Positions 1-55,985 of a stretch of 55,985 bases of DNA are shown piece after piece. The stretch is taken from contig JAHQVX010000054.1 of NCBI GenBank assembly GCA_019634125.1, forward strand, positions 1 to 55,985. Reading direction: 5' to 3'. The DNA is from Saprospiraceae bacterium. GTDB lineage: Bacteria > Bacteroidota > Bacteroidia > Chitinophagales > JAHQVX01. Below the pieces are notes generated by a model. That model made no database searches. It was not told where the DNA came from and was given only the letters and a program-made list of their open reading frames with translations. Both the position numbers and the translations under genes were made by a program. Numbering within the stretch: position 1 is the first letter of the stretch; the number at the start of each line of letters is the position of its first letter.

Positions 1-1
1 G

Positions 2-196
2 AACTCCGACTATGAAGCCAAACGGCATAAGAGCATTGCCCTAGAAATGCCTCATATTTTAGTGCTACCTGAGCAATCGTTCAATCATTGGTTGCGGGAA
101 AAAGGAAAACTAGGCGGACAACATAAAGTGCCCCGCCTAAACAACGATCGGAAGATCGTAGAAGAGATTAAAGCACAAGTCTACTCTACTTACTAA
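2..196 (+). CDS. 3' end of an unidentified CDS entering from the left window edge
   Basis: Frame is open from position 2 to TAA at 194-196. C-terminal peptide is ...FNHWLREKGKLGGQHKVPRLNNDRKIVEEIKAQVYSTY. Too short for a family call. Confidence 0.4.
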   Translation, partial: NSDYEAKRHKSIALEMPHILVLPEQSFNHWLREKGKLGGQHKVPRLNNDRKIVEEIKAQVYSTY

Positions 197-1133
197 TTGA
201 CTCTACGAAATTGTGTATCGCGGGAACTAAGCCTTTGTGCAAGGGCAAGTCAGGATTAGAATACGTAGCAAAATTTTCACCAAATGAAGTATGTGCTTCC
301 ACTTCCTTCAAAATATGATTCATTTGCTCAATCATCACCAATCCAGCGCTAGGTTGGGCTGCTTTCAGCAATTCGGCATCTTGAGCTGAGACCTGAATAT
401 CTTCGGTTCCATTAATAATGAGCACGGGTTGTTCTACAGCTGCTATTTCTTCAGCCGGATCATAGGCCATCCAAGACCGCAAGAACTTATGCGTAGGCGC
501 AGGTAATGACATGGCAATTTGCGGACTAATGCCTTCAAAAGCTTCTCCTGCTTTAATGAAGTCCATCGCTTTCTTCATGTTTTCGCCCAGTTCAGCAGAC
601 TGTGCCATGACTTGCTGAGTCATCTTCTCATCCATGGGCATACCTGGGCCAGCTAATGAGATAACAAAATCTACTTCTGGTTGTCGGCGTGCAATAATGG
701 TGGCAATCATAGCCCCTTGACTATGTCCGAGAATACCGATATTGTCGAACTGAGGATGCGGCAATAAAACACCTAGCCAACCTTCAAATCCTTCAATAAA
801 ATGATTGAAATCCGCTTCAGCTTGAGGCAAATCATAGGTGCTTGATCCCGAAAAATATTTATCAAAACGCAAGGTGGCATAACCAGATTCTACCAGACCA
901 TCAGACAAATACTTGAAGGGCTGTCCTTTAACGCCAGCATTGCTGTTCCCATCTCGATCGTTTGGCCCAGAGCCTGAAATCATCAAGATGACATCGCAGG
1001 TGTTACAATCCTCTGGAATGGTGAGTACACCAGCCAAGCTGCCTTGGGCTGTTTCTAAGGTACTCTCTTCTTCAGATTGGGCAAATAAGGATATACTGAA
1101 CGCAAAAAATGGAAGTAGGAGTAAGTTTTTCAT
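186..1133 (-). CDS. secreted alpha/beta-fold serine hydrolase
   Basis: 315-aa ORF with signal peptide MKNLLLLPFFAFSISLFAQ and nucleophile elbow GHSQG. Lies 14 nt downstream of, and co-oriented with, the riboswitch-controlled TonB-dependent receptor. Confidence 0.8.
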   Translation of the reverse strand: MKNLLLLPFFAFSISLFAQSEEESTLETAQGSLAGVLTIPEDCNTCDVILMISGSGPNDRDGNSNAGVKGQPFKYLSDGLVESGYATLRFDKYFSGSSTYDLPQAEADFNHFIEGFEGWLGVLLPHPQFDNIGILGHSQGAMIATIIARRQPEVDFVISLAGPGMPMDEKMTQQVMAQSAELGENMKKAMDFIKAGEAFEGISPQIAMSLPAPTHKFLRSWMAYDPAEEIAAVEQPVLIINGTEDIQVSAQDAELLKAAQPSAGLVMIEQMNHILKEVEAHTSFGENFATYSNPDLPLHKGLVPAIHNFVESISK

Positions 1134-1147
1134 ACTTCAAGATACTT

Positions 1148-3307
1148 TTAAAACTTCACATTCAATCCACCTAAGAAGTAAGTACCAGCTTGAGGGTAGT
1201 AATACTCTTCATAAATCGTTTCACCGCCAAAAATATAGCCGAAGGTATAGCCGTTTGCCTCGTAGTCTGTGTCGAATAGGTTGTTCACTCGTGCATTAAT
1301 ATCAATGGCTTTAATAAAGCCCGCATTCTCTGCAAGGGTAGCGTTGAGTGCTAAATTATTCACGAGATAAGCATCAATTTTCCGGCTTTCCGTCGACGTA
1401 TTATCTAGAAATTGATCGCCTACATACTTACTAATGAGGCTAACTTTTAAGCGGCCAGGAATTGGAGCGTACGCTATATTTCCACCTGCAATCACGTTTG
1501 GAGACAGCGCTAAATCGGTGTCTTCGTGAAAGACTTGTTGTGCACCACCATTGTCGAAATCATCAATATTCTCTACAAAGCTTTCGATTCGATTCTGGCT
1601 GAATGTGGCGTTGGCGGCGATTTCAAACTTCTCGTTTGGCTGCCAATTGGCCTCTAGTTCAACCCCTGCTCGATAGCTATCGTCTACATTCACGCGGGTA
1701 TAGGCACCCACATCATTTACCCCACCGGTTACAGCCAATTGATCTTTGTAATCCATGAAATAGAAATTCACCCCAGCATTGACCACGCCATTGTAGCGGT
1801 AGCCGAGTTCAAAATCGGTTAATTTTTCTGCAACAGGCAGTTGATCTGCTGGTGAGTCGGTATAATCGGAGCGATTCGGTTCTTTCTGAGCGACGGATAC
1901 GGAAGCATAAGCGGAGTTATCGCCCCCACGCCAAGTTAATCCCGCCTTCGGGTTGAAGAAATTGTGATCAACCGTTTGTGGGAGCGGTGTAACAGTACCT
2001 GACCCGTCTAATGCCAGTCCTTCGAAATCGTAGTTTACCCGGCGGAATTGTAAATCAACATAAGGGGTAAAGCCCGACTCGAAATCGTAGGTGTACTTGG
2101 AGTATATATTAAAGTCGGTCTTATCAGCATCATTAAAGTAATAATTCTGTCCAATTCGTTCTTGGGGAATGAACTGTCCAGAGATCACTTCTCCGAAGTG
2201 ATCCCCGAGGTATTTGTTCCATCCCCCACCCACTTTGATGTTGTGGGCATCTTGGTAGATATTAGTTGAAAAAATGGCTCCAAAGAAGTCGTTATCCAAC
2301 CAGCGTCTACGAACGAGGTCGGATTCGGTAATGGTTTGGCCTCCGATGACTTGATCGGCAATACCGTAATTGCCTAAACCGTCTTGCTCGCGAAATTCTT
2401 CGAAAAAGCCTTGACCTTTCGTGTAATGTAATCCGATGTCAAGACTTACATCATCGCTAAGTGGTTGATCTAGGAATAGCTGATAATGGTCTTGCTGGTA
2501 ATCGTCTACTTGGTTTTCGTAGGTATATGGGTTGAAGGTACGGTTGTTGGCGAGGATGCTTTCTTCGATACCAAACCAAGCTTGGTAGGTCACTTCATGG
2601 CCGGCGAAGGTGATGAATTTCAGTTGTCCATCAGTTGGGGAATCGCCGAGTTTATAGCTGGTATCGAAGTAATAGCTTTGTAGGTCGGAAGTGGCTCGAT
2701 CGATGAATCCGTCGGAGGTAATTTTCGATAGCCGGCCTTCTACTGTCCAGCGATCGTTGAGGAGTCCAGATCCAAATTTCACAGAGTTTCTGAGGGTATT
2801 GAATGTGCCGGCTGAGCCTGAATACTCTCCATATGCTTCTGCAGACGATGCTTGAGTTTGGAGGTGTAGGGAGGCGCCGAAGGCGCCGGCTCCATTGGTA
2901 CTGGTTCCAGCACCACGAACAAGGACCATATTATCTACCGAACTGGCAAAATCGGGCATATTGACCCAAAACACGCCTTGGCTTTCGGAATCATTTAGCG
3001 GCACTCCGTTAATGGTCACGTTGACCCGACTAGCATCGGAACCCCGAACGCGTAATCCGGTATACCCGACGCCGGCACCGGCGTCGGAAGTCGACACCAC
3101 AGAAGTTAGATTGTCTAATAAAATTGGAATGTCTTGGCCGAGATTAGAATTCTTTATAGAAGTAGAATCCAACACAGAAAAGGATACAGGATACTTGTCT
3201 AATACAATCGCTACGGGTTCTATTTTTTGATCTTCAATCTGAGCATAAAGACCAAGAGCTAATACATTCAATAATCCAATCAGCAAAAATCGTTTCATGT
3301 TTTGCAT
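1148..3307 (-). CDS. TonB-dependent outer-membrane receptor (putative thiamine-related transporter)
   Basis: 719 aa with signal peptide ...LGLYAQ and an N-terminal plug-like region (RVRGSDASRVNVTINGVPLND). Long beta-barrel with C-terminal ...YFLGGLNVKF ending in Phe. TPP riboswitch lies directly upstream. The start could instead be Met4 (3298). Confidence 0.9.
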   Translation of the reverse strand: MQNMKRFLLIGLLNVLALGLYAQIEDQKIEPVAIVLDKYPVSFSVLDSTSIKNSNLGQDIPILLDNLTSVVSTSDAGAGVGYTGLRVRGSDASRVNVTINGVPLNDSESQGVFWVNMPDFASSVDNMVLVRGAGTSTNGAGAFGASLHLQTQASSAEAYGEYSGSAGTFNTLRNSVKFGSGLLNDRWTVEGRLSKITSDGFIDRATSDLQSYYFDTSYKLGDSPTDGQLKFITFAGHEVTYQAWFGIEESILANNRTFNPYTYENQVDDYQQDHYQLFLDQPLSDDVSLDIGLHYTKGQGFFEEFREQDGLGNYGIADQVIGGQTITESDLVRRRWLDNDFFGAIFSTNIYQDAHNIKVGGGWNKYLGDHFGEVISGQFIPQERIGQNYYFNDADKTDFNIYSKYTYDFESGFTPYVDLQFRRVNYDFEGLALDGSGTVTPLPQTVDHNFFNPKAGLTWRGGDNSAYASVSVAQKEPNRSDYTDSPADQLPVAEKLTDFELGYRYNGVVNAGVNFYFMDYKDQLAVTGGVNDVGAYTRVNVDDSYRAGVELEANWQPNEKFEIAANATFSQNRIESFVENIDDFDNGGAQQVFHEDTDLALSPNVIAGGNIAYAPIPGRLKVSLISKYVGDQFLDNTSTESRKIDAYLVNNLALNATLAENAGFIKAIDINARVNNLFDTDYEANGYTFGYIFGGETIYEEYYYPQAGTYFLGGLNVKF

Positions 3308-3381
3308 TTATTTGCTTCCGAAATGTTTTAATAAATGGAAATTGAAAAGGCAGACTTTCCCCAAAGATTGGATAGCTATAG

Positions 3382-3463
3382 TGTTTTCCCTACGCCGGTA
3401 CAAGCCGGATCCGGTTCAAAGGGTGTAATCTCAGTCTCGGCTAAGCCGAGACACCCCTAAACA
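3382..3463 (-). promoter_or_regulatory. TPP (THI-box) riboswitch aptamer
   Basis: Minus-strand RNA reads UGUUUAGGGGUGUCUCGGCUUAGCCGAGACUGAGAUUACACCCUUUGAACCGGAUCCGGCUUGUACCGGCGUAGGGAAAACA. It contains the conserved GGGGUG, CUGAGA, ACCCUUUGAACC..GAUC, and GCGUAGGGAA blocks. P1 is UGUUU/AAACA. It sits about 75 nt upstream of the receptor start codon. Confidence 0.9.
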
Positions 3464-3491
3464 ATTTCTTTGGGCAAATGTAGCTTAGAAG

Positions 3492-4007
3492 TTAGACTTT
3501 AGCCAATAGTTCAGAAACTTTCTGAATCGCCATCGAGGTCCGACTTTGGAAATCGCCATGAACAATTGTGTAATCAGCTTCTATGGCTTGAAGCTCTTGT
3601 TCAAATAGTTTAAAGAGTTCTTCTCTTCGATGTGGCATATCACGTTGGCCATCGTCCACCCATGGAATATCGGGTTTCAGTAACAAATAATGATCGTAAT
3701 TCTCTTTCTTAAATAGTGTGTTAAACCAAAAAGGTTCACTATCAAAATAGAGTTGATGATAGACTTTTAGGGTCATACAGTTGGTGTCATAAAAAATGGC
3801 CCTTTGGGCCATTTTTAGTCCATTTTCCTCACTTTTTAGCTGTTTTTGGGCAATTTCTTGCATATTTTCTTCAAAAACCGCCTGTTTCTCGTCAAAAAAC
3901 ACTCGCAAATATTCGGGCACCCAAGTGGTTTCGAAGTGCTGAGCCAGTTGCTCTGCCAACACGGTTTTCCCGGAAGATTCTGGACCAATAAGTACGACCT
4001 TAAGCAT
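3492..4007 (-). CDS. NadR-C-terminal-like P-loop ATPase/kinase (ribosylnicotinamide-kinase family)
   Basis: Walker A GPESSGKT near the N-terminus. Size (about 171 aa) and pairing with a Pnu transporter are typical of this family. Start chosen at MLKVVLIG (ATG 4005-4007), overlapping the pnuC stop as ATGCTTAA. The ORF track offers 4028. Confidence 0.7.
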   Translation of the reverse strand: MLKVVLIGPESSGKTVLAEQLAQHFETTWVPEYLRVFFDEKQAVFEENMQEIAQKQLKSEENGLKMAQRAIFYDTNCMTLKVYHQLYFDSEPFWFNTLFKKENYDHYLLLKPDIPWVDDGQRDMPHRREELFKLFEQELQAIEADYTIVHGDFQSRTSMAIQKVSELLAKV

Positions 4008-4650
4008 ACTTTTTCTCTTGTTGTTCATCGATCAATTTTCGCCACTCTACAATCCCCCAAATGGCTAAGCCGAGAAAGATAAAGTATTGAAGGCTGGTGA
4101 AAGTGAAGCCCTTAATAAAATACAACGGAATGGAAATGATGTTGCCGATAATCCAAAAATACCAATGTTCAATTTTTCGGCGAGCCATTAACCACATACC
4201 TACAAAGAAGATAGCTGTAGTAAAAATGTCAACGTAAGGAATCCAAGAATTCTCGTGGACCTCCAACTTATCGAAGCCTTTATAAATAATAAATACCAAG
4301 GCCATAGATGCAAGAAACAAGACCGATGAAAACGTAAAGTCTTTTTGATTAGACTGCGTAATTGGGGTTACTTCTGTGTTAACCCCTTTCCTAGTCCAGA
4401 CCCACCAGCCATAAATACTCATTATGAAGTAGTATGCGTTGACCATTAAATCGCCAATTAATCCCCACTTGGCTAAGAGGTAAACGAAAATTGCCGTGCT
4501 CACTATCCCAGTAGGATACACTAAAATGTTGTTGGCTCTGGAGAAGAATACACTGGCCACGCCAAAACCTACTGCTATGAGCTCTAAAACAATAAATAGC
4601 GTAGAATATTCTTGGTACTGGCCAAAAAGAAAATCGAAGATACTTTCCAT
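4000..4650 (-). CDS. pnuC: PnuC-family vitamin (nicotinamide riboside or thiamine) transporter
   Basis: 216 aa with about 7 TM segments. Pnu-family pattern: ANNILVYPTGIVSTAIFVYLL...MVNAYYFIMSIYGWWVW. TAATG overlap with the upstream polyprenyl synthase. Confidence 0.85.
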   Translation of the reverse strand: MESIFDFLFGQYQEYSTLFIVLELIAVGFGVASVFFSRANNILVYPTGIVSTAIFVYLLAKWGLIGDLMVNAYYFIMSIYGWWVWTRKGVNTEVTPITQSNQKDFTFSSVLFLASMALVFIIYKGFDKLEVHENSWIPYVDIFTTAIFFVGMWLMARRKIEHWYFWIIGNIISIPLYFIKGFTFTSLQYFIFLGLAIWGIVEWRKLIDEQQEKKYA

Positions 4651-5624
4651 TACTTTTTCCGCTCAATCGTGTAGTTGACCAATTGAATCAAAGCTTGCTT
4701 GGCTTCATTATCTGGGTATTGATCTAGGGCAGTCAATGCTTTTTGTTGATAGGCGCGCATAACTTGTTCAGCATAACGAATACCTCCTGCATCTTTCACA
4801 TGCTTGATGACTTGATTCACGCGTGGTTTGTTGGTGTTGTGGTGCTTCACGGTTTTGATGATGAATCGCTTGGTGGCTTTGTCTACGTTCTGCAAGGTAT
4901 AAATCAATGGCAGGGTCATTTTCTGCTCTTTAATATCAATACCTCTAGGCTTCCCTACATCCGCATCACCATAGTCGAAGAGATCATCTTTAATTTGGAA
5001 GGCAATACCGATATTTTCCCCGATTTGTCCAATTTCCTCTATAGTCGATTCATCTTCGGTTACTGACATAGCTCCCGCTCGGCAAGCCGAGCGGATGAGT
5101 GAGGCTGTCTTCGCTTTGATAATCTCAAAATAGACTTCCTCTGTAATATCGAGTTTCCGAGCTTTTTCGATTTGGAGTAGTTCGCCCTCACTCATAGCTT
5201 TCACCGCCGAGGACAAGTTTTCTAACTGCCCAAACTCTTTATTCTCGATAGCGAGTAATAAGCTTCTAGAGAGCAAGAAATCGCCAACAAGCACAGCTAC
5301 TTTATTCTTCCAAAGGGCATTAATCGAAAAGAAGCCTCGTCTTCGGTAAGCATCATCTACTACATCATCGTGCACTAATGAGGCAGTGTGCATGAGTTCA
5401 ATCAGTGAGGCACCAATATAGGTTTTCTCGTTTATGTTACCCAGCATTTTTGCCGTAAGTAAGACAAAGAGCGGACGCATTTGTTTGCCTTTCCGTTGAA
5501 CGAGGAAATAGGTGATTTTATCGAGGAGTGGCACTTTGGTACGCATGGAGGCTTTGAACTTCTTATTAAAGATGTTCAGTTCTTGAGCTACCGGTGATTT
5601 GATATCTGCTACGGAAACCGCCAT
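4650..5624 (-). CDS. trans-polyprenyl diphosphate synthase (IspB-like)
   Basis: 324 aa. First Asp-rich motif is LVHDDVVDDAYRRRG; second is FQIKDDLFDYG. Confidence 0.9.
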   Translation of the reverse strand: MAVSVADIKSPVAQELNIFNKKFKASMRTKVPLLDKITYFLVQRKGKQMRPLFVLLTAKMLGNINEKTYIGASLIELMHTASLVHDDVVDDAYRRRGFFSINALWKNKVAVLVGDFLLSRSLLLAIENKEFGQLENLSSAVKAMSEGELLQIEKARKLDITEEVYFEIIKAKTASLIRSACRAGAMSVTEDESTIEEIGQIGENIGIAFQIKDDLFDYGDADVGKPRGIDIKEQKMTLPLIYTLQNVDKATKRFIIKTVKHHNTNKPRVNQVIKHVKDAGGIRYAEQVMRAYQQKALTALDQYPDNEAKQALIQLVNYTIERKK

Positions 5625-5676
5625 GCGTCAAAATTAGTGTGCAAACTTAAGATATTTACTGATGTGGTGTTGATAT

Positions 5677-5710
5677 AAAAAAAGAACCACCCCGTTCGGG
5701 GTGGTTCTTT
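5677..5710 (-). terminator. rho-independent terminator after the OmpA/TSP3 gene
   Basis: Perfect 10-bp GC-rich stem GAACCACCCC/GGGGTGGTTC with a 4-nt loop. The A-run on plus gives a U-run on the minus transcript. Lies 28 nt past the stop of the upstream minus-strand gene. Confidence 0.8.
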
Positions 5711-5737
5711 CTATAAAAAAACTATCAGTTCTGTTTT

Positions 5738-7354
5738 TTAGTTTCCTCCTCCAGGGAATGGAGCAGCTGGGTTAGCTGAACCGTACTCACCAGGACGAGC
5801 AGAGCGTACATTTACAACATCGCCGAATCCATCAACAGAAGAGTAACGTACAATGATTCTATCTCTAGAAATTCCGTAAGTATCAACTAGTGCATTAGCA
5901 ACAGCTTGTGCTCTAGCGTAAGCCATTTGCTGACCTACTTTACGGCTTCCAGTAGCAAATCCTTCAATTACAACTCTACAGCTAGGGTTTCCAGCTAACA
6001 TAGAAGCGATTGATTGGATCTTAGCATTCTCGGCAGCAACTAAACGCTTAGAACCTTTTGTAAAGTTCACGCTTGGGTAAGCCATGTTAGCACATGGATC
6101 AGGGTTGCCGATTGGGTGTGTTCTGTGGTCTTCGAATTCTTTTCTTAATTCTTCAACCTCATCACAACAATGCTTGTCGATAATTTCAGTACAACCGTTC
6201 TCATCGATATCAGCACGCTGAGCAGCTGGAGTAAATGGACATGCATCTACACAGTCAGCAACACCATCTTTATCAGAATCGATAACAACACCAGAACCAT
6301 CAACGAAAGTACATGGAGAGTTAGGCTCTTTGTCTAAACGATCAATTACACCGTCACCATCTGCATCGTCGAATAAGTAATCAGGATCGAAAGAATATTC
6401 GTCTGTAAGGTGTGGGTAAGCGAAGTTTAAAGGATTCTCCCACCAAAGTGGCTGAACTCTTTTGTCTTTGTTACCAAGAGCAAACTCTAATTTTGCGTTA
6501 GTAGTGAATAACTGATCTTTGTCAGAAGAGAAATCGTTATCTGCAAAAGAGTCTGTTGGATCATCATAAGCTTCAGTATCAATCCAGTCAACCCAAGTAC
6601 GTGTGTAACGTGGCTCAAGACCAATCGCTAAACGATCAGAAGCTCTATAATTAAGACCTGCAGCAGCAGTAGCAACAGGAGTGAATACGTAATCGCCTTC
6701 TAAACCACCTCTACGAGTATCTCTAGGATCGTTGTAGTTGAAAACAGTACCGTTTGCAGCAGCAAGAGCAGCGTTTGTATTACCAGGAGCAGCCATTAAT
6801 GTAGTTTCTGTATCATATAAGATACCACCACCACCTAAAGATAAATCTAGGTTCCAACGGTTTTGCTCTCTATGGAAGTTAATATTATTTAAGTTCAATA
6901 CTAATTCTAAAGTAGCCTGGTGAATAGTAGCTTCGAAGTTGTCGAAGTGTAAACCACCTGCTAAGTCAGTTGTTCCAACTCGTTGAGTTGAATTAGAAGT
7001 ATTCATTTGTGAAACAGAATAGTCTTCTCCTTCTGGACGTTGGTAATCGTAACGTAATCTTAAAGAAGTAGCATATCCTAATGCTTTACGAAGGCTAGCT
7101 CCAACATTGTATCCAAATTCAGGATTTACATCACCAGAAACTTGTGCGTAACCGCCTTCGATTCCAAGTGCCCACATGTTACGTGGTTTAGCAGGAAAAC
7201 GGTACTCTCCATCAAGGAAAGCTTCGTGCTGGTCCATTCTTGATTGTGGGACCTGATCTTCATTTGGAGTCACATTGTCAACCTTTTCAAGCTGTGCGAA
7301 TGCAACAGTTGCTGTGAATAAAACAGCAAGAACTGAAAGTGTAAGTTTTTTCAT
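5738..7354 (-). CDS. OmpA-family outer-membrane protein with thrombospondin type-3 (Ca-binding) repeats
   Basis: Signal peptide MKKLTLSVLAVLFTATVAFAQ (start moved from 7420 to 7354). TSP3-like repeats DADGDGVIDRLDKEP and DSDKDGVADCVDACP. C-terminal OmpA domain with ...MAYARAQAVANALV. Confidence 0.85.
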   Translation of the reverse strand: MKKLTLSVLAVLFTATVAFAQLEKVDNVTPNEDQVPQSRMDQHEAFLDGEYRFPAKPRNMWALGIEGGYAQVSGDVNPEFGYNVGASLRKALGYATSLRLRYDYQRPEGEDYSVSQMNTSNSTQRVGTTDLAGGLHFDNFEATIHQATLELVLNLNNINFHREQNRWNLDLSLGGGGILYDTETTLMAAPGNTNAALAAANGTVFNYNDPRDTRRGGLEGDYVFTPVATAAAGLNYRASDRLAIGLEPRYTRTWVDWIDTEAYDDPTDSFADNDFSSDKDQLFTTNAKLEFALGNKDKRVQPLWWENPLNFAYPHLTDEYSFDPDYLFDDADGDGVIDRLDKEPNSPCTFVDGSGVVIDSDKDGVADCVDACPFTPAAQRADIDENGCTEIIDKHCCDEVEELRKEFEDHRTHPIGNPDPCANMAYPSVNFTKGSKRLVAAENAKIQSIASMLAGNPSCRVVIEGFATGSRKVGQQMAYARAQAVANALVDTYGISRDRIIVRYSSVDGFGDVVNVRSARPGEYGSANPAAPFPGGGN

Positions 7355-7406
7355 TTTAATAATCAATTGGTTAGTCAAATTTTTAATAAACCGTAATTTG
7401 AAAGGG

Positions 7407-7436
7407 CAAATATAAGTCAATATTTGATTTGCCCAA
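7407..7436 (-). promoter_or_regulatory. putative Bacteroidota sigma-A-type promoter for the OmpA/TSP3 gene
   Basis: On the minus strand, TTG (7436-7434), a 19-nt spacer, then TATATTTG (7414-7407). This matches the -33 TTG / -7 TAnnTTTG consensus, about 52 nt upstream of the ATG. Motif match only. Confidence 0.3.
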
Positions 7437-7540
7437 GATTTTCTAAGCTTTTTTTAAGCTAGTGAATCTTTAGATTGATGCCGCAAAACTAGCGGGAAAG
7501 AGATACTTTTGACAAAACTTTACCATTCGTTTAAGATATT

Positions 7541-7867
7541 ATGCCAAAAAAAGATATACAGTTTCAAATTACACTTGATAATGAATTGATCCCAGAAGGA
7601 ATAATTTGGGAGAATAGCGACGATGCAAAAGCCCGGCAAGTAAAGTCATTGTTTGTGAGCGGGTGGGATGAAAAGGAGAATTCGAGTTTAACCTTTAATA
7701 TATGGACGAAGGACATGCGAGTAGATGAGATGCACCATTTATATGTACAAACGTTGATTAGTTTGACCGATGGCTTTCAAAAAGCTACAGGAAACGAGTT
7801 TGTGCATGAAGACATGCGTACGTTCTTACAAAATTTTGAGAAAAAGATTGCTGCCAGTGGGCTTTAG
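7541..7867 (+). CDS. gldC: gliding motility protein GldC
   Basis: 108 aa. The blocks ...LTFNIWTKDMRVDEMHHLYVQTLISLTDGFQKATG... resemble the remembered Flavobacterium johnsoniae GldC (WTKDMPVDEM...QTLVSMADTFQRAT). Confidence 0.8.
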   Translation: MPKKDIQFQITLDNELIPEGIIWENSDDAKARQVKSLFVSGWDEKENSSLTFNIWTKDMRVDEMHHLYVQTLISLTDGFQKATGNEFVHEDMRTFLQNFEKKIAASGL

Positions 7868-8181
7868 CCCACTGGTGCAAGGCTGACCTCGAGGCCATTC
7901 ACCGCCTCGGAAATTTTAATCTGACAAGCCAATCTACTTTTTGCCTCATCTACAAAGAAGGCCTCATCGAGCATATCTTCTTCGTCGTCTGATTTCTCAG
8001 GGAGTGGATGATCTGATTCTACGTAACAATGACAGGAAGCACACATAGCCATTCCACCACAAGTGCCTTCAACAGGCAACTCATGTGCCTTTAGCACTTC
8101 CATCAAGTTCATATTCATGTCGGTTGGCGCTTCTAATTCGTGAAGTGCGCCCTCCCGATCGGTGACATTAATTGTAATCAT
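7864..8181 (-). CDS. 2Fe-2S ferredoxin (adrenodoxin/putidaredoxin type)
   Basis: 105 aa. Cys ligand pattern GTCGGMAMCASCHCYV ... ACQ. Confidence 0.85.
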   Translation of the reverse strand: MITINVTDREGALHELEAPTDMNMNLMEVLKAHELPVEGTCGGMAMCASCHCYVESDHPLPEKSDDEEDMLDEAFFVDEAKSRLACQIKISEAVNGLEVSLAPVG

Positions 8182-8184
8182 AGT

Positions 8185-9198
8185 TTACTCAAATCCCTGA
8201 ACACCATTTACGGTGGTGTATTTCAATACTAAATTCTTATCTGGGAAAATCCGTTTAAAAGCAGATTGAACCATTAACGTTGCTTCATGAAAACCACAAA
8301 GAATCAATTTTAGTTTCCCAGGATAGGTGTTACAATCGCCTATCGCGTAAATGCCATCAATATTCGTGCTATAATCGAAGGTGTTGACTTTAACCGCATT
8401 TTTCTCAATATCCAAGCCCCAATCCGCGATTGGTCCGAGCTTAGGAGTGAGTCCAAACAACGGCACCCAGTGGTCGGTTGCGATTTTCTTTTCGCCTAAC
8501 GTCTTATGTTTCACGGTAAGTTCGTTCAGCTGCCCATTTCCGGAAATGCCAATGACTTCTGCCTCGGTGAGCAACGTTAATTTATTACGTTCAGCTAATT
8601 CAATCACTCGTTGTGCCGAATCGGGATGCCCTCTAAAGCCATTTCTTCGATGAACAAGGGTGACTTCTTCAGCTACTTGCTCTTCTGTTAAGTAAATGGC
8701 CCAATCCAAAGCAGAATCGCCTCCGCCAGAGATAACTACTTTTTTCCCTCTGTAGAATTCAGGATCCTTTATAATGTATTCAATGCCTTTATCTTCAAAG
8801 TCTGTCAAATTCTGGATAGGTGGTTTTCGCGGTTCAAAGCTTCCTAGTCCGCCAGCAATGGCAACAACTGGTGCTTTGTGCACCGTGCCTTTATTGGTCG
8901 TCACTAAAAAATCGCCATCTTCGGCCTTTTCAATAGTTTGAGCACGCTCACCCAGCGTAAAGCCAGGCTTAAACGGCTCTGCTTGAGCCATTAAACGTTC
9001 TACTAAATCGCCAGCTAAAATCTCTGGATAAGCTGGAATATCGTAGATCGGTTTTTTTGGATAAATCTCTGAGCATTGCCCACCAGGCTGTGGAAGTGCA
9101 TCGATTAAATGGCACTTCAATTTTAACAAGCCTGCTTCAAAAACAGTAAAGAGTCCACAAGGGCCAGCTCCAATGATTAAAATATCTGTTTGAATCAT
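8185..9198 (-). CDS. thioredoxin-reductase-like ferredoxin-NADP(+) reductase
   Basis: Two dinucleotide-binding motifs, IIGAGPCGLF and ISGGGDSALDWA. Start moved to MIQTDILIIGAG (9198), because the upstream 32 aa look like a non-coding extension. Confidence 0.8.
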   Translation of the reverse strand: MIQTDILIIGAGPCGLFTVFEAGLLKLKCHLIDALPQPGGQCSEIYPKKPIYDIPAYPEILAGDLVERLMAQAEPFKPGFTLGERAQTIEKAEDGDFLVTTNKGTVHKAPVVAIAGGLGSFEPRKPPIQNLTDFEDKGIEYIIKDPEFYRGKKVVISGGGDSALDWAIYLTEEQVAEEVTLVHRRNGFRGHPDSAQRVIELAERNKLTLLTEAEVIGISGNGQLNELTVKHKTLGEKKIATDHWVPLFGLTPKLGPIADWGLDIEKNAVKVNTFDYSTNIDGIYAIGDCNTYPGKLKLILCGFHEATLMVQSAFKRIFPDKNLVLKYTTVNGVQGFE

Positions 9199-9292
9199 AG
9201 ATCTCAGAAAAATTTGTGCAAAGGTACTTTTAGAAAATCTAAGCGTTAAACTTTCGCTTCTTATTTTCGCACTTATGGGCGTAAACATTGCC

Positions 9293-10393
9293 ATGGTAGA
9301 TTTAAAAACGCAGTATTTGCGTTTAAAAACAGAAATTGATGCTGCAATATCAGCAGTATTGGAAAGTAGTCGGTTTATCGGCGGAAAGGAAGTTACACGG
9401 TTCTCAGAACGGCTTTGTGCTTATTTAAATGTGCAACATTCGATTACATGCGGCAATGGTACGGATGCCCTCCAAATTGCATTAATGGCCTTAGATCTAA
9501 GGCCTGGGGATGAAGTCATTGTTCCTGCCTTTACCTACATTGCGCCAGTAGAAGTTATTGCGCTGCTCGGACTCAAGCCGGTGTTGGTAGATGTGAAGCC
9601 AGATACCTTTAATATTGATCCAGACGTACTCGTAGCGGCCATTAATTCGAAGACTAAAGCGATTATTCCCGTTCACTTATTTGGACAAAGTGCCGACATG
9701 GCTTCTATCATGAATATCGCCAAGAAACACGGACTTAAAGTAGTGGAAGACAATGCGCAATCGATTGGAACTAGGTTTGAGGGAAAGCATACAGGTACGT
9801 TGGGTGATATTGGTTGCATTAGTTTTTTTCCGTCGAAGAACTTAGGGGCTTATGGGGATGGCGGTGCATTAACGACGAATGACAGTGGGCTCGCCGCACG
9901 CTTGAAGAGCATTTGCAGTCATGGGCAATATTCAAGAAAGTATTATCACGATGAAATAGGGGTAAATAGTCGGCTCGATGCGCTTCAAGCGGCGATATTA
10001 AATGTAAAGTTGGGGCATTTGGATGATTTTGTGGCTGCCCGCCGCAGCGTAGCTGCGGCGTACGACAAGGCACTCAACGACGTTGCAGACATTACAATTC
10101 CTTTTCGCACTGCCTCCTCTACCCATGTATTTCATCAATACACACTCAAAATCAAGGCGGGCAAACGCGACGCATTAAAAGCCTATTTGTCCGAACAAGG
10201 CATACCGAGCATGATCTACTACCCCATGCCGATCTATACACAGCGTGCGTACACCAACGAATTCCCCGCTACTATTCACTTACCCGTTACGGAACAACTC
10301 TGCCAAGAAGTGTTATCCTTGCCAATGCACACGGAGATGACCGAAGACCAGATAGAATATATTATTCATCATGTTAAGCAATTCTTTAGCTAA
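9293..10393 (+). CDS. DegT/DnrJ/EryC1/StrS-family PLP-dependent sugar aminotransferase (WbpE/GnnB-like)
   Basis: MVDLKTQYLRLK... N-terminus. The FFPSKNLGAYGDGGA block carries the catalytic Lys. Length about 366 aa. Confidence 0.9.
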   Translation: MVDLKTQYLRLKTEIDAAISAVLESSRFIGGKEVTRFSERLCAYLNVQHSITCGNGTDALQIALMALDLRPGDEVIVPAFTYIAPVEVIALLGLKPVLVDVKPDTFNIDPDVLVAAINSKTKAIIPVHLFGQSADMASIMNIAKKHGLKVVEDNAQSIGTRFEGKHTGTLGDIGCISFFPSKNLGAYGDGGALTTNDSGLAARLKSICSHGQYSRKYYHDEIGVNSRLDALQAAILNVKLGHLDDFVAARRSVAAAYDKALNDVADITIPFRTASSTHVFHQYTLKIKAGKRDALKAYLSEQGIPSMIYYPMPIYTQRAYTNEFPATIHLPVTEQLCQEVLSLPMHTEMTEDQIEYIIHHVKQFFS

Positions 10394-11217
10394 TGCGAAA
10401 GACCTTTGCACTCATTGGTTCGAACGGATATATCGCTTCCAGGCACGTTGAGGCCATTGCGGCTACAGGCGGGCAATTGGTGGCTACATTAGACCCGAAG
10501 CCCCTTTCAAAAGAAAACAGTACTCATTTCACCGATGAAGCGGCGTTTTTTAAACATGTAGAAGAACAAGCCGTGGATTACGTAAGTATTTGCAGCCCCA
10601 GTTTTTTGCATGCGAAGCATGCAAAAAAAGCCATGGAAGCGGGATGTAACGTGATCTGTGAAAAGCCCCTCGCGCTTCGTTTGGATGACTTTCAAGCGCT
10701 GAAAGCGCTTGAAAAAAAACACCAAAAAAACTGCTTCGCCGTATTCCAATTCCGTCAAAGCACGACCATTCAATCCATCAAAAACACGATTAATCCTCAC
10801 GAACCTCAGAAAGTAGAACTCTTTTTTCAAGGCTACAGGCCTACCCAGTACTGGGAAAGCTGGAAAGGAAATGTAGAGCAAAGCGGGGGAATCTTAACCA
10901 ATATTGGTATTCACTACTTTGACATTGTGGCTTTTTGGCTGGGATATGACTGGACATACTTGAATTATTCAGAAGCCATGAAAAAATCGACGGGAACAGC
11001 AAAAATCGACGGAATACACGAGTTTAGTTGGTTGATCCAATTAGAAGACGAGGAACAACCCACTTCGAGATATTTCAAACTCAACAATGAACTCATCCCC
11101 CTCCACAATGATCAGCAGCTGTACAATAAGACCTATTTAGAATTCACTTCTACAGAAAAGAGCCTTCTCCACCAAGCACATCTCACCCATTCTATTCTCC
11201 CTGCTTTTAATACCTAA
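10393..11217 (+). CDS. Gfo/Idh/MocA-family sugar oxidoreductase (WbpB/GnnA-like)
   Basis: N-terminal Rossmann FALIGSNGYIASRH and the conserved EKPL motif (VICEKPLAL). Start overlaps the aminotransferase stop. Confidence 0.7.
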   Translation: MRKTFALIGSNGYIASRHVEAIAATGGQLVATLDPKPLSKENSTHFTDEAAFFKHVEEQAVDYVSICSPSFLHAKHAKKAMEAGCNVICEKPLALRLDDFQALKALEKKHQKNCFAVFQFRQSTTIQSIKNTINPHEPQKVELFFQGYRPTQYWESWKGNVEQSGGILTNIGIHYFDIVAFWLGYDWTYLNYSEAMKKSTGTAKIDGIHEFSWLIQLEDEEQPTSRYFKLNNELIPLHNDQQLYNKTYLEFTSTEKSLLHQAHLTHSILPAFNT

Positions 11218-11254
11218 AAGTTTAACGCATATTTGTAGTCTATTGGGCTTTAAT

Positions 11255-11881
11255 ATGAAAAAAGTACTTCAGAATATTGTCATTTCTATCTTTTCAAATT
11301 TCTATACACTATTCGGTAGCTATATAAAGAAAGGTAAAGGTGCAGCAAGTTTAAAAAAGGTAAAAAATAAGCTTTCGTTTATTGGTTCTGGAGTTCGTTT
11401 TAATGGCACAGTAACTATTACTGCACCTGGAAGCACTGCTATTGGAAATAACGTACACATTGGCGATAACGCTTTCCTTAGAACAGAAGGAGGCTTAGAA
11501 ATTGGAGATAACACGCACATCAGTAGAAATATTACTATTTACACACAAAACCATCAATATCAGGGGGCTGTTTTGCCTTTCGACAAGGATTCAATAAAAA
11601 AACCTGTTGTAATTGGCAAAAATGTTTGGATAGGCATGAATGTATCCATCCTACCTGGAGTAACCATAGGTGATGGGGCTATCATAGGATTAGGCACAGT
11701 AGTAATTAAAGATATTGAACCACTATCCATTGTTGGGCATCCGACTCCAAACTTCATCAAAAGTAGAGATGGAGATCATTACAACCGCTTAGAAAACGAC
11801 AAAGCTTATGGCGCTGTAGGCGGGAAAAAACTTTCCAAAGAAGCTATTGCAAACTACAAAGCATGGCCAAATGGCAAATAA
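11255..11881 (+). CDS. hexapeptide-repeat (LbH) acyl/acetyltransferase
   Basis: Repeated [LIV]-G-x-x-x-x hexads (IGNNVHIGDNAF, IGDNTHISRNI, IGKNVWIGMNVSILPGVTIGDGAIIG). ATG at 11255 preferred over TTG at 11243. Confidence 0.8.
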   Translation: MKKVLQNIVISIFSNFYTLFGSYIKKGKGAASLKKVKNKLSFIGSGVRFNGTVTITAPGSTAIGNNVHIGDNAFLRTEGGLEIGDNTHISRNITIYTQNHQYQGAVLPFDKDSIKKPVVIGKNVWIGMNVSILPGVTIGDGAIIGLGTVVIKDIEPLSIVGHPTPNFIKSRDGDHYNRLENDKAYGAVGGKKLSKEAIANYKAWPNGK

Positions 11882-13319
11882 CCTGAAACAAAGAGCTGTA
11901 AATAGTACTGTTTGGTCATTTGCAAATCAACTGCTTGCCAAAGGCATTTCTTTCTTTGTACAAATTTTATTAGCCAGATTATTACTCCCTGAAGACTTTG
12001 GACTTATCGCAATGGTTGTTGTATTCATCAATATACTGAATGCATTATCCGACTCAGGAATGGCTTCATCATTGCTTAGAACCAAGAATGCGAACGAAGA
12101 AGATTACAACACCGTATTTATATCAAACTTTGGATTTTCTATAGTCTTTTACGCCATACTTTTTTTGCTTGCGCCATTGATCGCCAACTTCTACAACGAA
12201 GCCCAACTAACAACTATTACTCGGATTTATGGAACTATTATTGTCATCCAGTCATTCTCAACGATTCAGCGAGCAAAACTGACAAGACAACTAGAGTTTA
12301 AGAAGCTTACGTTTGTTGAACTTCCCGCCGTATTAATTAGTGGCCTTGTAGGAGTTGTTGCCGCTTTACAAGGGCTAGGTGTTTGGGCTTTAGTTTTTAT
12401 GCACGTTTCGCTTCGAATAATGGATGCCTTTTTATTTTGGTTTACAACTAGATGGAAACCAAAACTAAAGATCCACAAGGAAAAGTTTATGCAACATTTT
12501 GATTATGGGATTAAAATGTCTTTAACTACAGTAACCAACCAAGTTTTCGCAGAATCTTACAACCTGTTCATCGGTAAATTTTATAGTGCAGGTACTTTGG
12601 GTCTGTACAACCGTTCATATACACTACAAAACACACCCACGCTTGTAGTTGGTCGATCTTTGAATCGAGTCACATTTCCAATGTTTTCCGACATCCAAGA
12701 CGATAACCCAAGACTCAAAAAATATTACAAACAAATTGCCGCCTTTGTGATGCTGATTATGGGGCCTTTTACATTAATTTCATTTTTTACAGCAGAACAA
12801 TTAATCCCAGCATTACTTGGCGCCCAATGGAAAGAGGCCATCCCTATTTTCAAAGTGGTTATTTTTTTAAGCCTAATGCTCCCGATCATCAGTTTTAATT
12901 TGAACATAATAAAGGCAAAAGGTCTAAGTGGATTAGTATTAAAAATCAACACCGGTTTAAAAATTTTGGCCATTTTGCTAATCATACTAGTTCTAAAAAA
13001 AGGAATAATGTGGCTAGTAGCTGTACAAGTTTTCCTGAAGTTTTTAGAGCTTGCCACCAACTCTCACTTTGCTGGAAAACTGATCAACTATAGCCTTTTC
13101 AATCAGCTCTTCGATTTAATAAAAACACTTTCTTTCAGTATTTTTGCAGGGACTTTCTCATATTTTTTAATCACCAAAGTTCACTTAGACAGCTCTTTTA
13201 CTTTCATTGCTGTTTATGTCAGCCTTTTCATGATTGTTTACATTTCATTACTAGAAGTTTCGAATCAACCCGATTATGTTGCATTGAAACATTTAGTATG
13301 GAATAAAATCAAAAAGTAA
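11871..13319 (+). CDS. wzx: Wzx-type polysaccharide flippase (MOP superfamily)
   Basis: About 480 aa, with 12 or more predicted TM helices. Typical N-terminus ...NSTVWSFANQLLAKGISFFVQILLARLL. Start at MANNLKQ overlaps the upstream stop. Confidence 0.85.
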   Translation: MANNLKQRAVNSTVWSFANQLLAKGISFFVQILLARLLLPEDFGLIAMVVVFINILNALSDSGMASSLLRTKNANEEDYNTVFISNFGFSIVFYAILFLLAPLIANFYNEAQLTTITRIYGTIIVIQSFSTIQRAKLTRQLEFKKLTFVELPAVLISGLVGVVAALQGLGVWALVFMHVSLRIMDAFLFWFTTRWKPKLKIHKEKFMQHFDYGIKMSLTTVTNQVFAESYNLFIGKFYSAGTLGLYNRSYTLQNTPTLVVGRSLNRVTFPMFSDIQDDNPRLKKYYKQIAAFVMLIMGPFTLISFFTAEQLIPALLGAQWKEAIPIFKVVIFLSLMLPIISFNLNIIKAKGLSGLVLKINTGLKILAILLIILVLKKGIMWLVAVQVFLKFLELATNSHFAGKLINYSLFNQLFDLIKTLSFSIFAGTFSYFLITKVHLDSSFTFIAVYVSLFMIVYISLLEVSNQPDYVALKHLVWNKIKK

Positions 13320-13324
13320 TTCAG

Positions 13325-14272
13325 ATGACTAAAGCCAACCTGTTTATAGTTGGTGCTCCTAAATGTGGGACCACTTCTTTGTTTGATTACTTATGCCAGC
13401 ACAAAGCCATTAATGGCTCTTCTACAAAAGAGCCTTTCTTTTTTTCTCCTGATGTAAGAGCTACCAACACCCCATTCCCTATTGCCGATTATCATGATTT
13501 GTTTGATTTTTCTACCCCGCATAAGTATTATCTAGAATCAACCACTTGGTATTTATATTCTTCTGAAGCTGCAAGAGAGATATTCAATTACCATCCAGAT
13601 GCTAAGATCATTATCATGCTTCGGAACCCAATCGAATTGATGGTGTCGCTCTACAATTTCAGAATGTATTACGGTACAGAAAATGCACCATCAATCATAA
13701 GTGCTATTAAAGAAGGAGAAGAAATCCAGCATGGGACTGTAAAAAAGAAATCTACTTCGTTGGCAGAAAAACAATACTCTTATTTGGGTGTAGCGTCCTA
13801 TGCACATCAAATTAAGCGGTATCAAAAAATATTTCCAGGAAGCAACATACATTTTATAAAATTTGACGACTTCAAATCAGACACTTCAAGCTCAGTAAAG
13901 GATGTTATGCTTTTTTTGGGTGAAGATCCAAACTTCTCATTTGAAACAAAATCGATAAGTAACCAAGGCAAAGAAGTAAAATCAAAGAAACTTAACGACT
14001 TACTAAGTAACCCACCTAAACCATTAAAGTCAATTGCCCAAATTTTGTTTGACGAGAAATCTAGAAGTAAGATTTACCGTCAAGGTCAAAAGTTAATTTC
14101 AAGAAAACCTGATCCCCAAAAACGAGAAACTCAAAAGCAAGAAATCGCTCAAGTCTATGGAGATGGGTTTTTAGATGACATTAAAACAACGGAAACATTG
14201 ACAAACTTAGACCTTCGAGACTGGACAAATCAAATATCCGAATGGAAATCTAAAACAATAAAGCCTGTCTAG
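13325..14272 (+). CDS. PAPS-dependent sulfotransferase
   Basis: 5'-PSB motif GAPKCGTTSL near the N-terminus and a 3'-PB-like MLRNPIELMVSLY. No signal peptide or TM segment. Confidence 0.8.
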   Translation: MTKANLFIVGAPKCGTTSLFDYLCQHKAINGSSTKEPFFFSPDVRATNTPFPIADYHDLFDFSTPHKYYLESTTWYLYSSEAAREIFNYHPDAKIIIMLRNPIELMVSLYNFRMYYGTENAPSIISAIKEGEEIQHGTVKKKSTSLAEKQYSYLGVASYAHQIKRYQKIFPGSNIHFIKFDDFKSDTSSSVKDVMLFLGEDPNFSFETKSISNQGKEVKSKKLNDLLSNPPKPLKSIAQILFDEKSRSKIYRQGQKLISRKPDPQKRETQKQEIAQVYGDGFLDDIKTTETLTNLDLRDWTNQISEWKSKTIKPV

Positions 14273-14322
14273 CTTTTTCTTACTTTTGAGCACTGAATTA
14301 TCTAAATAAACCAAAGCTGTAA

Positions 14323-15723
14323 ATGGAATTAGTTTCCAAAAATATTGACCAATTAATCACTTCTGGTGGCGACGAACGACTTGATCTTTTAGACAATGGA
14401 TTGAATAAATATTATTTGAACCCAAATGATTTCCAAGGGCTCATCAACAGAGGTTCATGTACGTGTAATACGTTAAATTCTTTTTCGAAGCCTATTGTAA
14501 ATCAAGTCTATTCAGATGTAGAGGGTGGGAAGGCATATAACGAATTGTTGGCCGAACACCGTAAACGCCTTAAAGATTTACTTAATTATGAGGGTCAGGA
14601 TAAATTCGATATCATATTCGCCCCTTCAGGAAGTGACTTGGTGTATTTACCGATTCTGTTCGCAAACATGCTGCACCCCAACAAGAAAATTATGAATTTC
14701 TTGACCTGCCCGGAAGAACTCGGGTCTGGAAGCATCACAGCCGCAGAAGGGAATTATTACATGGCTAAAAACCAATTCGACGAAGCATTACCAAAGACTG
14801 GATCATTAAAAACAGGACTGAATATTGAAGTGATTTTCTTCAATGCAAGGAGTTCATCCGGTCACATCCTTGACCATAAGGAAACCCTGAAACGAGAAAT
14901 CGCCCTACATCCGAATGAAGCCAAAATTGGAAGTTTAGTAATCGGCAGTAAATCGGGAATAGCCGACAACTTAACGGTTATTGACGAAGTAGAAGAAGAT
15001 GTACTTTGGACCATTGACTTATGTCAATTTAGAAATAGTAAAAAGTTGGTCAACGAGCTATTAGACAAAGGATGTAGTCTGATGATTACTGGCTCTAAAT
15101 TCTATCAAGCCCCTCCTTTTTGTGGTGCTATGCTTGTTCCAAAACCACTGGTAAAAAGACTTCAGAACTGTAAACTAGAAAGTACTGCTGCTTACTTAAA
15201 GACCATGTTTTCGGCGAATGACTTTCCGGATTCACTCATGAATGTTAAACAATCCCTTCGAAGCTTCAATAATTTAGGACTTCAACTTCGGTGGGAAGCA
15301 GCAATTAGTGAAATGGAAGCACTTAATGAGCTCCCTAATGAGGTCGTTAACGGCACTATTACTGAGTGGAATAATGTGGTAATGGGAGAACTTAGCAAAT
15401 ACCCGTATTTTAAGTTGATGCCGAATCAGAAAATTAGCAACCAGACCATTATTTCCTTCCGCGTGAAGAAAGATGGGGCATTTTTGGATCACCAGGCTTT
15501 ACGCCAGCTTTACAAGGAGATTCTAGTGAACAATCATACGATTTCGGATCAATTCGATCGGCTATGTATTGGACAACCCGTAGAATACATGAACAAGTCG
15601 TTTATTCGAATGGCATTAGGCTCTTTCAATTTAAGGAGGCTACTGGCCAAACCTGCTGAAAGCAGGTTTGATAACGACAAAAGGATTATCGAGCTCATTG
15701 CTCAAAAAATAGAAGCGTTGTAA
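14323..15723 (+). CDS. hypothetical protein, probable fold-type-I (class-V aminotransferase-like) PLP enzyme
   Basis: 466 aa. FAPSGSDLVYL..., then IDLCQF...SLMITGSKFYQAPPFCGAMLVP. This mirrors the class-V pattern vD..Q....sGHKw.gP.G.G.L with a candidate PLP Lys. Assignment is by pattern only. Confidence 0.45.
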   Translation: MELVSKNIDQLITSGGDERLDLLDNGLNKYYLNPNDFQGLINRGSCTCNTLNSFSKPIVNQVYSDVEGGKAYNELLAEHRKRLKDLLNYEGQDKFDIIFAPSGSDLVYLPILFANMLHPNKKIMNFLTCPEELGSGSITAAEGNYYMAKNQFDEALPKTGSLKTGLNIEVIFFNARSSSGHILDHKETLKREIALHPNEAKIGSLVIGSKSGIADNLTVIDEVEEDVLWTIDLCQFRNSKKLVNELLDKGCSLMITGSKFYQAPPFCGAMLVPKPLVKRLQNCKLESTAAYLKTMFSANDFPDSLMNVKQSLRSFNNLGLQLRWEAAISEMEALNELPNEVVNGTITEWNNVVMGELSKYPYFKLMPNQKISNQTIISFRVKKDGAFLDHQALRQLYKEILVNNHTISDQFDRLCIGQPVEYMNKSFIRMALGSFNLRRLLAKPAESRFDNDKRIIELIAQKIEAL

Positions 15724-15724
15724 T

Positions 15725-16972
15725 ATGCTGTCTTTAATTCAAGAGGAAGCGTTTTCGTCGACTTACAAAAGGGCGTTGACCAATGATTTAATTTCCTCCG
15801 AAGACACCTCTATCATCTTCTTTGATACCGACAAACTCGAAGAGAAACTTCAATACTTAAAAACCCTCTTCCCGGAATCTACCCACGCCATTGCCATTAA
15901 AAGCAATCCCCTAATTGTCAATCTAAAGACCATTTTAGAGTATGGCTTTAGTCTGGAGGCTGCATCAATGGAAGAGATCGAATTGGCTAAAGCGGCTGGG
16001 GCTGAAAACCATCAAATTGTATTCGATTCCCCAGTAAAAACAACTACAGAAATCCAGTTGCTTGCCGAACAATTAAAAGGTATTCACGTAAACGCCAATT
16101 GTATTGAGGAATTAGATCGCCTCAAAATACTACAAGACCACGTGGTTGGCCTGAGGATCAACCCATTGGTTGATCCAGGATCGCCCGACCATTTGAGCGT
16201 ATCTCGATCTTCTTCAAAATTTGGTGTTCCAATTTCATTAGAAAATGAAATCATTCAAGCAGCACTCGATTACGATAATGTGCAATGCCTTCATGTACAT
16301 ATCGGCTCGCAAATCGATGACCTCAATTCATTGCCAATCGCCTTGGAACGAATTTTAGACTTAGCTCGCATTATTAACCAACGTGCAGGCTTTAAAAAAA
16401 TTCACACCATTGATCTGGGTGGAGGATTTCCTGTCAATTACCAGCTCGATTCTGTACTAGGCATGGAGCAACTACGCGAAAATATTCTCCGTCGTACCCC
16501 GCAACTTTTTTCGGAATACAAGACCATCACCGAATTTGGACGATTCCCGAATGCGCACACATCCTGGATGGTGTCGGAAATCGAATATGAACTATCCTAC
16601 ACAACGCCTAAAACCATCATGGTTCATTTAGGTGCAGATAGCTTTGTTCGGGAGATTTATTCCTTCCAAGAAAAGCACCGGAAATTTATCCTTTCTGGTA
16701 AGGATTACAGCATTAAAAAAGGGCAAGAAACCGCCTATCAAATTGGAGGTCCACTCTGTTTTGGCGGAGATTTTTTAAGTCGAAATTGCCTTCTACCTAA
16801 AGTAGAAAAAGCAGACAAATTAGTGATTGCAGATGTTGGTGCGAACACCTTTTCACTCTGGTCGCGCCACTGCAGTAGAGCTTTTCCAAAAGTGATTGCC
16901 TACAGTAAAGACAAGATGGAAATCATAAAATCAAGAGAAAGTTATACCGACATCATCAATTTTTGGAGCTAA
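15725..16972 (+). CDS. fold-type-III PLP-dependent decarboxylase (Orn/DAP/Arg decarboxylase family)
   Basis: PLP-Lys motif AIAIKSNP, plus HVHIGSQ, DLGGGFPV and GGPLCFGGDF, which are the family's signature blocks. Confidence 0.8.
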   Translation: MLSLIQEEAFSSTYKRALTNDLISSEDTSIIFFDTDKLEEKLQYLKTLFPESTHAIAIKSNPLIVNLKTILEYGFSLEAASMEEIELAKAAGAENHQIVFDSPVKTTTEIQLLAEQLKGIHVNANCIEELDRLKILQDHVVGLRINPLVDPGSPDHLSVSRSSSKFGVPISLENEIIQAALDYDNVQCLHVHIGSQIDDLNSLPIALERILDLARIINQRAGFKKIHTIDLGGGFPVNYQLDSVLGMEQLRENILRRTPQLFSEYKTITEFGRFPNAHTSWMVSEIEYELSYTTPKTIMVHLGADSFVREIYSFQEKHRKFILSGKDYSIKKGQETAYQIGGPLCFGGDFLSRNCLLPKVEKADKLVIADVGANTFSLWSRHCSRAFPKVIAYSKDKMEIIKSRESYTDIINFWS

Positions 16973-18663
16973 TGGCTTATATCTTTTATCAATACGCTCG
17001 ACAAGCAAGTTCTGAGTCCGAACAACAAAAGGTCATCCAAAAGTTGGATGAAGCGATTCATGCCGACACCTCCATTTATAGGTCGGACAATCACCAAATT
17101 TTATACTACTCCCAAGCGTCTGAGTTTATTGCTGATCACAATTTCTCCTTAGTTAGCGGAGCATTTACTGGAATTCGTGAGAATTGGCACAGTCCAGAAG
17201 CAGAGAAACCCGAGAATTTTACTTTCTTTTTAAGAAATACAGCCGACGAACTCACCGCAAACACCGACCTCTTAGCCTCACGAACCATTTGGTATTACAA
17301 AGACGAGGAGCAATTCATTATATCTTCTTCTCAACTTTTAATTATTCAAGCACTTGGCTCGTTTGAGTTAAACCCTCAAGCTGTCTCTTGGATGGTAGCC
17401 ACGGGCACTTCCGGACCGGATACGAGTTGGGACAAACGCATTCATGCTTTGGGCGCTAATGGCGAGATCACGTTAAATAAGAAAGACTGGAGCTTTTCCA
17501 AAACCAATAAAGAACTGGCTTTTTCGGGTGAAAAACAATCGGATGAAGCGCTTTCGAATTTGCTCACATCCCGTACTGAAGCCTTATTTCATAAGGCTTC
17601 TTTCTCCGATAAATCATTCATAACACTTTCTGGAGGTGTAGATAGCCGTGTTATTGCCTCTATGTGCAAATCCAACAATAAACGCATTGCCAATGAAGTG
17701 TACACCTGGGGAATCGAATCCAAAGCATCCGAAAAGAAAGGAGATATCTATGTCGCCAAACTAGTAGCCGAAAAACTTGGCTATAATCATGTATTCTTAG
17801 CCAATGACTCCAAGTATTGCAAGCTAGATTTCCCAGCATTTATCAGCAATTATGCACTCAGAAGCGAGGCACGAATTGATCATTTCATCGGCTATTTGGA
17901 TGGATTTAATATGTGGGAGGATTTTACGAAAAAGTACGATACCAACATCCGGGGAGATGAAGTTTTCGGGGGCCGACAACACATCTTTGATGAAACGCAC
18001 GTTCGCATCTTACAAAGCTTACACGATCTATCCATCTACGACAACATACCCAACCTAGACCAACTCGGCCTCGAAAACATCCAATTCAAGAAGCAACTAG
18101 AAAGAAGACATGGAGAAACATTAGAAGATTGGAGAGATAGGCTATTCAGCTACCAAAATATTACTACAGTCCAGGCCAGCTTGAATGGAATCAAGCAACA
18201 CTATGTGGAAGTGGTCAATCCGTTTTTAAATCAGGAAATTATCAAACTTACCCGAGCCTTCTCGGTAGACCAACGCTCCCAAAAAAGACTATTCTTTAAA
18301 GCCTTTTCTGATCATTTACTAGGAATACCTACTGCTCAATTAAGCGTGAACGGACGCAAAAAACGCGTATTAGAATTGGCGCATGCCCAAACCTTCATGT
18401 TGGATACATTGTCCAGCGAAAACACAAAAAACGTATTTGGCGACGCCCTTTGTATTCTATTGTCTGAAAAGACCAGCTTCGCTCAACCTTCAGAACAAGT
18501 CAGCCTAAAAAAACGATTAAGAAAACTTATCCCGAATAGTCTACTCAAAGTCTATAGGTCGGAAATTAAGAGCGAACGCATTGATTATTTTTCGCTTGTA
18601 TTTCGAATAAATATGGTCATGGTTTTCTTAGATAAAATTGAAGCCATGATTAATTCAAAGTAA
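16972..18663 (+). CDS. asparagine-synthetase-like adenylating amidoligase lacking the N-terminal Cys nucleophile
   Basis: PP-loop SGGVDSRV. ATG at 16972 makes a TAATG overlap with the decarboxylase stop. The N-terminus MAYIFYQ... has no MCG glutaminase start. Confidence 0.7.
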   Translation: MAYIFYQYARQASSESEQQKVIQKLDEAIHADTSIYRSDNHQILYYSQASEFIADHNFSLVSGAFTGIRENWHSPEAEKPENFTFFLRNTADELTANTDLLASRTIWYYKDEEQFIISSSQLLIIQALGSFELNPQAVSWMVATGTSGPDTSWDKRIHALGANGEITLNKKDWSFSKTNKELAFSGEKQSDEALSNLLTSRTEALFHKASFSDKSFITLSGGVDSRVIASMCKSNNKRIANEVYTWGIESKASEKKGDIYVAKLVAEKLGYNHVFLANDSKYCKLDFPAFISNYALRSEARIDHFIGYLDGFNMWEDFTKKYDTNIRGDEVFGGRQHIFDETHVRILQSLHDLSIYDNIPNLDQLGLENIQFKKQLERRHGETLEDWRDRLFSYQNITTVQASLNGIKQHYVEVVNPFLNQEIIKLTRAFSVDQRSQKRLFFKAFSDHLLGIPTAQLSVNGRKKRVLELAHAQTFMLDTLSSENTKNVFGDALCILLSEKTSFAQPSEQVSLKKRLRKLIPNSLLKVYRSEIKSERIDYFSLVFRINMVMVFLDKIEAMINSK

Positions 18664-18714
18664 AATGGTTGGCTTTTTTACATCCTACTTATATTCGCAG
18701 AACAAAACCTAATT

Positions 18715-19194
18715 ATGATATCCAGCAAAGCAACTATTGGAAGAAATGTAGAAATCGGGAACTATGTAGTGATCGAAGATGGTGTAGTCATTGGAGATGG
18801 CACTGTGATCAAAAACTTTGTTGAACTGCGTCAAAACACCATCGTTGGAGAGAATTGCTACATCGACTCCCGGGTGTCTACTTCCGGAAATTGTAAAATA
18901 GGAAATAATGTAACCCTGCGTTACGACACCATTATTGCTCGAGGCTGTGAAATCGGCGACAACACATATGTTTGTCCCCGAGTAATGACCAATAACTTAG
19001 ACACAGGCAAAGAACAGATTGGAGGCGCCAAAGTGGGTAAAAACTGCTTTATTGGTACCAATACCGTACTTCAACATGGAATTACCATTGGTGAGAACTC
19101 CGTTACTGGAAGTATGTCTTTTGTAACAAAAGATATCCCTGCCAACGAAATTTGGATTGGAACTCCAGCCAAGTTGTACAAAAAAATAGAGTAA
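18715..19194 (+). CDS. hexapeptide-repeat (LbH) acetyltransferase
   Basis: 159 aa, almost entirely hexapeptide repeats (IGRNVEIGNYVVIEDGVVIGDGTVI...). Confidence 0.8.
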   Translation: MISSKATIGRNVEIGNYVVIEDGVVIGDGTVIKNFVELRQNTIVGENCYIDSRVSTSGNCKIGNNVTLRYDTIIARGCEIGDNTYVCPRVMTNNLDTGKEQIGGAKVGKNCFIGTNTVLQHGITIGENSVTGSMSFVTKDIPANEIWIGTPAKLYKKIE

Positions 19195-20163
19195 TTACTC
19201 TGCGTCGTACTCGAACGCATTTAAGCACCAATATTCCGAATTAATCATTACTTCTTGATCAGAATTTGGAACTAGAATAGTGAAGGGTTTAGTCCCTTTC
19301 AAAGGCCCCTTATTGGTTTTATTAACTAAAAATCCATAACTCAACAGTGCTTGTGCATAGTACGAATCATCCTGTGCTTGAGAAACGATGCCCTTTAATT
19401 TTTCCGCCTTTACGATGCGTTTTAAATAAGCCAATAAGGTTTTACCTGCCTGTTTGGTATTAAAGTAAAAATCGAAGACTAGAATTTTATCCTTCTCGGA
19501 AAGGTAGGTAACAAATCCATGATACTGACCTGTTTCATCCTTGTAAGCGATGACTTTGTATGTTTTTTCTGGATTACTAATGCGCCATCTATAGATTTCT
19601 GCACTTTTCTTAGCATGAATCCGAGCAGAACCATTCGACTGTTGCAATAAGTCTTCAATGGGATTTAACTCCTCCATTTCAACCACTTGTTCAAGCCCTT
19701 TTTTACTCGGAGCAAACATGAGCTGTCGGGGGAAAAAGAAGTTTCGAAACTGCGCGGTTTTTTTCCATCCAAAAAAGAGCTTAGACTTTAACGTGATAGG
19801 CCCAGTATATGAAATACCAATCGTCTTGGCTTCATCTTGCAAAAAGCGGTCACCTACTACGTGAAGCTTCTTAAACAAGCCTTTCCTAGTATGGTTTGAA
19901 TGGGTCATGCCGTTACAGGCTTGGTAAAATACTTTCTCTTCGCCGTCAACTACAAAAATTTGTGGCATTAAGCCGTAAAACGCTGCGGGCTCATTCTGCT
20001 CCGAAAAAGCCATTAAGCCCACCACTTTTCCTGAAGGATTGCTAGAAAACTTCCATTTAAAATAGTCAAGGCTTACTGCTTTATTGAAAGCATCTTCGGT
20101 AAGCGGAATAAGTAAGTCTAATTCTTCCTCTGTGATTTTTCTTACGGTGTAGTTATCGGCCAT
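19195..20163 (-). CDS. GNAT-like acyltransferase (two-domain)
   Basis: 322 aa. Candidate acyl-CoA motif-A region THSNHTRKGLFKKL. It is the only minus-strand gene in this part of the locus. Weak assignment. Confidence 0.5.
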   Translation of the reverse strand: MADNYTVRKITEEELDLLIPLTEDAFNKAVSLDYFKWKFSSNPSGKVVGLMAFSEQNEPAAFYGLMPQIFVVDGEEKVFYQACNGMTHSNHTRKGLFKKLHVVGDRFLQDEAKTIGISYTGPITLKSKLFFGWKKTAQFRNFFFPRQLMFAPSKKGLEQVVEMEELNPIEDLLQQSNGSARIHAKKSAEIYRWRISNPEKTYKVIAYKDETGQYHGFVTYLSEKDKILVFDFYFNTKQAGKTLLAYLKRIVKAEKLKGIVSQAQDDSYYAQALLSYGFLVNKTNKGPLKGTKPFTILVPNSDQEVMINSEYWCLNAFEYDAE

Positions 20164-20237
20164 AAATTGAAATGAGCTGCTAAAATAGTATTCGAAACAT
20201 TTTTTTAGGGAGAGAATTGTTCATCTTTGCGGGAATA

Positions 20238-21143
20238 ATGATAAACTTTTTGTTTCATCGCGTCCACCCTGAGCGAGATCAACTTTGGGATCCGATGGAT
20301 GTACCACTTTTCGAAAAGGCCATCAAGTACATATCCAATAAATTTGATGTAGTTTGTTTTGAAGAAACAGATGTTAGCACTTTGGCTAAGCATCAGCGCG
20401 TAGCTACTGTAATGTTTGATGATGGTTACCTAGACAATTTGGAATATGCTGCTCCAATTTTGCAGAAATACAACATAAAAGCAAGCTTTTATGTTGCAAC
20501 CAACTGCATTAACCAAAACAAGCCAACCTGGACCTACGAATTAGACTACAAACTCCAACATGCTACTTGTGCTGCATTAGAACTGCCTTTCGAATATATC
20601 GCCGAACCCTTAAAATCCGTTCAACTTGCCGATATCGATACGGTAGCTAAGCTGAAGCCAGCATTGAAAAAGATGTCTTACGAATATCGGAGCAAAGTAC
20701 TAGACAGTATTCATGCGCAAACCGCCGATGTGGAACTACCGAAATTGATGATGAACTGGCAAGAAGTCCAACAATTAAAAAATGCAGGCCATTACATTGG
20801 TTCACATTCTGTGAACCACTACATGCTAGGAACCACAGATAATCAAGAACTTGTAGCCTATGAACTTCAAGCATCTGCCAAAACCATTCAAGAAGAATTA
20901 GGTCATTTCCCTACAACTATTTCCTACCCTATTGGCAGTTATAATCACACAACTATTGAGCTGTCTAAAGAAGCGGGATATACAAGAGGTCTAGCTACTA
21001 AACAAAAACGATATCACCCAGATAAAGACCCCATCTTTGAAGTGCCACGTGTAGAATTGTACAATGAGTCTTGGCCAAAAACAAAAATGAGAATCCATGG
21101 TGTTGTGGAACAAATTAAACGCATTTTAAAGCCGGGTAGCTAA
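20238..21143 (+). CDS. NodB-type polysaccharide deacetylase (CE4)
   Basis: VMFDDGYLDN (TFDDG-type motif) and IGSHSVNHYML (His-His metal motif). Start moved to MINFLFHRVHP. Confidence 0.85.
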   Translation: MINFLFHRVHPERDQLWDPMDVPLFEKAIKYISNKFDVVCFEETDVSTLAKHQRVATVMFDDGYLDNLEYAAPILQKYNIKASFYVATNCINQNKPTWTYELDYKLQHATCAALELPFEYIAEPLKSVQLADIDTVAKLKPALKKMSYEYRSKVLDSIHAQTADVELPKLMMNWQEVQQLKNAGHYIGSHSVNHYMLGTTDNQELVAYELQASAKTIQEELGHFPTTISYPIGSYNHTTIELSKEAGYTRGLATKQKRYHPDKDPIFEVPRVELYNESWPKTKMRIHGVVEQIKRILKPGS

Positions 21144-22300
21144 TGTCGAAGCAACGTTTACTTTATATCATTCCAACGTTTGGGAAAGGCGGTGCCGAAC
21201 ACCAAACACTGAATCAAGTCAACTATTTACATCAACACGGACACGATGTTTCTCTAATTATCCTTTCCAACCGAACAGGACTAAAAGAAAAGCTGCAAAT
21301 CCCTGCTGAAAAGGTATTTTTCTTTAATAATGAACGACTCCGAAAATTTGGAGCGAACACCTTTAAAGAACTTTCTAATGCCACTTCGAAACTCAAGAAA
21401 TGCTTTCAATCCATTCAGCCTGATGTCATAATTTCCGTGCTTCCGGTAGCTCATTTTCTCACCCGCTATACTTTTTTGAGGCAAGGCAAATCATCCAAGC
21501 ATTTCGCCTGGCATAGGTCCATGCAATACAAGGCTGCGCCTAACAATACACTATTTAGGAAGGTCATTCACCAGTTTAACAAATGGCTTTCAAAGAAGTA
21601 CGACGATGGGCATTTTTTTATTTCGGAAGCCGTGAAGGCAGATATATCTAAACATCTACCGATAAGGAACGGACATGTTATTCATAATGCCCTTCCAACC
21701 ACACCACTTCTCCCGGATTTAGGCAAAGCCTATCTCGCCGAACATAAAATAGATGTCGATTATTTGATTACCATTCCTGGTCGCTTACATCCGGTGAAAG
21801 GGCATGAGTTTTTTATTGAATCCACGGCTGAATTCATCAAAAAAATCGGTACGAAAAAGCGCATAAAAGTGCTTATTCTTGGTGGAGGGCCAGAATATGA
21901 AAAGCTGACTACACTCGTCGAAAACACCAATTTAAGCGCTTATTATCATTTCAGTCAAGAAATTGACAATGCACTCTTACTTTCTTTAGTTTTTCAGTCG
22001 AATTTGGTGGTTATTCCATCGTTCTTAGAAGGCTTTGGAAATGTCGTGATTGAGGGATTAATGCTCTGGAAAAACATCCTAGCTTCAAAAGCAGGTGGTA
22101 TTCCTGAAATTCTTTCAAAACCAGACATTGGCTTTCTTTTTGATGTAGGTGATAGTGGGGGGCTGAATCAACAGTTAAAACGCCTTGTTGTAGAAGGTAT
22201 AGCATTAGATCCAGTCCAACTGAAAAAACATTTTAAGGATAATTTTACGTTGGAAGCTCAAATTGAGCAGCTGCTTCATATTATAAAGGCTTCCAACTAA
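21143..22300 (+). CDS. GT4-family (GT-B) glycosyltransferase
   Basis: N-terminal IIPTFGKGGAEH and a C-terminal EGFGNVVIEGL E-x7-E-type motif. Confidence 0.85.
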   Translation: MSKQRLLYIIPTFGKGGAEHQTLNQVNYLHQHGHDVSLIILSNRTGLKEKLQIPAEKVFFFNNERLRKFGANTFKELSNATSKLKKCFQSIQPDVIISVLPVAHFLTRYTFLRQGKSSKHFAWHRSMQYKAAPNNTLFRKVIHQFNKWLSKKYDDGHFFISEAVKADISKHLPIRNGHVIHNALPTTPLLPDLGKAYLAEHKIDVDYLITIPGRLHPVKGHEFFIESTAEFIKKIGTKKRIKVLILGGGPEYEKLTTLVENTNLSAYYHFSQEIDNALLLSLVFQSNLVVIPSFLEGFGNVVIEGLMLWKNILASKAGGIPEILSKPDIGFLFDVGDSGGLNQQLKRLVVEGIALDPVQLKKHFKDNFTLEAQIEQLLHIIKASN

Positions 22301-22322
22301 CGTTAATAGACTAAAGCGTAAA

Positions 22323-24794
22323 ATGAGACGGATGAGTTGGATATATAGTGTGATAATGGTGTTGGCATTGAGTCCAGCACAGCAAAGCTGTGCTGCTAAA
22401 AAAAACCTGACCAACAATGAACAGGTGGTAGTATCTTCAATCACCCAAGAACAAAATTTGAAAAACCCTCCCGCTTACAACGACTTTGTTCAACTTACCT
22501 CAAGGTATTCGAATGCACCAAGCCTCGAACTGGTTGCAATCAACAAAGCAAATTTACCCTCAGCTATTCGCCAAGAAATTAAAGCAGATCGTTTTTATAT
22601 CGATGCCAATCATCAGAGTATCAAAATCATAGCGGCCTCTTCCAAAGACTTTACCAACGGAATTTATTATGCCTTAGACCGGTTGGGCATTCAATTCCTT
22701 GGCCTATCTGATAACTTCATTGAATTCCCTGAAGAACTGAATGTTTTCGAGCAAAAACAGTTAATTCATCAAAATTTTAAAGTCCGTTATTTCGGCACAG
22801 GAGGAAATGGTCGATACAAAGTCCAAAAAACCCTACACCAACAGTTTAAAGCCCGAAATCAGTTAGATGATTATGACGTAGTCGGACACACGTTTTCCAA
22901 TCTCTATAAAGAAAACAAAGCGACCATCGATGCGCTTCACAAAAAAGGGAAAATCATTTTTCATGACTACCCCAAAAAGACCAAGAACCCCAACTTCGAT
23001 GAACCAGCTACCGTAGAACTCATCAAAAAATGGATCGAGAAAAAATACCTGGAAAAGCCAGATCAAAAAATCATAGGATTGGCAGCAGCTGATGGAATTG
23101 GGAACGATCAAGGCACCAATTCTTCGAATCCACTTATAGTTAATACCATGTCAAAATACCTGTGGATTGGTAATGAAGTGGCCAAGTATTTAAACAATAA
23201 ATACCCCGAATTTGAAGCCAATAATTTCATTGGAGTCAATGCATATGGGGCAGGAACTGGAGTCGCTAAAGCTCCGGATTGGCCATCTAGCTATAAAACA
23301 GCATCCAACGTATGGGTTCAACTGGCACCCTATGCTTTTCAAAAAGACTATGAAGGCGATCTAAAACAGTCGGCCGATGAAAAAATGATTGCTGACTGGA
23401 CAACTAAGTTCCCCCAGTTCAGCTATTCAATGAGAGACTACTGGAACATTACCCAGTGGACCAACGGAATACCACGAACGAACTTTTTTGAAGTCACGGA
23501 TCGAGTAGAATTATGGAGGTCTACTGGCATGAAATCAGCCAACATAGAATCTACAAATTTCTCTGCGCTGACCAATCCACATTTTTGGGTGGCTGGCAAA
23601 TTAGCCACCAACACCTCACTGAATAAAGAAGTGTTATACAAGAATTACTTCGATACCACTTTCAAAGCATCGGCCGATGACATGGAAGCATATTACCAAC
23701 TACTCTCCAACTGGAAAGGACCTATCTCACTTTGTGAAGCAGAAGAATTATTAGAGTCAGCCTATGAAAACGCTCAGCATCCAATAGTCGAAAATCGAAT
23801 TATCGAGATCATGGGCTACATGCATTATGTACGACAGTTTTATGCGCTCACCGCTGCAAAAACTACTGACAAAGCAGGAAGTCCAGCTTACAAAAAATGG
23901 GAAAACGAAGCCTTAAAACACGAACGATGGGCGAAAAAACTCAATGAGCTGGGCGTTATCCAAACCTGGGCAGTGTACAATTATAACTATGGAAAACACA
24001 AGCCTTGGGGCCTAAAGAAATCGCCAGAAACGTTTGACGCCCACTTGTCTACCAGTGATTTTCAAAGCTTAAAATCTACTATACTAACTCGATTTAAAAC
24101 TGGAAAAAAAGCTTGTGGTAACCAAGAGTTGAAATTCGTGAAACAGGCTTACACCAATCAACGTTTTTCGGTCAAAAATCCACAACCATTTTGCATTAGC
24201 CCATTCCGCCAGAATGAATTGATCACCTTCACCCCACTGCAAACGACACAACTAAACATTACTATTGAAAGTCCGAAACCTGATGCGGTTTTCGAATTGA
24301 AAGGTTCTGATGGCACCTATGTGGACTACAGTGACAAAAGCAATGATTTTGTTATTTCTGACATTGTTCGCCCAGGCGTGGATTATACATTACGATTAGG
24401 AAGTCGAAAAAACGCGAGTAAATTCTGTTTTAACAACACCGACATCTTATTTACGTACAAGGAATTCGCACACACCTCACAAGCCAGCGGCTACAAAAGA
24501 AATATTCTATATTTCTATGTGCCCGAACATGTAGATGAAATCGTTTTCAGTGGTTTGGAACAAGCCGAAAAAAACTATTTCACCGATGTATTTACACCTG
24601 ACGGGACCTTACTCAGTGCACCACTAAAAAAACTCGCCTTTAAAGAAGGCAACACACCCGTGTACTCTGTTCCAACCCATACGAAAGACTTTGATGGAAG
24701 GGGAAAAGTATGGAAAATTAGAAGTTGGACGTGGAAAATGAAAGTGCATAATTTTAACCCTATTATTAGTCGACAAGAATTTGAAGCCAATTAA
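22323..24794 (+). CDS. large exported protein/lipoprotein of unknown function (possibly glycoside-hydrolase-like)
   Basis: 823 aa. Signal sequence ...VLALSPAQQSC with a candidate lipidation Cys. N-terminal SIKIIAASSKDFTNGIYYALDRLGIQFLG resembles the N-domains of GH20/DUF4838-type proteins. No firm catalytic motif recognised. Confidence 0.35.
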   Translation: MRRMSWIYSVIMVLALSPAQQSCAAKKNLTNNEQVVVSSITQEQNLKNPPAYNDFVQLTSRYSNAPSLELVAINKANLPSAIRQEIKADRFYIDANHQSIKIIAASSKDFTNGIYYALDRLGIQFLGLSDNFIEFPEELNVFEQKQLIHQNFKVRYFGTGGNGRYKVQKTLHQQFKARNQLDDYDVVGHTFSNLYKENKATIDALHKKGKIIFHDYPKKTKNPNFDEPATVELIKKWIEKKYLEKPDQKIIGLAAADGIGNDQGTNSSNPLIVNTMSKYLWIGNEVAKYLNNKYPEFEANNFIGVNAYGAGTGVAKAPDWPSSYKTASNVWVQLAPYAFQKDYEGDLKQSADEKMIADWTTKFPQFSYSMRDYWNITQWTNGIPRTNFFEVTDRVELWRSTGMKSANIESTNFSALTNPHFWVAGKLATNTSLNKEVLYKNYFDTTFKASADDMEAYYQLLSNWKGPISLCEAEELLESAYENAQHPIVENRIIEIMGYMHYVRQFYALTAAKTTDKAGSPAYKKWENEALKHERWAKKLNELGVIQTWAVYNYNYGKHKPWGLKKSPETFDAHLSTSDFQSLKSTILTRFKTGKKACGNQELKFVKQAYTNQRFSVKNPQPFCISPFRQNELITFTPLQTTQLNITIESPKPDAVFELKGSDGTYVDYSDKSNDFVISDIVRPGVDYTLRLGSRKNASKFCFNNTDILFTYKEFAHTSQASGYKRNILYFYVPEHVDEIVFSGLEQAEKNYFTDVFTPDGTLLSAPLKKLAFKEGNTPVYSVPTHTKDFDGRGKVWKIRSWTWKMKVHNFNPIISRQEFEAN

Positions 24795-25324
24795 TGAATA
24801 CCATTCCTACTAAAATTGAAGGGCTCTTTATCATCGAGCCAAGAATTTTCGAAGATGAAAGAGGCTATTTTTTTGAAAGCTTTAACCAACAAAAGTTTGA
24901 AGCAGCCATAGGCCATTCCATTCATTTTGTTCAAGACAATGAATCGAAATCCACCAAAGGTGTTCTGAGAGGCTTACACTTTCAAAAAGGAGAACACGCT
25001 CAAGCTAAGTTAGTTCGTGTTACTGAAGGTGAAGTGTATGATGTAGCAGTAGATTTAAGACCGAACTCCCCGACCTATGGACAATGGGAAGGTGTATTAT
25101 TAACTGCCGAAAACAAACGCCAATTTTTTGTGCCTAGAGGCTTTGCACATGGCTTCGTTGTGCTGTCTGAAACTGCAGTATTCAATTATAAATGTGATAA
25201 TTTCTATCACAAAGAGGCTGAAAGCGGTATCAAATACGACGATCCTACACTGAATATCGACTGGAAATTACCAAAAGAAGCACTTATTCTATCCCAGAAG
25301 GATTTGGAGCACGGTTACTTATAA
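24794..25324 (+). CDS. rfbC: dTDP-4-dehydrorhamnose 3,5-epimerase
   Basis: 176 aa with a canonical RmlC sequence (DERGYFFESF...RGLHFQ...QAKLVRV..GEVYDVAVDLR...FVPRGFAHGF). Confidence 0.95.
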   Translation: MNTIPTKIEGLFIIEPRIFEDERGYFFESFNQQKFEAAIGHSIHFVQDNESKSTKGVLRGLHFQKGEHAQAKLVRVTEGEVYDVAVDLRPNSPTYGQWEGVLLTAENKRQFFVPRGFAHGFVVLSETAVFNYKCDNFYHKEAESGIKYDDPTLNIDWKLPKEALILSQKDLEHGYL

Positions 25325-26663
25325 AAAAGCCTTTGGTAGTGAACAACCAAATGATTAGGCAATAAAAGAAAGGCAGCAATGGTGTCTTGTACCGAACCAA
25401 GGCACCAAAATTTAGTGAGAATCCAGTCATAGCTGCAAACAACAAAACAAAGACTAGGCTAAACAGTAGAATAGGTTCTGCCAAAATCGCTCGAATAATT
25501 CGAACAATGCCTACTTTAAAAATTAGGAAACCTACCAGTATTAAGTTAAGAAACGACTCGAATGCAGTGATCAGAACAAATGCTTCGCGTGCTTCCCAAA
25601 TGTAAGGTCTAAAGAAAGTAGTAAATATGGAATAAGGCATTAATCGGACTGCACTTAACGGATTCATCAAGTCTAAAGTACCAAGACTATAAGAAGAACC
25701 ACCTGCCCCTGTTGTACTTTCGATATAGAGACCTGTTGTAATGATCTTTGCCAAAAGGATCTCGGGGGTGAACTTAGGTAAATATCGAGCAATCAAGAAG
25801 TAGGCAATTCCCGCAAAGGCAAGAAATGCTAAGTAAATTGTTGGTTTCAGGAAATATTTTCCCATCCCATACTTCAACTTGTAAGTCATTTTACCTAAGA
25901 TGAATATAGGAACCGAAGCATAAAACAGTATTACAGCATATTCCTTCACGCTAAAGGCGTAAAAAGAGAATACAATTAAGACGACGAACCAAACGAAGTT
26001 CTTAGTTCCGAAGTGAAATAGTTTCATAAAAGCATAAAACATAAAGCCCAGGGCACCGAGCAGGATCGTGTCTTTCATCACGCCAGACGTCCAGAATACC
26101 AGCGTTGGAAAAAAGGCACAGAACACATAAAATAAATCTGTATTTGGTCGGGCCTTTGTAAAGGCTTTGGCGATCATCCAAGTTCCTTGAAATGCAAATG
26201 CACCAAAACAAAAAGACATGGCTAAATACGACTTAGCGAAGATGGCTCCGAATAAAGCTGCTGTCTTAATCACGATAACTGAATTCGGCGAACCAAAGAA
26301 GCCATGCAAATCAGTCACGCGTTCAGTACTAGCACTGTGATTTACATACTTTGTAGTGAAAATTTCTATGACTTCATTGGGATGTTGCCAGAAATGATCA
26401 ATGAGTATTCTTGCCCCAGCATAATAATTATACGTATCGCCGTGCCCGTAGTAGTACTGATATACTAGGGCAAATAAGAAGGACATAGCTAATTTAAAGG
26501 ACAACCCAGCCAAGTATATCTTACTATGATGCTTATCTTTGATCGAAAATTTACAATACAAATATCCAATCGTTAGGATGACAGCAAGGGCAACTGGCCC
26601 CATGACCAAATCGATTGGGTATAGTATTTTTTCGTCATTATAGAGATAATATATAGGATCCAT
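25284..26663 (-). CDS. multi-pass membrane protein, putative Wzy/EpsG-like polysaccharide polymerase
   Basis: 459 aa with more than 10 hydrophobic helices and no soluble domain. The locus has a Wzx but no other polymerase candidate. Function is inferred from context. Confidence 0.4.
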   Translation of the reverse strand: MDPIYYLYNDEKILYPIDLVMGPVALAVILTIGYLYCKFSIKDKHHSKIYLAGLSFKLAMSFLFALVYQYYYGHGDTYNYYAGARILIDHFWQHPNEVIEIFTTKYVNHSASTERVTDLHGFFGSPNSVIVIKTAALFGAIFAKSYLAMSFCFGAFAFQGTWMIAKAFTKARPNTDLFYVFCAFFPTLVFWTSGVMKDTILLGALGFMFYAFMKLFHFGTKNFVWFVVLIVFSFYAFSVKEYAVILFYASVPIFILGKMTYKLKYGMGKYFLKPTIYLAFLAFAGIAYFLIARYLPKFTPEILLAKIITTGLYIESTTGAGGSSYSLGTLDLMNPLSAVRLMPYSIFTTFFRPYIWEAREAFVLITAFESFLNLILVGFLIFKVGIVRIIRAILAEPILLFSLVFVLLFAAMTGFSLNFGALVRYKTPLLPFFYCLIIWLFTTKGFFISNRAPNPSGIE

Positions 26664-26675
26664 AATACTTAGAGG

Positions 26676-27722
26676 ATGAAACTACTGATAACAGGAGGTG
26701 CTGGATTTATTGGCACACACTTAGTCGCTCATTTCGTGCGCAAATATCCGAATTATTTTATAGTAAATCTAGACAAACTCACCTATGCAGGGAACTTGGA
26801 GAACCTGAAAGCTATTGAATCGGCAGAGAATTACAAATTCGTCAAAGGAGACATTTGTGATGTAGAGTTAATTCAGCAGTTATTCCAAGAATATCAGTTC
26901 GATGGTGTACTTCATTGTGCGGCAGAATCTCATGTGGATCGGTCCATTAAAGATCCACTCGCCTTTGTCCGTACCAATGTAATTGGTACGGTAAATCTCC
27001 TCCAAGCTTGTAAGGAGCACTGGAAAGACAATTTTACTAATAAAACCTTTTACCACATCTCTACAGATGAAGTATATGGGTCTTTAGGTGAAGAAGGTTT
27101 ATTTACCGAAGAAACAGCATACGACCCAAGAAGTCCGTATTCTGCTTCTAAAGCCAGCTCCGATCACTTTGTACGAGCATATTACCATACTTATGGCTTA
27201 CCCGTGAAACTTAGTAATTGTTCCAATAATTATGGCCCCTATCAATTTCCTGAAAAGCTCATTCCGCTCTTTATTAATAATATTCTCCACAATAAACCCT
27301 TGCCAGTCTACGGTCAAGGAATTAACGTTAGAGACTGGCTGTATGTAAAAGATCATGTCCGTGCTATTGATACCATTTTCCATGATGGCGATGTAGGCGA
27401 AACCTATAATATTGGTGGCCACAACGAATGGCGAAATATAGACCTCATTCGCCAATTATGTCTGTTAATGGATGAAAAACTAGGTCGAGAAACAGGTTCT
27501 TCAGAGCAGCTGATCACCTACGTGACGGATCGGGCTGGGCACGACATGCGTTATGCCATAGATGCAAGTAAGATTGGAAAAGCATTAAACTGGCAGCCTT
27601 CCTTACAATTTGAAGAAGGCTTATCCAAAACGATTGACTGGTACTTAGCGAACGAAGCATGGTTAGCTCAAGTCACGAGTGGAGAGTACAGAAACTATTA
27701 TCAAGAACAATATAGCCACTAA
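26676..27722 (+). CDS. rfbB: dTDP-glucose 4,6-dehydratase
   Basis: GGAGFIGTH Rossmann motif and [10 protein letters not shown] (YxxxK). Canonical RmlB length. Confidence 0.95.
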
Positions 27723-27723
27723 T

Positions 27724-28587
27724 ATGAAAGGAATTATCCTTGCTGGAGGAAGCGGTACAAGGTTATACCCGATTACCAAAGCTGTGAGCAAACAGCTCAC
27801 ACCCATTTACGATAAGCCAATGATCTACTATCCGCTTTCTATCTTGATGAAAGCTGGTATTAAAGACATATTAATCATCAGCACTCCGCACGACCTACCT
27901 ATGTTTGAGAAGCTATTAGGCAGCGGAGAAGAATGGGGTCTAAACTTTTCTTATGTTGTACAGCCTAGCCCCGACGGCCTGGCTCAAGCCTTCATTCTTG
28001 GAGAGGAATTCATCGGCAACGATAAGGTATCCTTAATTCTTGGAGATAACATTTTCTACGGAGCCAACTTAAACCAATTATTAGAGCAGAGTAACGATCC
28101 AGATGGAGGAATCATTTTCGCTTATCCTGTTTCCGATCCAGAACGCTATGGCGTGGTGGAGTTTGATGCCCATTTCAACGCCCTATCGATTGAAGAAAAG
28201 CCTACCCAACCCAAATCAAAATATGCTGTGCCGGGATTATATTTCTATGATAATTCCGTTGTAGAAGTAGCCAAGAATATTCAACCAAGTCCGCGCGGCG
28301 AACTAGAAATCACGGATGTAAACAAGCATTATTTAGACACAGGTCGATTAAAAGTAGGTGTTCTAGACCGAGGAACAGCCTGGTTAGACACAGGAACTAT
28401 AGATAGTCTAATGCATGCCGGTCAATTCATCCAAGTCATCGAGAAACGACAAGGTTTAAAAATCGGTTGTCCGGAAGAAATTGCCTACCGAAAAGGCTTT
28501 ATTAACGCTGCCCAATTAGAGCAACTCGCTCAACCTTTACTTAAAAGTGGATATGGTAAATATTTACTAAGTTTACTCTCCGACTGA
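27724..28587 (+). CDS. rfbA: glucose-1-phosphate thymidylyltransferase
   Basis: [18 protein letters not shown]... Start moved from 27679 to the ATG at 27724, immediately after the rfbB stop. Confidence 0.95.
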
Positions 28588-28597
28588 TGTTGTGTTG

Positions 28598-29719
28598 ATG
28601 ACTAAAAAACGGATTGCAATTTCCGCGAACACCTCCTGGAACATTTACAATTTCAGGATTCCACTTATTCATTTTCTTCAAAAAAATGGCTATGAGGTCA
28701 TTGCTGTTGCTCCCGAAGGTGAAGCAACGGCTTTAATCGAACAGAAAGGTATTCCTGTGCATATTCTCCGTTTTTTGGAACGGAAAGGCACGAATCCTGT
28801 GAATGAGATTAAATTGATCAATGAATATGTTCAAGCTTATAAAAAGCAATCTATTGATTTGGCTTTAAACTTCACGATTAAGCCGAATATATACGGTGCT
28901 ATAGCCGCCAACAGAATAGGCATTCCTTCTACAGCAACAGTTACTGGCTTAGGCCATACGTTTATTTCGAAAGGTATATCGAGCACGGTGGCGAAGCAGT
29001 TGTATAAAATGGCGTTTCGGAAAGCCAATCGGGTAATTTTTCAAAACGAAGATGATCGATCATTATTCGAATCGATGAAATTAGCTTCAGCGGAGAAAAC
29101 GCTAATTATTCCTGGCTCAGGCATTGACACAAACCACTTTAGCAGTGTAGCTTATCCTGACTTTGAGAAGGAATTCAACTTTCTGTTTGTGGGTCGTCTT
29201 TTATTTGACAAAGGCATGCGTGAGCTAGATGCTGCTTTCCAGCAAATAGCTGGAAAGCATCCGCAGGCACACCTCCACATTGTAGGCAGTATCGATAATA
29301 ATAATCCGGCCGCTTACTCCCAAGAAGCTCTAGAACAACTCACCCAGCAGCCCAACGTACACTTCCATGGCCGGGTAGACGACCCGCGGCCATTCTTAGC
29401 CAACTGCCACTGTGTTGTACTACCCAGCTACCGAGAAGGATTACCACGTGTTATCCATGAAGCCATGGCTACCGCTCGCCCTGCCATTGTCACCGATGTT
29501 CCAGGTTGCCGACAAACCGTGAAGCATGGGTACAACGGATTCCAAGTAGCCGTGAAAGATGCTGCCGCCTTGGCGGCAGCTATGCACCAAATCATAGAAA
29601 TCCCACACCAAGAACGCATTCAAATGGGACAAAACGGCCGAAAAATGGCCGAAGACACCTTCGAAGCCCAAATCGTCAATCAAAAATACCTTGAGGTCTG
29701 TCGCCAGTTACTTAGCTAA
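28598..29719 (+). CDS. GT4-family glycosyltransferase
   Basis: N-terminal ANTSWNIYNFRIPLI... and C-terminal PSYREGLPRVIHEAMA (E-x7-E). ATG at 28598 preferred over GTG at 28592. Confidence 0.85.
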   Translation: MTKKRIAISANTSWNIYNFRIPLIHFLQKNGYEVIAVAPEGEATALIEQKGIPVHILRFLERKGTNPVNEIKLINEYVQAYKKQSIDLALNFTIKPNIYGAIAANRIGIPSTATVTGLGHTFISKGISSTVAKQLYKMAFRKANRVIFQNEDDRSLFESMKLASAEKTLIIPGSGIDTNHFSSVAYPDFEKEFNFLFVGRLLFDKGMRELDAAFQQIAGKHPQAHLHIVGSIDNNNPAAYSQEALEQLTQQPNVHFHGRVDDPRPFLANCHCVVLPSYREGLPRVIHEAMATARPAIVTDVPGCRQTVKHGYNGFQVAVKDAAALAAAMHQIIEIPHQERIQMGQNGRKMAEDTFEAQIVNQKYLEVCRQLLS

Positions 29720-30950
29720 ATTCCGAAAGCATACTTTGCACACTCTGCGTATACGTATATGCTTGCTTTACTTTCTCCCTGTTGGTTGAGTACTTGTCCA
29801 TAAGAGCCGTCTTCTGCTCCACTGCACGCTTTAAAGTAGCGCTTAAACTAGCCACATCTGAAGGAATAAATTCTAAGGAAAAACGTTCGCCAGCATTCAT
29901 CGCTTCCAAACAAGTAAATCGCCCATTGATTACAATCTTACCACTGGCTAAGGCATCGTAATACTTAATATGGGGAAGCAAATCGGAGTACGCTGAAAAC
30001 TTATCTGGGCAAACTATAATATCGGCCAACGATTGGTATGTGTAGAGCTTCTCGTAAGGAACCATGCCTAAAAAACGCACCGCATCTTGCAAGCCAGCTT
30101 CGCGAACAATATCCTGAGCTGCCTGCCAATCACTCCCTTTCCCGATCAACACTAATTTTGAGGTGGGTGCTCCAGACTGTTTCAGCTGAACGAAGGCATG
30201 GAGTAGATCCAACACGCCTCCAGTAGGCTTAAATGCACCTGCAAATAAAATTACGGTATCGGCTTCCAATAAGCCACACTGCGAACGTACTTCTTCCTGT
30301 AACGCTTCATCCACTTCTTGTTCGAGTAAAATCTGATTGGCCGCCTCGGGAACAAGCAACTGAATTTTATCGTCTAGCTTGTATTTGGACGTGAAATACT
30401 TTTGCACGCCTGGGCTGGGAAACAAGAAGCCCTTAGCATGTTGAAATACTTTATTATCGAGCCGAACTGCCGCATAGCGCTTGAAGAAGAAGATCAAGTT
30501 TCGTAAAAACGAATATTCTTTCTTCGCCATAAACTCAATGGGCGCAATACCATGAATATCGTTGATGTAGCCATGAATGAGGCGGTGCTTATTCAAGAAA
30601 TAACCCAATGAATTGTCTAAATGTTCTGGAAAAACGAAGGTGGAATTAGTTACGTTTTTCTCCGAAAAATAGGTTGAAAAGGTCTGTAGTACCCAACCAA
30701 AAAGCATCTTGGTGAGGCCAGCAGGCAAAAATGCCAAAGCCAATTGAAACTTCCGTTTATTGAGTTGCTGTAATCGAGTTGGAAGGAGGTGAACTTGAGC
30801 TTCGGGAAGCAATCCGGGTATGTCCTCGTGAAAGCCGTGTACTTCTACGGTTTTCCCTGCTTTAATGAGCTCGTTGAGAATGCCGATAATCCGAATATTC
30901 CCTCCGCCCGGACGGGTAAAGTCTTTAAATGAAATCAATCGATACTTCAT
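29712..30950 (-). CDS. GT-B-fold glycosyltransferase (divergent)
   Basis: 412 aa. The C-terminal half has GT4-like blocks (ILFAGAFKPTGG..., VCPD...). 4-nt overlap with the upstream GT gene. Confidence 0.65.
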   Translation of the reverse strand: MKYRLISFKDFTRPGGGNIRIIGILNELIKAGKTVEVHGFHEDIPGLLPEAQVHLLPTRLQQLNKRKFQLALAFLPAGLTKMLFGWVLQTFSTYFSEKNVTNSTFVFPEHLDNSLGYFLNKHRLIHGYINDIHGIAPIEFMAKKEYSFLRNLIFFFKRYAAVRLDNKVFQHAKGFLFPSPGVQKYFTSKYKLDDKIQLLVPEAANQILLEQEVDEALQEEVRSQCGLLEADTVILFAGAFKPTGGVLDLLHAFVQLKQSGAPTSKLVLIGKGSDWQAAQDIVREAGLQDAVRFLGMVPYEKLYTYQSLADIIVCPDKFSAYSDLLPHIKYYDALASGKIVINGRFTCLEAMNAGERFSLEFIPSDVASLSATLKRAVEQKTALMDKYSTNREKVKQAYTYTQSVQSMLSEFS

Positions 30951-32158
30951 GCGCTTAGCTCATCATAAATGGTTTGATAATGTGCTACAGCGGCGTCTTT
31001 GTCGAAGTGTTCATCGAACAATGAAGTAAATTCATTTGGTTGTACTTCGAAGCTGTTATGGAAGTCCAAGAAGCGGCTAGCCGCTTCTTCTGGATGGTCG
31101 ATCACCGCTTCTATCGTAGTTAAGAAGCCCACTTTGTACTGAGTAAGCCAACGTTCCATATCACCTACTCCACCATTGGTAATAGAGGGAAGAAGACAAG
31201 CGACATTTTCAGCAAATTTAGTGGGTGCCGAAGCTTGCTTGCTGTACAAGGTTTTGATGAAGAACAACGAATAATCGGCAGCGTTTAAGAACTCATACAT
31301 CCGATCGAAGGGTGCGGAGGTGACCTGAACACGGCCTGAAAGGCCGTGTTCCTCCAACTTCTCCGCAATAAAAACTTGCTCCTTTTTGTTCAATACCAAA
31401 AACTGAATACGATCATCTTTGGCTTGTAAGGCTTTAACCAATGCCAATTCCGCATCGAAATTATACCAGCTAGATACTGTACCCGTATGAATCAACAAAA
31501 TGTCCTCCGGCCCATAACCCAATTCCAATCGTATAGCCTCAATACGCTTCGGATCAGATATGGGCTTAAATACGGCTTTTGAAGCACAAGTGGGAATCAC
31601 CGTAATATGATTGCTTAAGTGGGCATACTTTACACCCAGAATAGCTTTGGCCTTGTGTGTCAGGGTTACGACATGATCACTGGCTTTATACAGCACATCT
31701 TCCATCTTCATTAAAAAACGATACTGAAGCGAACCCTGCTGAAGTCGACCACGATCTACTTTCTCCTGCGTTGAAAAGCCGCGGATATCAAACAACAACT
31801 TCGGCCCGAAACGTTTCTTCAAGATCCAACCCATCATGGTAGGAATCATACTTCTGCAGTGTATCAACGAAATAGGATACTTCTTGCATATCCGCCACCC
31901 TTTCCGAACAGCTTGCCAAATACAATTGATCGTACTTAAACTTCCATGCTTATTCGAATAGTTCAATCGATGCCAAGTAATATTCTTCCCTTCAATTAAC
32001 GCTTCAATGGACGCGACCCCATCCAAATCTTGGGCACGCTCAAAACTAATGAGGTGGAAATGTTGCTCTGCAGACAGGTCTAACAAGTACTCCAATACTT
32101 GCGATCGACCCAATGCCTCGGTCATACCGGTAAAAGAAATGTAAATGGTGTGTTTCAA
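30947..32158 (-). CDS. GT-B-fold glycosyltransferase (divergent)
   Basis: 403 aa. N-terminal IYISFTGMTEALGRSQV resembles the GT4 N-domain. Forms an operon with 29712-30950. Confidence 0.65.
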   Translation of the reverse strand: MKHTIYISFTGMTEALGRSQVLEYLLDLSAEQHFHLISFERAQDLDGVASIEALIEGKNITWHRLNYSNKHGSLSTINCIWQAVRKGWRICKKYPISLIHCRSMIPTMMGWILKKRFGPKLLFDIRGFSTQEKVDRGRLQQGSLQYRFLMKMEDVLYKASDHVVTLTHKAKAILGVKYAHLSNHITVIPTCASKAVFKPISDPKRIEAIRLELGYGPEDILLIHTGTVSSWYNFDAELALVKALQAKDDRIQFLVLNKKEQVFIAEKLEEHGLSGRVQVTSAPFDRMYEFLNAADYSLFFIKTLYSKQASAPTKFAENVACLLPSITNGGVGDMERWLTQYKVGFLTTIEAVIDHPEEAASRFLDFHNSFEVQPNEFTSLFDEHFDKDAAVAHYQTIYDELSA

Positions 32159-32279
32159 AGTGGTTGCGCTAAATCGATCGCAAAACTAAGCATTCACATC
32201 CGATGATAAAATAGTATGCCTTTAAATTAAATTCGGCTTTGCCAGTCATACCCACTATCTTTGCCCACTCAAATCGATT

Positions 32280-33251
32280 ATGAAAACCATTTTTCTTACC
32301 GGAGTAGCCGGATTTATTGCCAACAGAACTGCCCAACTTTTACTAGAACAAGGCCATAAAGTAGTAGGTATTGACAACATTAACGACTACTACGATACGA
32401 AGATCAAGCATCACCGATTAAATAAGATCAAAGACCATCCGAACTTTGAATTCCATTTAGGAGACATTGAAGACTTGTCTACCTTAGACACCATCTTCAG
32501 TCAGCATCAATTTGACGCAGTACTCAATTTAGCCGCACGTGCTGGTGTGCGTTACAGCTTAGAGAATCCACATGTGTACATGACAACCAATGCGAATGCT
32601 ACGCTTAACATTCTAGAAATGATGCGAAAATATGGGGTGTCTAAAATGGTTCTAGCATCTACCTCGTCGCTGTACGCTGGACAACCCATGCCGTTCTTAG
32701 AATCCTTGCCAGTGAACACGCCCATCTCTCCATATGCAGCTTCTAAGAAAGCCGCAGAAATGATGTGTTATTCCTATGCCTACCAATACGATTTGGATAT
32801 TACCGTTGTGCGCTATTTCACCGTATACGGACCAGCAGGAAGACCAGATATGAGTATCTTCCGTTTCATTAAATGGATTGATGATGGTACACCAATTGAA
32901 TTATTTGGTGATGGTACACAAGCTAGAGACTTCACATATATTGACGATATTGCCAAAGGAACTATTGCAGCGATGAAACCACTTGGCTTTGAAATCATTA
33001 ACCTAGGAGGCGGAAACAACCCGATTTCTATCAATTACACTATTGAGTTTGCTGAAAAGTATTTGGGAAAGAAAGCCATCATCGAAAACAAGCCATTCCA
33101 CAAAGCAGATATCATGGAAACTTGGGCAAACATTTCCAAAGCAAAAGAACTTCTTGGATGGGAACCACAAGTTTCACTCGATGAAGGACTTACCAAATCA
33201 TTGGAATGGTACGAAGCCAATAGAGATTGGCTGAAAGATGTAAGATTATAA
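32280..33251 (+). CDS. NAD-dependent nucleotide-sugar epimerase (UDP-glucuronate 4-epimerase-like SDR)
   Basis: GVAGFIANR Rossmann motif and YAASKKAAE (YxxxK). 323 aa extended SDR. Confidence 0.8.
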   Translation: MKTIFLTGVAGFIANRTAQLLLEQGHKVVGIDNINDYYDTKIKHHRLNKIKDHPNFEFHLGDIEDLSTLDTIFSQHQFDAVLNLAARAGVRYSLENPHVYMTTNANATLNILEMMRKYGVSKMVLASTSSLYAGQPMPFLESLPVNTPISPYAASKKAAEMMCYSYAYQYDLDITVVRYFTVYGPAGRPDMSIFRFIKWIDDGTPIELFGDGTQARDFTYIDDIAKGTIAAMKPLGFEIINLGGGNNPISINYTIEFAEKYLGKKAIIENKPFHKADIMETWANISKAKELLGWEPQVSLDEGLTKSLEWYEANRDWLKDVRL

Positions 33252-33272
33252 AAAAGCGTAACTTCACTCCGA

Positions 33273-34367
33273 ATGTTTAGTGTAGACAATCCCGTCATTT
33301 ATACTCCGTTAGCGTTCCTTACTGCTTTTGTAGTGACTTATATCGCTATTCCGTCTATCATCAACGTAGCTCGTAAAAAAAATCTATTCGATGAACCAGG
33401 AGCTCGAAAGGCACATAGCTCAAAGATTCCAACACTAGGTGGTGTGGCCATTTTTGGAGGCTTTATTATCGCTCTTTCCATTTGGGGAAACTTTAAAAAC
33501 TTACCGTTATTACAATATGTTCTCGCTGCTTCCTGCTTAATCTTTTTGATCGGCGCAAAAGACGATATTATTGAGCTGGCAGCGTACAAAAAATTCATTG
33601 GTCAAATTATTGCCACAGGTATCGTTGTGGTTTTGGGAAACTTAAGGTTCACTAACTTCCACGACTTGTTTGGTGGTGGTGAGGTGCCTTATTTGCTAAG
33701 CATTGCCATTACAGGGTTCACACTACTTGTCATCATCAACTCCTTCAACTTAATTGATGGCATAAATGGTCTTTCTGGAACCATTGGTGCGATTATCAGC
33801 TTAGCCTTTGGGTTGTGGTTTTGGATGAATGGTGAGCATCAAATGGCCGTGCTTTCTGCCTCATTACTAGGCGCCCTACTTGCATTCTTGAAGTATAACG
33901 TCACGCCCGCTTCCATATTCATGGGAGATACCGGTTCGTTATTAATTGGAACCCTTTCCTCGATCATGGCGATTAAGTTTTCTGAAATGAACTTACAGCC
34001 CGATTTGGCTTTTCCATTGGATTCAGCACCAGCGGTAAGTATTGGGTTTTTAGCCTTACCATTATTCGACTTGCTTCGCGCATTTAGTATTCGAATTTCA
34101 AGAGGAAAATCACCGTTTAGTCCTGATCGAAATCACATGCACCACATGTTAATTGATTCTGGCTTAACTCATATGCAGGCCACCTATATTCTTGCTTTTA
34201 TTCAGATTGTTTTTATCGCCCTGTCTATTAAGCTTCAGCACTTAGGTTCTTGGCCATTAATTGGCGTGCTCTTAACTATAGCCATCTTAGTGGCTACTCT
34301 ATTGGATATAACGAGAAAGCGCTACAAAAAAGCAAAGCGTAAAAAAACGATCTCGGAGAACGATTAA
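33273..34367 (+). CDS. polyprenyl-phosphate HexNAc-1-phosphate transferase (WecA/WbpL/MraY family)
   Basis: About 10 TM helices. Motifs IGAKDDI, NLIDGINGL, FMGDTGSLLIG and DRNHMHHML. Confidence 0.9.
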   Translation: MFSVDNPVIYTPLAFLTAFVVTYIAIPSIINVARKKNLFDEPGARKAHSSKIPTLGGVAIFGGFIIALSIWGNFKNLPLLQYVLAASCLIFLIGAKDDIIELAAYKKFIGQIIATGIVVVLGNLRFTNFHDLFGGGEVPYLLSIAITGFTLLVIINSFNLIDGINGLSGTIGAIISLAFGLWFWMNGEHQMAVLSASLLGALLAFLKYNVTPASIFMGDTGSLLIGTLSSIMAIKFSEMNLQPDLAFPLDSAPAVSIGFLALPLFDLLRAFSIRISRGKSPFSPDRNHMHHMLIDSGLTHMQATYILAFIQIVFIALSIKLQHLGSWPLIGVLLTIAILVATLLDITRKRYKKAKRKKTISEND

Positions 34368-35767
34368 CCTTCCTTCTTTCTAAGCCAAAGTGGAGTATTT
34401 GGACAAGCTCTATAGTTCTCATCAATGGCGATGAAAATATCTTTGGTGGCCTCATCGAGCCAACCGTACAACGTTTGTTGCTTCTTAAACTCTAAGGCGC
34501 GTTCTTTGATGGTTTCAAAGTCATCCTCTAGGTTCATTTGATGGGCATCTCTTTGGTTCTGAATATAAAGAATACGGTATCCGCTTCTCCCATAACGATC
34601 TTCGAATAAGTGTGGTTCAGAAATCTCATCTTTCTCTAAATCATCAATCGCCAAATACATCTGTGGATCATAGTCGATCAGCTGATCAATCTCGTAATAA
34701 GACGTACCTGTTTGTTGGTTGAAGAGTAAGCCACCTAATGCTTTTGTATTATCATCTTCTGAATAGAGATCTACTGCATACTCGAAAATGAGGGAATCGC
34801 TGTTAATTTTTCGGTAAATAGATTGCATCTCCTCCTCCACAGCATCGTATTGCGTGTCGGCCACTTCTGGACGTATTAATATGTGTCGTGCATGAAGCGC
34901 TTCATCTCTCCGCTCAATGGCTTGAATAAGGTGGAAGCCAAATTCAGTTTCAACAATTCGACTAACTTCTCCTGGAGTTAGTTTAAAGGCAACGTCTTCA
35001 AACTCCGGAACCATCTGCCCTTTTCGGAAGAAACTCAAGTCACCACCTTGTGCTGCATTCGACTCATCTTGAGAGTATTTGATAGCTAAATCCGTAAACT
35101 TCTCTCCAGCCTCGATGCGTTGTTTAATACTGTCTAATTGATTCACCACTTTAGAGCGGGCTTCTTCGTCTGGCTTAGGATACATCACAATTTGCGCCAG
35201 TTCTACTTCCGCATTGTAGTACGGTAACTGATCAATGGGAACTCGATAGAAAAATCGTTTGACTTCTGCTGGGGTAACTCGAACACTGGCTGTTACTTCT
35301 TCTTTCTTAGATTCTGCTAAGAGATAATCCAGTACCAAAGGCCTTAAGCTGGCTTTCATCTGATTGATGGTTTTCCCATAATACTCTTCAAAATCAGATA
35401 CGGAAGGCACTTGATTAACGAAATATTGAATTCTAGTATTGAGCTGATATTCGATTTGATCGGGGGCAATGAATAAACTATCGCGCAGCGCGTGCGTTTT
35501 GAGCACACGGTTCAAGATCACTTGATCGAGCACTTGACATTGAACGGCTGTTTCTTCAGCATCTGGATTATCGAGTAAGATACCTCCAGCTTCTTTCTCT
35601 ACATCTGATTTTAGAATAACATCTTCACCTACCACAGCTACTACATCATCAATAGTTAAGTTAACTGGCTTAGTATGCTCACTAGTTTGGGCAAAACCGA
35701 ACGTTACTACCAGGACTAATAGGCTGGCCATTGTGCTTCTAATCATTTTCATACACTTCAATTTCAT
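34364..35767 (-). CDS. SurA-like periplasmic peptidyl-prolyl isomerase/chaperone
   Basis: Signal peptide and a parvulin domain (GGDLSFFRKGQMVPEFEDVAFKL...GFHLIQ). Confidence 0.8.
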   Translation of the reverse strand: MKLKCMKMIRSTMASLLVLVVTFGFAQTSEHTKPVNLTIDDVVAVVGEDVILKSDVEKEAGGILLDNPDAEETAVQCQVLDQVILNRVLKTHALRDSLFIAPDQIEYQLNTRIQYFVNQVPSVSDFEEYYGKTINQMKASLRPLVLDYLLAESKKEEVTASVRVTPAEVKRFFYRVPIDQLPYYNAEVELAQIVMYPKPDEEARSKVVNQLDSIKQRIEAGEKFTDLAIKYSQDESNAAQGGDLSFFRKGQMVPEFEDVAFKLTPGEVSRIVETEFGFHLIQAIERRDEALHARHILIRPEVADTQYDAVEEEMQSIYRKINSDSLIFEYAVDLYSEDDNTKALGGLLFNQQTGTSYYEIDQLIDYDPQMYLAIDDLEKDEISEPHLFEDRYGRSGYRILYIQNQRDAHQMNLEDDFETIKERALEFKKQQTLYGWLDEATKDIFIAIDENYRACPNTPLWLRKKEG

Positions 35768-36602
35768 TATTATTCAACGCGGCATTGTAGAGCTGTTCTT
35801 TTAAGGCTCTAATAAAGTTTTGCTGTCGTTCTCTTAATAGTTGTTCTTCAAGTTGCTCTTGAATATGCTCCAACGGGGCTTTGCCCCGTTGCTGAACCTC
35901 TAAAACGCGGCAAAGATACTTATCCCCATTTGATTGCTCAATAAATGCCTTACCAATTTTTAGATCGTCAATAGCAATACCGGCTTGGAATGGAATAGTT
36001 TCAGTCCAATCGGTAAAGGTCCACCAGCGCGATTCGTTGAGCTGACATTCTAAGGCGTTATAGGCGCAATAGCGCAACAACTCTGAATCGTTTTCGCTTT
36101 CAGGGAATGCATTTAGCCACAAGGTTAACGAATCGGCCTTGGCCATTATGGAGTCGGTTTTCACAAAAATGCCTTTCAAGATGGGCTCATCAAGCAACCA
36201 CTCAGAACTGGCATACAGGGAGTCAATTTGTTGCTCGGTAATCACCGTATCCATTTTCTCAGCAATCATGCGTTGCTCATAGGAGTAACTGAGCAATGAG
36301 TTTTTATAATCTTCTACCTTGTTGTTGGTGGCTTGAAGTTGGTCGGCAGATAGGTTGCGAAGGGCTTGCTGGGTAATAATTTGTTGCTGGATCCACGCAT
36401 CGATAAACGCATTTGCTATTTGGCTGCTATCTTGGCTATTTTGGACATTATTTAGACCAAGTGCCTGTAAATCTTCAGGGAATAAGTAAGTATCTCCAAC
36501 CCTTGCTAAAGCTTCTTGTTGACGAGGCTGGAAGAACTGGCAGGCTCCTGCTGGCAAAGCCAGCAGGAGGATCCAAATGACCTTATTTATACAATTGCTC
36601 AA
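35739..36602 (-). CDS. lipoprotein, SurA-N-terminal-like chaperone domain protein
   Basis: Lipobox-like ...LALPAGAC. No parvulin domain is visible. Sandwiched, with overlaps, between two PPIase genes. Confidence 0.5.
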   Translation of the reverse strand: MSNCINKVIWILLLALPAGACQFFQPRQQEALARVGDTYLFPEDLQALGLNNVQNSQDSSQIANAFIDAWIQQQIITQQALRNLSADQLQATNNKVEDYKNSLLSYSYEQRMIAEKMDTVITEQQIDSLYASSEWLLDEPILKGIFVKTDSIMAKADSLTLWLNAFPESENDSELLRYCAYNALECQLNESRWWTFTDWTETIPFQAGIAIDDLKIGKAFIEQSNGDKYLCRVLEVQQRGKAPLEHIQEQLEEQLLRERQQNFIRALKEQLYNAALNNNEIEVYEND

Positions 36603-38511
36603 GAACTTCTTTATCCACTTCTACCGAAAACTTATTGCGCAATCCTTCTAACCAATTTCCTTCTACATCTCTTTGGTAATCCGCTAAAACTCTCCCTTTA
36701 ATAGCAGCAAATTCTTCTTTCTTGCCTTCAACGAACTCATAGCTCTTGTAAATTTTCACGCCTTCTTCCGTGTATTCAGTAGCCACAGCACCCATTCTAG
36801 ACAAATCGATACCGTTAATAGTGGCCTGTGATATCGGTAGAGATGTCGTAGAAACAGCCACGTTACTTGGCATTTTCGGTGCAAGTGCTTTAATTCCTAA
36901 CCCCCCAGAAGCCCCTTTTTTAAGGTACTTTTTTACTTTTCCAGCGGTCTTTTTGTCTGGCGCAATATAGACATGGTTTTTAATTTGAGCCTCCTGCAAA
37001 TATTCTGCTTGGTTGCGCTCAAAAAAGGCTTTCAATGCCGTATCACTCGGCTTGGTTTGTCCCCAAACCTCTTTTTCCATCAAATTAAAGATGATAATAC
37101 CATCTTTATATTCTTGAAGCAATTGTTTTAAATCTTCATCGCTCTCAGTAATGTGTACTCTATGGTATTGAAGTAATTGTTCCGATTCAAAATTTTCTAA
37201 GAAGCGGGTAAACGATAGGAATCGTCCGCGTGCATGTTGCCTTCGAACATAGTTTACAAACTGAGCGGCACTATAACTTTCTTCTCCTAGCTTGAAAAAC
37301 TCATTGGACAGCGGGTAAGACGAAGGTACTTGCCAACCTCGAATGGTAATCCCGGGAGCTGCTTCTTTGCGGAAGAGTTTAATATTTTCTTCATCGGCTT
37401 CATAGCCGTATTTTTTCTTTAACGTTTCTCCATAAGCTTGCTGAGCCAACTCATAGCGCTCATCGTTGATAATCTGCTCTCGTAAATCCATTTCCACTTC
37501 CTCAAACGCAGGAGCTTCTTCTCTTTCTAAGAGCTTGAAAATATGCCAACCCACTCTGGTTTTAACCGGTTTTGAGTAATCGCCGATTTCTTTCAAATCA
37601 AAGATGGCATTCTCAAAATCTGCCTCATAGGTGCCTACTGTAAACGCACCAAGATCTCCGCCTCTACCATTTGTGGCTTCATCTTCAGAGAATTCCGCGA
37701 CGACATCTTCAAAATCAGCGCCATTTCGTAGCTCATTGTAGGCTTCGTAGATATTCTCTCTTGCTGCAGCGTTCACTTCATCTTTTTGGAAACTATTGGC
37801 CCGAACAAAAACCTGTGCAGCGCGAACGGCACCGTTGGCTGGTCGACGATCGTCGCATTTAATAATATGATAGCCCCAGCTGGTGCGTTTAGGCATGGAA
37901 ATCTCGCCTTTTTGGAGGCTGTAGACCGCATTCTCGAATCGATACTCAGAAACTTGCAAGGTAGAGAAGCAACCTAGGCTACCGCCATCGAATTTACTAT
38001 CTACATCTCGAGACTTCCGTTGTGCAAGAGAAGCAAAATCGGCGCCTTGAAGCAACATATTTCTAATTTCTAAGGCATCGTTGTAGGCCAATAACGTATC
38101 TTCTGGAGAAGGGTTATTGCGCACATTAATCAAGATATGGCTCACACAAATTTCTTCCTTACTGCGCTCGTAAGCTTCTTCCAGTAAGTCGTTCATAATG
38201 GCTTTATCGAAAGTACTTTTAATGAGTTGTTCTTCGTAAAGCTCAATTTCATCTTTTACTTTGGGTTGTTCTGCTAACTGTTGAACCTCTGCTTCCTTAA
38301 GTTTCAACTTATAATCGACAAACAGATCAAAGTATTCGTTTACTGAATTGGCTTGGTATGCACTGCTTTTATCTTGTAAATTCTTTTCATACATCCGTTT
38401 GAATTCGGACACAGAAATTTCTTCATTGTCAATAGTGACTAATGTTTGAGCAGATACGGCTATAAAATTGCAAAGTAGTAAAGCGAAGAAAACACTACGC
38501 ATAATATTCAT
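36583..38511 (-). CDS. PpiD/SurA-like peptidyl-prolyl isomerase with two parvulin domains
   Basis: Signal peptide. Parvulin domains GGSLGCFSTLQV...WGYHIIK and GGDLGAFTVGTYEADFENAIF...GWHIFK. Confidence 0.8.
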   Translation of the reverse strand: MNIMRSVFFALLLCNFIAVSAQTLVTIDNEEISVSEFKRMYEKNLQDKSSAYQANSVNEYFDLFVDYKLKLKEAEVQQLAEQPKVKDEIELYEEQLIKSTFDKAIMNDLLEEAYERSKEEICVSHILINVRNNPSPEDTLLAYNDALEIRNMLLQGADFASLAQRKSRDVDSKFDGGSLGCFSTLQVSEYRFENAVYSLQKGEISMPKRTSWGYHIIKCDDRRPANGAVRAAQVFVRANSFQKDEVNAAARENIYEAYNELRNGADFEDVVAEFSEDEATNGRGGDLGAFTVGTYEADFENAIFDLKEIGDYSKPVKTRVGWHIFKLLEREEAPAFEEVEMDLREQIINDERYELAQQAYGETLKKKYGYEADEENIKLFRKEAAPGITIRGWQVPSSYPLSNEFFKLGEESYSAAQFVNYVRRQHARGRFLSFTRFLENFESEQLLQYHRVHITESDEDLKQLLQEYKDGIIIFNLMEKEVWGQTKPSDTALKAFFERNQAEYLQEAQIKNHVYIAPDKKTAGKVKKYLKKGASGGLGIKALAPKMPSNVAVSTTSLPISQATINGIDLSRMGAVATEYTEEGVKIYKSYEFVEGKKEEFAAIKGRVLADYQRDVEGNWLEGLRNKFSVEVDKEVLEQLYK

Positions 38512-38623
38512 TTTTTCAAGGGGTCAAAAATACCAAAGTTTCCCTGTTTTTCGAGGAATCTATACACAGAGAACAAATGCCGTTCCTATTTATTGCCAAA
38601 ATGGATTATGTTAACAAGTTGGT

Positions 38624-38662
38624 ATAAAAAAACACCCGTCTCGGCTAAGCCGAGACGGGGTG
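38624..38662 (-). terminator. rho-independent terminator after the fasciclin gene
   Basis: Stem CACCCGTCTCGGC / GCCGAGACGGGGTG with loop TAA. An A7 run on plus gives a U-run on the minus transcript. Lies 23 nt after the stop. Confidence 0.8.
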
Positions 38663-38684
38663 TTACTAAAACATAGATTATGTT

Positions 38685-39251
38685 TTAAGGGAGTACAACT
38701 GTGTCGATTACATGAATCACACCGTTGGTTCCTTTGATATCTACAGTAACTACCTTCGATATATTTCCGTTGGCATCTTTTAAGACAACGCCGCCGTCTT
38801 GCATCATGGCCGTTAAAGTACCGCCATTTAGTGTAGTTACATTTGCTTTTCCATTCCCAGCTTTGATCGCATTTACCACCGCACCAGAATCTAAGCTTCC
38901 ACTTACAACGTGATAGGTAAGAACAGCAGCCAATTGGTCTTTGTTCTCAGGCTTAAGTAAAGTTGCTACGGTTCCGTCTGGCAACTTATCAAAAGCATCA
39001 TTTGTTGGGGCGAAAACGGTAAATGGACCATCACCTTTAAGTGCATCTACTAAGTCTGCAGCTTGAACTGCCGCTACAAGTGTAGAAAAGCTGTCATTAG
39101 AAGCAGCAATATCTATAATATCACCACCAGGTTGAACGGCACTAGCCTTTACTGTTGTTTTGTTTTTATCGTTGCTGCACTGAGCAAATACGTTGACTGC
39201 CACAATCGCTATAATAAGCGTTAGAACTGATTTTAATGAGATCTTTTTCAT
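38685..39251 (-). CDS. secreted fasciclin (FAS1) domain protein
   Basis: Signal peptide MKKISLKSVLTLIIAIVAVNVFAQ (start moved to 39251). FAS1 H1/H2 blocks FTVFAPTNDAFDKLP and GVIHVIDTVVLP. Confidence 0.9.
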   Translation of the reverse strand: MKKISLKSVLTLIIAIVAVNVFAQCSNDKNKTTVKASAVQPGGDIIDIAASNDSFSTLVAAVQAADLVDALKGDGPFTVFAPTNDAFDKLPDGTVATLLKPENKDQLAAVLTYHVVSGSLDSGAVVNAIKAGNGKANVTTLNGGTLTAMMQDGGVVLKDANGNISKVVTVDIKGTNGVIHVIDTVVLP

Positions 39252-39392
39252 TGTTGTTTTTTGATTGAAAGAAAAAAACAAGTCCGGAGTTTGAATTCAG
39301 TTCCAGTTACGTCCAAAAAGCTCAAGTAGTTTTCCTGCTGAAGATTTTTTTTCTCCGTTGGCTATCTTATATTTGAGCAACAAGCCCTTCTA

Positions 39393-39962
39393 GTGGACAA
39401 AACCAGTTACCTCATAAAACAGATTAAATCCGGTGATCACAAAGCCTTCGAGGAGTTGTACAAGGATTACTCCGGTGCAGTTTATGGGGTGATTTTGAAA
39501 ATGGTAAAAAATCAGGATACGGCCTCCGATATTTTACAAGATGTGTTCACAAAAGCTTGGAAAAAGATCAATACGTACAATCCTGAAAAGGGCCGTTTTT
39601 ATACTTGGATCTATCGGATTGCCAGAAATACGACCATAAATCACATACGCGCACAAAAACCAGAAAACCTAACGGGCGATGTAAGTGTATATGAGACAAG
39701 AATCGGTAGCCAAAAACTTAATGATGAGACGCTAGACCTTCGTGGGAAAGTGGCTCAGCTGGAACAGAAATATAGGGAAATTGTAGAGTTAATCTACTTT
39801 AAAGGTTTCACACAAAAAGAAGTACAAGAGCAATTAGACATCCCACTTGGGACAATTAAAACACGTTTACGCAAGGCGATAAAAACCTTGGGCGAAGTGT
39901 ATAAAGACAAAGGAATTCAACTTTTAATTGCCTTTATTTTGATTTGGACAACAAATGGATAA
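39393..39962 (+). CDS. ECF-type RNA polymerase sigma-70 factor
   Basis: Region 2 (DILQDVFTKAWKK...FYTWIYRIARNTTINHIR) and region 4 (FTQKEVQEQLDIPLGTIKTRLRKA). GTG start. TATATTTG box at 39368-39375, just upstream. Confidence 0.9.
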   Translation: MDKTSYLIKQIKSGDHKAFEELYKDYSGAVYGVILKMVKNQDTASDILQDVFTKAWKKINTYNPEKGRFYTWIYRIARNTTINHIRAQKPENLTGDVSVYETRIGSQKLNDETLDLRGKVAQLEQKYREIVELIYFKGFTQKEVQEQLDIPLGTIKTRLRKAIKTLGEVYKDKGIQLLIAFILIWTTNG

Positions 39963-40752
39963 GCAAGAATTAATAGAGTCAGGTCTCTTGGAGCTATACG
40001 CTACAGGAGCTATCAGTGCCGATGAATCGGATGCTGTTGCACATCTATTGGGGGAGGTGGACGTGAAAGCTGCTCTAGAAAACATTGAGCTTTCACTCGA
40101 ACATGCAGGTTTTGAGAACGCTGTTTCTCCACCTTCTTGGGTACTTGAAAACATTACGAAGGAGATTGCTCCATCAGATACATCCGACAAAGGACACAGC
40201 ATTTCTTTAGTAGAACGCCAACTGGAGAAATGGCGCCGCAACTTTATGGTTGCCGCATCTATTGCTGGTCTCTTAGCCTTAGGCCTAGGATGGCAATTCA
40301 CACAAAAAGGAAGTACAGGCGATACGAATTCTTCTGTACTTACTGCTAGAGTAGAGAGTTTAGAGCAAGAATTAGAAAAACTAAGAACTTCAAACTCTTC
40401 CATCAATGATCAACTGGCGTATATCAACCATACCTATACCACACCACTCGTACTAAAATCAACTCCGGTTGCACCTGGTTCGAAAGCTGTCGTGTATTGG
40501 AATCCTAAAACACCTGAGGCCTTACTCAGTACCAATGGATTGCCAGAATTACCTGATGGTAAAGTGTATCAGATATGGGCAGATATTGAAGGTGAAATGG
40601 TGAGTATGAAAGTATTTACTATGGATCAGAAATTGGTGCCACTTCCTTACATGCCTAAAGCTGAATCGTTAAATATTACGGTTGAGCCTGAAGGGGGAAG
40701 CGACCACCCGAACGTAGAACAACTATACGTGAACGGAGCCACAACGGTTTAA
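39955..40752 (+). CDS. RskA-like transmembrane anti-sigma factor
   Basis: 8-nt overlap with the sigma gene. N-terminal LLELYATGAISADESD, a single TM (MVAASIAGLLALGLGW), and a C-terminal RskA-type domain with ...VYWNPKT...KVYQIWA...ITVEPEGGS. Confidence 0.75.
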   Translation: MDKQELIESGLLELYATGAISADESDAVAHLLGEVDVKAALENIELSLEHAGFENAVSPPSWVLENITKEIAPSDTSDKGHSISLVERQLEKWRRNFMVAASIAGLLALGLGWQFTQKGSTGDTNSSVLTARVESLEQELEKLRTSNSSINDQLAYINHTYTTPLVLKSTPVAPGSKAVVYWNPKTPEALLSTNGLPELPDGKVYQIWADIEGEMVSMKVFTMDQKLVPLPYMPKAESLNITVEPEGGSDHPNVEQLYVNGATTV

Positions 40753-40773
40753 GTGCTTTGTTCCCAAAATTAT

Positions 40774-40808
40774 AAACCCCCTCGGCTTTGCCGAGGGGGT
40801 TTCGTTTT
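40774..40808. terminator. bidirectional rho-independent terminator between convergent genes
   Basis: 13-bp stem AAACCCCCTCGGC / GCCGAGGGGGTTT with loop TTT. T-runs on both strands. Confidence 0.75.
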
Positions 40809-40823
40809 ATATACAACACCAAC

Positions 40824-41579
40824 TTAGTCTCTACTCTGCAACTTGGCCAACAAACGCAAAATCTCGATATACAACCAGATTAACGTCACCAATAAACCAA
40901 ATGCTCCGTACCATTCCATATATTTTGGCGCACCTTGTTCTGCACCTGCTTCAATAAAATCGAAATCGACTACTAGATTCAGCGAAGCAATGGCAATTAC
41001 AAATAACGAAAAGCCAATGCCCATCAAGGAACTCTCGTGGATCAAAGGCAAACTTCCTCCTCCAAACATACCCATGACTAACGACACCAAATAGTAAATC
41101 ATAATTCCACCTGTAGCCGCAGCAACCATGAGCTTAAAATTCTCCGTGACCTTAATAAGTCCCGACTTATAAATCACAAGCATAGCAAAGAACACACCTA
41201 GTGTAAGAAACAAGGCTTGCATCACAATTCCATCGTACATATAGCCATATAGATAAGAAATCCCACCAACCACTACGCCTTCCACCAAGGCATAAATTGG
41301 AGCCAAAGTAGGTGCTAACTTGGGCTTAAAAACAATAATCACCGCCAGAATTAGTCCCCCGAAAATAGACCCATAAACCAGCGGGCCAGTAAAGCCTATG
41401 GTGCCTTTTGTCATTAAATTCCAGATCAAGGTGGCAGTTGTCATCAATAAAAGGCCAAGCATAGCCAGCTTATTTACCGTTCCTTGAATGGTCATCACCG
41501 ACGAATCATCTACCATTCGCTCGGCCTTTCTGAAGGTCTCTTTTCCTAATGCAGGGTTGCTTGATTTATATAAAGCCAT
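40824..41579 (-). CDS. Bax-inhibitor-1/YccA-like integral membrane protein
   Basis: 251 aa. N-terminus ...KSSNPAL... is followed by about 7 TM helices, the pattern typical of this family. Confidence 0.7.
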   Translation of the reverse strand: MALYKSSNPALGKETFRKAERMVDDSSVMTIQGTVNKLAMLGLLLMTTATLIWNLMTKGTIGFTGPLVYGSIFGGLILAVIIVFKPKLAPTLAPIYALVEGVVVGGISYLYGYMYDGIVMQALFLTLGVFFAMLVIYKSGLIKVTENFKLMVAAATGGIMIYYLVSLVMGMFGGGSLPLIHESSLMGIGFSLFVIAIASLNLVVDFDFIEAGAEQGAPKYMEWYGAFGLLVTLIWLYIEILRLLAKLQSRD

Positions 41580-41650
41580 ATGCGCTTAATTTTTAACTAA
41601 TATAAAAATTGTGTTTTAAAACACAGTTAAATTTCATCTACCTTCGCGCC

Positions 41651-43057
41651 ATGGCTCGAAGGAGAAAGAACCGTTCAATTAGTAACCTATCTATCGAAAA
41701 AGTTGCAGCTGAAGGCAAAGGACTCGGTCGATTAGATAGTGGCAAAGTTGTTTTTGTAGACTACGCACTGCCCGGAGATGTGGTGAATGCCTTTATTTAC
41801 AAGCGGAAAAAAGATGTTTCCATTGCGCGGATTAACGAAGTGGTTGAAGCTTCTCCCGACCGTATTGACCCATTTTGCAGTCACTTTCAGGCCTGTGGCG
41901 GCTGCCGATGGCAGCACGCCCCATACGCCAAGCAACTAGAATACAAGCAAAACATCGTTCGGGAAGCCTTCGAACGCATTGGAAAAGTCAAAGATGTAGC
42001 CCTCAACCCGATTGTTGGAGCAGACAACATTCAGTATTACCGAAATAAATTGGAGTTTACCTTTTCCAATAAGCGCTGGCTCACCACAGAAGAAGCGCAA
42101 AGCGATGAAGTCTTCGATATGGAACATGCATTGGGCTTTCATGTGCCTACATTCTTCGATAAAATTGTAGACATTGACCATTGTTACTTACAACCAGAGC
42201 CGTCCAATGCGATTCGGTTAGTAGCTAAGGCGTATGCCCTGGAACATGACCTGGCGTTTTATGACATTCGCAACAACCAAGGGTTGTTGCGCACCCTCAT
42301 CATTCGAACAGCCAGCAATGGAGAAGTCATGGTCATCTTAAATCTATTCGAGAAAAATGACATCGCCCTCGGCCTGCTCGACCATCTAGCAGAACAAATT
42401 CCAGCCATTACCTCTTTAAACTATGTGGTCAACAACCGAATGAATAACTCCATTCAAGGCTTGGAAATCACCCATTATAAAGGCCAGGATCATATTGTGG
42501 AGACTATTGGACATTGCCAATTCCGCATTGCACCAGCTTCCTTCTTTCAAACCAATACCCAACAAGCGACAAAACTTTACGAGTTAACCGCGGAGTATGC
42601 CGCCTTAACTGGGAATGAAATTGTTTACGACTTGTTTACCGGCACAGGAACCATCGCCAATTTTGTGGCAAAAGACGCTCAAAAGGTTGTAGGTATCGAA
42701 ATTGTAGAAGCAGCTATTGAAGATGCCAAGAAAAATACTGCACTCAATGAAAACGACAATTGTTTCTTCTATGCAGGTAAGGTAGAAGAACTCTTCGACG
42801 ATGAATTACTTCAAGAATACGGTGCGCCCGATGTGATCATACTTGACCCGCCACGTGCCGGAATACATAAGGATGTTGTCGCGCAACTCTTAAAACTGAA
42901 ATGTCCGAAGATTGTATACGTTAGCTGCAATCCAGCCACGCAAGCCCGGGATGTAGATATGTTGTCTGAAGTCTATCAAGTAGAAAAAATGCAACCTGTA
43001 GATATGTTCCCGCATACTTACCACGTAGAAAATGTTGCCTTATTAACCCTTCGCTAG
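41651..43057 (+). CDS. rlmD: 23S rRNA (uracil-C5)-methyltransferase RlmD/RumA
   Basis: TRAM-like N-domain, 4-Cys cluster CSHFQACGGCRWQH, SAM motif DLFTGTGTI, DPPRAGI, and catalytic VSCNPAT. Start moved from GTG 41609 to ATG 41651. Confidence 0.9.
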   Translation: MARRRKNRSISNLSIEKVAAEGKGLGRLDSGKVVFVDYALPGDVVNAFIYKRKKDVSIARINEVVEASPDRIDPFCSHFQACGGCRWQHAPYAKQLEYKQNIVREAFERIGKVKDVALNPIVGADNIQYYRNKLEFTFSNKRWLTTEEAQSDEVFDMEHALGFHVPTFFDKIVDIDHCYLQPEPSNAIRLVAKAYALEHDLAFYDIRNNQGLLRTLIIRTASNGEVMVILNLFEKNDIALGLLDHLAEQIPAITSLNYVVNNRMNNSIQGLEITHYKGQDHIVETIGHCQFRIAPASFFQTNTQQATKLYELTAEYAALTGNEIVYDLFTGTGTIANFVAKDAQKVVGIEIVEAAIEDAKKNTALNENDNCFFYAGKVEELFDDELLQEYGAPDVIILDPPRAGIHKDVVAQLLKLKCPKIVYVSCNPATQARDVDMLSEVYQVEKMQPVDMFPHTYHVENVALLTLR

Positions 43058-43066
43058 TTTTATACC

Positions 43067-43459
43067 ATGAACCGTTTTGAAGAAGCTACCGACCCGCAGT
43101 ATACGTCATTGTATTCCGACGTAGACCAGTTTAGAGATTTGTTCTACTCCCTATCATTAGAAATTTTGAACAATGAGGTGTCTAAGTATCCGATTTTTGT
43201 GGCCTACCAAGATCCTGTTCAATTAGGCAAGGTATTGCTCCAGCGCAAAACGCATAATACGAACTGGAACATCAACATCACAATTTTAGAAGACTTGGTG
43301 AACAAGGGCATTGTCCAACCAGAGAAGTTAGAAGAATTTAAAAAAGTGTACAAAGATCCTGAACAGCATTTTTGTATCCTGGCAATTGGTCTGCGCAAGT
43401 CGGAATTCATCTTCACCCCGCGATCCAAGCATAATCTTACCGACGAGCAGCAGAATTAG
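43067..43459 (+). CDS. hypothetical protein
   Basis: 130-aa ORF, 9 nt after rlmD and followed by a terminator hairpin. No recognisable motif. Confidence 0.55.
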   Translation: MNRFEEATDPQYTSLYSDVDQFRDLFYSLSLEILNNEVSKYPIFVAYQDPVQLGKVLLQRKTHNTNWNINITILEDLVNKGIVQPEKLEEFKKVYKDPEQHFCILAIGLRKSEFIFTPRSKHNLTDEQQN

Positions 43460-43463
43460 GCCA

Positions 43464-43497
43464 TAAAAAAACCACCCCAAGCTTTGCTTGGGGTGGT
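43464..43497. terminator. rho-independent terminator between convergent genes (U-run only for the minus-strand transcript)
   Basis: 12-bp stem ACCACCCCAAGC / GCTTGGGGTGGT with loop TTT, preceded on plus by A7. Confidence 0.7.
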
Positions 43498-43539
43498 CCG
43501 TGTGCCTAACAACACGTTTATTAGGGGGACTTAGTTAGG

Positions 43540-43998
43540 CTATGTTAATGTAGAGATCAGGGCAGTAGTTAACGTATCTAAATACGTAAACACAGATTCA
43601 AAATCCTTTTGACCGCCCTTGTATGGGTCAACGACCTCAGATTCATTTGAGGAGACGACAGAACTAAGCGGCTGTATCTTCTTAAATTGCCGCTCAGTTA
43701 CTGCCATCGCTCTCACCCGCGACAGATTATCTTCATCCATAGTATAGATTTGATCAAATCGATCTAGATCCGCATATTCCACTTGTCGAGCCCTCAAATC
43801 CTGTATGTCCACGTCGTTTTTCTGGGCAACGTCTATTGCCCTTGGATCTGGAGCCTTTCCAATATGCCAATGCCCCGTGCCCGCACTATCAATATAGACT
43901 GACTTACCAGATAGTGCAGCTTTTTTTCTGAGCAAGCCTTCCGCTATAGGAGATCTGCAAATATTCCCTTTACATACGATTAAAATGGATGTGTTCAT
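43540..43998 (-). CDS. low-molecular-weight protein-tyrosine phosphatase (Wzb-like; the arsenate reductase branch is less likely)
   Basis: P-loop VCKGNICRSP (CX5R-S) at the N-terminus and a DP general-acid loop (VVDPY). Confidence 0.9.
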   Translation of the reverse strand: MNTSILIVCKGNICRSPIAEGLLRKKAALSGKSVYIDSAGTGHWHIGKAPDPRAIDVAQKNDVDIQDLRARQVEYADLDRFDQIYTMDEDNLSRVRAMAVTERQFKKIQPLSSVVSSNESEVVDPYKGGQKDFESVFTYLDTLTTALISTLT

Positions 43999-44227
43999 GT
44001 GTACTAATTTTTCTCAAATGTCTTTCAACCAATTAAGAAGAATGAAGAATAAAGACCAAGCTGCAAAAAATTGAGATAAACGGTTTTTATCGCAAGAAAT
44101 AGCGCCGAATAGAGCATACAATTCCTGAATTTTTCCATTTATCGCGCTTCACCGCCAATCATCGCAATAGCTTCCATGCCGGTCGAATCTTTAAATGCTT
44201 AGCCCCAAAAAGCAGTTGCTTAGCAAC

Positions 44228-44986
44228 ATGAAAAGATCAATTCTGCTTATTGCTTTAGTATTAAACGTAAGTCTTGGGCTCGCTCAAGACTCTATCAATA
44301 TGGAGTTGAAAACCATTGAACTCAGTCATGGAAGATTAGCATTCAATAGTACGTCCATACTCCACCGAAGCACTATTAGTAGTACACTCCAAATGAATGA
44401 AACGAATCTGGGCATTCAACTTCACCATCTACAGCTCAATCAAGAAAGTGAGCAAACAATTGGTATAAACACCACACTATCGGGACAACGAACAAGTCAC
44501 CAGCTTAGTATTGCGGGTGGAGGAGATGTGTTGGCACCCAAATTCCAACTCGGATACTTTTCAACTACAAAGCGATCCGATTCATTAAGCTTTTTAGCCG
44601 GGGCGAATCTCATCTTCTTATCAGATCAGACAATAGGACTTGGTCAACAAGTTGGATGGATTCGAACTGCAAAAACACATACTCAAATCATCCGCATTTT
44701 CAATTCCAGTAATAAAGAGCAATATCTCGCACCCAATCTTCTCCTTGCATACTTGAAAGAATTTAACAGTAAAACACTCCTCCAACTCCACGCAGTAGGA
44801 GGCTATACACCTCAAAACGATCCATTATTGAAGTCTCAAACTCAAATTGGAAGTGGGGCTTGGTTACGCCAATCACTCGGAAGCCAGCTACAGATGAACT
44901 TATCTGTTAGCTATAACCATGCTTTCGAAGGCATTAGTACCAGCCAAGCCCGACTTTCTCTAGTTTATAAAATCAAAAATCAATAA
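44228..44986 (+). CDS. putative outer-membrane beta-barrel protein (YaiO-like size class)
   Basis: Signal peptide MKRSILLIALVLNVSLGLAQ (start moved from 44195). About 250 aa of alternating-hydrophobic strands and many Gln/Ser/Thr turns. First gene of the exopolymer module. Function is inferred. Confidence 0.4.
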   Translation: MKRSILLIALVLNVSLGLAQDSINMELKTIELSHGRLAFNSTSILHRSTISSTLQMNETNLGIQLHHLQLNQESEQTIGINTTLSGQRTSHQLSIAGGGDVLAPKFQLGYFSTTKRSDSLSFLAGANLIFLSDQTIGLGQQVGWIRTAKTHTQIIRIFNSSNKEQYLAPNLLLAYLKEFNSKTLLQLHAVGGYTPQNDPLLKSQTQIGSGAWLRQSLGSQLQMNLSVSYNHAFEGISTSQARLSLVYKIKNQ

Positions 44987-44987
44987 G

Positions 44988-45962
44988 ATGGACATGAATA
45001 CATATGTATTTGGTGGAAGTAACGACATTTCCATGTTGAAACTTCTCCTGAAAGAAGAACCAGCTATTACCTACATGCCCTTTAAGCAATCTATTCGACA
45101 AGGTTTACAAAAGTTAAATTGCAAAGGCATTGTAGTCTTAGCGAAACGAAGAACGATGGCCAATGCCTGCAAGTTATTAGATGCGATTAAACAATCCATC
45201 CCGAGTTGCCCAATAGTACTCATTTCAGCAATAAAAGACTCCGACTTACTCTATAAGGCGTTGAAAGTAAATTTGGTAGACCTTATTATCACCGACCAGC
45301 AACAACAAATCCTTGAAAGCGTTCGGAAGGCTTTTTTACTTATGCCTCAAAACAGTCCAAGGAAGCGCATTCTTGCGATTGGTGCCCACCCAGATGATAT
45401 TGAAATCGGTTGTGGTGGAACACTGCTCAAGCATCAAGAACAAAACCACGACATCACTATCCTTACGTTAACACAAGGAAGTAATGGTGGCAACAAAGCA
45501 AAACGGGTAGGAGAAGCCCAACGTGCCGCAGAGTTTATAAATAGCAAGCTTATTATCACGGATTTGCCAGACACTAAACTTTCTGAAGGCAACCCTACAA
45601 TTGGAATTATTCAAGACGCCATCAAGGCCAGTCGACCTGATATTATTTATACCCACAGCTTGAACGATACCCACCAAGACCATCGAGCTACTTACAATGC
45701 GACATTAGTTGCAGCGCGTTCGGTATCACAAGTATTTTCCTATTTGGCCCCCTCAACGAACGTGGCATTCACTCCAAACCATTTTGAAGTGATATGCCCG
45801 TTCATAGACCAAAAACAAACACTGATCAATTTTCATGTTTCGCAAACGCAAGGCATGGGACGCCCATACTTAACACCTTCAATTATTAAATCAACCGCAC
45901 AGTACTGGGGACGTTTTGCTAATTACTCGTACTGTGAACCTTTTGAAGTCATAAAATCGTAA
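44988..45962 (+). CDS. PIG-L/LmbE-family de-N-acetylase with an N-terminal degenerate receiver-like domain
   Basis: C-terminal domain has ILAIGAHPDDIEIGCGG and THQDH (Zn/His motifs of PIG-L/MshB/BshB). The N-terminal 120 aa or so have beta-alpha periodicity but lack the receiver Asp pocket. No signal peptide. Confidence 0.8.
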   Translation: MDMNTYVFGGSNDISMLKLLLKEEPAITYMPFKQSIRQGLQKLNCKGIVVLAKRRTMANACKLLDAIKQSIPSCPIVLISAIKDSDLLYKALKVNLVDLIITDQQQQILESVRKAFLLMPQNSPRKRILAIGAHPDDIEIGCGGTLLKHQEQNHDITILTLTQGSNGGNKAKRVGEAQRAAEFINSKLIITDLPDTKLSEGNPTIGIIQDAIKASRPDIIYTHSLNDTHQDHRATYNATLVAARSVSQVFSYLAPSTNVAFTPNHFEVICPFIDQKQTLINFHVSQTQGMGRPYLTPSIIKSTAQYWGRFANYSYCEPFEVIKS

Positions 45963-45964
45963 TC

Positions 45965-46936
45965 ATGAAAAAGACAAATGTTTTAATTACAGGTGCTGGT
46001 GGTCCAGCTGCTATTTGCGCATTCAAAGCATTAGCAAACGAAAAAAATATTGAATTATTTATGGCCGACATGAGTGCTCTGGCCAGTGGCCTATACTTAG
46101 TCCCGCCTGAAAGAAGAATGTGTATTCCTCGTGGGAATCATGAAGCCTTCGCAGATAATTTGCTAAAAAAATGCATCGAAAAGAATATTTCCATCGTATT
46201 CTCTACAGTAGATGATGAACTACTTCCTCTAGCAAAAAGAAAATCAGAATTTCAGAGGAACGGGATTCAACTATGTATTGCCGAAGAACAATCCCTCCAA
46301 ACCATTCTGAATAAGCACGCCCTATTGGAGCGCTTACAGCGAGCAGGGTTGGAAGTTGGGGCATTTGCCAAGCTAACAGAATTGGACACCACTCAATTCC
46401 CAGATACATCAATTGTAGTAAAACCCCAATCAGGGAGTGGTTCTAGAGGCGTGTGCTTTTATGACTCCTTAGACGAAATCCCCAAGCATAAGTTCAATGA
46501 CCAAGAATTAATGGTACAAGAGCAATTTCAAGGACAAGAATACAGTGTAGACATGTTCATGTTTCCATCAGGACGCATTTTAGCTTGTGTGCCGCGAATT
46601 CGAATGCGGACAGATAGCGGTGTATCTGTGACGGGTCAAGTCGTGAATAACCTTCGAGTAATCAGTTATGCCAAGGAAGTCGTGAAGATTTTAGGCCTAC
46701 CCTACGCGGCGAATGTACAAATCATGGATACTGCTGAAGGGCCAAGGCTGATCGAAATCAATCCGCGTTTCTCGGGCGGCCTGAGTTTAGTCGTTCAAGC
46801 AGGAGCAAACACACCTAAAATGGCTTTAGAGGCGATGATGGGCAAAGAAGTTCAACCTGTTTATCAATTCAATGAAGTAGGCATGGTGCGTTATTTCACA
46901 GAACACTTCACCAACGAACTAATAGCATTGTGTTAA
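45965..46936 (+). CDS. ATP-grasp ligase (CarB-like ATP-binding fold)
   Basis: VVKPQSGSGSRGV, QEQFQGQEYSVDMF and IEINPRFSGG are canonical ATP-grasp blocks. No signal peptide. Confidence 0.8.
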   Translation: MKKTNVLITGAGGPAAICAFKALANEKNIELFMADMSALASGLYLVPPERRMCIPRGNHEAFADNLLKKCIEKNISIVFSTVDDELLPLAKRKSEFQRNGIQLCIAEEQSLQTILNKHALLERLQRAGLEVGAFAKLTELDTTQFPDTSIVVKPQSGSGSRGVCFYDSLDEIPKHKFNDQELMVQEQFQGQEYSVDMFMFPSGRILACVPRIRMRTDSGVSVTGQVVNNLRVISYAKEVVKILGLPYAANVQIMDTAEGPRLIEINPRFSGGLSLVVQAGANTPKMALEAMMGKEVQPVYQFNEVGMVRYFTEHFTNELIALC

Positions 46937-48417
46937 ATGCGTTAGCCATAGTATTTACTGGCCTCGTGATTTTCAGTAGTTTACCACTCTTTACCTCGTT
47001 ATACCAGTTTTTACTGGTCGGCATTCATGGGTATAAGAACCACTACTGTAAAACGAAACCAATCACGCCAAGAGTAGCCATTATTATTCCTGCTTGGAAT
47101 GAAGGCAGTGTAATCGGAACGACCATTGAGCAGCTCTATGGCATGGACTATCCGAAAGATGCATTGCGGATTTATGTGGTAGATGATGCGAGTACAGATG
47201 ACACCCCTACGATTTGTAAAACCATGCACGAGAAATATCCAGACAATGTATTTCACCTTAGGCGGGAGAATGGTGGGCAAGGCAAGGCACATACTTTAAA
47301 CCATGGTATAGAAATCATATTAAGTGAAACCTGGGCAGAAGCGTTTTTAATCATGGACGCAGATGTTTTATTTGAAAACGATGCCCTCCGCAAGATGTCT
47401 AGACATCTTGCGGACCCCGAAGTCGGCTCCGTAACTGCATACATCAAAGAAGGAAGCAGTCCAGGCAATTATATCTCGAAATGCATTGCATTTGAGTACA
47501 TTACCGCACAAGCAGCAAGCCGGCGCGCTCAAAATATCATGGGGAAAATGGCTTGTCTAGCAGGAGGCGCCCAGCTGCACACTCGGGAAAACCTCCTCGC
47601 TATTGGAGGACGTATAGACACGTCATCCTTGGCAGAAGATACTTTTACCACATTCAACACGCAATTAAATGGCCGAAAAGCCGTCTTCGATGGCAATGCT
47701 ATTGTATGGGCTGAAGAACCCGATAATGTAGTTGGAGTTTGGAAACAACGCCTGAGATGGGCACGTGGGAATGTGCAACTTACCAAAGCATTTAAACACG
47801 TTTGGTTCAACCGGAAAAAAGGACTAAGACTCGGAAGCGCAGATTTCGGCATTTTATGGTTCGCCATTATTTTAATGCCGTTCTTTATGATTTTTGGGGC
47901 TATTGGATTAGTGGCTCTCTTCTTTATCGATTTCCCGTTGTCTTGGTTTCTCTTTAAACAATTTTGGATCTTGAACTCCATCGTCTACCTCTTCGTGACG
48001 TTGTTTTCATTTGGGATTGACCCCTTCACCGCCAAGCGATCTTGGGTTCAAGGCCTACTATTTCCAGGTCTGATTTCATTAATTATTATTGTGTTGTCAG
48101 CTATTCCAGGCTTATTAGAGCATTTATTAGCGCTTGGGAATCCACCTTCAGGTCAAACACTTACCTGGTACGCACAATTAATCGTACTGTTTATGTATAG
48201 TTGGCTAGCCCTTTGTATGCTAGTGACCTATTGGGCCTACCTTCTAGAAAAAAATTATAACTATAGGACATTAGCTAAGTGGCTAATCATTATTTCAGGA
48301 TTCGGGCCATTGCTTTGCGCAATTACGCTTCAATCCTACATTTCTGAATGGAAAAAAACCGAATTAAAATGGGACAAGACCGAGAAAAGCGGCAAGGTGA
48401 AAGTGATGAGCAGCTAG
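46930..48417 (+). CDS. processive family-2 glycosyltransferase / polysaccharide synthase (PgaC/IcaA/NodC/BcsA-like)
   Basis: N-terminal TM, then IIPAWNE, VVDDASTDDT, IMDADV (DxD), LAEDTF (ED) and QRLRWARG (QxxRW), then 4 or more C-terminal TM helices. GTG start overlaps the ATP-grasp stop by 7 nt. Confidence 0.85.
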   Translation: MLNALAIVFTGLVIFSSLPLFTSLYQFLLVGIHGYKNHYCKTKPITPRVAIIIPAWNEGSVIGTTIEQLYGMDYPKDALRIYVVDDASTDDTPTICKTMHEKYPDNVFHLRRENGGQGKAHTLNHGIEIILSETWAEAFLIMDADVLFENDALRKMSRHLADPEVGSVTAYIKEGSSPGNYISKCIAFEYITAQAASRRAQNIMGKMACLAGGAQLHTRENLLAIGGRIDTSSLAEDTFTTFNTQLNGRKAVFDGNAIVWAEEPDNVVGVWKQRLRWARGNVQLTKAFKHVWFNRKKGLRLGSADFGILWFAIILMPFFMIFGAIGLVALFFIDFPLSWFLFKQFWILNSIVYLFVTLFSFGIDPFTAKRSWVQGLLFPGLISLIIIVLSAIPGLLEHLLALGNPPSGQTLTWYAQLIVLFMYSWLALCMLVTYWAYLLEKNYNYRTLAKWLIIISGFGPLLCAITLQSYISEWKKTELKWDKTEKSGKVKVMSS

Positions 48418-48578
48418 AACAATTCTACGAAGTACTCGATAAAGATAGGAAAGAAGAACGTCGTTTATCTAAGGTACAAGTAGTCGTTTTGTTTGGGATT
48501 GGTGTAGGTGTGTTTTTGAGAGAATGGTTTTTTCCATCCAAGCTAGCTTGGATGGAATTCCTCCAACAACTATTATAA
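48369..48578 (+). CDS. possible small single-TM protein (candidate synthase accessory subunit)
   Basis: 69-aa ORF (from ATG 48369) overlapping the GT2 3' end by 49 nt in another frame. Charged N-half, then the hydrophobic segment VQVVVLFGIGVGVFL. It fills an otherwise empty 163-nt convergent gap. No homology evidence. Confidence 0.3.
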   Translation: MGQDREKRQGESDEQLEQFYEVLDKDRKEERRLSKVQVVVLFGIGVGVFLREWFFPSKLAWMEFLQQLL

Positions 48579-48580
48579 GG

Positions 48581-49282
48581 CTAGAGTAAATTCAAGGCTT
48601 CCACTAACTTCATCTTATTCGCTCGACTCACAGGAATCACCTCTTGGTTCACAAGTATACTGTTGTCCTCAATGTCTACAATCTTATGTAGGTTGACAAT
48701 ATAGCTTCTATGAATTCGCATAAATGATTTAGCAGGCAGTTTCTGTTCGATCTTCTTCATACTCGAACGAACAATATGCTGCGCTTGCTGATCCATCTTA
48801 ATCAAGGCATAATCTCCCTTGGCTTCTATCAGTGCTATCTTATCAAAAGCAAGACGTGTTAATCGTCCGTCTACATTGATGTACATGTCGGCATCTTGCT
48901 CTACCTGCACCTCGGCAGGGGTAATCCTAGTCTGTGGCTTTACCCGTTCAATGGCTTTTAAAAATCTGGGGAGCTGAATAGGCTTCACTAAATAATCCAG
49001 TGCATTCACCTCAAAAGCCTCAATGGCTTTACTCTGGTCGCCCGTCGTGAAAATCACATTTGGCGGATCTATCGTACTCTTGAAAAAATCCATGCCATTG
49101 ATCTCAGGCATATGAATGTCTAAAAAAATCAAATCAATATCCTTTCGATTATTTAAAGTAGTCAGCGCCTTGATTGGATTATCAAATTCACCAATTACTT
49201 GAAGATAGTCCACCTTACTGCAAAGTATGCTTAAATTTTTTCGTGCTACTGGATCATCATCAATAATTAAACACTTGATCAT
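48581..49282 (-). CDS. LytTR-family DNA-binding response regulator
   Basis: Receiver (LIIDDD..., FLDIHMP, DYLVKP) plus LytTR domain (FMRIHRSYIVNLHKI). ATGA overlap with the upstream gene. Confidence 0.9.
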   Translation of the reverse strand: MIKCLIIDDDPVARKNLSILCSKVDYLQVIGEFDNPIKALTTLNNRKDIDLIFLDIHMPEINGMDFFKSTIDPPNVIFTTGDQSKAIEAFEVNALDYLVKPIQLPRFLKAIERVKPQTRITPAEVQVEQDADMYINVDGRLTRLAFDKIALIEAKGDYALIKMDQQAQHIVRSSMKKIEQKLPAKSFMRIHRSYIVNLHKIVDIEDNSILVNQEVIPVSRANKMKLVEALNLL

Positions 49283-49926
49283 TTTATTCGTTTTTCAATC
49301 GTCAACAAATACAAGTCAATAGCTGCATCAACAGCCCGACTTTGAATTTCTGTTAGTGCTTGTCCATTTTGAGTTTGTAGAGCTAAGACTTCAAACAAGT
49401 CTTGCTCTTTAGGGTATCCAAAATACTTAGAATAATTCGCTAAATTATGATAAGTATAATATTGTTCAACAACCGGCACATTCATAGATACTGTTGCCTT
49501 TGCTTTTTTCAACTGCTCGTCCAAAATGACTAGCATTTCTTGAAGTTCTTCTTCTGTCTCACAGTAATCATCTAGCTGTAGCCGTGAAGCAAGCTCAGAT
49601 TCGATAGTGGGAAGCGCCTGTTCACCCAACACACCATTGAGTGCATCGAGACTTAATGGCTTGCTCAAAAAAAGAACAGCATCTTCTAAACTTGATTGGG
49701 AATGGTTACTTACGATTACAAAAGGAACTTTAAATCGGTCAACATAATCGGTCACATCATCCAAGCCAACATAATAATCAGACAAAAGGAAGTCAAAAGC
49801 CTCAGAATTCGCGAAGAAATCATCGAAATGAGAAAAAAGTTGAAGGCGCACAGATGTATTCTTGAACAAACGCCGGTAATAGGCTTGCTCTACTTTGTCG
49901 TCCTCTATAATAGCCAGTTTTAGCAT
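49279..49926 (-). CDS. receiver domain protein with a C-terminal helical HPt-like domain
   Basis: Start at MLKLAIIEDD (TAATG overlap with the upstream RR stop). Receiver residues: EDD pocket, LLSDYYV, VIVSN, LSKPL. The C-terminal 100 aa or so are helical, with HNLANYSKYFG partly matching the HPt motif HxLKGSSxxLG. Confidence 0.6.
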   Translation of the reverse strand: MLKLAIIEDDKVEQAYYRRLFKNTSVRLQLFSHFDDFFANSEAFDFLLSDYYVGLDDVTDYVDRFKVPFVIVSNHSQSSLEDAVLFLSKPLSLDALNGVLGEQALPTIESELASRLQLDDYCETEEELQEMLVILDEQLKKAKATVSMNVPVVEQYYTYHNLANYSKYFGYPKEQDLFEVLALQTQNGQALTEIQSRAVDAAIDLYLLTIEKRIK

Positions 49927-50339
49927 TAAGCCACACTTTGACTCGTCATCCAATATTGGGTAATCAGTTGTATCGTGTCTTGATACTGTACGTTGGAATT
50001 GGGTTTCACTATATATCCAGCGGCTTGTAATAAGTGCGCTTGTTCAATATCCTTTGGGTTTTTTGAAGTCGTTAGAATAACAACTGGAATTCGCTTCAAA
50101 TAATGATCTTGTTTGACCAATTCCAGTAACTCAAGGCCATTCATCAGTGGCATATTCAAATCAAGGATAATCAGCTGAGGTGGAGCATGTTTGTTGGACT
50201 CCAACCATTTCAGAGCTTCAGACCCATCATTAAAGCTTTCAATGCTCAATTCGGGATTATCACTTTTTTTCAGGGCACGCTCAAACTTCTTGTGCTCCAG
50301 AAAATCGTCGTCTACAAATAAAATCGTTTTCTTGTCCAT
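49926..50339 (-). CDS. single-domain CheY-like response regulator
   Basis: 137 aa. ILFVDDD, LIILDLNMP, VVILTTS and GYIVKP. Confidence 0.9.
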   Translation of the reverse strand: MDKKTILFVDDDFLEHKKFERALKKSDNPELSIESFNDGSEALKWLESNKHAPPQLIILDLNMPLMNGLELLELVKQDHYLKRIPVVILTTSKNPKDIEQAHLLQAAGYIVKPNSNVQYQDTIQLITQYWMTSQSVA

Positions 50340-51541
50340 TACAGTTTTGTGTGTTGTTTGTTTAGGGAAAATGTGAACGTAGTACCTTGTCCTTCTTTAG
50401 AATCGACGATAATCGTACCTCCATAATGCTCACAGATTTTTTTCACGATCGCAAGTCCAACACCTGTTCCTTTCGTCTGTTCATTCAACGTTGAGAACAT
50501 GGTAAATATCTTGTCGAAATATTTAGCGGGAATTCCAATGCCATTATCTTGTACAGAAAACAAATAATGACTGGAGGTTTCCCAAGATTTCACCAGAATT
50601 TTCACTACGTCTTTGTCGTTATACTTCACGCCATTCGTGAGTAGATTTTGAAAGATATGTTGAAGTTGTGATCGAGCTATTTTTAATACCGGGAAGTCAC
50701 CCTCTAAACTCAATTGAAATTGCTGAGGTACATCGATCATCTCAGATACATATTTAACTAAAGCTTTCGTGTCAACTTCTGTTTCTGTATTTTCGGTTCC
50801 TACCTGCGCATACTCTAAAATTCCATCGATTAAACTGAATGCCTTTCCTATTCTACTTTCTATCTCTTGAAGGTGTTCTAATGCCTCTCCTTTAAAGGCT
50901 TCAGCATGATCTTCTTTTAACCAACCTACTAATGTATTCACAGCTCTCAATGGCGATTTTAGATCATGAGAAACCACTTGAGCAAAGGCATCTAATTCTT
51001 TATTCTGACTTTGAAGCGTTTGAATTAAGGTGGCTTGCTTCTCTTCGGCTTCTACTAGAAACTGAATATCCTCAATAATGGCTAAATGGTAGCGCGTGCT
51101 CCCGTCTTGGTTCAAGACGGGAGAAACTTTTGTTTTAGCCCAAAACAGGCTGCCATCCTTCCTTCTATAGCGTTTTCGCAACTCAAACTGATCGACTTGT
51201 TGAGCGATCAATGCATTGGTGAGCTGGTACGATTTCGATACATCTTCTTTATAAGTGAGGTCTTTAATGGTTAACGCTTTCAGTTCTTCCACTGCATAAC
51301 CCATCATTTCGCCAAACTTGGAGTTCACCGTTTTAATATCGCCATTACTGGTTAATGCAATTCCAAACACGGCATTTTCAAACAAATGAATCAAATCCGA
51401 TTCTAGTTCGCCGTTCAGTTGTTCTAACTTCTGGTTATTCTGATAGAGTTCAAGAGATTTCTCTTCTAGAATCCGCTCTGCTTCTTGCCGAGCAGCGATT
51501 TCTCTCTGAAGTTTTTTCTCCAATAACTCTATGGCCTCCAT
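50339..51541 (-). CDS. cytoplasmic PAS-domain sensor histidine kinase (HnoK-like by context)
   Basis: N-terminal coiled coil, PAS domain, H-box VSHDLKSPL, N/G boxes LLTNGVKY, DNGIGI and GTGVGLAIVKK. No TM segment. Start lies 2 nt after the H-NOX stop. Confidence 0.9.
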   Translation of the reverse strand: MEAIELLEKKLQREIAARQEAERILEEKSLELYQNNQKLEQLNGELESDLIHLFENAVFGIALTSNGDIKTVNSKFGEMMGYAVEELKALTIKDLTYKEDVSKSYQLTNALIAQQVDQFELRKRYRRKDGSLFWAKTKVSPVLNQDGSTRYHLAIIEDIQFLVEAEEKQATLIQTLQSQNKELDAFAQVVSHDLKSPLRAVNTLVGWLKEDHAEAFKGEALEHLQEIESRIGKAFSLIDGILEYAQVGTENTETEVDTKALVKYVSEMIDVPQQFQLSLEGDFPVLKIARSQLQHIFQNLLTNGVKYNDKDVVKILVKSWETSSHYLFSVQDNGIGIPAKYFDKIFTMFSTLNEQTKGTGVGLAIVKKICEHYGGTIIVDSKEGQGTTFTFSLNKQHTKL

Positions 51542-51543
51542 GC

Positions 51544-52083
51544 TTATTTTTTACTGATGGTAAATCTTACTTTACTTCCATCTTCTTCGATAAACTCTTT
51601 GTCTAACCGAAACGCCTCATTGTAATGTTCCATTGTAGCTTCAATGAGTCCCTCAGCTAGGGCATACATTTTCTTACTACTCGTATAAACCATATCCATA
51701 CTGCCATCTGGATGATCAATAGTTGCGAAATGAGGCAAGTCGGCATCAGGATAAATCTTCCGTACTTCCACATGAATGTAGTCATGTACGCCACTTAGGA
51801 AGGAAAAACTATCGCTGCTATTCTCAAATAATGCTGGATAAGAAGCTACAAATGTTTGGAGTAAGTGCTTTCCAAAAGCCTTAATGAGTGCATTGGCATC
51901 CGTATCGGTACGTTGACTTAACGCGCCTACAAGTCGGTAAATCTCTTTGTGATCATACGTGCCGACTTTGGTATAAGCGCCATGATTAGGCAGTTGCGCA
52001 TCGTCAATAATGTTTTGAACCATTTCTAATCCGAAATGCGTTTCCACCATATCAAACAACTCGGTAAATACTATTCCTTTCAT
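51544..52083 (-). CDS. H-NOX (heme nitric oxide/oxygen-binding) sensor protein
   Basis: 179 aa from MKGIVFTELFDMV. Collinear with remembered bacterial H-NOX proteins (MKGIIFNVLEDMV..., ...IHDVIHLEVNKLY...). Candidate proximal His in GVHDYIHVEV. The propionate-binding motif is present as YTSSK, where the canonical form is YxSxR. Confidence 0.85.
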   Translation of the reverse strand: MKGIVFTELFDMVETHFGLEMVQNIIDDAQLPNHGAYTKVGTYDHKEIYRLVGALSQRTDTDANALIKAFGKHLLQTFVASYPALFENSSDSFSFLSGVHDYIHVEVRKIYPDADLPHFATIDHPDGSMDMVYTSSKKMYALAEGLIEATMEHYNEAFRLDKEFIEEDGSKVRFTISKK

Positions 52084-52174
52084 AATTGTATACAAACTAC
52101 GTACATAAAACACGCCAAATGCGTCTTATGCGACGAATGGTAAATATCTTGAGATGAATGGAAATATTGAGCGA

Positions 52175-55100
52175 TTATTGGTTTGGCTGCTGCAAATCAA
52201 ACACCTCATAAATGGCTTCTTGGATTTGCGGCCGGATATCTTCTGTGATCAGCTTTTTATTATCCATAGTTGGGTGTACTCGGTTAGACAGGAAAATGAA
52301 GATGAGGTTGTTTTCAGGATCTGCCCAGGCACATGTTCCGGTAAAGCCAGTATGACCGAAAGCTGAAGCAGGCGTACTCTCGCTCGTCGGGCCAATTTTA
52401 TTGCGGTCGGTTTCAGGCTTGTCAAAGCCTAAACCACGGCGACTTTTCTGGCTGTAACGCCGAGTAAAATACTCAATCGTACTGGGTTCAAAATACTTTT
52501 GCCCACCGTACGTGCCTTTATTTAAAAGCATTTGCATGTAAATAGCTAAGTCGTTGGCGTTGCTAAAGACACCTGCATGACCACCGACTCCATCTTGCAT
52601 AGCTGCACCCATATCGTGTACATAACCATGTACAAGCTGATTCCGCCAATACTCGTCTTTCTCTGTGGGAACAATCTTATTCAATGGAAAACGCTTTGTT
52701 GGATTATAGCCCATTGTACTCATACCTAAAGGCTGGTAAAACGTTCGTTCGACAAACTCTTCCAGCGGCTGACTATACTGTTCTTCCAACATGTGTTGAA
52801 AGAGATAGTACCCTAAGTCGCTGTATACATAACGACCTCGCGGATTATTGTCGGCTTTCAAGATCTTCATCATCATTGAATCCTTGGGATAATTGGACTG
52901 CAAGTACATGCCTTTTGCAATCTCAATGTCTTTGCCCGAACTTTTAGTTCGGGCATATAGGTTGTTCAACTTCCCGTCTTCGGTCAATGTCGACGTGTAG
53001 AACGGAATCCAACTTTTCAGCCCTGAAGTGTGGTTTAATACCTCGGCAATTTTCATATTGGCCTTATTGGAGCCTTTCGTGATGAATAAGTGCTGCTGCA
53101 GTTGATCTTCCGGATGAAACACCCCACGCTCATAGCCAAACATCAACGCTGGCAAGGTGGATGAAATTTTCGTAATCGAAGCCACATCATATACATCGTT
53201 GAGTTGCACCCGACGCTTCCTCGAATACGTATGATGTCCAAATGCTTTATGATATACGATTTTATTGTCTTTAGCGACTAGGAGCTGACAGCCCGGCGTG
53301 GCTTTAATGGAGATAGCTGCTTTGGCAATAGAATCCAGCTTATAAAACGCATGATCTTCTAGGCCAATTTCGTAGGGCTGTGCGTGTTTAATGCGCATGT
53401 TACCCGTTGTAATATTGCCGTAGTTGACCGGTAGATACCCGGCTGCCACCGGCAGCCGGCCTTCAAAGCCAATCACACCCATAATGGCTTCAGCGGCGGC
53501 TTTCTGAGCCTCGGCTGCGCCATCGTACCCGCAGATGACCGTGCGGTAATTCACAAAGTTTTCAATACTGTACGGATTGCCAAATACCGACAACACCAAC
53601 TTATTCTGATCGTTGAGCTGACGTAAAAATGTTTTTGTGGCTAACGAAATACCGTAGCCCCTAGAACTGTAGCGGCTTTGGTTCACCAGACCCACCAGCA
53701 CCATATTGTAGCCTTCCAAGCGCTTGAGCAAGTTGTTATAGCTCACTTCCGAGTCCGAAGCACTGACCGAAAAATGCGTCATGGGGGCATAGTTGTCTAA
53801 GGTCGACTGGAAGGGCGTTAGCTTGCCGTCATTAATGCTTACCGTAGCGATTTTGAGCTTGCTCAAATCGCTTAATGGCAGCTTTAAATCATCGTTTTTC
53901 ACCAAGGTAATCGACTTTTCATGAAGTTGCTGCTTCAACAACTTCACCGACCCTTGATTAATATCATCTGTAACATGTTGCGGATTTGATGTAGCTACAT
54001 TCTCGAGGATTCCCAACCATCTTTTAGCATAAAGGATCTTCCGAACACTGGCATCGATACGACTTTCGGTGATTTCCCCCGTTTGCAATGCCGATTTAAT
54101 CGCTTGAAACGCTTTCGGTACATCTACAGAGAAGAGTAAAATATCATTACCGGCTTTTATGGCTTCCACTTCGATAGTGCCAGGAGGAAAGGTATTGGTT
54201 ACGCCTTTCATATTCAGGGCGTCGGTAATGATTAAGCCATCAAAGCCCATTTCATTGCGTAAAACACCAGTTACGATGGGCGTAGATAAGGTAGACGGGC
54301 GATTTGGTGACGGATCAAGGGCTGGAATATTCAAATGGGCAATCATCATAGCCCCAAGTCGGTTCTCAATCATTTGCCGAAAAGGATAGAACTCTAGACT
54401 ATCTATGCGTCGCCGGTCGTGGTTAATTTGCGGCAATGTGAGGTGACTGTCTTTATCGGTATCTCCATGACCGGGAAAGTGCTTGGCAGTTGCCAATACG
54501 CCCGCATCGTGCAGGCCGCGCATGTAGGCCGTTCCTTTATTGGCTACTTGAAACATATTCTCCCCAAAGCTTCGGTCGTTAATTACGGGATTGTTGGGGT
54601 TGTTGTTCACATCTACGACGGGGGCGAAGTTCATGTGAATGCCCATGCGCTTGCATTGACGGCCAATTTCAAAGCCCATATTGTAGATGTATTGATCATC
54701 CTGAATCGCGCCCAGCGTCAGCTGGCGCGGAAACTGCACCGTACTATCTAAACGCATATCCAAGCCCCACTCTGCATCAATGGAGACCATGAGTGGAATA
54801 CGTGCTTGCGCTTGTAAGTCATTGGTGAATGCTACTTGTTGCGTAGGCGATGATGTTTTTTTACTGTCGCGAAACAAGGCCACACCACCTAGATGATAGT
54901 CTTTCACTAAAGCCTTGGCCCGCTTGACTTCCGCCGGTCCTTTATTGGTGTAGACGGCACTCATGAAGAGCTGACCAATTTTCTCTTCCACCGTCATTTC
55001 TGCCAGCTTCGTCTCCACCTCAATACTGGCCGACTCTAGTGCTTGAACAGGTTTGGATTTCTTTTTGGGCACATCTAAGGCCGCATAAATCGGCGTGTTC

Positions 55101-55213
55101 TTCACGCGTTCATCAATTACATTGTCTGCATCAGGTGTATCTACCAAACCTGCACTACTACATTCAAACAATAAGGTAATGGCCAACAAAAAAACTCTCA
55201 AGATCGTATTCAA
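52175..55213 (-). CDS. exported GH3 beta-N-acetylhexosaminidase fused to a serine beta-lactamase/PBP-fold domain
   Basis: 1012 aa with a signal peptide. GH3 NagZ block KHFPGHGDTDKDSH and ITDALNM. C-terminal domain with SxxK (ASITK), YSD and HTG motifs. Confidence 0.85.
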   Translation of the reverse strand: MNTILRVFLLAITLLFECSSAGLVDTPDADNVIDERVKNTPIYAALDVPKKKSKPVQALESASIEVETKLAEMTVEEKIGQLFMSAVYTNKGPAEVKRAKALVKDYHLGGVALFRDSKKTSSPTQQVAFTNDLQAQARIPLMVSIDAEWGLDMRLDSTVQFPRQLTLGAIQDDQYIYNMGFEIGRQCKRMGIHMNFAPVVDVNNNPNNPVINDRSFGENMFQVANKGTAYMRGLHDAGVLATAKHFPGHGDTDKDSHLTLPQINHDRRRIDSLEFYPFRQMIENRLGAMMIAHLNIPALDPSPNRPSTLSTPIVTGVLRNEMGFDGLIITDALNMKGVTNTFPPGTIEVEAIKAGNDILLFSVDVPKAFQAIKSALQTGEITESRIDASVRKILYAKRWLGILENVATSNPQHVTDDINQGSVKLLKQQLHEKSITLVKNDDLKLPLSDLSKLKIATVSINDGKLTPFQSTLDNYAPMTHFSVSASDSEVSYNNLLKRLEGYNMVLVGLVNQSRYSSRGYGISLATKTFLRQLNDQNKLVLSVFGNPYSIENFVNYRTVICGYDGAAEAQKAAAEAIMGVIGFEGRLPVAAGYLPVNYGNITTGNMRIKHAQPYEIGLEDHAFYKLDSIAKAAISIKATPGCQLLVAKDNKIVYHKAFGHHTYSRKRRVQLNDVYDVASITKISSTLPALMFGYERGVFHPEDQLQQHLFITKGSNKANMKIAEVLNHTSGLKSWIPFYTSTLTEDGKLNNLYARTKSSGKDIEIAKGMYLQSNYPKDSMMMKILKADNNPRGRYVYSDLGYYLFQHMLEEQYSQPLEEFVERTFYQPLGMSTMGYNPTKRFPLNKIVPTEKDEYWRNQLVHGYVHDMGAAMQDGVGGHAGVFSNANDLAIYMQMLLNKGTYGGQKYFEPSTIEYFTRRYSQKSRRGLGFDKPETDRNKIGPTSESTPASAFGHTGFTGTCAWADPENNLIFIFLSNRVHPTMDNKKLITEDIRPQIQEAIYEVFDLQQPNQ

Positions 55214-55377
55214 TTTATCCCTTTAGTAAACGCACAATAAACGTGCCTAGTACTGCTAAAATAATGGCTTTTTTGAAGAAAATTGAACAATTTATTTATT
55301 GTATAAAACATGTATAAAAAAATGTTGGGTTGTAAATATATTTCTATGCATTTGAACAAATTCAAACAAAAACAACT

Positions 55378-55800
55378 ATGTCAAGACTAGCTATTCGATT
55401 TTTATCCCTAGCATTCACATTGCTAATATTCAGTTGTCAAGAGAATTATTCGGAGATTCAAGTGAATGTAATAGAACCCGTTCCAGTTTTAAAAATTTCT
55501 AATAGAACGAGTGTGAATAGCAATATCACAAGTTACCTTGAAGATGCATTACCTGCTTATACTTCTTCGTTTACGACCGTTGATGGAATTGAACAAAATC
55601 TAAAAATTGTCACTAAAGATGTTCTAATCCTAGAGAAAGGAAAGCATTACCAATCTCATGCTTTTAGAGTAATGTCGTCTACTCAGCAACTTAACATTTT
55701 TTATAATTTTGTAATAAGAAATAAGGGTGGTAACATGCATAGTTTTTTCAAAGAATACATTGCAGATCCAGACTGGCTTATAGAGAGGATTAAAATCTGA
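55378..55800 (+). CDS. hypothetical lipoprotein
   Basis: 140 aa. Lipobox ...LLIFSCQEN. AT-rich upstream region. No family recognised. Confidence 0.5.
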   Translation: MSRLAIRFLSLAFTLLIFSCQENYSEIQVNVIEPVPVLKISNRTSVNSNITSYLEDALPAYTSSFTTVDGIEQNLKIVTKDVLILEKGKHYQSHAFRVMSSTQQLNIFYNFVIRNKGGNMHSFFKEYIADPDWLIERIKI

Positions 55801-55890
55801 AGAAAAAATTTCTCTTGACCACCTGCCTGTTGCCCACAAGATACGGCTGGAGAAACTAAAAGAGAATCCCGAAAACGATCCAAACCAGAA

Positions 55891-55983
55891 TTACTGAACC
55901 ACAAAATCCACATGATAATGGTCGTCGTGCATGTTGTCTACTACTTTAGGTAGGCTTTTCGCAAAGTAAATCCCTCTACGCTT
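55891..55983 (-). CDS. 3' end of an unidentified CDS entering from the right window edge
   Basis: Minus-strand frame is open from the window edge to TAA (55893-55891). Peptide KRRGIYFAKSLPKVVDNMHDDHYHVDFVVQ. Too short to classify. Confidence 0.3.
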   Translation of the reverse strand, partial: KRRGIYFAKSLPKVVDNMHDDHYHVDFVVQ

Positions 55984-55985
55984 CA

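Follow-up and report, generated by a model that had tools for sequence, protein, structure and literature searches.

A conserved two-gene PLP module in a bacterial glycan locus and its possible role in the synthesis of a sulfonated amine

Known amine-forming systems and the organization of the locus

In Campylobacter, glucuronic acid is decorated by dedicated PLP enzymes acting with an ATP-dependent amide ligase, and the C. jejuni HS:2 glucuronamide system comprises the Cj1437 transaminase, the Cj1436 serine-phosphate decarboxylase, the ATP-dependent amide ligase Cj1438C and the Cj1435 phosphatase (PMC12409886). The locus described here recalls this system, in that a small amine would come from PLP enzymes encoded in a glycan locus and would end up as an amide on a sugar carboxylate through the action of an ATP-dependent ligase. 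TupA-like ATP-grasp ligases, moreover, share an operon with the first enzyme of the locus, named PLP466, in Planctomycetes. By description, the two systems are set apart as follows: PLP466 belongs to an unannotated family, the ligase has an AsnB fold, the decarboxylase is of fold III whereas that of Campylobacter has an aminotransferase fold, the locus is without a phosphatase, and the genomic context suggests a sulfonate rather than a phospho-amine.

The chemistry that may be carried out by PLP466 and its decarboxylase is also known from other enzymes. Cysteate synthase (EC 2.5.1.76), represented by an archaeal ThrC-like enzyme and by CapA of Bacteroidetes sulfonolipid synthesis, forms cysteate from phosphoserine and sulfite, and the cysteine-sulfinate/cysteate decarboxylase CSAD, a group-II enzyme of fold-type I, converts cysteate to taurine. 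These enzymes are not homologous to the present pair: known cysteate synthases are of fold-type II, whereas PLP466 has a class-V-like fold of type I and its decarboxylase partner belongs to fold III. Neofunctionalised paralogues of LysA include BtrK, DokD, FslC and the exosortase-associated TIGR03099, and AsnB homologues of the WbpS type form uronamides in O-antigen loci.

The window, which designates the whole stretch of 55,985 nt that was analysed, contains the following features:

9275..11881, plus strand: DegT aminotransferase, GFO/IDH/MocA oxidoreductase and LbH acetyltransferase (Pfam matches)
11847..13319, plus strand: Wzx-type flippase (Polysacc_synt_3, 299 bits)
13325..14272, plus strand: sulfotransferase (Sulfotransfer_1, 63 bits), separated by 50 nt from the PLP466 gene
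14323..15723, plus strand: PLP466, fold-type-I (class-V-like) PLP enzyme of 466 aa, unannotated family
15725..16972, plus strand: fold-III (alanine-racemase-fold) PLP decarboxylase of 415 aa (PF02784, PF00278), assigned to a lysA-derived subfamily
16972..18663, plus strand: putative Cys-less AsnB-fold PP-loop amide synthetase, 563 aa from the ATG (weak Asn_synthase match, AF2/Foldseek)
18715..19194, plus strand: LbH (hexapeptide) acyltransferase, NeuD/PglB/VioB-like, 159 aa (Hexapep, 103 bits)
32280-33251: generic NAD-dependent SDR epimerase/dehydratase

The original prediction grouped the four consecutive plus-strand genes at 14323-19194 into a cassette. All these open reading frames were found as claimed, and the tight coupling of the first three is real: genes 1 and 2 are 1 nt apart, and genes 2 and 3 share a TAATG that was read directly. 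The locus, from a marine bacterium, is a Wzx-dependent glycan cluster, marked by its flippase, and the cassette is flanked by Wzx, the sulfotransferase and glycosyltransferases. The genes at 9275..11881 resemble a WbpE/WbpB/WbpD trio for a 2,3-diamino sugar, which could possibly be a uronic acid. For the sulfotransferase, a link with the module and simple sulfation of the glycan are both conceivable; genes of this type border the module in L078, L086, L092, L012, L096 and L142 as well. The LbH gene (NeuD_NnaD 95.6 bits, under the cutoff) does not hold its place in the cassette. Such genes occur in only 17 of about 170 examined loci, at varying positions, and this one probably has a generic role, N- or O-acetylating sugars of the locus, outside the conserved module.

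The PLP466-decarboxylase pair

The conserved unit is the pair formed by PLP466 and the decarboxylase, and not the four-gene cassette. The decarboxylase gene lies immediately 3' of PLP466 in 71 of 80 genome loci, which span Bacteroidota, Planctomycetes and Calditrichota, and the two genes are adjacent in 4 of 4 contigs. The pair is widespread in marine bacteria and becomes a single fused protein in algae and other protists. One fusion to the fold-III decarboxylase is assigned to the chrysophyte Epipyxis, the rest being located on unattributed Logan/ENA contigs, and these proteins share the decarboxylase signature given below. Besides decarboxylases, the fusion partners of PLP466 are CysH, a SerB-like HAD and AsnB. 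In P0226 and P0238 the fused decarboxylase is of the unrelated group II, which shows that what PLP466 requires of its partner is decarboxylation as such. By contrast, the AsnB-like subfamily of the window accompanies the pair in 0 of 80 loci elsewhere, and the pair is absent from the loci of its four examined homologues (L007-L010); read literally, the co-occurrence predicted for these genes thus fails for that subfamily. In many genomes the pair is also located outside glycan loci, for example beside rpsF-rpsR-rplI or after rpoBC.

PLP466 has no match in Pfam or NCBIfam, nor among PDB sequences with a profile search included. Its family forms 1820 representative clusters at 50% identity, and at least 1050 homologues were found, every one named 'hypothetical'. 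The class-V-like assignment is borne out at the level of the fold and not of sequence or profile: with an AF2 model (pLDDT 89.8), the best Foldseek matches are NifS-like enzymes, SerC, AEP transaminase and a C-S lyase, at TM 0.5-0.57 only and 10-14% identity. Among class-V enzymes, NifS/IscS, SepCysS and EgtE-type C-S lyases act at the C-beta of serine derivatives, and SerC and AEP transaminase on phospho or phosphono substrates. PLP466 shares with them the fold, the D-x-x-Q ... S-K arrangement (D232, Q235, K259) and arginine-rich invariant positions. From the invariant motifs of the family alignment A1, K259 (TGSKF) is the likely Schiff-base lysine and D232 (DxCQxR) the likely pyridine-N aspartate; the motifs RGSCTC, CPEELGSG, GSKSGI and GQPVxY are specific to the family and distinguish it from class-V enzymes.

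The cysteines C46, C129 and C234 never vary in the clade of the window, where C48 and C267 are conserved to 90% or more. These cysteines might reflect a NifS/SepCysS-like desulfurase that forms a persulfide, the PP-loop AsnB-like enzyme adenylating a carboxylate whose thiolation would give a thioacid or thioamide. The Foldseek matches to NifS and IscS, the low-scoring resemblance of the PP-loop partners to LarE and TtuA, the presence of rhodanese-containing neighbours and the name 'selenocysteine lyase/cysteine desulfurase' given by JGI to some distant members all agree with such sulfur transfer. It is nevertheless very unlikely: Ser occupies the position of C46 in P0247 and P0250, so the cysteines are not kept across the superfamily, a desulfurase has no need of an obligatory and often fused amino-acid decarboxylase, and the ATP-grasp and FemAB-like partners described below do no thiolation.

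The decarboxylase keeps the LysA fold and catalytic core, and exceeds the Pfam cutoffs for both Orn_Arg_deC_N (123 bits) and Orn_DAP_Arg_deC (30 bits). It had been credited with all the Orn/DAP-decarboxylase signature blocks. This is correct for the general family blocks AIKSN (PLP-lysine), HVHIGSQ, GGGF, EFGR and CxxGD; the LysA-specific ones are absent, since CFGGD and GAN replace the CE(S/T)(G/S)D and GAY of three aligned DAP decarboxylases and the best NCBIfam model, lysA TIGR01048, is matched at 199.6 bits against a cutoff of 297.9. The best PDB sequence matches are also DAP decarboxylases (2yxx, 114 bits). By its sequence, the protein is classified in a distinct lysA-derived fold-III subfamily, whose signature (GPLCFxGD, G(A/S)N, WSRHCSR, R309 and Y312) is conserved or near-invariant in 74 sequences, eukaryote-assigned fused domains included. 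This subfamily differs from LysA at substrate-binding motifs (CFxGD, GxN, SRHCSR) and by its obligatory pairing or fusion with PLP466. A plain LysA, with the pair serving lysine biosynthesis, could account for the top NCBIfam model and for the pairs found among housekeeping genes. It is scarcely credible in view of the sub-cutoff score, the replacement of CE(S/T)GD and GAY in nearly all 74 aligned members, the location of the pair in glycan loci, and the PLP466 fusion in eukaryotes that include Capsaspora-type lineages, where lysine synthesis via DAP would not be expected.

In the pocket, Phe follows the catalytic Cys where DAP decarboxylases have Glu, R309 and Y312 are retained, and the invariant SRHCSR motif is an addition, so that an anionic rather than a cationic distal group would be accommodated. 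This fits an enzyme that has lost the acidic residue for a distal amine and keeps anion-binding residues. The same substitution bears on a diamine- or polyamine-type module, in which PLP466 would form 2,4-diaminobutyrate or 2,3-diaminopropionate and the decarboxylase a diamine, left free or ligated. A DABA aminotransferase/decarboxylase pair fused in Vibrio provides a model. L-2,4-diaminobutyrate decarboxylase and PanP are the nearest relations of the group-II decarboxylase found in fusion with PLP466, many pairs lie among housekeeping genes without a ligase, the AsnB fusion could provide an ammonia nucleophile, and one homologue of the ligase of the window adjoins speA and a spermidine synthase gene. 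Such a module remains quite unlikely, as Phe replaces the Glu/Asp of diamino-substrate decarboxylases and leaves no obvious binder for a distal ammonium, the DABA decarboxylase model scores 221 bits against a cutoff of 900, and the associations with sulfite enzymes presented below are unaccounted for.

Amide-forming partners and the acceptor

The third protein keeps the LSGGVDS PP-loop and starts MAYIF, as predicted. The lack of a Cys nucleophile is confirmed, since Cys after Met1 is absent in 22 of 22 aligned family members and an alternative TTG start at 16963, likewise open (MELMAYIF), supplies no Cys either. The Asn_synthase match is weak (27 bits) and covers only the PP-loop. The AF2 model (pLDDT 86.9) has TsnB9 (TM 0.63), beta-lactam synthetase, carbapenam synthetase and AsnB as its top Foldseek matches, with an identity of only 10-13% to any solved AsnB-family member. 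Like TsnB9 and the two synthetases, it displays a two-domain AsnB fold and an SGGxDS PP-loop without the N-terminal Cys, and its model appears closest to AsnB members using nucleophiles other than glutamine-derived ammonia; unlike AsnB-family members, it would presumably use an exogenous amine produced by the neighbouring genes. It is likened to the WbpS type by description, from its glycan-locus setting.

The gene types of the tabtoxin cluster may parallel those of the four-gene cassette. A tabtoxin- or beta-lactam-type small-molecule pathway, located by chance in a glycan locus, would bring together analogues of TabA (lysA-like), of TabB/DapD (LbH) and of beta-lactam synthetase (Cys-less, AsnB-like) with a PLP enzyme, in agreement with the beta-lactam and carbapenam synthetases found as structural neighbours of the third protein. 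This possibility is extremely slight: other loci do not keep the four-gene set, as they lack the LbH gene and this AsnB-like subfamily, the cassette sits between Wzx, sulfotransferase and glycosyltransferases, and the module pairs elsewhere with ligases of glycan type.

The pair recurs with amide-forming enzymes that can stand in for one another: AsnB-like proteins of three separate lineages, ATP-grasp ligases (TupA-like and others), and FemAB-like proteins. In L057 and L088 an AsnB-family gene comes directly after the pair and shares its strand; in L027 and L042 such a gene is close by, and its product lacks the N-terminal Cys. In the Campylobacterota-type loci L092-L095, a PP-loop AsnB-like protein comes after the PLP gene; an Asn_synthase signal is present only in that of L092, where it is weak, and that of L094 has no Pfam match. 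Pyramimonas and its relatives carry the PLP domain in fusion with a true, glutamine-hydrolysing AsnB. The TupA-like ATP-grasp operons of Planctomycetes are those of L078 and L086, and an ATP-grasp candidate adjoins the PLP gene in 47 loci of a distant clade. A FemAB-like gene is found no more than 5 kb away in 5 genome loci, and in L079, L089 and L090, three loci without the decarboxylase, such a gene directly follows the PLP gene.

The proposal that an amine is made and then ligated by an AsnB-like enzyme to a carboxylate is sustained in its general logic, which is probable given the adjacency and fusion of the pair, the recurring amide ligases and the AsnB-fold relatives; co-occurrence with the pair is not sustained for the AsnB-like subfamily of the window, nor is the link to a uronate. 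Indeed, no UDP-sugar 6-dehydrogenase, which would form a uronate, is encoded in the window, and the gene at 32280, described earlier as UDP-uronate-epimerase-like, is an SDR with nothing specific to uronate.

Genomic context and the nature of the amine

The amine was left unnamed in the original prediction; a sulfonate, either taurine or cysteate, is now suggested by the genomic context. In a glycan locus of Campylobacterota, the PLP domain is fused to CysH (166 bits against a cutoff of 154, with ECGLH and CC...CxxC), a single case. A standalone CysH is found in a Planctomycete operon ordered sulfotransferase-TupA-CysH-SDR-PLP466-decarboxylase, the PLP466 of which is 42% identical to that of the window. 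In L094 and L095, a gene combining MBL and rhodanese domains (persulfide-dioxygenase architecture) lies directly 5' of the PLP gene, in the slot held by CysH in the sister locus L092. Within 5 kb in Flavobacteriales loci, MBL-rhodanese is found in 22 and a TauE/SafE permease in 18, mostly on the opposite strand, and this association may be inherited synteny. With the CysH fusion being single and synteny possibly inherited, about four independent links to sulfite remain. The window encodes no cysH, MBL-rhodanese or TauE, and its sulfite would come from the ordinary sulfate-assimilation pathway of the cell.

Sulfite is therefore a likely co-substrate of PLP466, as judged from gene context. We tentatively favor a reading in which the pair makes a sulfonated amine, by way of cysteate to taurine, and the third protein attaches it to the polysaccharide; taurine specifically is proposed a shade more tentatively still. 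PLP466 would form a PLP-aminoacrylate from a serine derivative (O-phosphoserine, O-acetylserine or serine), to which sulfite would add to give L-cysteate, in a beta-replacement, and the decarboxylase would strip the alpha-carboxylate to yield taurine. The Cys-less AsnB-fold enzyme would then adenylate a carboxylate, either on a sugar or on the growing glycan; attack by the amino group of taurine would produce an N-tauryl amide and with it a sulfonated glycan. The D-centre on which DAP decarboxylases act counts against this model, and the AsnB fusion in Pyramimonas is left unexplained by it. Taurine is already known in a bacterial glycan, as taurinyl-Ala-Gly on the type B flagellin of C. difficile (PMC5207245).

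The main rival is a phospho-amine route comparable to that of Campylobacter, for which the Cj1436/Cj1437/Cj1438C/Cj1435 system is a direct precedent (PMC12409886). PLP466 would be a SerC/Cj1437-like aminotransferase forming a phosphorylated amino compound, for example O-phosphoserine, the decarboxylase would release ethanolamine phosphate, and the ligase would amidate a uronate with it before a phosphatase removes the phosphate. The top target-normalised TM is that of SerC phosphoserine aminotransferase (3ffr, 0.70), AEP transaminases being also high, and the PLP domain is fused in P0283 to a SerB-type HAD phosphatase (134 bits); this fusion and the SerC match fit the phospho-amine route and the taurine model equally well. 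The decarboxylase pocket would likewise suit any anion, phosphate included. The route is nevertheless unlikely, as it leaves the CysH fusion and adjacency, MBL-rhodanese and TauE unexplained, no HAD/SerB-like gene was detected in about 170 bacterial loci with the probe used, and cells own a SerC, so that a dedicated decarboxylase-paired enzyme would be unneeded for phosphoserine. In a distant clade found in flagellar loci, the decarboxylase that partners the PLP enzyme belongs to the aromatic amino-acid type and is not CSAD-like, so that more than one product is probable for the family.

The gene pair and its genomic setting

The four consecutive plus-strand genes of the original prediction are present in the polysaccharide locus of the window. 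Their tight coupling was likewise seen: gene 1 is separated from gene 2 by 1 nt, and the TAA stop of gene 2 overlaps the ATG of gene 3, as read in the sequence GCTAATGGC. The glycan cluster of the window is of the Wzx-dependent type.

Cassette genes and surrounding features of the window
9275-11881, upstream of the cassette: DegT aminotransferase, GFO/IDH/MocA oxidoreductase and LbH acetyltransferase
11847-13319, upstream of the cassette: Wzx flippase
13325-14272, upstream of the cassette: sulfotransferase
14323-15723, plus strand: gene 1, PLP466 (466 aa), an ORF lying 1 nt from gene 2
15725-16972, plus strand: gene 2, fold-III decarboxylase of the Orn/DAP/Arg type (415 aa; PF02784, PF00278)
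16972-18663, plus strand: gene 3, AsnB-like PP-loop protein (weak Asn_synthase match, LSGGVDS)
18715-19194, plus strand: gene 4, hexapeptide (LbH) acyltransferase, 51 nt past gene 3
19195-20163, minus strand: 322-aa protein with two weak GNAT-domain matches, converging on the LbH gene (stop codons abut at 19194/19195)
22323-24794, plus strand: 823-aa ORF of the glycan locus, without Pfam match
25284-26663, minus strand: 459-aa ORF of the glycan locus, without Pfam match
32280, downstream of the cassette: SDR epimerase
33273, downstream of the cassette: WecA-like initiating transferase
Also downstream: polysaccharide deacetylase, several GT4 glycosyltransferases, RmlC, RmlB and RmlA

The trio at 9275-11881 resembles WbpE/WbpB/WbpD of 2,3-diacetamido sugar synthesis, and the 459-aa ORF could be, as a guess, a Wzy-type polymerase. 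A promoter and terminator scan gave no more sites than shuffled sequence and is therefore uninformative on operon structure. Among sequencing runs, near-identical sequence was found only in DNA metagenomes (marine plant, seagrass and plastisphere), and the closest homologs belong to Saprospiraceae and other Bacteroidota.

The conserved unit of this cassette is the pair formed by genes 1 and 2. The decarboxylase gene follows the PLP gene in all four homolog-bearing contigs, two of which offer a glycan-locus setting (Portibacter L001, and L003) and two a housekeeping one (L002, beside rpsF-rpsR-rplI, and L005, after rpoBC). Gene context was analyzed in the best 80 loci of each of two sets (216 and 265 found). 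In named genomes, the decarboxylase lies directly downstream of PLP466 in 71 of 80 loci, four of the nine exceptions ending at a contig edge; these loci come mostly from Saprospiraceae, Crocinitomicaceae, Cryomorphaceae and Schleiferiaceae, and also from Planctomycetes and Calditrichota. A gene of about 350 codons, for a TseH-like NlpC/P60 protein with a DUF6695 domain, overlaps the beginning of the PLP466 gene in L005 (6977-8026), L029 (1911-2987) and some 39 further loci of Flavobacteriales. The two genes are probably co-transcribed, and this papain-fold amidase or acyltransferase may act on the product of the module.

The two partners also occur as a single polypeptide. PLP466 is fused to a fold-III decarboxylase in P0239, P0244, P0245, P0254, P0257 and P0261, and to a group-II decarboxylase in P0226 and P0238; since this second decarboxylase fold is unrelated to the first, decarboxylation itself is evidently the partner activity. 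A source organism is given for few of the fused or distant relatives, most other fusions lying on unattributed Logan, ENA or JGI contigs. The fusion P0257 is from the chrysophyte Epipyxis and a PLP-AsnB fusion is from the prasinophyte Pyramimonas, while the homologs of Capsaspora, Cymbomonas and the red alga Galdieria are single-domain or N-terminally extended proteins. In L091 (3141-7523), a 976-aa fusion of group-II decarboxylase and PLP466 adjoins an ATPgrasp_ST ligase and an amidohydrolase, on a contig that also carries the gene of an F420H2-dependent quinone reductase. Literature searches returned no paper describing the PLP466 family or the pair, and the decarboxylases of one candidate account taken from the polyamine literature (PMC8503589) are of the AAT fold and irrelevant here.

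Sequence and predicted fold of the two enzymes

PLP466 gave no Pfam or NCBIfam match at E<=0.01 and no record in an exact-match lookup of public assemblies; PDB sequences were matched neither by the single sequence nor, at E<=10, by a profile of 30 homologs. The family is nonetheless large. At least 1050 homologs, about 465 aa long, came from a word-indexed search; those with a name are all 'hypothetical', and none has a Pfam domain. An exhaustive profile search defined 1820 representative clusters at 50% identity. An AlphaFold (AF2) model built on 30 homologs (pLDDT 89.8, pTM 0.91) has the large and small domains of fold-type I enzymes. Foldseek returned 745 PDB matches at E<=0.001, headed by NifS-like proteins, SerC, AEP transaminase and an EgtE-type C-S lyase (TM 0.5-0.57, 10-14% identity). 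As modelled, PLP466 is predicted to be a distant member of the fold-type I PLP superfamily, with class V as its nearest relative. The label 'class-V-like' originally given to gene 1 thus stands at the level of the fold and fails at that of the sequence, where the class-V HMM (PF00266) is not matched at its curated threshold.

Invariant motifs of PLP466 are PSGSDL, D232-x-C-Q235-x-R, T-G-S-K259-F, RW, GQPVxY and FxRxA, and RGSCTC, CPEELGSG and GSKSGI are peculiar to the family. D232-x-x-Q235 and S258-K259 are invariant in close and distant clades alike; D232, Q235 and K259 are kept even in relatives just 23-29% identical to the window protein. By motif analogy, K259 and D232 would provide the Schiff-base lysine and the PLP-N1 contact. 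In class V, the lysine is expected about 25 residues past the PLP-N1 aspartate (D-x-x-Q ... S-x-x-K); the spacing here is 27 and would match the Asp...Lys arrangement of the class (IscS, SerC, AGT numbering). Since the conserved cysteines do not persist in the distant members, less weight was given to an Fe-S or persulfide role for them.

Gene 2 had been credited with all the signature blocks of Orn/DAP decarboxylases. Those of the general family are there: PF02784 (123.3 bits) and PF00278 (30.4 bits) both score above threshold, and K59 (the PLP lysine), H190/H192, G232-G234 and the catalytic C345 are kept across 74 sequences, which places gene 2 in the fold-III Orn/DAP/Arg decarboxylase family. 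The blocks specific to LysA are missing. Gene 2 reaches 199.6 bits with the LysA equivalog TIGR01048, whose cutoff is 297.9, and the LysA motifs CE(S/T)GD and GAY are replaced by CFGGD and GAN, as compared with CESGD/CETGD/CESSD and GAY in three aligned solved DAP decarboxylases. A role of gene 2 as LysA in lysine biosynthesis is rejected on this score and these motifs.

The substitutions are those of a whole subfamily. The Phe directly past the catalytic Cys (CFxGD), where the three solved enzymes have Glu, and the Asn of GxN are each found in 73 of the 74 members. Pair-linked and fused decarboxylases have in common a private signature made of GPLCFxGD, G(A/S)N, WSRHCSR and the invariant R309 and Y312 (74 sequences), so that the gene pair of bacteria and the eukaryotic fusion protein are one and the same system. 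The R...Y of the 'RPxxY' element of DAP decarboxylases is kept, and SRHCSR is an invariant addition. In ODC and DAPDC structures, the acidic residue after the catalytic Cys contacts the distal ammonium of the substrate. A pocket in which this Glu is replaced by Phe, R...Y is retained and SRHCSR is added would suit an anionic distal group.

Interchangeable amide-forming partners

The third gene was described as keeping its PP-loop without a Cys nucleophile for glutamine hydrolysis, and this description holds. LSGGVDS is located at 219-225, the protein starts MAYIF, the alternative TTG start reads MELMAYIF, again without Cys, and Cys2 is present in 0 of 22 family members. The Asn_synthase match (27 bits) is limited to the PP-loop, and asn_synth_AEB is scored at 38.8 bits against a cutoff of 267.1. 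The model, a confident one (pLDDT 86.9), predicts the two-domain AsnB fold carrying the SGGxDS PP-loop. Its nearest Foldseek match is the hydroxyamidotransferase TsnB9 (TM 0.63), in the company of beta-lactam synthetase, carbapenam synthetase (CarA), AsnB and ASNS (E 1e-10 to 3e-14, TM 0.5-0.64).

The expected recurrence of the complete cassette was not found, as the AsnB-like subfamily of the window, used here as the sole probe, occurs in 0 of the 80 genome loci. This subfamily is rare (50 matches, 26-38% identity) and the pair is absent from the loci of four of its members that were examined. In one of these loci, L009 (8001-12523), a homolog of gene 3 adjoins speA (arginine decarboxylase) and a spermidine synthase, which hints that some members of this ligase family use polyamines.

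Other amide-forming enzymes take its place. With broader probes, other AsnB-family genes were detected: L057 and L088 have one directly past the decarboxylase gene and co-directional with it (the L088 protein scoring 177 bits on Asn_synthase), whereas in L027 and L042 the gene is close by but on the other strand, the products starting MSAFLTW and MSGIGGI, respectively, and thus lacking the Cys nucleophile. Campylobacterota-type loci encode, directly past the PLP gene, a 596-609-aa PP-loop protein (LSAGIDS, SGGLDS) weakly related to the window ligase (hhalign probability 67%, E = 5e-5). A TupA-like ATP-grasp protein is part of the PLP466 operon in L078 and L086 (210-224 bits), and of 80 loci of the distant clade, 47 have another ATP-grasp candidate adjoining the PLP gene, many of them downstream of flgK-flgL. 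In L079, L089 and L090, where the decarboxylase is missing, the gene directly past that of the PLP enzyme encodes a FemAB-like GNAT protein; L057 and L088 have one within 5 kb. The similarity of this protein to the 322-aa GNAT-like protein of the window (19195-20163) is below detection.

Amide-forming enzymes therefore accompany the module yet are interchangeable, and their recurrence in varied forms supports the scheme of an amine or amino acid being made and then ligated to a carboxylate. The observations of the original prediction are confirmed, and its interpretation is upheld in part: amide-forming enzymes do recur at the pair, while the gene 3 ligase and the gene 4 LbH protein are not conserved parts of the system. 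The cassette would be a case of locus-encoded amine synthesis and amide ligation from a new enzyme family, and the reading as an amine or amino-acid module associated with an amide ligase that decorates a glycan is probably correct.

A comparable logic is known in Campylobacter, where the transaminase Cj1437, the serine-phosphate decarboxylase Cj1436, the ATP-dependent amide ligase Cj1438C and the phosphatase Cj1435 have been described (PMC12409886). In the window the amine may be made by the two locus-encoded PLP enzymes, which are conserved as a pair, and the counterpart of the ligase would be the putative adenylating enzyme of AsnB fold predicted from the gene 3 model, or the TupA-like ATP-grasp protein in L078 and L086. 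Neither the phosphatase nor the UDP-sugar 6-dehydrogenase of the Campylobacter system gave a match in the window. The cassette would be functionally like this glucuronamide system and the AsnB-type uronamide synthases but belongs to neither. PLP466 fails the class-V HMM, the decarboxylase fails LysA, and gene 3 fails AsnB by nucleophile and by score.

A probe for UDP-Glc dehydrogenase and its catalytic-Cys motif detected no UDP-sugar 6-dehydrogenase (WbpA-type) in the 56-kb window, and such a gene adjoins the pair in 12 other loci. Two Campylobacterota-type PLP loci, L093 (5136-6964) and L094 (5059-6114), encode a CBS-domain nucleotidyltransferase, joined in L093 by a CMP-sugar synthetase (CTP_transf_3); the assignment is by Pfam in L093 and by reading the sequence in L094. 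Such genes are typical of legionaminic and pseudaminic acid clusters, so that the carboxylate acceptor could there be a nonulosonic acid.

Sulfite and the candidate product

Four lines of context point to sulfite as a co-substrate of PLP466. In P0267, from the Campylobacterota glycan locus L092, the PLP domain is fused to the PAPS/APS reductase CysH (166 bits, cutoff 154; ECGLH, CC...CxxC); no recurrence was found and this fusion is counted as one event. In the Planctomycetia locus L078, an operon at 6240-12656 combines a sulfotransferase, the TupA-like ATP-grasp protein, CysH (ECGLH), an SDR epimerase, a PLP466 that is 42% identical to that of the window, and the decarboxylase, the latter in two ORFs (11389-11637 and 11634-12656), probably owing to a frameshift in the MAG assembly. 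In L094 and L095, sisters of L092, a metallo-beta-lactamase+rhodanese protein is encoded directly upstream of the PLP gene. This architecture is that of persulfide dioxygenase-rhodanese fusions, which yield sulfite or thiosulfate; two unrelated sulfite-generating enzymes thus occupy the same slot. Finally, no farther than 5 kb from the pair, 22 Flavobacteriales loci have a metallo-beta-lactamase protein with two rhodanese domains and 18 a member of the TauE/SafE 'sulfite exporter' family. The PLP proteins of these loci share 52-98% identity, and the whole counts as one lineage-level association. The window itself encodes no cysH in its 56 kb and has neither a sulfite source nor a uronate-forming dehydrogenase of its own. 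The 455-aa gene upstream in L092 is not a decarboxylase; it has no Pfam match, and its sequence resembles that of a generic protein of surface-carbohydrate biosynthesis.

The other substrate is suggested by P0283, in which a SerB-type phosphoserine phosphatase (HAD) domain is fused to PLP466 (134 bits), pointing to serine or phosphoserine. Class-V-fold enzymes acting at the C-beta of phosphoserine-type substrates are exemplified by SepCysS and SepSecS. PLP466 would accordingly catalyze a beta-replacement by sulfite on a serine derivative to give cysteate, which gene 2 would decarboxylate to taurine; in loci without decarboxylase, cysteate itself would be ligated. This is the simplest chemistry fitting all the evidence. 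A Campylobacter-like route through a phospho-amine is a rival, equally compatible with the HAD fusion and with the likeness of the fold to SerC, but it leaves the sulfite enzymes without explanation, and P0283, a eukaryotic fusion, is the sole SerB/HAD-like phosphatase met, none having been matched in the window or in about 170 bacterial loci. Diamine, thiolation, beta-lactam-type and LysA readings of the module are less likely. The sulfite/cysteate model leaves in turn unexplained the fusion of the PLP domain to a bona fide, glutamine-hydrolysing AsnB in P0231, P0233 (the Pyramimonas cluster), P0253 and P0266 (509 bits, cutoff 499), where ammonia as nucleophile could lead to 2,3-diaminopropionate, or the product could be ligated to aspartate.

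The complete route, in which sulfite leads via cysteate and taurine to a tauryl amide, is put forward as tentative. Somewhat less probable, though with a substantial chance, is its generalization, according to which the pair is an unrecognised taurine route (sulfite and a serine derivative giving cysteate, then taurine) independent of cysteine dioxygenase. Many marine Bacteroidota and some Planctomycetes would have it as two adjacent genes and diverse protists as one fused protein (the fusion being that of the chrysophyte, and prasinophytes, a red alga and Capsaspora having homologs), some bacteria also ligating taurine or cysteate to surface glycans to form sulfonated polysaccharides.

In the dissolved organic matter of the sea, taurine and sulfonates related to it serve as major currencies, and we know of no account of taurine synthesis in the many algae without the animal CDO/CSAD route. 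If correct, the sulfonate reading would provide a genetic basis for taurine or cysteate production in marine bacteria and algae, assign an activity to at least 1,800 clusters (50% identity) now 'hypothetical', and define a new specificity among lysA-derived decarboxylases. Tauryl and cysteinyl amides, installed by interchangeable ligases, would also be a new class of surface-glycan decoration, with carbon-bonded sulfonates unlike sulfate esters, and would bear on the resistance of marine polysaccharides to degradation and on phage and host recognition. The taurine unit of a bacterial flagellin glycan might have such a source, the type B flagellin of C. difficile being capped by taurinyl-Ala-Gly of unassigned biosynthetic origin (PMC5207245). 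Should the amine not be taurine, the conserved and fused PLP-decarboxylase pair would still be a well-defined, testable unknown.

Only for the clade of the window and that of Campylobacterota should the sulfonate reading be retained. It was rejected for the distant flagellar clade, whose group-II decarboxylase belongs to the aromatic amino-acid type and is not CSAD-like; the products of the superfamily are therefore probably several different amino acids, beta-substituted or other. In this distant clade (L101-L172, for instance L138 at 7902-12323, L147 and L166), whose named members are Sphingomonadales, the PLP gene lies downstream of flgK-flgL with an ATP-grasp candidate, the group-II decarboxylase and FlbT nearby, in what looks like an uncharacterised flagellin-glycan modification cassette.

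What the first reader, a model, noticed from the sequence alone, without database searches (positions are those of the whole stretch)
44228..48578. Uncharacterised exopolymer module: beta-barrel OMP + pseudo-receiver::PIG-L deacetylase + ATP-grasp ligase + processive GT2 synthase
Seen:
- Four co-oriented ORFs are packed with +1, +2 and -7 nt junctions.
- The first is a signal-peptide protein of about 250 aa with beta-strand periodicity.
- The second is a PIG-L/LmbE de-N-acetylase (AHPDDIEIG, HQDH).
- The third is an ATP-grasp enzyme (KPQSGSGSRGV, EINPRFSGG).
- The fourth is a multi-TM GT2 with the D / DxD / ED / QxxRW motifs of PgaC/IcaA/NodC/BcsA-type synthases.

Established:
- Such synthases polymerise and translocate HexNAc or Glc polymers.
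- PIG-L enzymes (MshB, BshB) de-N-acetylate GlcNAc conjugates.
- In the mycothiol and bacillithiol pathways, the freed amine is then acylated by a separate cysteine-adding enzyme (ATP-dependent MshC in the mycothiol pathway).

Inference:
- The module may graft that 'transfer, deacetylate, re-acylate' logic onto a PNAG-like synthase/porin system. The product would be a HexN-containing polymer, or a primer or donor, that carries an amide-linked amino-acyl or carboxylate substituent.
- Neither the deacetylase nor the ligase has a signal peptide. That differs from the periplasmic or extracellular CE4 deacetylases PgaB and IcaB.
- I know of no characterised system with this composition.
Basis: partly seen in the sequence, partly recalled or inferred. 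Interest (0 to 1): 0.85.

Follow-up and report, generated by a model that had tools for sequence, protein, structure and literature searches.

The report
Uncharacterised glycan synthase operon with cytoplasmic sugar editing
The four genes are real and are part of a larger gene cluster conserved across at least seven bacterial phyla: a PgaC-like membrane sugar synthase travels with a cytoplasmic N-deacetylase, an ATP-dependent ligase, a phosphatase and an outer-membrane protein, and I found no published function for it.

Summary
Observation confirmed. Four co-oriented ORFs (44228-48417) have +1, +2 and -7 nt junctions, and every quoted motif is present.

The module is larger than reported:
- a small single-TM ORF follows the GT2 (48369-48578);
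- a divergent LMW-PTP phosphatase lies upstream (43540-43998);
- a convergent H-NOX/PAS-kinase/REC/LytTR relay lies downstream (48581-52113).

Of 48 loci holding an ortholog of the REC::PIG-L protein, 44 carry the ATP-grasp, 41 the GT2 ortholog (55-65% identical across phyla) and 41 a phosphatase. The phosphatase comes from three unrelated families. Diderm loci add a TPR-plus-beta-rich protein or a YaiO/ORF1-like protein; Actinomycetota have none.

The GT2 models confidently (pLDDT 91.5). It matches BcsA, hyaluronan, chitin and cellulose synthases, and is nearest PgaC/IcaA by profile, far below cut-off.

The receiver is canonical outside Bacteroidota and degenerate in this clade.

The ORF1 structure prediction failed. 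The barrel assignment rests on weak profile evidence only.

E. coli yaiS-yaiP-yaiX-yaiO is a distant, uncharacterised analogue.

Best reading (confidence about 0.5): a signal-regulated, synthase-type secretion system for a hexosamine glycan whose N-acetyl group is replaced in the cytoplasm. A glycolipid pathway is the main rival. Novelty: new variant of a known kind.

The parts
43540..43998 (-). Low-molecular-weight phosphotyrosine-phosphatase-family protein (CX5RS and DPY motifs), divergent from the operon. It is one of three unrelated phosphatase families that recur in this cluster.
   Evidence: PF01451, 7.6e-35. Wzb-like, below cut-off. An LMWPc gene is present in L001, L002/3, L086-089, L114-116 and L119. 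It is replaced by a PHP phosphatase in Actinomycetota, Gemmatimonadota, Polyangiaceae and L121, and by His_Phos_1 in L118, L028 and L059.
43999..44227 (.). Divergent intergenic (promoter) region. It contains the exact 10-mer AGATAAACGG at 44074-44083.
   Evidence: This is the only exact copy in the window. The same 10-mer occurs twice, 21 bp apart, in the equivalent intergenic region of L001. It is a candidate binding site for the adjacent LytTR regulator. This is inference only.
44228..44986 (+). ORF1: secreted, beta-rich protein of 252 aa. Putative small outer-membrane barrel, possibly YaiO-like.
   Evidence: Signal-peptide-like N-terminus MKRSILLIALVLNVSLGLAQ. No Pfam or NCBIfam hit. Only one homolog among 1.8 billion cluster representatives. 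Positional orthologs exist in L001, L086/87, L114, L115 and L116. The family profile against YaiO-family proteins of sister clusters gives hhalign probability 76%, E 2.3e-5. Weak OMP_b-brl, YaiO and YjbH hits in family members. Beta periodicity z = 4.1. AlphaFold failed, pLDDT 28.
44988..45962 (+). ORF2: degenerate (pseudo) receiver domain, residues about 1-120, fused to a PIG-L/LmbE-family de-N-acetylase. Cytoplasmic.
   Evidence: PF02585, 3e-27. Metal and catalytic motifs AHPDD and HQDH are invariant in 27 homologs. The phospho-acceptor Asp and the Lys are absent in the Bacteroidota clade and present elsewhere. More than 2,400 homologs at E <= 1e-5. 36% identical to E. coli YaiS, E 6e-28.
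45965..46936 (+). ORF3: ATP-grasp ligase of the PylC-like / 'CPSase-like PRK12767' type. Cytoplasmic.
   Evidence: PF15632 4.9e-28, PF02655 9.5e-15, PF21360 1.2e-11. NF009405 scores 179.5 bits against a 390 cut-off. PDB 2pn1, 3.6e-23; from memory that structure has no assigned function. Adjacent to the PIG-L gene in 44 of 48 loci.
46930..48417 (+). ORF4: integral-membrane GT2 with the cellulose/hyaluronan/chitin/PNAG-synthase fold.
   Evidence: Pfam and NCBIfam hits. AlphaFold pLDDT 91.5, pTM 0.90. Foldseek hits: PcManGT, BcsA, HAS, CesA, Chs. 26% identical to E. coli PgaC with an identical WKQRLRWA motif. 55-79% identical to homologs from other phyla. Invariant residues include many aromatic and charged residues in the TM region and a C-terminal W-D-K-T-x-K-x-G motif.
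48369..48578 (+). ORF5: small single-TM protein of about 69 aa. Its first 49 nt overlap the GT2 stop region in another frame.
   Evidence: A 46-83 aa ORF follows the GT2 in L001, L002, L004, L087-089, L114-116 and L118, aligned. One TM-like segment at residues 32-55. Caveat: its conserved MGQDRE start is the alternative frame of the GT2's invariant KWDKTEK. Only the downstream TM helix and the RE..FPS motif are independent evidence.
48581..49282 (-). REC + LytTR DNA-binding response regulator, convergent on the operon, 2 nt from ORF5.
   Evidence: PF00072 2e-19, PF04397 9e-20. A LytTR regulator is present next to the cluster in L001, L086/87, L089, L114, L115, L116 and L121.
49279..49953 (-). 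Conserved 224-aa protein with no family hit. The N-terminus looks receiver-like and the C-terminus is helical with a conserved His. Possibly a phosphotransfer protein.
   Evidence: No Pfam hit. Orthologs sit in the same position in L001 (33% identity, 2e-32) and L114 (28%, 9e-14). The function is guessed from the alignment only.
49926..50339 (-). Single-domain receiver protein.
   Evidence: PF00072, 6e-21.
50339..51541 (-). Cytoplasmic PAS histidine kinase.
   Evidence: PAS, HisKA and HATPase_c domains.
51544..52113 (-). H-NOX (haem NO/O2-binding) sensor protein, directly upstream of the kinase.
   Evidence: PF07700, 1e-39. An H-NOX gene is also next to the cluster in Marinicella (L002/3), Kangiella (L119), L086/87, L114 and L116.

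Best explanation
The window carries one member of a widespread, conserved and apparently unstudied envelope-glycan system.

Shown:
- A PgaC-like integral-membrane GT2 is encoded together with a cytoplasmic PIG-L de-N-acetylase, a cytoplasmic ATP-grasp ligase, a small single-TM ORF and a phosphatase.
- In diderm bacteria an outer-membrane protein is added. Here it is the ORF1/YaiO-like protein; elsewhere it is a TPR protein with a beta-rich C-terminal domain.

Inferred mechanism:
- The GT2, probably with the small TM protein, polymerises a HexNAc-derived sugar from a nucleotide donor and threads it across the inner membrane.
- The outer-membrane protein lets the product cross the outer membrane.
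- In the cytoplasm, PIG-L removes the N-acetyl group from a HexNAc unit. That unit could be the donor, a primer or the nascent non-reducing end.
- The ATP-grasp then uses ATP to put a different acyl group, most likely an amino acid or hydroxy/dicarboxylic acid, on the freed amine.
- The phosphatase usually sits next to the ATP-grasp and comes from interchangeable families. It probably removes a phosphate carried by one of these intermediates.

Regulation:
- In most phyla a phosphorylatable receiver domain is fused to the deacetylase, which suggests that deacetylation is the controlled step.
- In this Bacteroidota clade the receiver is degenerate. Control is then probably transcriptional, through the adjacent H-NOX / kinase / LytTR relay, which would make production NO-responsive.
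For: Module conservation:
- Of 48 loci, 44 have the ATP-grasp, 41 the GT2 ortholog and 41 a phosphatase.
- Loci come from Bacteroidota, Gamma- and Betaproteobacteria, Myxococcota, Gemmatimonadota and Actinomycetota. Homologs from Acidobacteriota and Rhodothermia-like bacteria are also listed.
- Legionella rowbothamii has just GT2, TPR protein, ATP-grasp and REC::PIG-L, set between housekeeping genes.

Synthase class:
-.
- The TM region and C-terminal tail are highly conserved, with many invariant Trp/Phe/Tyr residues.

Active deacetylase: AHPDD and HQDH are invariant.

Cytoplasmic location of ORF2 and ORF3.

Outer-membrane partner restricted to diderms. YaiO-family proteins lie in sister clusters.

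Re-acylation logic:
- E. coli yaiS (PIG-L, 36% identical) - yaiP (GT2) - yaiX (acyltransferase) - yaiO (outer-membrane protein) has an acyltransferase where this cluster has an ATP-grasp.
- The tunicamycin cluster also pairs an LmbE deacetylase with an N-acyltransferase and a phosphatase (gene list in PMC7143919).

HexNAc substrate: a related actinomycete cluster adds a UDP-GlcNAc 2-epimerase.

Phosphatase as a real component: four unrelated families (LMW-PTP, PHP, His_Phos_1, HAD) occupy the cluster.

Regulation: canonical against degenerate receivers; neighbouring H-NOX, kinase and LytTR genes.
Against: - No product is known, and nothing here shows a polymer.
- The best PDB match is a mannosyltransferase of N-glycan biosynthesis (6yv7); from memory it is not processive. 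The GT2 also passes Pfam GT21, a family that from memory includes lipid glycosyltransferases with a QxxRW-type motif.
- Characterised PIG-L enzymes act on small glycosides or lipid-linked GlcNAc, not on polymers (established knowledge of MshB, BshB, PIG-L).
- From memory, in characterised synthases of this fold the chain leaves the cytoplasm as it grows. Cytoplasmic editing of a polymer would then be topologically awkward, and a donor or primer has to be invoked.
- The role of the phosphatase is unexplained by simple deacetylate/re-acylate chemistry.
- ORF1 is not shown to be a barrel. No sequence link was found to the TPR proteins' C-terminal domains.
- One locus (L121) has ATP-grasp, PHP and GT2 but no PIG-L within 8 kb. 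Five REC::PIG-L loci lack the partners.
Confidence: 0.5

Rival explanations
1. Glycolipid or membrane-anchored glycoconjugate pathway, with logic like GPI anchors or hopanoid glucosamine. The GT2 adds one or a few HexNAc residues to a membrane lipid at the cytoplasmic face. PIG-L de-N-acetylates it, as PIG-L does with GlcNAc-PI. The ATP-grasp aminoacylates the GlcN. The phosphatase trims a phosphorylated lipid head group. The outer-membrane protein helps display the lipid on the surface.
For: - The GT2 passes Pfam GT21 (51 bits against a 21.7 cut-off). It gives sub-threshold hits to HpnB and HpnI.
- The best PDB match is a mannosyltransferase of N-glycan biosynthesis with the same fold.
- The founding PIG-L function is deacetylation of a lipid-linked GlcNAc on the cytoplasmic face (established knowledge).
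- Both editing enzymes are cytoplasmic.
- The TPR parts of the outer-membrane partners pass the TPR_Slam model (49.7 and 51.4 bits against a 35.2 cut-off). Slam proteins move lipidated cargo to the surface (from memory).
- A small-molecule-type phosphatase recurs.
Against: - No flippase or lipid-transport gene is conserved in the cluster.
- The closest characterised family by profile is PgaC/IcaA, with an identical QxxRW helix.
- The six or so TM helices are very highly conserved and rich in invariant aromatic residues. That looks more like a sugar channel than an anchor.
- A TPR protein with an outer-membrane domain is the usual partner of synthase-dependent polysaccharide export (PgaA, BcsC, AlgK/E, PelB; established knowledge).
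Confidence: 0.2
2. Nod-factor-like signal. The GT2 makes a short HexNAc oligomer that is released in the cytoplasm. PIG-L deacetylates its non-reducing end (the NodB role). The ATP-grasp N-acylates it (the NodA role). The product is then exported as a diffusible or surface signal.
For: - NodC is among the better family hits (73 bits, below cut-off).
- The order 'synthase, cytoplasmic deacetylase, N-acylating enzyme' is exactly the NodC/NodB/NodA logic (established knowledge).
- This reading removes the topological problem of editing a polymer from the cytoplasm.
Against: - No NodIJ-type ABC exporter or any other inner-membrane exporter is conserved.
- The GT2 has more C-terminal TM helices than E. 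coli PgaC.
- NodC scores 73 bits against a 550 cut-off.
- An outer-membrane TPR protein is not part of Nod systems (from memory).
Confidence: 0.1
3. Soluble small-molecule pathway of the mycothiol/bacillithiol type. A glycosyltransferase, a phosphatase, a PIG-L deacetylase and an ATP-dependent ligase together make an aminoacyl-GlcN glycoside, such as a thiol or a compatible solute.
For: - The four enzyme activities (GT, phosphatase, PIG-L, ATP-dependent ligase) mirror MshA, MshA2, MshB and MshC (established knowledge).
- BshB1 is the best NCBIfam hit of the deacetylase (82.8 bits).
- Phosphatases of small-molecule type, including a HAD enzyme in the related cluster, recur.
Against: - All thiol-pathway models are far below cut-off.
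- The transferase is a multi-TM GT2. From memory, MshA and BshA are soluble GT4 enzymes.
- A conserved small TM protein and, in diderms only, an outer-membrane protein accompany it.
- The ligase is an ATP-grasp enzyme. From memory, MshC is related to Cys-tRNA synthetase and BshC belongs to neither family.
Confidence: 0.07
4. An ordinary PNAG (pga/ica) or cellulose operon that merely looks unusual.
For: PgaC_IcaA is the best family model (6e-36). The QxxRW helix is identical to that of PgaC.
Against: - The score is 124 bits against the 422 cut-off. Identity to E. coli PgaC is only 26%.
- No Pfam or NCBIfam search of the cluster proteins returned a CE4 deacetylase, a PgaD-like protein or a PilZ or GGDEF domain.
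- ORF1 matched no Pfam or NCBIfam model; I did not compare it directly with PgaA.
- PIG-L, ATP-grasp and phosphatase genes are not part of the E. coli pgaABCD operon.
Confidence: 0.03

Closest known systems
PgaABCD / IcaADBC poly-beta-1,6-GlcNAc (PNAG) systems
   Same: - Integral-membrane GT2 synthase with D, DxD, ED and an identical WKQRLRWA motif. It is the best family-profile hit.
- A small TM protein is encoded right after the synthase, as PgaD is.
- Diderms have an outer-membrane partner, often fused to TPR repeats, as PgaA is.
- De-N-acetylation is part of the system.
   Different: - Only 26% identity, and 124 bits against the 422 cut-off.
- The deacetylase is a cytoplasmic PIG-L enzyme, often receiver-fused. 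From memory, PgaB and IcaB are periplasmic or extracellular CE4 enzymes.
- It adds an ATP-grasp ligase and a phosphatase.
- The synthase has extra C-terminal TM helices and a conserved tail.
- The outer-membrane domain is only about 220-250 aa, much shorter than PgaA.
- No c-di-GMP element was detected. Control is by two-component proteins.
E. coli K-12 yaiS-yaiP-yaiX-yaiO (uncharacterised)
   Same: - PIG-L deacetylase YaiS is 36% identical to the window enzyme, E 6e-28. That pairwise score is stronger than its match to any solved PIG-L structure.
- YaiP is a multi-TM GT2, 25% identical, with a W-R-R-W-R-R-W motif.
- YaiX is an N-acylating-type enzyme in the slot of the ATP-grasp.
- YaiO is an outer-membrane protein. 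YaiO-family proteins sit in sister Bacteroidota clusters.
   Different: - An acyltransferase stands in for the ATP-grasp. From memory it is acyl-CoA dependent.
- No receiver, no phosphatase and no small TM ORF after the GT2 are annotated.
- yaiX is broken by IS2 in K-12.
- ORF1 shows no detectable similarity to E. coli YaiO itself.
- No function is published in the searched library, so this is a parallel, not an explanation.
NodC / NodB / NodA lipo-chitooligosaccharide synthesis
   Same: Membrane GT2 of the same superfamily, then a cytoplasmic de-N-acetylase, then N-acylation of the freed amine (established knowledge). NodC gives a sub-threshold hit.
   Different: - From memory, NodB is a CE4 enzyme and NodA an acyl-ACP transferase.
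- Nod export uses the NodIJ ABC transporter (from memory). None is present here.
- Here there is an outer-membrane partner and a phosphatase.
Mycothiol / bacillithiol biosynthesis (MshA-A2-B-C, BshA-B-C) and GPI-anchor PIG-A/PIG-L
   Same: A PIG-L-family deacetylase acts on a GlcNAc glycoside. In thiol pathways an ATP-dependent ligation to the amine follows. A phosphatase step exists in mycothiol synthesis (established knowledge).
   Different: - All equivalog models are failed by wide margins.
- The transferase is a membrane synthase-type GT2. From memory, MshA, BshA and PIG-A are GT4 enzymes.
- The ligase family differs.
- The system includes envelope components.
Caulobacter holdfast modification (HfsH deacetylase, HfsK N-acyltransferase) and the tunicamycin TunE/TunC pair
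   Same: De-N-acetylation followed by re-acylation of an amino sugar, carried out in the cytoplasm. In holdfast the acylating enzyme is under second-messenger control. The holdfast details are from memory. The tun gene functions are as listed in PMC7143919.
   Different: Holdfast uses a Wzy-type pathway with CE4 and GNAT enzymes. Tunicamycin is a nucleoside antibiotic. Neither uses an ATP-grasp or a synthase-type GT2.

Membership tests
PNAG synthase PgaC/IcaA (TIGR03937) | Score at or above the curated equivalog cut-off (422.3 bits) | tested here: not met
   124.2 bits, E 6.4e-36. 26% identity to E. coli PgaC.
pga/ica-type PNAG system | Periplasmic or extracellular CE4 de-N-acetylase (PgaB/IcaB) encoded in the operon | tested here: not met
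   No CE4 domain came back from the Pfam or NCBIfam searches of the cluster's proteins. The only deacetylase is a PIG-L enzyme with no signal peptide or TM segment.
Membrane-integrated processive GT2 synthases (BcsA/CesA, HAS, Chs, NodC, PgaC) | GT-A domain with D, DxD, (T/A)ED and QxxRW motifs, fused to a TM bundle of the cellulose-synthase fold | tested here: met
   The motifs are invariant in 37 homologs. AlphaFold pLDDT 91.5. Foldseek probability 1.00 to BcsA, HAS, CesA and Chs, TM-score about 0.5-0.6.
Membrane-integrated processive GT2 synthases (BcsA/CesA, HAS, Chs, NodC, PgaC) | Processive elongation coupled to translocation of the product | not testable with these tools
   This needs enzymology. 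Note that the top structural hit, PcManGT (6yv7), shares the fold and, from memory, is not processive.
PIG-L / LmbE de-N-acetylases (PF02585) | Pfam gathering score, plus the AHPDD and HxDH metal and catalytic motifs | tested here: met
   96.1 bits against a 28.2 cut-off. H134, D137, H229, D231 and H232 are invariant.
Bacillithiol / mycothiol deacetylases (BshB1, BshB2, MshB, Mca) | Equivalog cut-offs of 182.5, 195.25, 224.35 and 277.15 bits | tested here: not met
   82.8, 24.9, 19.7 and 19.7 bits respectively.
Response-regulator receiver domain (PF00072) | Acidic pocket, phospho-acceptor Asp, conserved Thr/Ser and Lys | tested here: not met
   The window protein has G/G, L, S and T at these positions, and no Pfam hit. 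All 16 homologs of the non-Bacteroidota type that I aligned meet all of them.
ATP-grasp superfamily | Pfam ATP-grasp models above the gathering score | tested here: met
   PF15632 98 bits against 29.1. PF02655 55.5 bits against 23.2. PylC-like_N 45.1 bits against 27. No characterised equivalog is met: NF009405 scores 179.5 against 390, and PylC 14.8 against 248.
YaiO-family outer-membrane beta-barrel (PF19413 / TIGR04390) | Family model above cut-off, or a predicted beta-barrel fold | tested here: inconclusive
   - Window ORF1 has no hit.
- Its ortholog in L001 scores 17.7 bits against 23.9.
- The ORF1 family profile against cluster-linked YaiO-family proteins gives hhalign 76%, E 2.3e-5.
- Against E. 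coli YaiO itself there is no match.
- The structure prediction was uninformative, pLDDT 28.
Synthase-dependent exopolysaccharide secretion systems (general) | Inner-membrane synthase plus, in diderms, a TPR protein and an outer-membrane porin encoded together | tested here: inconclusive
   The synthase criterion is met. TPR proteins with beta-rich C-terminal domains are encoded in the proteobacterial, myxobacterial and Gemmatimonadota clusters. In this window there is only the short ORF1, with no TPR and no proven barrel.

The most novel reading that the evidence does not exclude
A previously unrecognised family of synthase-type secretion systems spanning many phyla. It makes a hexosamine polymer whose N-acetyl groups are swapped in the cytoplasm for an ATP-grasp-installed amino-acyl or carboxy-acyl group. 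Output is gated directly by phosphorylation of a receiver domain fused to the deacetylase. In marine Bacteroidota and Gammaproteobacteria it is wired to an H-NOX nitric-oxide sensor. This would be a new matrix polymer chemistry and a new way of controlling exopolysaccharide production that does not use c-di-GMP.
Probability: 0.35. Interest if true: 0.85.

Novelty: new variant of a known kind. Interest (0 to 1): 0.72.

Why it matters
Only a handful of synthase-dependent polysaccharide systems are understood: cellulose, PNAG, alginate, Pel and hyaluronan. Each became a major topic in biofilm and host-interaction biology.

This cluster has thousands of homologs. It occurs in soil Actinomycetota, marine Bacteroidota, Legionella, Paraburkholderia symbionts, Acidobacteriota and Gemmatimonadota. 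I found no paper about it.

If the product is an N-re-acylated hexosamine polymer, it would be a new biopolymer chemistry, either cationic or zwitterionic. It would also make an enzyme pair (PIG-L plus ATP-grasp) available for glycan engineering.

The receiver-fused deacetylase would be an unusual case of a two-component system switching a sugar-modifying enzyme directly rather than through transcription.

The physical link to H-NOX gives a concrete, testable output for nitric-oxide sensing in bacteria.

It would also give a first functional lead for the E. coli orphan genes yaiS, yaiP, yaiX and yaiO.

Tried and rejected
ORF1 dead ends:
- The word-index homology search found only the protein itself.
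- An exhaustive HMMER search of 1.8 billion representatives found one relative.
- AlphaFold with that 2-sequence alignment failed (pLDDT 28), so no fold search was possible.
- Comparison with the TPR proteins gave nothing: BLASTP and hhalign against six aligned C-terminal domains. The YaiO pair against those domains also gave nothing.
- The 4-member ORF1 profile against YaiO gave nothing. Only the 7-member profile gave a signal.
- A PDB profile search gave only an insignificant VDAC hit (E 2.2).

Other searches that yielded little:
- The metagenome scan with the window PIG-L protein returned almost no close relatives.
It returned mainly Actinomycetota, not the window's own clade.
- Single-linkage clustering of locus ORFs was spoiled by spurious long ORFs in high-GC DNA. 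I used the targeted phmmer tables instead.
- The sigma-70 promoter and terminator scan was uninformative: fewer promoter-like sites than in shuffles.

Literature:
- No paper in the library combines PIG-L or LmbE with ATP-grasp.
- Nothing useful came from H-NOX plus polysaccharide terms.
- yaiO/P/S appear only in gene lists.

Ideas considered and dropped:
- The phosphatase as a Wzb/CpsB-type tyrosine phosphatase partner of a BY-kinase. No such kinase is in the clusters. The PHP proteins resemble YcdX and histidinol-phosphatase types, and a HAD enzyme fills the slot in the related cluster.
- The phosphatase as a phosphatase of the receiver. It persists where the receiver has lost its Asp.
- The conserved MGQDRE start of ORF5 as independent evidence of coding. 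It is the alternative reading frame of the GT2's invariant KWDKTEK.

Full report

Yes. The ORF listing gives four co-oriented ORFs:
- ORF1 44195/44228..44986
- ORF2 44988..45962
- ORF3 45965..46936
- ORF4 46930..48417

They are separated by 1 nt and 2 nt and overlap by 7 nt, exactly as reported. All quoted motifs are in the translations. Pfam and NCBIfam confirm a PIG-L de-N-acetylase domain in ORF2 (residues 129-242), an ATP-grasp in ORF3 and a GT2 in ORF4. ORF1 matches nothing.

ORF2 and ORF3 have no hydrophobic segment. ORF4 has an N-terminal hydrophobic stretch and five or six C-terminal TM-like segments.

The N-terminal 120 residues of ORF2 align with receiver domains. They lack the phospho-acceptor Asp and the conserved Lys. 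So do all 11 sequences of this Bacteroidota-type clade that I aligned. All 16 sequences from other lineages keep every key residue. 'Pseudo-receiver' is therefore right for this window. For the family as a whole, the ancestral state looks like a working receiver.

**2. The module is bigger than four genes.**

An ORF of 46-83 aa with one TM helix follows the GT2 in ten other loci from four lineages (alignment).

One caution applies. Its conserved MGQDRE start is simply the other reading frame of the GT2's invariant C-terminal KWDKTEK. Only the downstream TM helix and the RE..FPS motif count as independent evidence.

Upstream and divergent lies an LMW-PTP-family phosphatase (43540..43998). Downstream and convergent lie five genes:
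- a LytTR response regulator;
- a conserved 224-aa protein with no family hit;
- a single-domain receiver;
- a PAS histidine kinase;
- an H-NOX protein.

**3. Conservation elsewhere.**

The REC::PIG-L protein has more than 2,400 homologs at E <= 1e-5. I collected loci through gene look-ups and one scan of species-representative genomes. I searched their ORFs with the window proteins.

Of 48 loci with an ortholog (E < 1e-45) and at least 4 kb on both sides:
- 44 have the ATP-grasp;
- 41 have a GT2 ortholog at E < 1e-100;
- 41 have a phosphatase.

The sample contains a few near-duplicate loci and is not random, so these are indicative counts.

The phosphatase family varies by lineage:
- LMW-PTP in Bacteroidota, Marinicella and Kangiella.
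- A YcdX/HisJ-like PHP enzyme in Actinomycetota, Gemmatimonadota, Polyangiaceae and a Rhodothermia-like contig.
- His_Phos_1 in Paraburkholderia bonniea, Legionella drozanskii and Ottowia.

Three unrelated phosphatase families in one slot, usually right after the ATP-grasp, argue that a phosphatase step belongs to the pathway.

Diderm loci add an outer-membrane candidate:
- A TPR protein of 414-1034 aa with a beta-rich C-terminal 220 aa, in Proteobacteria, Myxococcota and Gemmatimonadota.
- A bona fide YaiO-family protein in Dysgonomonas and one other Bacteroidota contig.
- An ORF1-like protein in the window's closer relatives.

Actinomycetota loci have none. That is what one expects if this component serves outer-membrane passage.

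Legionella rowbothamii carries only GT2, TPR protein, ATP-grasp and REC::PIG-L, inserted between housekeeping genes.

**4. The synthase.**

The GT2 is strikingly conserved, at 55-65% identity between Bacteroidota, Proteobacteria, Acidobacteriota and Actinomycetota. Invariant residues lie in the catalytic motifs. There are also many invariant Trp, Phe, Tyr, Asp and Glu residues in the TM region and a C-terminal W-D-K-T-x-K-x-G tail.

AlphaFold with 37 sequences gave pLDDT 91.5 and pTM 0.90. Foldseek against the PDB returned the membrane synthase class only: PcManGT, BcsA, Chlorella-virus and Xenopus hyaluronan synthases, plant CesA and chitin synthases, all at probability 1.00.

The nearest characterised family by profile is PgaC/IcaA, at 124 bits against a 422 cut-off. 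The alignment with E. coli PgaC shows 26% identity and an identical WKQRLRWA helix. The window protein has two further C-terminal TM helices.

So the GT2 does not group with ordinary soluble GT2s. Two facts keep processivity unproven. The top PDB hit, PcManGT, is a mannosyltransferase of N-glycan biosynthesis and, from memory, is not processive. The protein also passes Pfam GT21, a family that from memory includes lipid glycosyltransferases with a QxxRW-type motif.

**5. ORF1.**

This is the weakest part. ORF1 evolves fast. Only one relative was found among 1.8 billion representatives, and structure prediction failed (pLDDT 28).

Using positional orthologs from six other loci, I built a 7-member family.
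- It shows significant period-2 amphipathicity (z = 4.1).
- Members give weak OMP_b-brl, YaiO or YjbH hits.
- It gives a moderate profile match to the YaiO-family proteins of the sister clusters (hhalign 76%, E 2.3e-5 over 153 columns).
- It does not match E. coli YaiO itself.
- It does not match the C-terminal domains of the TPR proteins.

'Secreted beta-rich protein, probably a small outer-membrane barrel' is a fair description. 'Beta-barrel OMP' is not yet shown.

**6. What the editing enzymes might do.**

The PIG-L catalytic residues are invariant, so the enzyme should be an active amidohydrolase. It fails every thiol-pathway equivalog.

Its closest named relative that I could find is E. 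coli YaiS (36% identity, E 6e-28). yaiS sits in an operon with yaiP (a multi-TM GT2, 25% identical), yaiX (an acyltransferase broken by IS2) and yaiO (an outer-membrane protein). The parallel is the best indirect support for 'remove the acetyl, put on another acyl'. No function for the yai genes appears in the searched literature.

The same pairing, an LmbE-family deacetylase with an N-acyltransferase and a phosphatase, is listed for the tunicamycin cluster (PMC7143919). From established knowledge, LpxC/LpxD, NodB/NodA and PurD show three things. Deacetylate/re-acylate steps occur on cytoplasmic sugar intermediates. ATP-grasp enzymes can acylate a sugar amine with an amino acid.

A related actinomycete cluster (Amycolatopsis, L045) combines PIG-L, a 491-aa GT2, an ATP-grasp, a UDP-GlcNAc 2-epimerase and a HAD phosphatase. 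This points to a UDP-HexNAc-derived substrate and gives a fourth phosphatase family.

**7. Most likely mechanism.**

- Shown: the gene set, its conservation, the folds and motifs, and the cytoplasmic or membrane locations inferred from sequence.
- Inferred: the GT2, with the small TM protein, makes and translocates a HexNAc-derived glycan, and the outer-membrane protein exports it.
- Inferred: PIG-L and the ATP-grasp replace N-acetyl by another acyl group on a cytoplasmic form of the sugar (donor, primer or nascent end).
- Inferred: the phosphatase removes a phosphate from an intermediate, possibly from a phosphorylated acid that the ligase installs.
- Inferred: phosphorylation of the fused receiver switches the deacetylase in most lineages.
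- Inferred: in this clade the dead receiver is compensated by transcriptional control through H-NOX, kinase, receiver and LytTR.

The exact 10-mer AGATAAACGG occurs once in the window, in the divergent promoter region. It occurs twice, 21 bp apart, in the same region of the 59%-identical relative L001. This is a candidate LytTR site and no more than a lead.

I put about 0.5 on this reading. The main rival is a GPI- or hopanoid-like glycolipid pathway (0.2). It fits the cytoplasmic PIG-L, the GT21 hit and the phosphatase better. It lacks a flippase and fits the PgaC-like synthase and its TPR partner less well. A Nod-factor-like oligosaccharide (0.1), a soluble thiol-like metabolite (0.07) and plain PNAG (0.03) follow.

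**8. Exceptions and open points.**

- Five REC::PIG-L loci lack the partners (L019, L024, L037, L040, L042).
- Three Leifsonia loci have the ATP-grasp and PHP but no detected GT2.
- L121 has ATP-grasp, PHP and GT2 but no PIG-L within 8 kb.
- The role of the phosphatase is unresolved.
- The acyl group is unknown.
- Nothing here shows a polymer.

**9. Novelty and verdict.**

In the searchable library, no paper combines PIG-L or LmbE with ATP-grasp. None describes these genes next to H-NOX.

The system shares the architecture of synthase-dependent exopolysaccharide machines. It differs in three ways: a cytoplasmic deacetylase/ligase/phosphatase set, a receiver-gated enzyme, and a short outer-membrane component. 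I classify it as a new variant of a known kind, with a real chance that its product chemistry is new.

Noticed in passing
window 48369-48417: The small ORF after the GT2 starts 49 nt inside the GT2 gene. Its conserved N-terminus MGQDRE is the alternative reading frame of the GT2's invariant C-terminal KWDKTEK. The same roughly 46-49 nt overlap is seen in L087, L089, L114, L115 and L116. This could be translational coupling. It could also mean that the true start lies further downstream.
   Followed up: partly
window 44074-44083; L001 3098-3107 and 3119-3128: The exact 10-mer AGATAAACGG occurs once in the 56-kb window, in the divergent promoter region of the operon. It occurs twice, 21 bp apart, in the equivalent region of L001. 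Looser copies (AGATAAATC, AGATAAGCA) are in L114. The 21-bp spacing would suit a LytTR-type regulator.
   Followed up: partly
L117 (E. coli K-12 NC_000913.3 380069-384616): The orphan genes yaiS (PIG-L), yaiP (GT2), yaiX (acyltransferase, split by IS2) and yaiO (outer-membrane protein) form a distant analogue of this module. I found no published function for them.
   Followed up: partly
L045 9986-16461 (Amycolatopsis pigmentata); similar in L044, L047, L050, L053, L060, L062, L064, L076: A second cluster type in actinomycetes. It has a PIG-L enzyme without a receiver, a 491-aa GT2 (E about 1e-25 to the window's), an ATP-grasp, a UDP-GlcNAc 2-epimerase and a HAD phosphatase. Adjacent PIG-L and ATP-grasp genes also occur in archaeal contigs (L046, L049, L069).
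   Followed up: partly
L121 6091-9614: A Rhodothermia-like contig has ATP-grasp, PHP and GT2, with a PAS kinase and a LytTR regulator, but no PIG-L gene within 8 kb on either side (tblastn found nothing).
   Followed up: partly
window 49279-49953; L001 8344-9015; L114 8641-9282: A conserved 213-224 aa protein with no family hit lies between the LytTR regulator and the single receiver. Its N-terminus looks receiver-like (IEDD, LLSD, KPL). Its C-terminal helical part has a conserved YHN motif. It is possibly a receiver-phosphotransfer fusion in a multi-step relay.
   Followed up: partly
window 52175-55213 (- strand): A 1012-aa secreted fusion of a GH3 glycosidase domain (2.7e-86) and a beta-lactamase-family serine hydrolase domain (3.4e-42) lies just beyond the H-NOX gene. 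It may be cell-wall recycling. It is not present in the related loci I looked at.
   Followed up: no
L118 5812-6818 (Paraburkholderia bonniea): Here the cluster's phosphatase is a His_Phos_1 protein encoded next to a free-standing Hpt protein. SixA-type His_Phos_1 enzymes dephosphorylate Hpt domains (from memory). In this lineage the phosphatase could therefore be regulatory rather than metabolic.
   Followed up: no
L086 10326-11363: A receiver fused to a nucleotide cyclase domain (PF00211) sits beside the cluster in one Bacteroidota metagenome contig, together with two LytTR regulators and an H-NOX hybrid kinase.
   Followed up: no
L019, L024, L037, L040, L042: Five loci have a clear REC::PIG-L ortholog but no ATP-grasp or GT2 ortholog within about 10 kb. 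I did not examine their neighbourhoods.
   Followed up: no
window 38685-40752: A fasciclin-domain protein, an ECF sigma factor and an RskA-type anti-sigma factor lie a few kb upstream of the module. They are not conserved with it.
   Followed up: no

Follow-up and report, generated by a model that had tools for sequence, protein, structure and literature searches.

The window analysed here, a stretch of DNA of 55,985 nucleotides, carries a five-gene operon which we consider, with moderate confidence, to be a cytoplasmic phosphorelay that senses a gas through haem and governs transcription of the exopolysaccharide operon beside it. If this is true, an NO sensor, a multi-step relay and a DNA-binding output are brought together in one operon of a Bacteroidota-like bacterium, most likely switching the neighbouring exopolysaccharide genes, and this pairing of a relay with an exopolymer module fits a known bacterial way of tuning biofilms. 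The five coupled open reading frames, read directly from the sequence, lie on the minus strand (52083..48581) in the order H-NOX, soluble PAS histidine kinase, single-domain receiver, 215-aa REC-HPt and REC-LytTR, as the initial annotation had listed them (Table 1). Their junctions, in gene order, are TAA-gc-ATG (a 2-nt gap), TAATG, TAATG and ATGA; these had also been given correctly, and the five frames are translationally coupled. For the fourth gene, an upstream TTG start at 49953 in the mechanical ORF list was set aside for the ATG that forms TAATG. A Pfam search of the relay operon of the window revealed no GGDEF, EAL or HD-GYP domain.

Table 1. Positions of the relay genes, the neighbouring genes and the candidate regulatory sites, counted from the first nucleotide of the window.
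Feature	Position	Strand	Basis or remark
H-NOX haem sensor, 179 aa, soluble	51544..52083	-	PF07700
Soluble PAS-HisKA-HATPase histidine kinase, 400 aa, putative phospho-His 192	50339..51541	-	Pfam PAS, HisKA, HATPase_c
Rcp-like single-domain receiver, 137 aa, Asp60	49926..50339	-	PF00072, E 6e-21
Free-standing REC-HPt phosphotransfer protein (predicted), 215 aa, Asp50, His160	49279..49926	-	Family profile, hhalign, AF2
REC-LytTR response regulator, 233 aa, Asp55	48581..49282	-	PF00072 + PF04397
Convergent exopolymer module, probable target	44195..48578	+	Pfam, NCBIfam, synteny
Small single-TM protein ORF, 69 aa	48369..48578	+	Conserved; overlaps GT2 3' end by 49 nt
LMW phosphotyrosine-phosphatase-family gene	43540..43998	-	Divergent from exopolymer operon, common box-containing intergenic region
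Candidate LytTR boxes before exopolymer operon	44053..44104	+	10-mers, 21-bp period
Direct repeat TGCGACGAATGGTAA / TGAGATGAATGGAAA, 21-bp spacing	52129..52164	+	91-nt region upstream of H-NOX

The sensor matches PF07700 (HNOB) with an E value of 8.6e-40 and 136.7 bits against a cut-off of 25.5, over profile positions 1-159 of 163, and its closest PDB entries are 6bde/6bdd (E 6e-44). Its residues were checked in an alignment with 120 homologues and Tt H-NOX (1u4h), whose numbering is used here. Equivalents of the proximal His102 and of Pro115, both invariant across the 120 homologues, are kept, as are those of Tyr131 and Ser133. The Y-x-S-x-R haem-propionate motif reads YTSSK, and haem affinity could be altered because its Arg is replaced by Lys, although this is a conservative change; among the homologues the Arg135 position is occupied by R (107), C (9), H (3) or K (1), the single Lys being that of the window protein. 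The positions of the distal Tyr140, Trp9 and Asn74 are all Leu, and the distal pocket is predicted to be non-polar, of the NO-selective (non-O2-binding) type, with no Tyr/Trp/Asn hydrogen-bond network. A scan of the protein sequence found neither TM segments nor Cys residues, and the lack of Cys leaves no room for a redox switch based on thiols or zinc.

The kinase gene starts 2 nt after the H-NOX gene in the same operon. Its product has a complete set of boxes, namely the H-box SHDLK at 191 and the N, G1 and G2 boxes (NGVKY, DNGIG and GTGVGL), and no TM segment was found in it. It opens with a helix bearing the motif L..KLxRExxARxxAExxLExKxxEL, which is present in seven out of seven H-NOX-adjacent kinases from three phyla (the window, L009, L004, L005, L007, L001 and L002) and missing from the orthologous kinase of L010, a locus without H-NOX. 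As read from the sequence, the 2-nt junction and the co-occurring helix argue for a working H-NOX/kinase partnership. They also bear on the alternative that the sensor does not report NO, so that another ligand or the haem redox state is perceived, the haem has been lost, or the PAS domain of the kinase is the real input. The Arg135 substitution would agree with such a sensor; the orthologous L010 module works without H-NOX, so its PAS kinase has its own input; and one paper reports that H-NOX proteins can be activated by oxidation (PMC12329717). Against this, the four conserved haem-pocket equivalents, the non-polar distal pocket resembling that of NO-selective H-NOX proteins, and the lack of Cys join the evidence for a kinase partnership in making a sensor of this kind very improbable.

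Neither half of the 215-aa protein encoded by the fourth gene has a match in Pfam or NCBIfam, and Pfam Hpt (PF01627) fails to match it even at E <= 10. The family is rare, with 8 representatives among 1.84 billion proteins and about 13 sequences in total, in which E8, D9, D10, D50, K89, P90 and H160 are invariant and position 73 is Ser or Thr; His160 occurs in 13 of the 13 sequences, with Gly at +10. In profile comparisons with the PDB, the NtrC1 receiver was recovered with E 1.7e-6 and the Hpt-type entry 3myf with E 0.012. A comparison by hhalign with the REC-Hpt tails of H-NOX-linked hybrid kinases (those of L005 and L007, which Pfam recognises as Hpt, and that of L004, which has no Pfam Hpt match) gave a probability of 98.1 % and E 7.9e-14, and the invariant His160 aligned with the Hpt His of these tails. 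The AF2 model (pLDDT 83) consists of a receiver fold followed by four long helices (125-214), the second of which carries His160, and Foldseek returned receiver matches with TM 0.6-0.74. These profiles and the model identify the protein as a free-standing REC-HPt, a homologue of the REC-Hpt tail found in hybrid kinases encoded behind H-NOX in related genomes, and the label "REC-HPt-like" of the initial annotation is thus borne out by family conservation, profile-profile comparison and structure model. Against this assignment, Pfam is silent on the HPt half, and E reaches only 0.012 against a solved Hpt. Even where the fourth protein has no more than 28-35 % identity, the surrounding neighbourhood stays conserved.

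The single-domain receiver encoded just upstream is, by best PDB match, closest to the phytochrome-associated single-domain regulators 6xvu, RcpB, RcpA and Rcp1. It is found in L009 and L011 and is missing in L010, which also lacks H-NOX and the N-terminal helix of the kinase and keeps kinase, REC-HPt and LytTR regulator; the route through the REC-HPt's own receiver is therefore the conserved core. The output protein exceeds the cut-offs of both PF00072 (E 2e-19, 70.2 bits) and PF04397 (E 9e-20, 71.1 bits), and is 55-69 % identical to its L009/L010 orthologues and 40 % identical to the LytTR regulators behind the hybrid kinases of L004/L005. The nearest NCBIfam model, the BtsR equivalog, was rejected (127.6 bits against a cut-off of 246), as was LytR (105.4 bits against 375); the protein falls short of the cut-offs of all equivalog models. 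Regulators of the BtsR/YpdB type and the LytTR regulators of matrix polymers (AlgR type) share its REC-LytTR architecture; the window, however, pairs its regulator with a soluble PAS kinase in place of a membrane kinase of the LytS or 5TM type.

Such a gene set could also be read as a simple two-component system, in which the kinase hands phosphate straight to the LytTR regulator while the single-domain receiver and the REC-HPt serve only as phosphate sinks, modulators, or a link to some partner whose gene lies elsewhere. A HisKA kinase and a co-operonic DNA-binding regulator are the default pairing, three receivers here compete for a single kinase, and H-NOX networks that branch to several receivers have been described in Shewanella and V. 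cholerae (PMC8738867). Nevertheless, relatives carry HK-REC-Hpt as a single polypeptide followed by an orthologous LytTR regulator, the HPt His and all receiver catalytic residues of the fourth gene are invariant across its family, and each family member with readable context lies between a kinase gene and a LytTR gene. We therefore consider the direct route unlikely and favour the multi-step relay.

The exopolymer module converges on the relay and encodes, in order, a 263-aa signal-peptide protein, a PIG-L de-N-acetylase with an N-terminal receiver-like domain, an ATP-grasp ligase, a processive GT2 synthase and a 69-aa TM protein. The 163 nt that had been reported between the LytTR and GT2 3' ends are correct as a distance (stops at 48581 and 48417), but the stretch holds a gene: the conserved 69-aa ORF fills it, so that the relay and exopolymer units end 2 nt apart. 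This ORF has 36-39 % identity to equally placed and equally overlapping ORFs in L009 and L010, where the module order is fully kept and the GT2 synthase is 72 % identical. On the other side of the module, the LMW phosphatase (LMWPc) gene occupies the same place in L009/L010 (46-55 % identical) and lies behind the LytTR gene in L014; from synteny, we infer that it may belong to the system. The likeness of the module to PNAG modules (pgaABCD/icaADBC) extends to a processive GT2 with Q-x-x-R-W followed by a small membrane protein, and to a de-N-acetylase and an outer-membrane-type protein. The deacetylases PgaB and IcaB are of the CE4 type, whereas that of the window is of the PIG-L/LmbE type, and an ATP-grasp ligase is added. 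Judged by its sequence features, the module resembles a PNAG synthase module in its predicted working but is not a member of that group. As a PgaC/IcaA equivalog, the GT2 was rejected (TIGR03937, 124.2 bits against a cut-off of 422.3).

That this operon is the candidate target of the relay had already been proposed, and two kinds of evidence strengthen the proposal. First, two diverged loci, L009 and L010, keep the whole neighbourhood of relay, convergent GT2/ATP-grasp/PIG-L module and LMW phosphatase, in a ten-gene order held at 28-72 % protein identity. Second, 10-mers resembling AGATAAACGG precede the exopolymer operon at a 21-bp period in the window, L009 and L010. In the window an exact AGATAAACGG is located at 44074-44083 with weaker copies on either side at this period, the box beside the exact copy being weak (6/10); the scores are 10, 10 and 7 (/10) in L010 and 7, 7 and 8 (/10) in L009. 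The best-scoring spacing in every exopolymer promoter region is 21 bp. Known LytTR target sites comprise two or more repeats of 9-11 nt with spacers of 11-13 nt (PMC4847170), and the 10-nt units with 11-nt spacers seen here match that layout. Box triples summing to at least 21/30 were present at six positions among the 456,486 scanned, all of them within these exopolymer promoters or the relay promoter of L009. Because one of the three loci served to discover the motif, just two provide independent tests, and in the window alone its count is not above chance (2 observed, 3.6 expected); the significance of the boxes therefore comes from position and cross-genome conservation only.

Pairs or triples of similar boxes also occur upstream of the relay operon, inverted in the window and co-directional in L009. 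The 15-nt repeat upstream of H-NOX was recovered both by an unbiased repeat finder and by a period scan; its second copy agrees with the exopolymer-promoter box at 10 of 12 positions (TGAGATAAACGG), and the pair score of 14/20 was reached 33 times in the 456,486 positions scanned. These repeats, which run opposite to the operon, are candidate LytTR boxes for autoregulation and are suggestive only.

The same evidence weighs on the possibility that the relay does not target the exopolymer operon; the tail-to-tail layout would then reflect co-inheritance or regulation by transcriptional interference, with the LytTR regulator acting on genes elsewhere. Convergent units only 2 nt apart could interact by read-through or antisense transcription, the H-NOX / HK / LytTR trio occurs without this exopolymer module in L004, L005 and L019, and in L014 the REC-HPt and LytTR genes are followed directly by LMWPc. 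Nonetheless, the persistence of the gene order at such divergence, and box triples that, across 456 kb of scanned positions, fall almost solely in the orthologous promoters of this module in three genomes, render this explanation distinctly unlikely, and regulation of the neighbouring operon is the preferred reading.

In the mechanism that we propose, H-NOX would bind NO at its ferrous haem and dock on the kinase, probably via the conserved N-terminal helix of the latter. NO-bound H-NOX would then lower autophosphorylation at His192, as in every characterised H-NOX/kinase pair; in known systems, the NO-bound sensor inhibits its partner kinase (PMC8738867, PMC12369376). Phosphate is expected to pass from His192 to Asp50 of the REC-HPt, on to His160 of the same protein and finally to Asp55 of the LytTR regulator, while the Rcp-like receiver (Asp60) would be a side branch that accompanies H-NOX and may be a phosphate sink or an alternative donor to His160. 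The phosphorylated regulator would bind the AGATAAACGG-type boxes, 21 bp apart, upstream of the GT2/ATP-grasp/PIG-L operon, and probably also upstream of its own relay operon. NO would thereby alter the output of a GlcNAc-type, partly de-N-acetylated polymer.

Vibrio already offers examples of H-NOX relays that include HPt steps and regulate a polysaccharide locus at the level of transcription (PMC8738867, PMC12369376). Of the known systems, that of Vibrio fischeri comes closest; in it, HnoX-HahK acts through SypF-HPt / LuxU on SypG and the syp polysaccharide locus (PMC12369376, PMC8738867). There, as in the window, H-NOX and kinase share one operon. As is proposed for the window, NO-H-NOX restrains that kinase, and a receiver passes phosphate via an HPt to a response regulator that binds DNA and thereby switches a polysaccharide locus and biofilm formation (PMC12369376, PMC8738867). 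In this gammaproteobacterium, however, the HPt steps are borrowed from SypF and LuxU, encoded elsewhere, and the output is SypG, whereas the window has its own REC-HPt and a LytTR output in one operon that abuts its probable target in a Bacteroidota-like genome. The H-NOX-HqsK system of V. harveyi and V. parahaemolyticus likewise runs from an H-NOX-regulated hybrid kinase through an HPt protein, LuxU, to a transcriptional regulator, LuxO (PMC8738867, PMC6759604); HqsK, in contrast, uses the shared quorum-sensing HPt, while in the window the HPt shares a polypeptide with a receiver of its own and is dedicated to the operon. The Hno network of Shewanella oneidensis and Vibrio cholerae (H-NOX, HnoK, HnoB, HnoC and HnoD) also has one H-NOX-controlled kinase and several receivers (PMC8738867); HnoC is a transcription factor feeding back on the hno genes, and the outcome is biofilm control (PMC8738867). 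Its main output, nevertheless, is the turnover of c-di-GMP, for which it has a PDE and an inhibitor of that PDE; it includes neither an HPt step nor a LytTR domain.

The initial annotation had called the architecture undescribed. This holds for the literature on H-NOX and LytTR, in which we found no paper describing an H-NOX pathway with LytTR output, but the architecture is not unique, since operons of H-NOX, hybrid HK-REC-Hpt and REC-LytTR exist in at least three other lineages in fused form. Uncharacterised operons of other Bacteroidota (L004; L005/L006, a Haliscomenobacter MAG; L019) have the same chain of phospho-sites as the window, with an H-NOX 50-53 % identical, the same kinase helix and a LytTR regulator 40 % identical. 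In these operons kinase, receiver and Hpt form one protein of 833-835 aa with two PAS domains, whereas the window distributes kinase, extra receiver and REC-HPt over three genes, with one PAS domain and a REC-HPt that has diverged past Pfam recognition.

The initial annotation had proposed an operon headed by H-NOX, extending through a REC-HPt-like protein to a LytTR regulator and possibly acting on the neighbouring exopolymer genes in response to NO; this observation was confirmed overall, and computation, as far as it goes, supports its interpretation. A direct reading of the sequence recovered the junctions it had listed (TAA-gc-ATG, TAATG, TAATG and ATGA), and the start of gene 4, which lies between the single-domain receiver and the LytTR regulator, was set to the ATG at 49926 because only this start gives TAATG. 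The H-NOX gene begins with the ATG at 52083 (MKGIVFTE..., the same in all homologues) and not with a GTG upstream of it. The phospho-sites are His192 of the kinase, Asp60 of the receiver, Asp50 and His160 of gene 4, and Asp55 of the LytTR regulator. None of the five relay proteins contains a hydrophobic segment of the membrane-spanning type, and therefore the system is considered cytoplasmic. Inside the operon, no convincing promoter or terminator was found on the minus strand; a sigma-70 consensus scan was uninformative here, with fewer matches than in shuffles. The gene lying 91 nt upstream of H-NOX, a GH3-beta-lactamase fusion, was rejected as an operon member, as a diverged metagenomic locus with the same relay (L009) has a different neighbour at that place.

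Features of the relay operon, the exopolymer module and their surroundings, with protein identities of the diverged loci to the window
Feature	Position (strand)	Size	Annotation	Identity to window
H-NOX	within 52083..48581 (-)	179 aa	PF07700, E 8.6e-40	
H-NOX Y-T-S-S-K	51670-51684		haem-propionate motif	
Kinase	within 52083..48581 (-)	400 aa	one PAS + HisKA + HATPase_c	
Kinase N-terminal helix motif	51442-51541	kinase residues 1-33	shared across Bacteroidota, Alphaproteobacteria and Myxococcota	
Single-domain receiver	within 52083..48581 (-)	137 aa	PF00072, E 6e-21	
Gene 4 (REC-HPt)	within 52083..48581 (-)	215 aa	Pfam/NCBIfam: none	28-33 %
REC-LytTR regulator	within 52083..48581 (-)	233 aa	REC + LytTR domains	55-69 %
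GT2/PIG-L/ATP-grasp set	44195-48417 (+)			
GT2				72 %
PIG-L				45-59 %
ATP-grasp				47-49 %
LMW phosphatase				46-55 %
PIG-L N-terminal domain	44988-45350 (+)	~120 aa	PF00072, E 0.014	
Small ORF	48369-48578 (+)	69 aa	one TM segment; conserved MGQNRE...RExFFPS	36-39 %
Perfect palindrome TTCCATCCAAGCTAGCTTGGATGGAA	48532-48557	26 nt	24 nt past LytTR stop, inside small ORF 3' end	
Exopolymer promoter, exact box	44074-44083		candidate LytTR box	
Relay promoter repeats	52129-52164		candidate LytTR boxes	
Single box copy AGATAAACGA	48461-48470 (-)		one mismatch	
GH3-beta-lactamase gene	52175-55213 (-)	1012 aa	GH3 (NagZ-like) + beta-lactamase-family fusion	
TPP riboswitch	3370-3468 (-)		RF00059, 68.4 bits, E 2e-11	
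ORF downstream of the riboswitch	1148-3307 (-)			

The closest solved structures to the H-NOX protein are 6bde/6bdd (E 6e-44), followed by 6ocv and Shewanella structures. In an alignment of the window protein with 120 homologues and Tt H-NOX (sequence identical to 1u4h), the equivalents of the proximal His, Pro115, Tyr131 and Ser133 are present and invariant, and Tyr140, Trp9 and Asn74, the distal O2-binding hydrogen-bond network of Tt H-NOX, are all Leu in the window protein. Judged by these residues, the distal pocket is of the NO-selective type. In the haem-propionate motif Y-x-S-x-R, a Lys occupies the Arg position, which holds R in 107 homologues, C in 9 and H in 3, the window protein having the sole K. 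A redox switch based on thiols or zinc is ruled out, as the protein has no Cys. Its nearest homologue among the 5.8 billion proteins searched is only 55 % identical, and the named matches are mostly Bacteroidota (Spirosomataceae, Haliscomenobacter, Pontibacter, Emticicia). An exact look-up of the 179-aa sequence found no matching record, and a scan of a genome collection (species representatives, the window's own genome not among them) gave only three distant loci with other architectures. At 5873-5880 of L009, the H-NOX frame reads ATT where its relatives start with ATG (IKAHTVFNEF vs MKGIVFTEF). This points either to initiation at AUU or to an error in sequencing; the start chosen by automatic gene calling lies 10 codons downstream.

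Gene 4, whole or as halves, has no meaningful match in Pfam (E <= 10) or NCBIfam. A word-indexed homologue search returned only the query itself, an exhaustive HMMER search found seven relatives among 1.84 billion representatives, to which a profile search added a few, and a metagenome scan with the REC-HPt alignment gave one contig, short and uninformative. In the resulting 13-sequence alignment, I7, E8, D9, D10, V12, D50, K89, P90 and H160 are invariant and position 73 is Ser or Thr; read from the alignment, the invariant columns are a complete receiver catalytic set and a single His in the helical half. Around this His, most members read IHK(A/V)LNKIxxLG, which is close to the classical HPt signature (ArcB-type motif), and the window protein reads YHNLANYSKYFG, with Gly at +10. 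Among solved structures, the family profile matches receivers (NtrC1 1zy2, E 1.7e-6); a weak match to 3myf (E 0.012) comes from its C-terminal half. Hhalign aligned gene 4 with three REC-Hpt tails from hybrid kinases linked to H-NOX (98.1 % probability, E 7.9e-14, 218 columns), in two of which Pfam recognises the Hpt, and placed His160 on the Hpt His of these tails. The AlphaFold2 model built with the 13-sequence alignment (pLDDT 83; a single-sequence run, at pLDDT 43, was unusable) has a beta-alpha receiver fold at 3-100, a disordered linker at 106-115, and four long helices at 125-214, with His160 in the second. Foldseek confirmed the receiver half (TM 0.6-0.74); because this half dominated the search with the whole model, the helical half received no assessment of its own. 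Conserved residues, profile comparison, hhalign, model and, for the receiver half, Foldseek thus agree that the earlier label, REC-HPt-like, was right. All members with readable context (in the compared loci L009, L010, L011 and L014) lie between a kinase and a LytTR gene, and the locus defines a small REC-HPt family missed by current domain libraries.

In L009 (JGI metagenome sample 3300001262, contig label BBAY74), the relay order is complete, from H-NOX through kinase, receiver and REC-HPt to LytTR, and a small ORF, GT2, ATP-grasp, PIG-L and a 261-aa protein converge upon it, followed by a divergent LMW phosphatase. A second diverged locus, L010, has the same order minus H-NOX and the single-domain receiver. 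That gene order is kept at the divergence given in the Table argues for the relay and the exopolymer module as a functional unit. The gap of 163 nt reported between the two convergent units is filled by the small ORF, which shares 49 nt with the 3' end of GT2 in the window, L009 and L010 alike, and therefore the units end 2 nt apart; its product may be a PgaD/IcaD-like synthase partner. The palindrome at this junction was rejected as an intrinsic terminator: neither strand has a T-run downstream of it, it falls within the small ORF, and L009 and L010 do not conserve it. It might block transcription from both directions between the operons. The conserved N-terminal domain of PIG-L, which has faint receiver similarity, was likewise rejected as a fourth phospho-acceptor for want of the acidic pocket and Asp, and looks from its sequence like a pseudo-receiver. 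With its processive GT2, PIG-L deacetylase and ATP-grasp ligase, the gene set is reminiscent of mycothiol and bacillithiol synthesis, where a deacetylase step precedes a ligase step; the analogy suggests a GlcNAc polymer re-acylated at the amines set free. The GT2 is PgaC-like but falls below the PgaC/IcaA cut-off, and the deacetylase is of the PIG-L rather than the CE4 type. A literature search for this exopolymer set found nothing, and the locus flags an uncharacterised pathway in marine surface-associated bacteria.

In the fused operons of L004, L005/L006 (a Haliscomenobacter MAG) and L019, H-NOX is followed by a hybrid kinase of 833-835 aa (PAS-PAS-HisKA-HATPase-REC-Hpt) and then by a REC-LytTR regulator 40 % identical to that of the window. 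The window carries a split form of this recurrent Bacteroidota design, with one extra receiver. The nearest matches to this receiver are Rcp1, RcpA and RcpB, single-domain regulators of the phytochrome type, and the receiver of the hybrid kinases is matched by the extra receiver and by the receiver half of gene 4 alike. Two other fused loci, L007/L008 and L017, encode H-NOX and a hybrid HK-REC-Hpt, with no LytTR, directly beside a Wzx/Wzy-type polysaccharide cluster; the association of H-NOX with exopolysaccharide recurs in this lineage with a different polymer pathway. All seven kinases directly following H-NOX (window, L009, L004, L005, L007, alphaproteobacterial L001 and myxobacterial L002) share the N-terminal motif L..KLxRExxARxxAExxLExKxxEL. 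L010 retains the kinase (37 % identity), REC-HPt (33 %) and LytTR regulator (69 %), together with the whole exopolymer neighbourhood; pseudogene remnants of H-NOX or the receiver were rejected, tblastn giving no match to either even at E = 10. The N-terminus of the L010 kinase is unrelated and lacks the helix motif, and this natural H-NOX-less variant therefore points to the helix as the H-NOX-coupling element and candidate docking site. As L010 keeps the kinase, REC-HPt and LytTR, the core path would run from the kinase through the REC-HPt receiver and its His to LytTR, and H-NOX and the Rcp-like receiver would be an added input or sink pair.

Candidate operator sites were found upstream of the exopolymer genes. 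The L010 promoter carries AGATAAACGG, AGATAAACGG and CGATAAACAA in exact 21-bp steps, the window promoter an exact AGATAAACGG with weaker copies 21 bp on either side, and the L009 promoter AGATAAATCA, AGTTCAATGG and AGATAAGCAG, again in 21-bp steps. Repeats of 10 nt with 11-nt spacers are the geometry reported for almost all LytTR regulators (PMC4847170). When three copies at 21-bp spacing were scored at 456,486 positions on both strands, only six reached 21/30: three in L010 (overlapping registers), one each in the exopolymer promoters of L009 and the window, and one immediately upstream of the L009 H-NOX. In each region, 21 bp was the best of the spacings compared (15-27 bp). The motif was drawn from L010, so that the window and L009 are the independent tests, and both were positive. 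Within the window taken by itself, the 10-mer shows no enrichment (2 matches vs 3.6 expected), and the evidence for the predicted boxes is position and conservation, not count; by the same figures, the single copy that falls in the small ORF, where the two units meet tail to tail, is probably due to chance. In the 91-nt relay promoter of the window, an unbiased repeat finder detected TGCGACGAATGGTAA and TGAGATGAATGGAAA, 21 bp apart, the second matching the exopolymer box at 10/12 positions. These copies are inverted with respect to the operon and their motif score is modest; autoregulation of the relay by its LytTR regulator is therefore rated as suggestive only. Near the fused operons, T-rich repeats (GGTTKTTTGG, TTTTGGTWGA) with a 21-22-bp period occur at L005 13522-13575 and L004 6936-6975; they could be the LytTR boxes of those regulators, but are of low complexity.

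In all characterised H-NOX/kinase pairs, NO-bound H-NOX inhibits kinase autophosphorylation (PMC8738867). All biochemical steps of the proposed mechanism are inferred: by analogy, NO-bound H-NOX would lower autophosphorylation of the kinase, flux from His192 through Asp50 and His160 to Asp55 would drop, box occupancy by the LytTR regulator would change, and with it the expression of the GT2/ATP-grasp/PIG-L operon and probably of the relay itself. The Rcp-like receiver would probably be a phosphate sink sharpening the off-response, or else a second donor to His160.

In function, the nearest known analogue is Vibrio fischeri HnoX-HahK, which signals via the SypF HPt and LuxU to SypG and the syp polysaccharide locus (PMC12369376, PMC8738867), and part of the logic is common to the Shewanella/V. 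cholerae Hno network and V. harveyi HqsK-LuxU-LuxO (PMC8738867, PMC6759604). The succession of H-NOX, kinase, HPt, transcription factor and polysaccharide is established logic. What is new in the window is the LytTR output, the dedicated and highly diverged REC-HPt protein, the Bacteroidota setting, the one-operon layout adjoining its probable target, and the polymer module with an added ATP-grasp ligase. The initial annotation considered the architecture undescribed; a full-text literature search found no description of an H-NOX pathway with a LytTR regulator, the two papers that contain both terms using them in unrelated contexts, but related genomes commonly carry an unstudied, fused form of the chain. 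To our knowledge, almost all that has been worked out on H-NOX signalling concerns Proteobacteria. There it acts via c-di-GMP enzymes or borrowed quorum-sensing/syp HPt proteins; the window and its relatives point instead to a large Bacteroidota H-NOX clade wired to LytTR transcription factors. We entertain, at somewhat less than even confidence, a joint reading of the locus as the first H-NOX-LytTR pathway and, for Bacteroidota, the first NO-sensing circuit to be defined, a self-contained cassette with an NO-switched polymer and an add-on module. The cassette would comprise sensor, kinase, sink receiver, a previously unrecognised REC-HPt family, regulator, cis boxes and target operon; the polymer would be of an unusual GlcNAc type, switched directly by NO, de-N-acetylated by PIG-L and possibly re-acylated by ATP-grasp; and, as comparison with L010 suggests, H-NOX with the extra receiver would be an input module whose two parts are gained or lost together. 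Sensor, relay, predicted operator sites and probable target operon all lie within 9 kb, so that a few proteins and a single promoter fusion would suffice to test the chain from signal to output; in this respect the locus is unusually complete, and it opens H-NOX signalling in Bacteroidota to study. Elsewhere in the window, a TPP riboswitch was detected upstream of a minus-strand ORF (Table).
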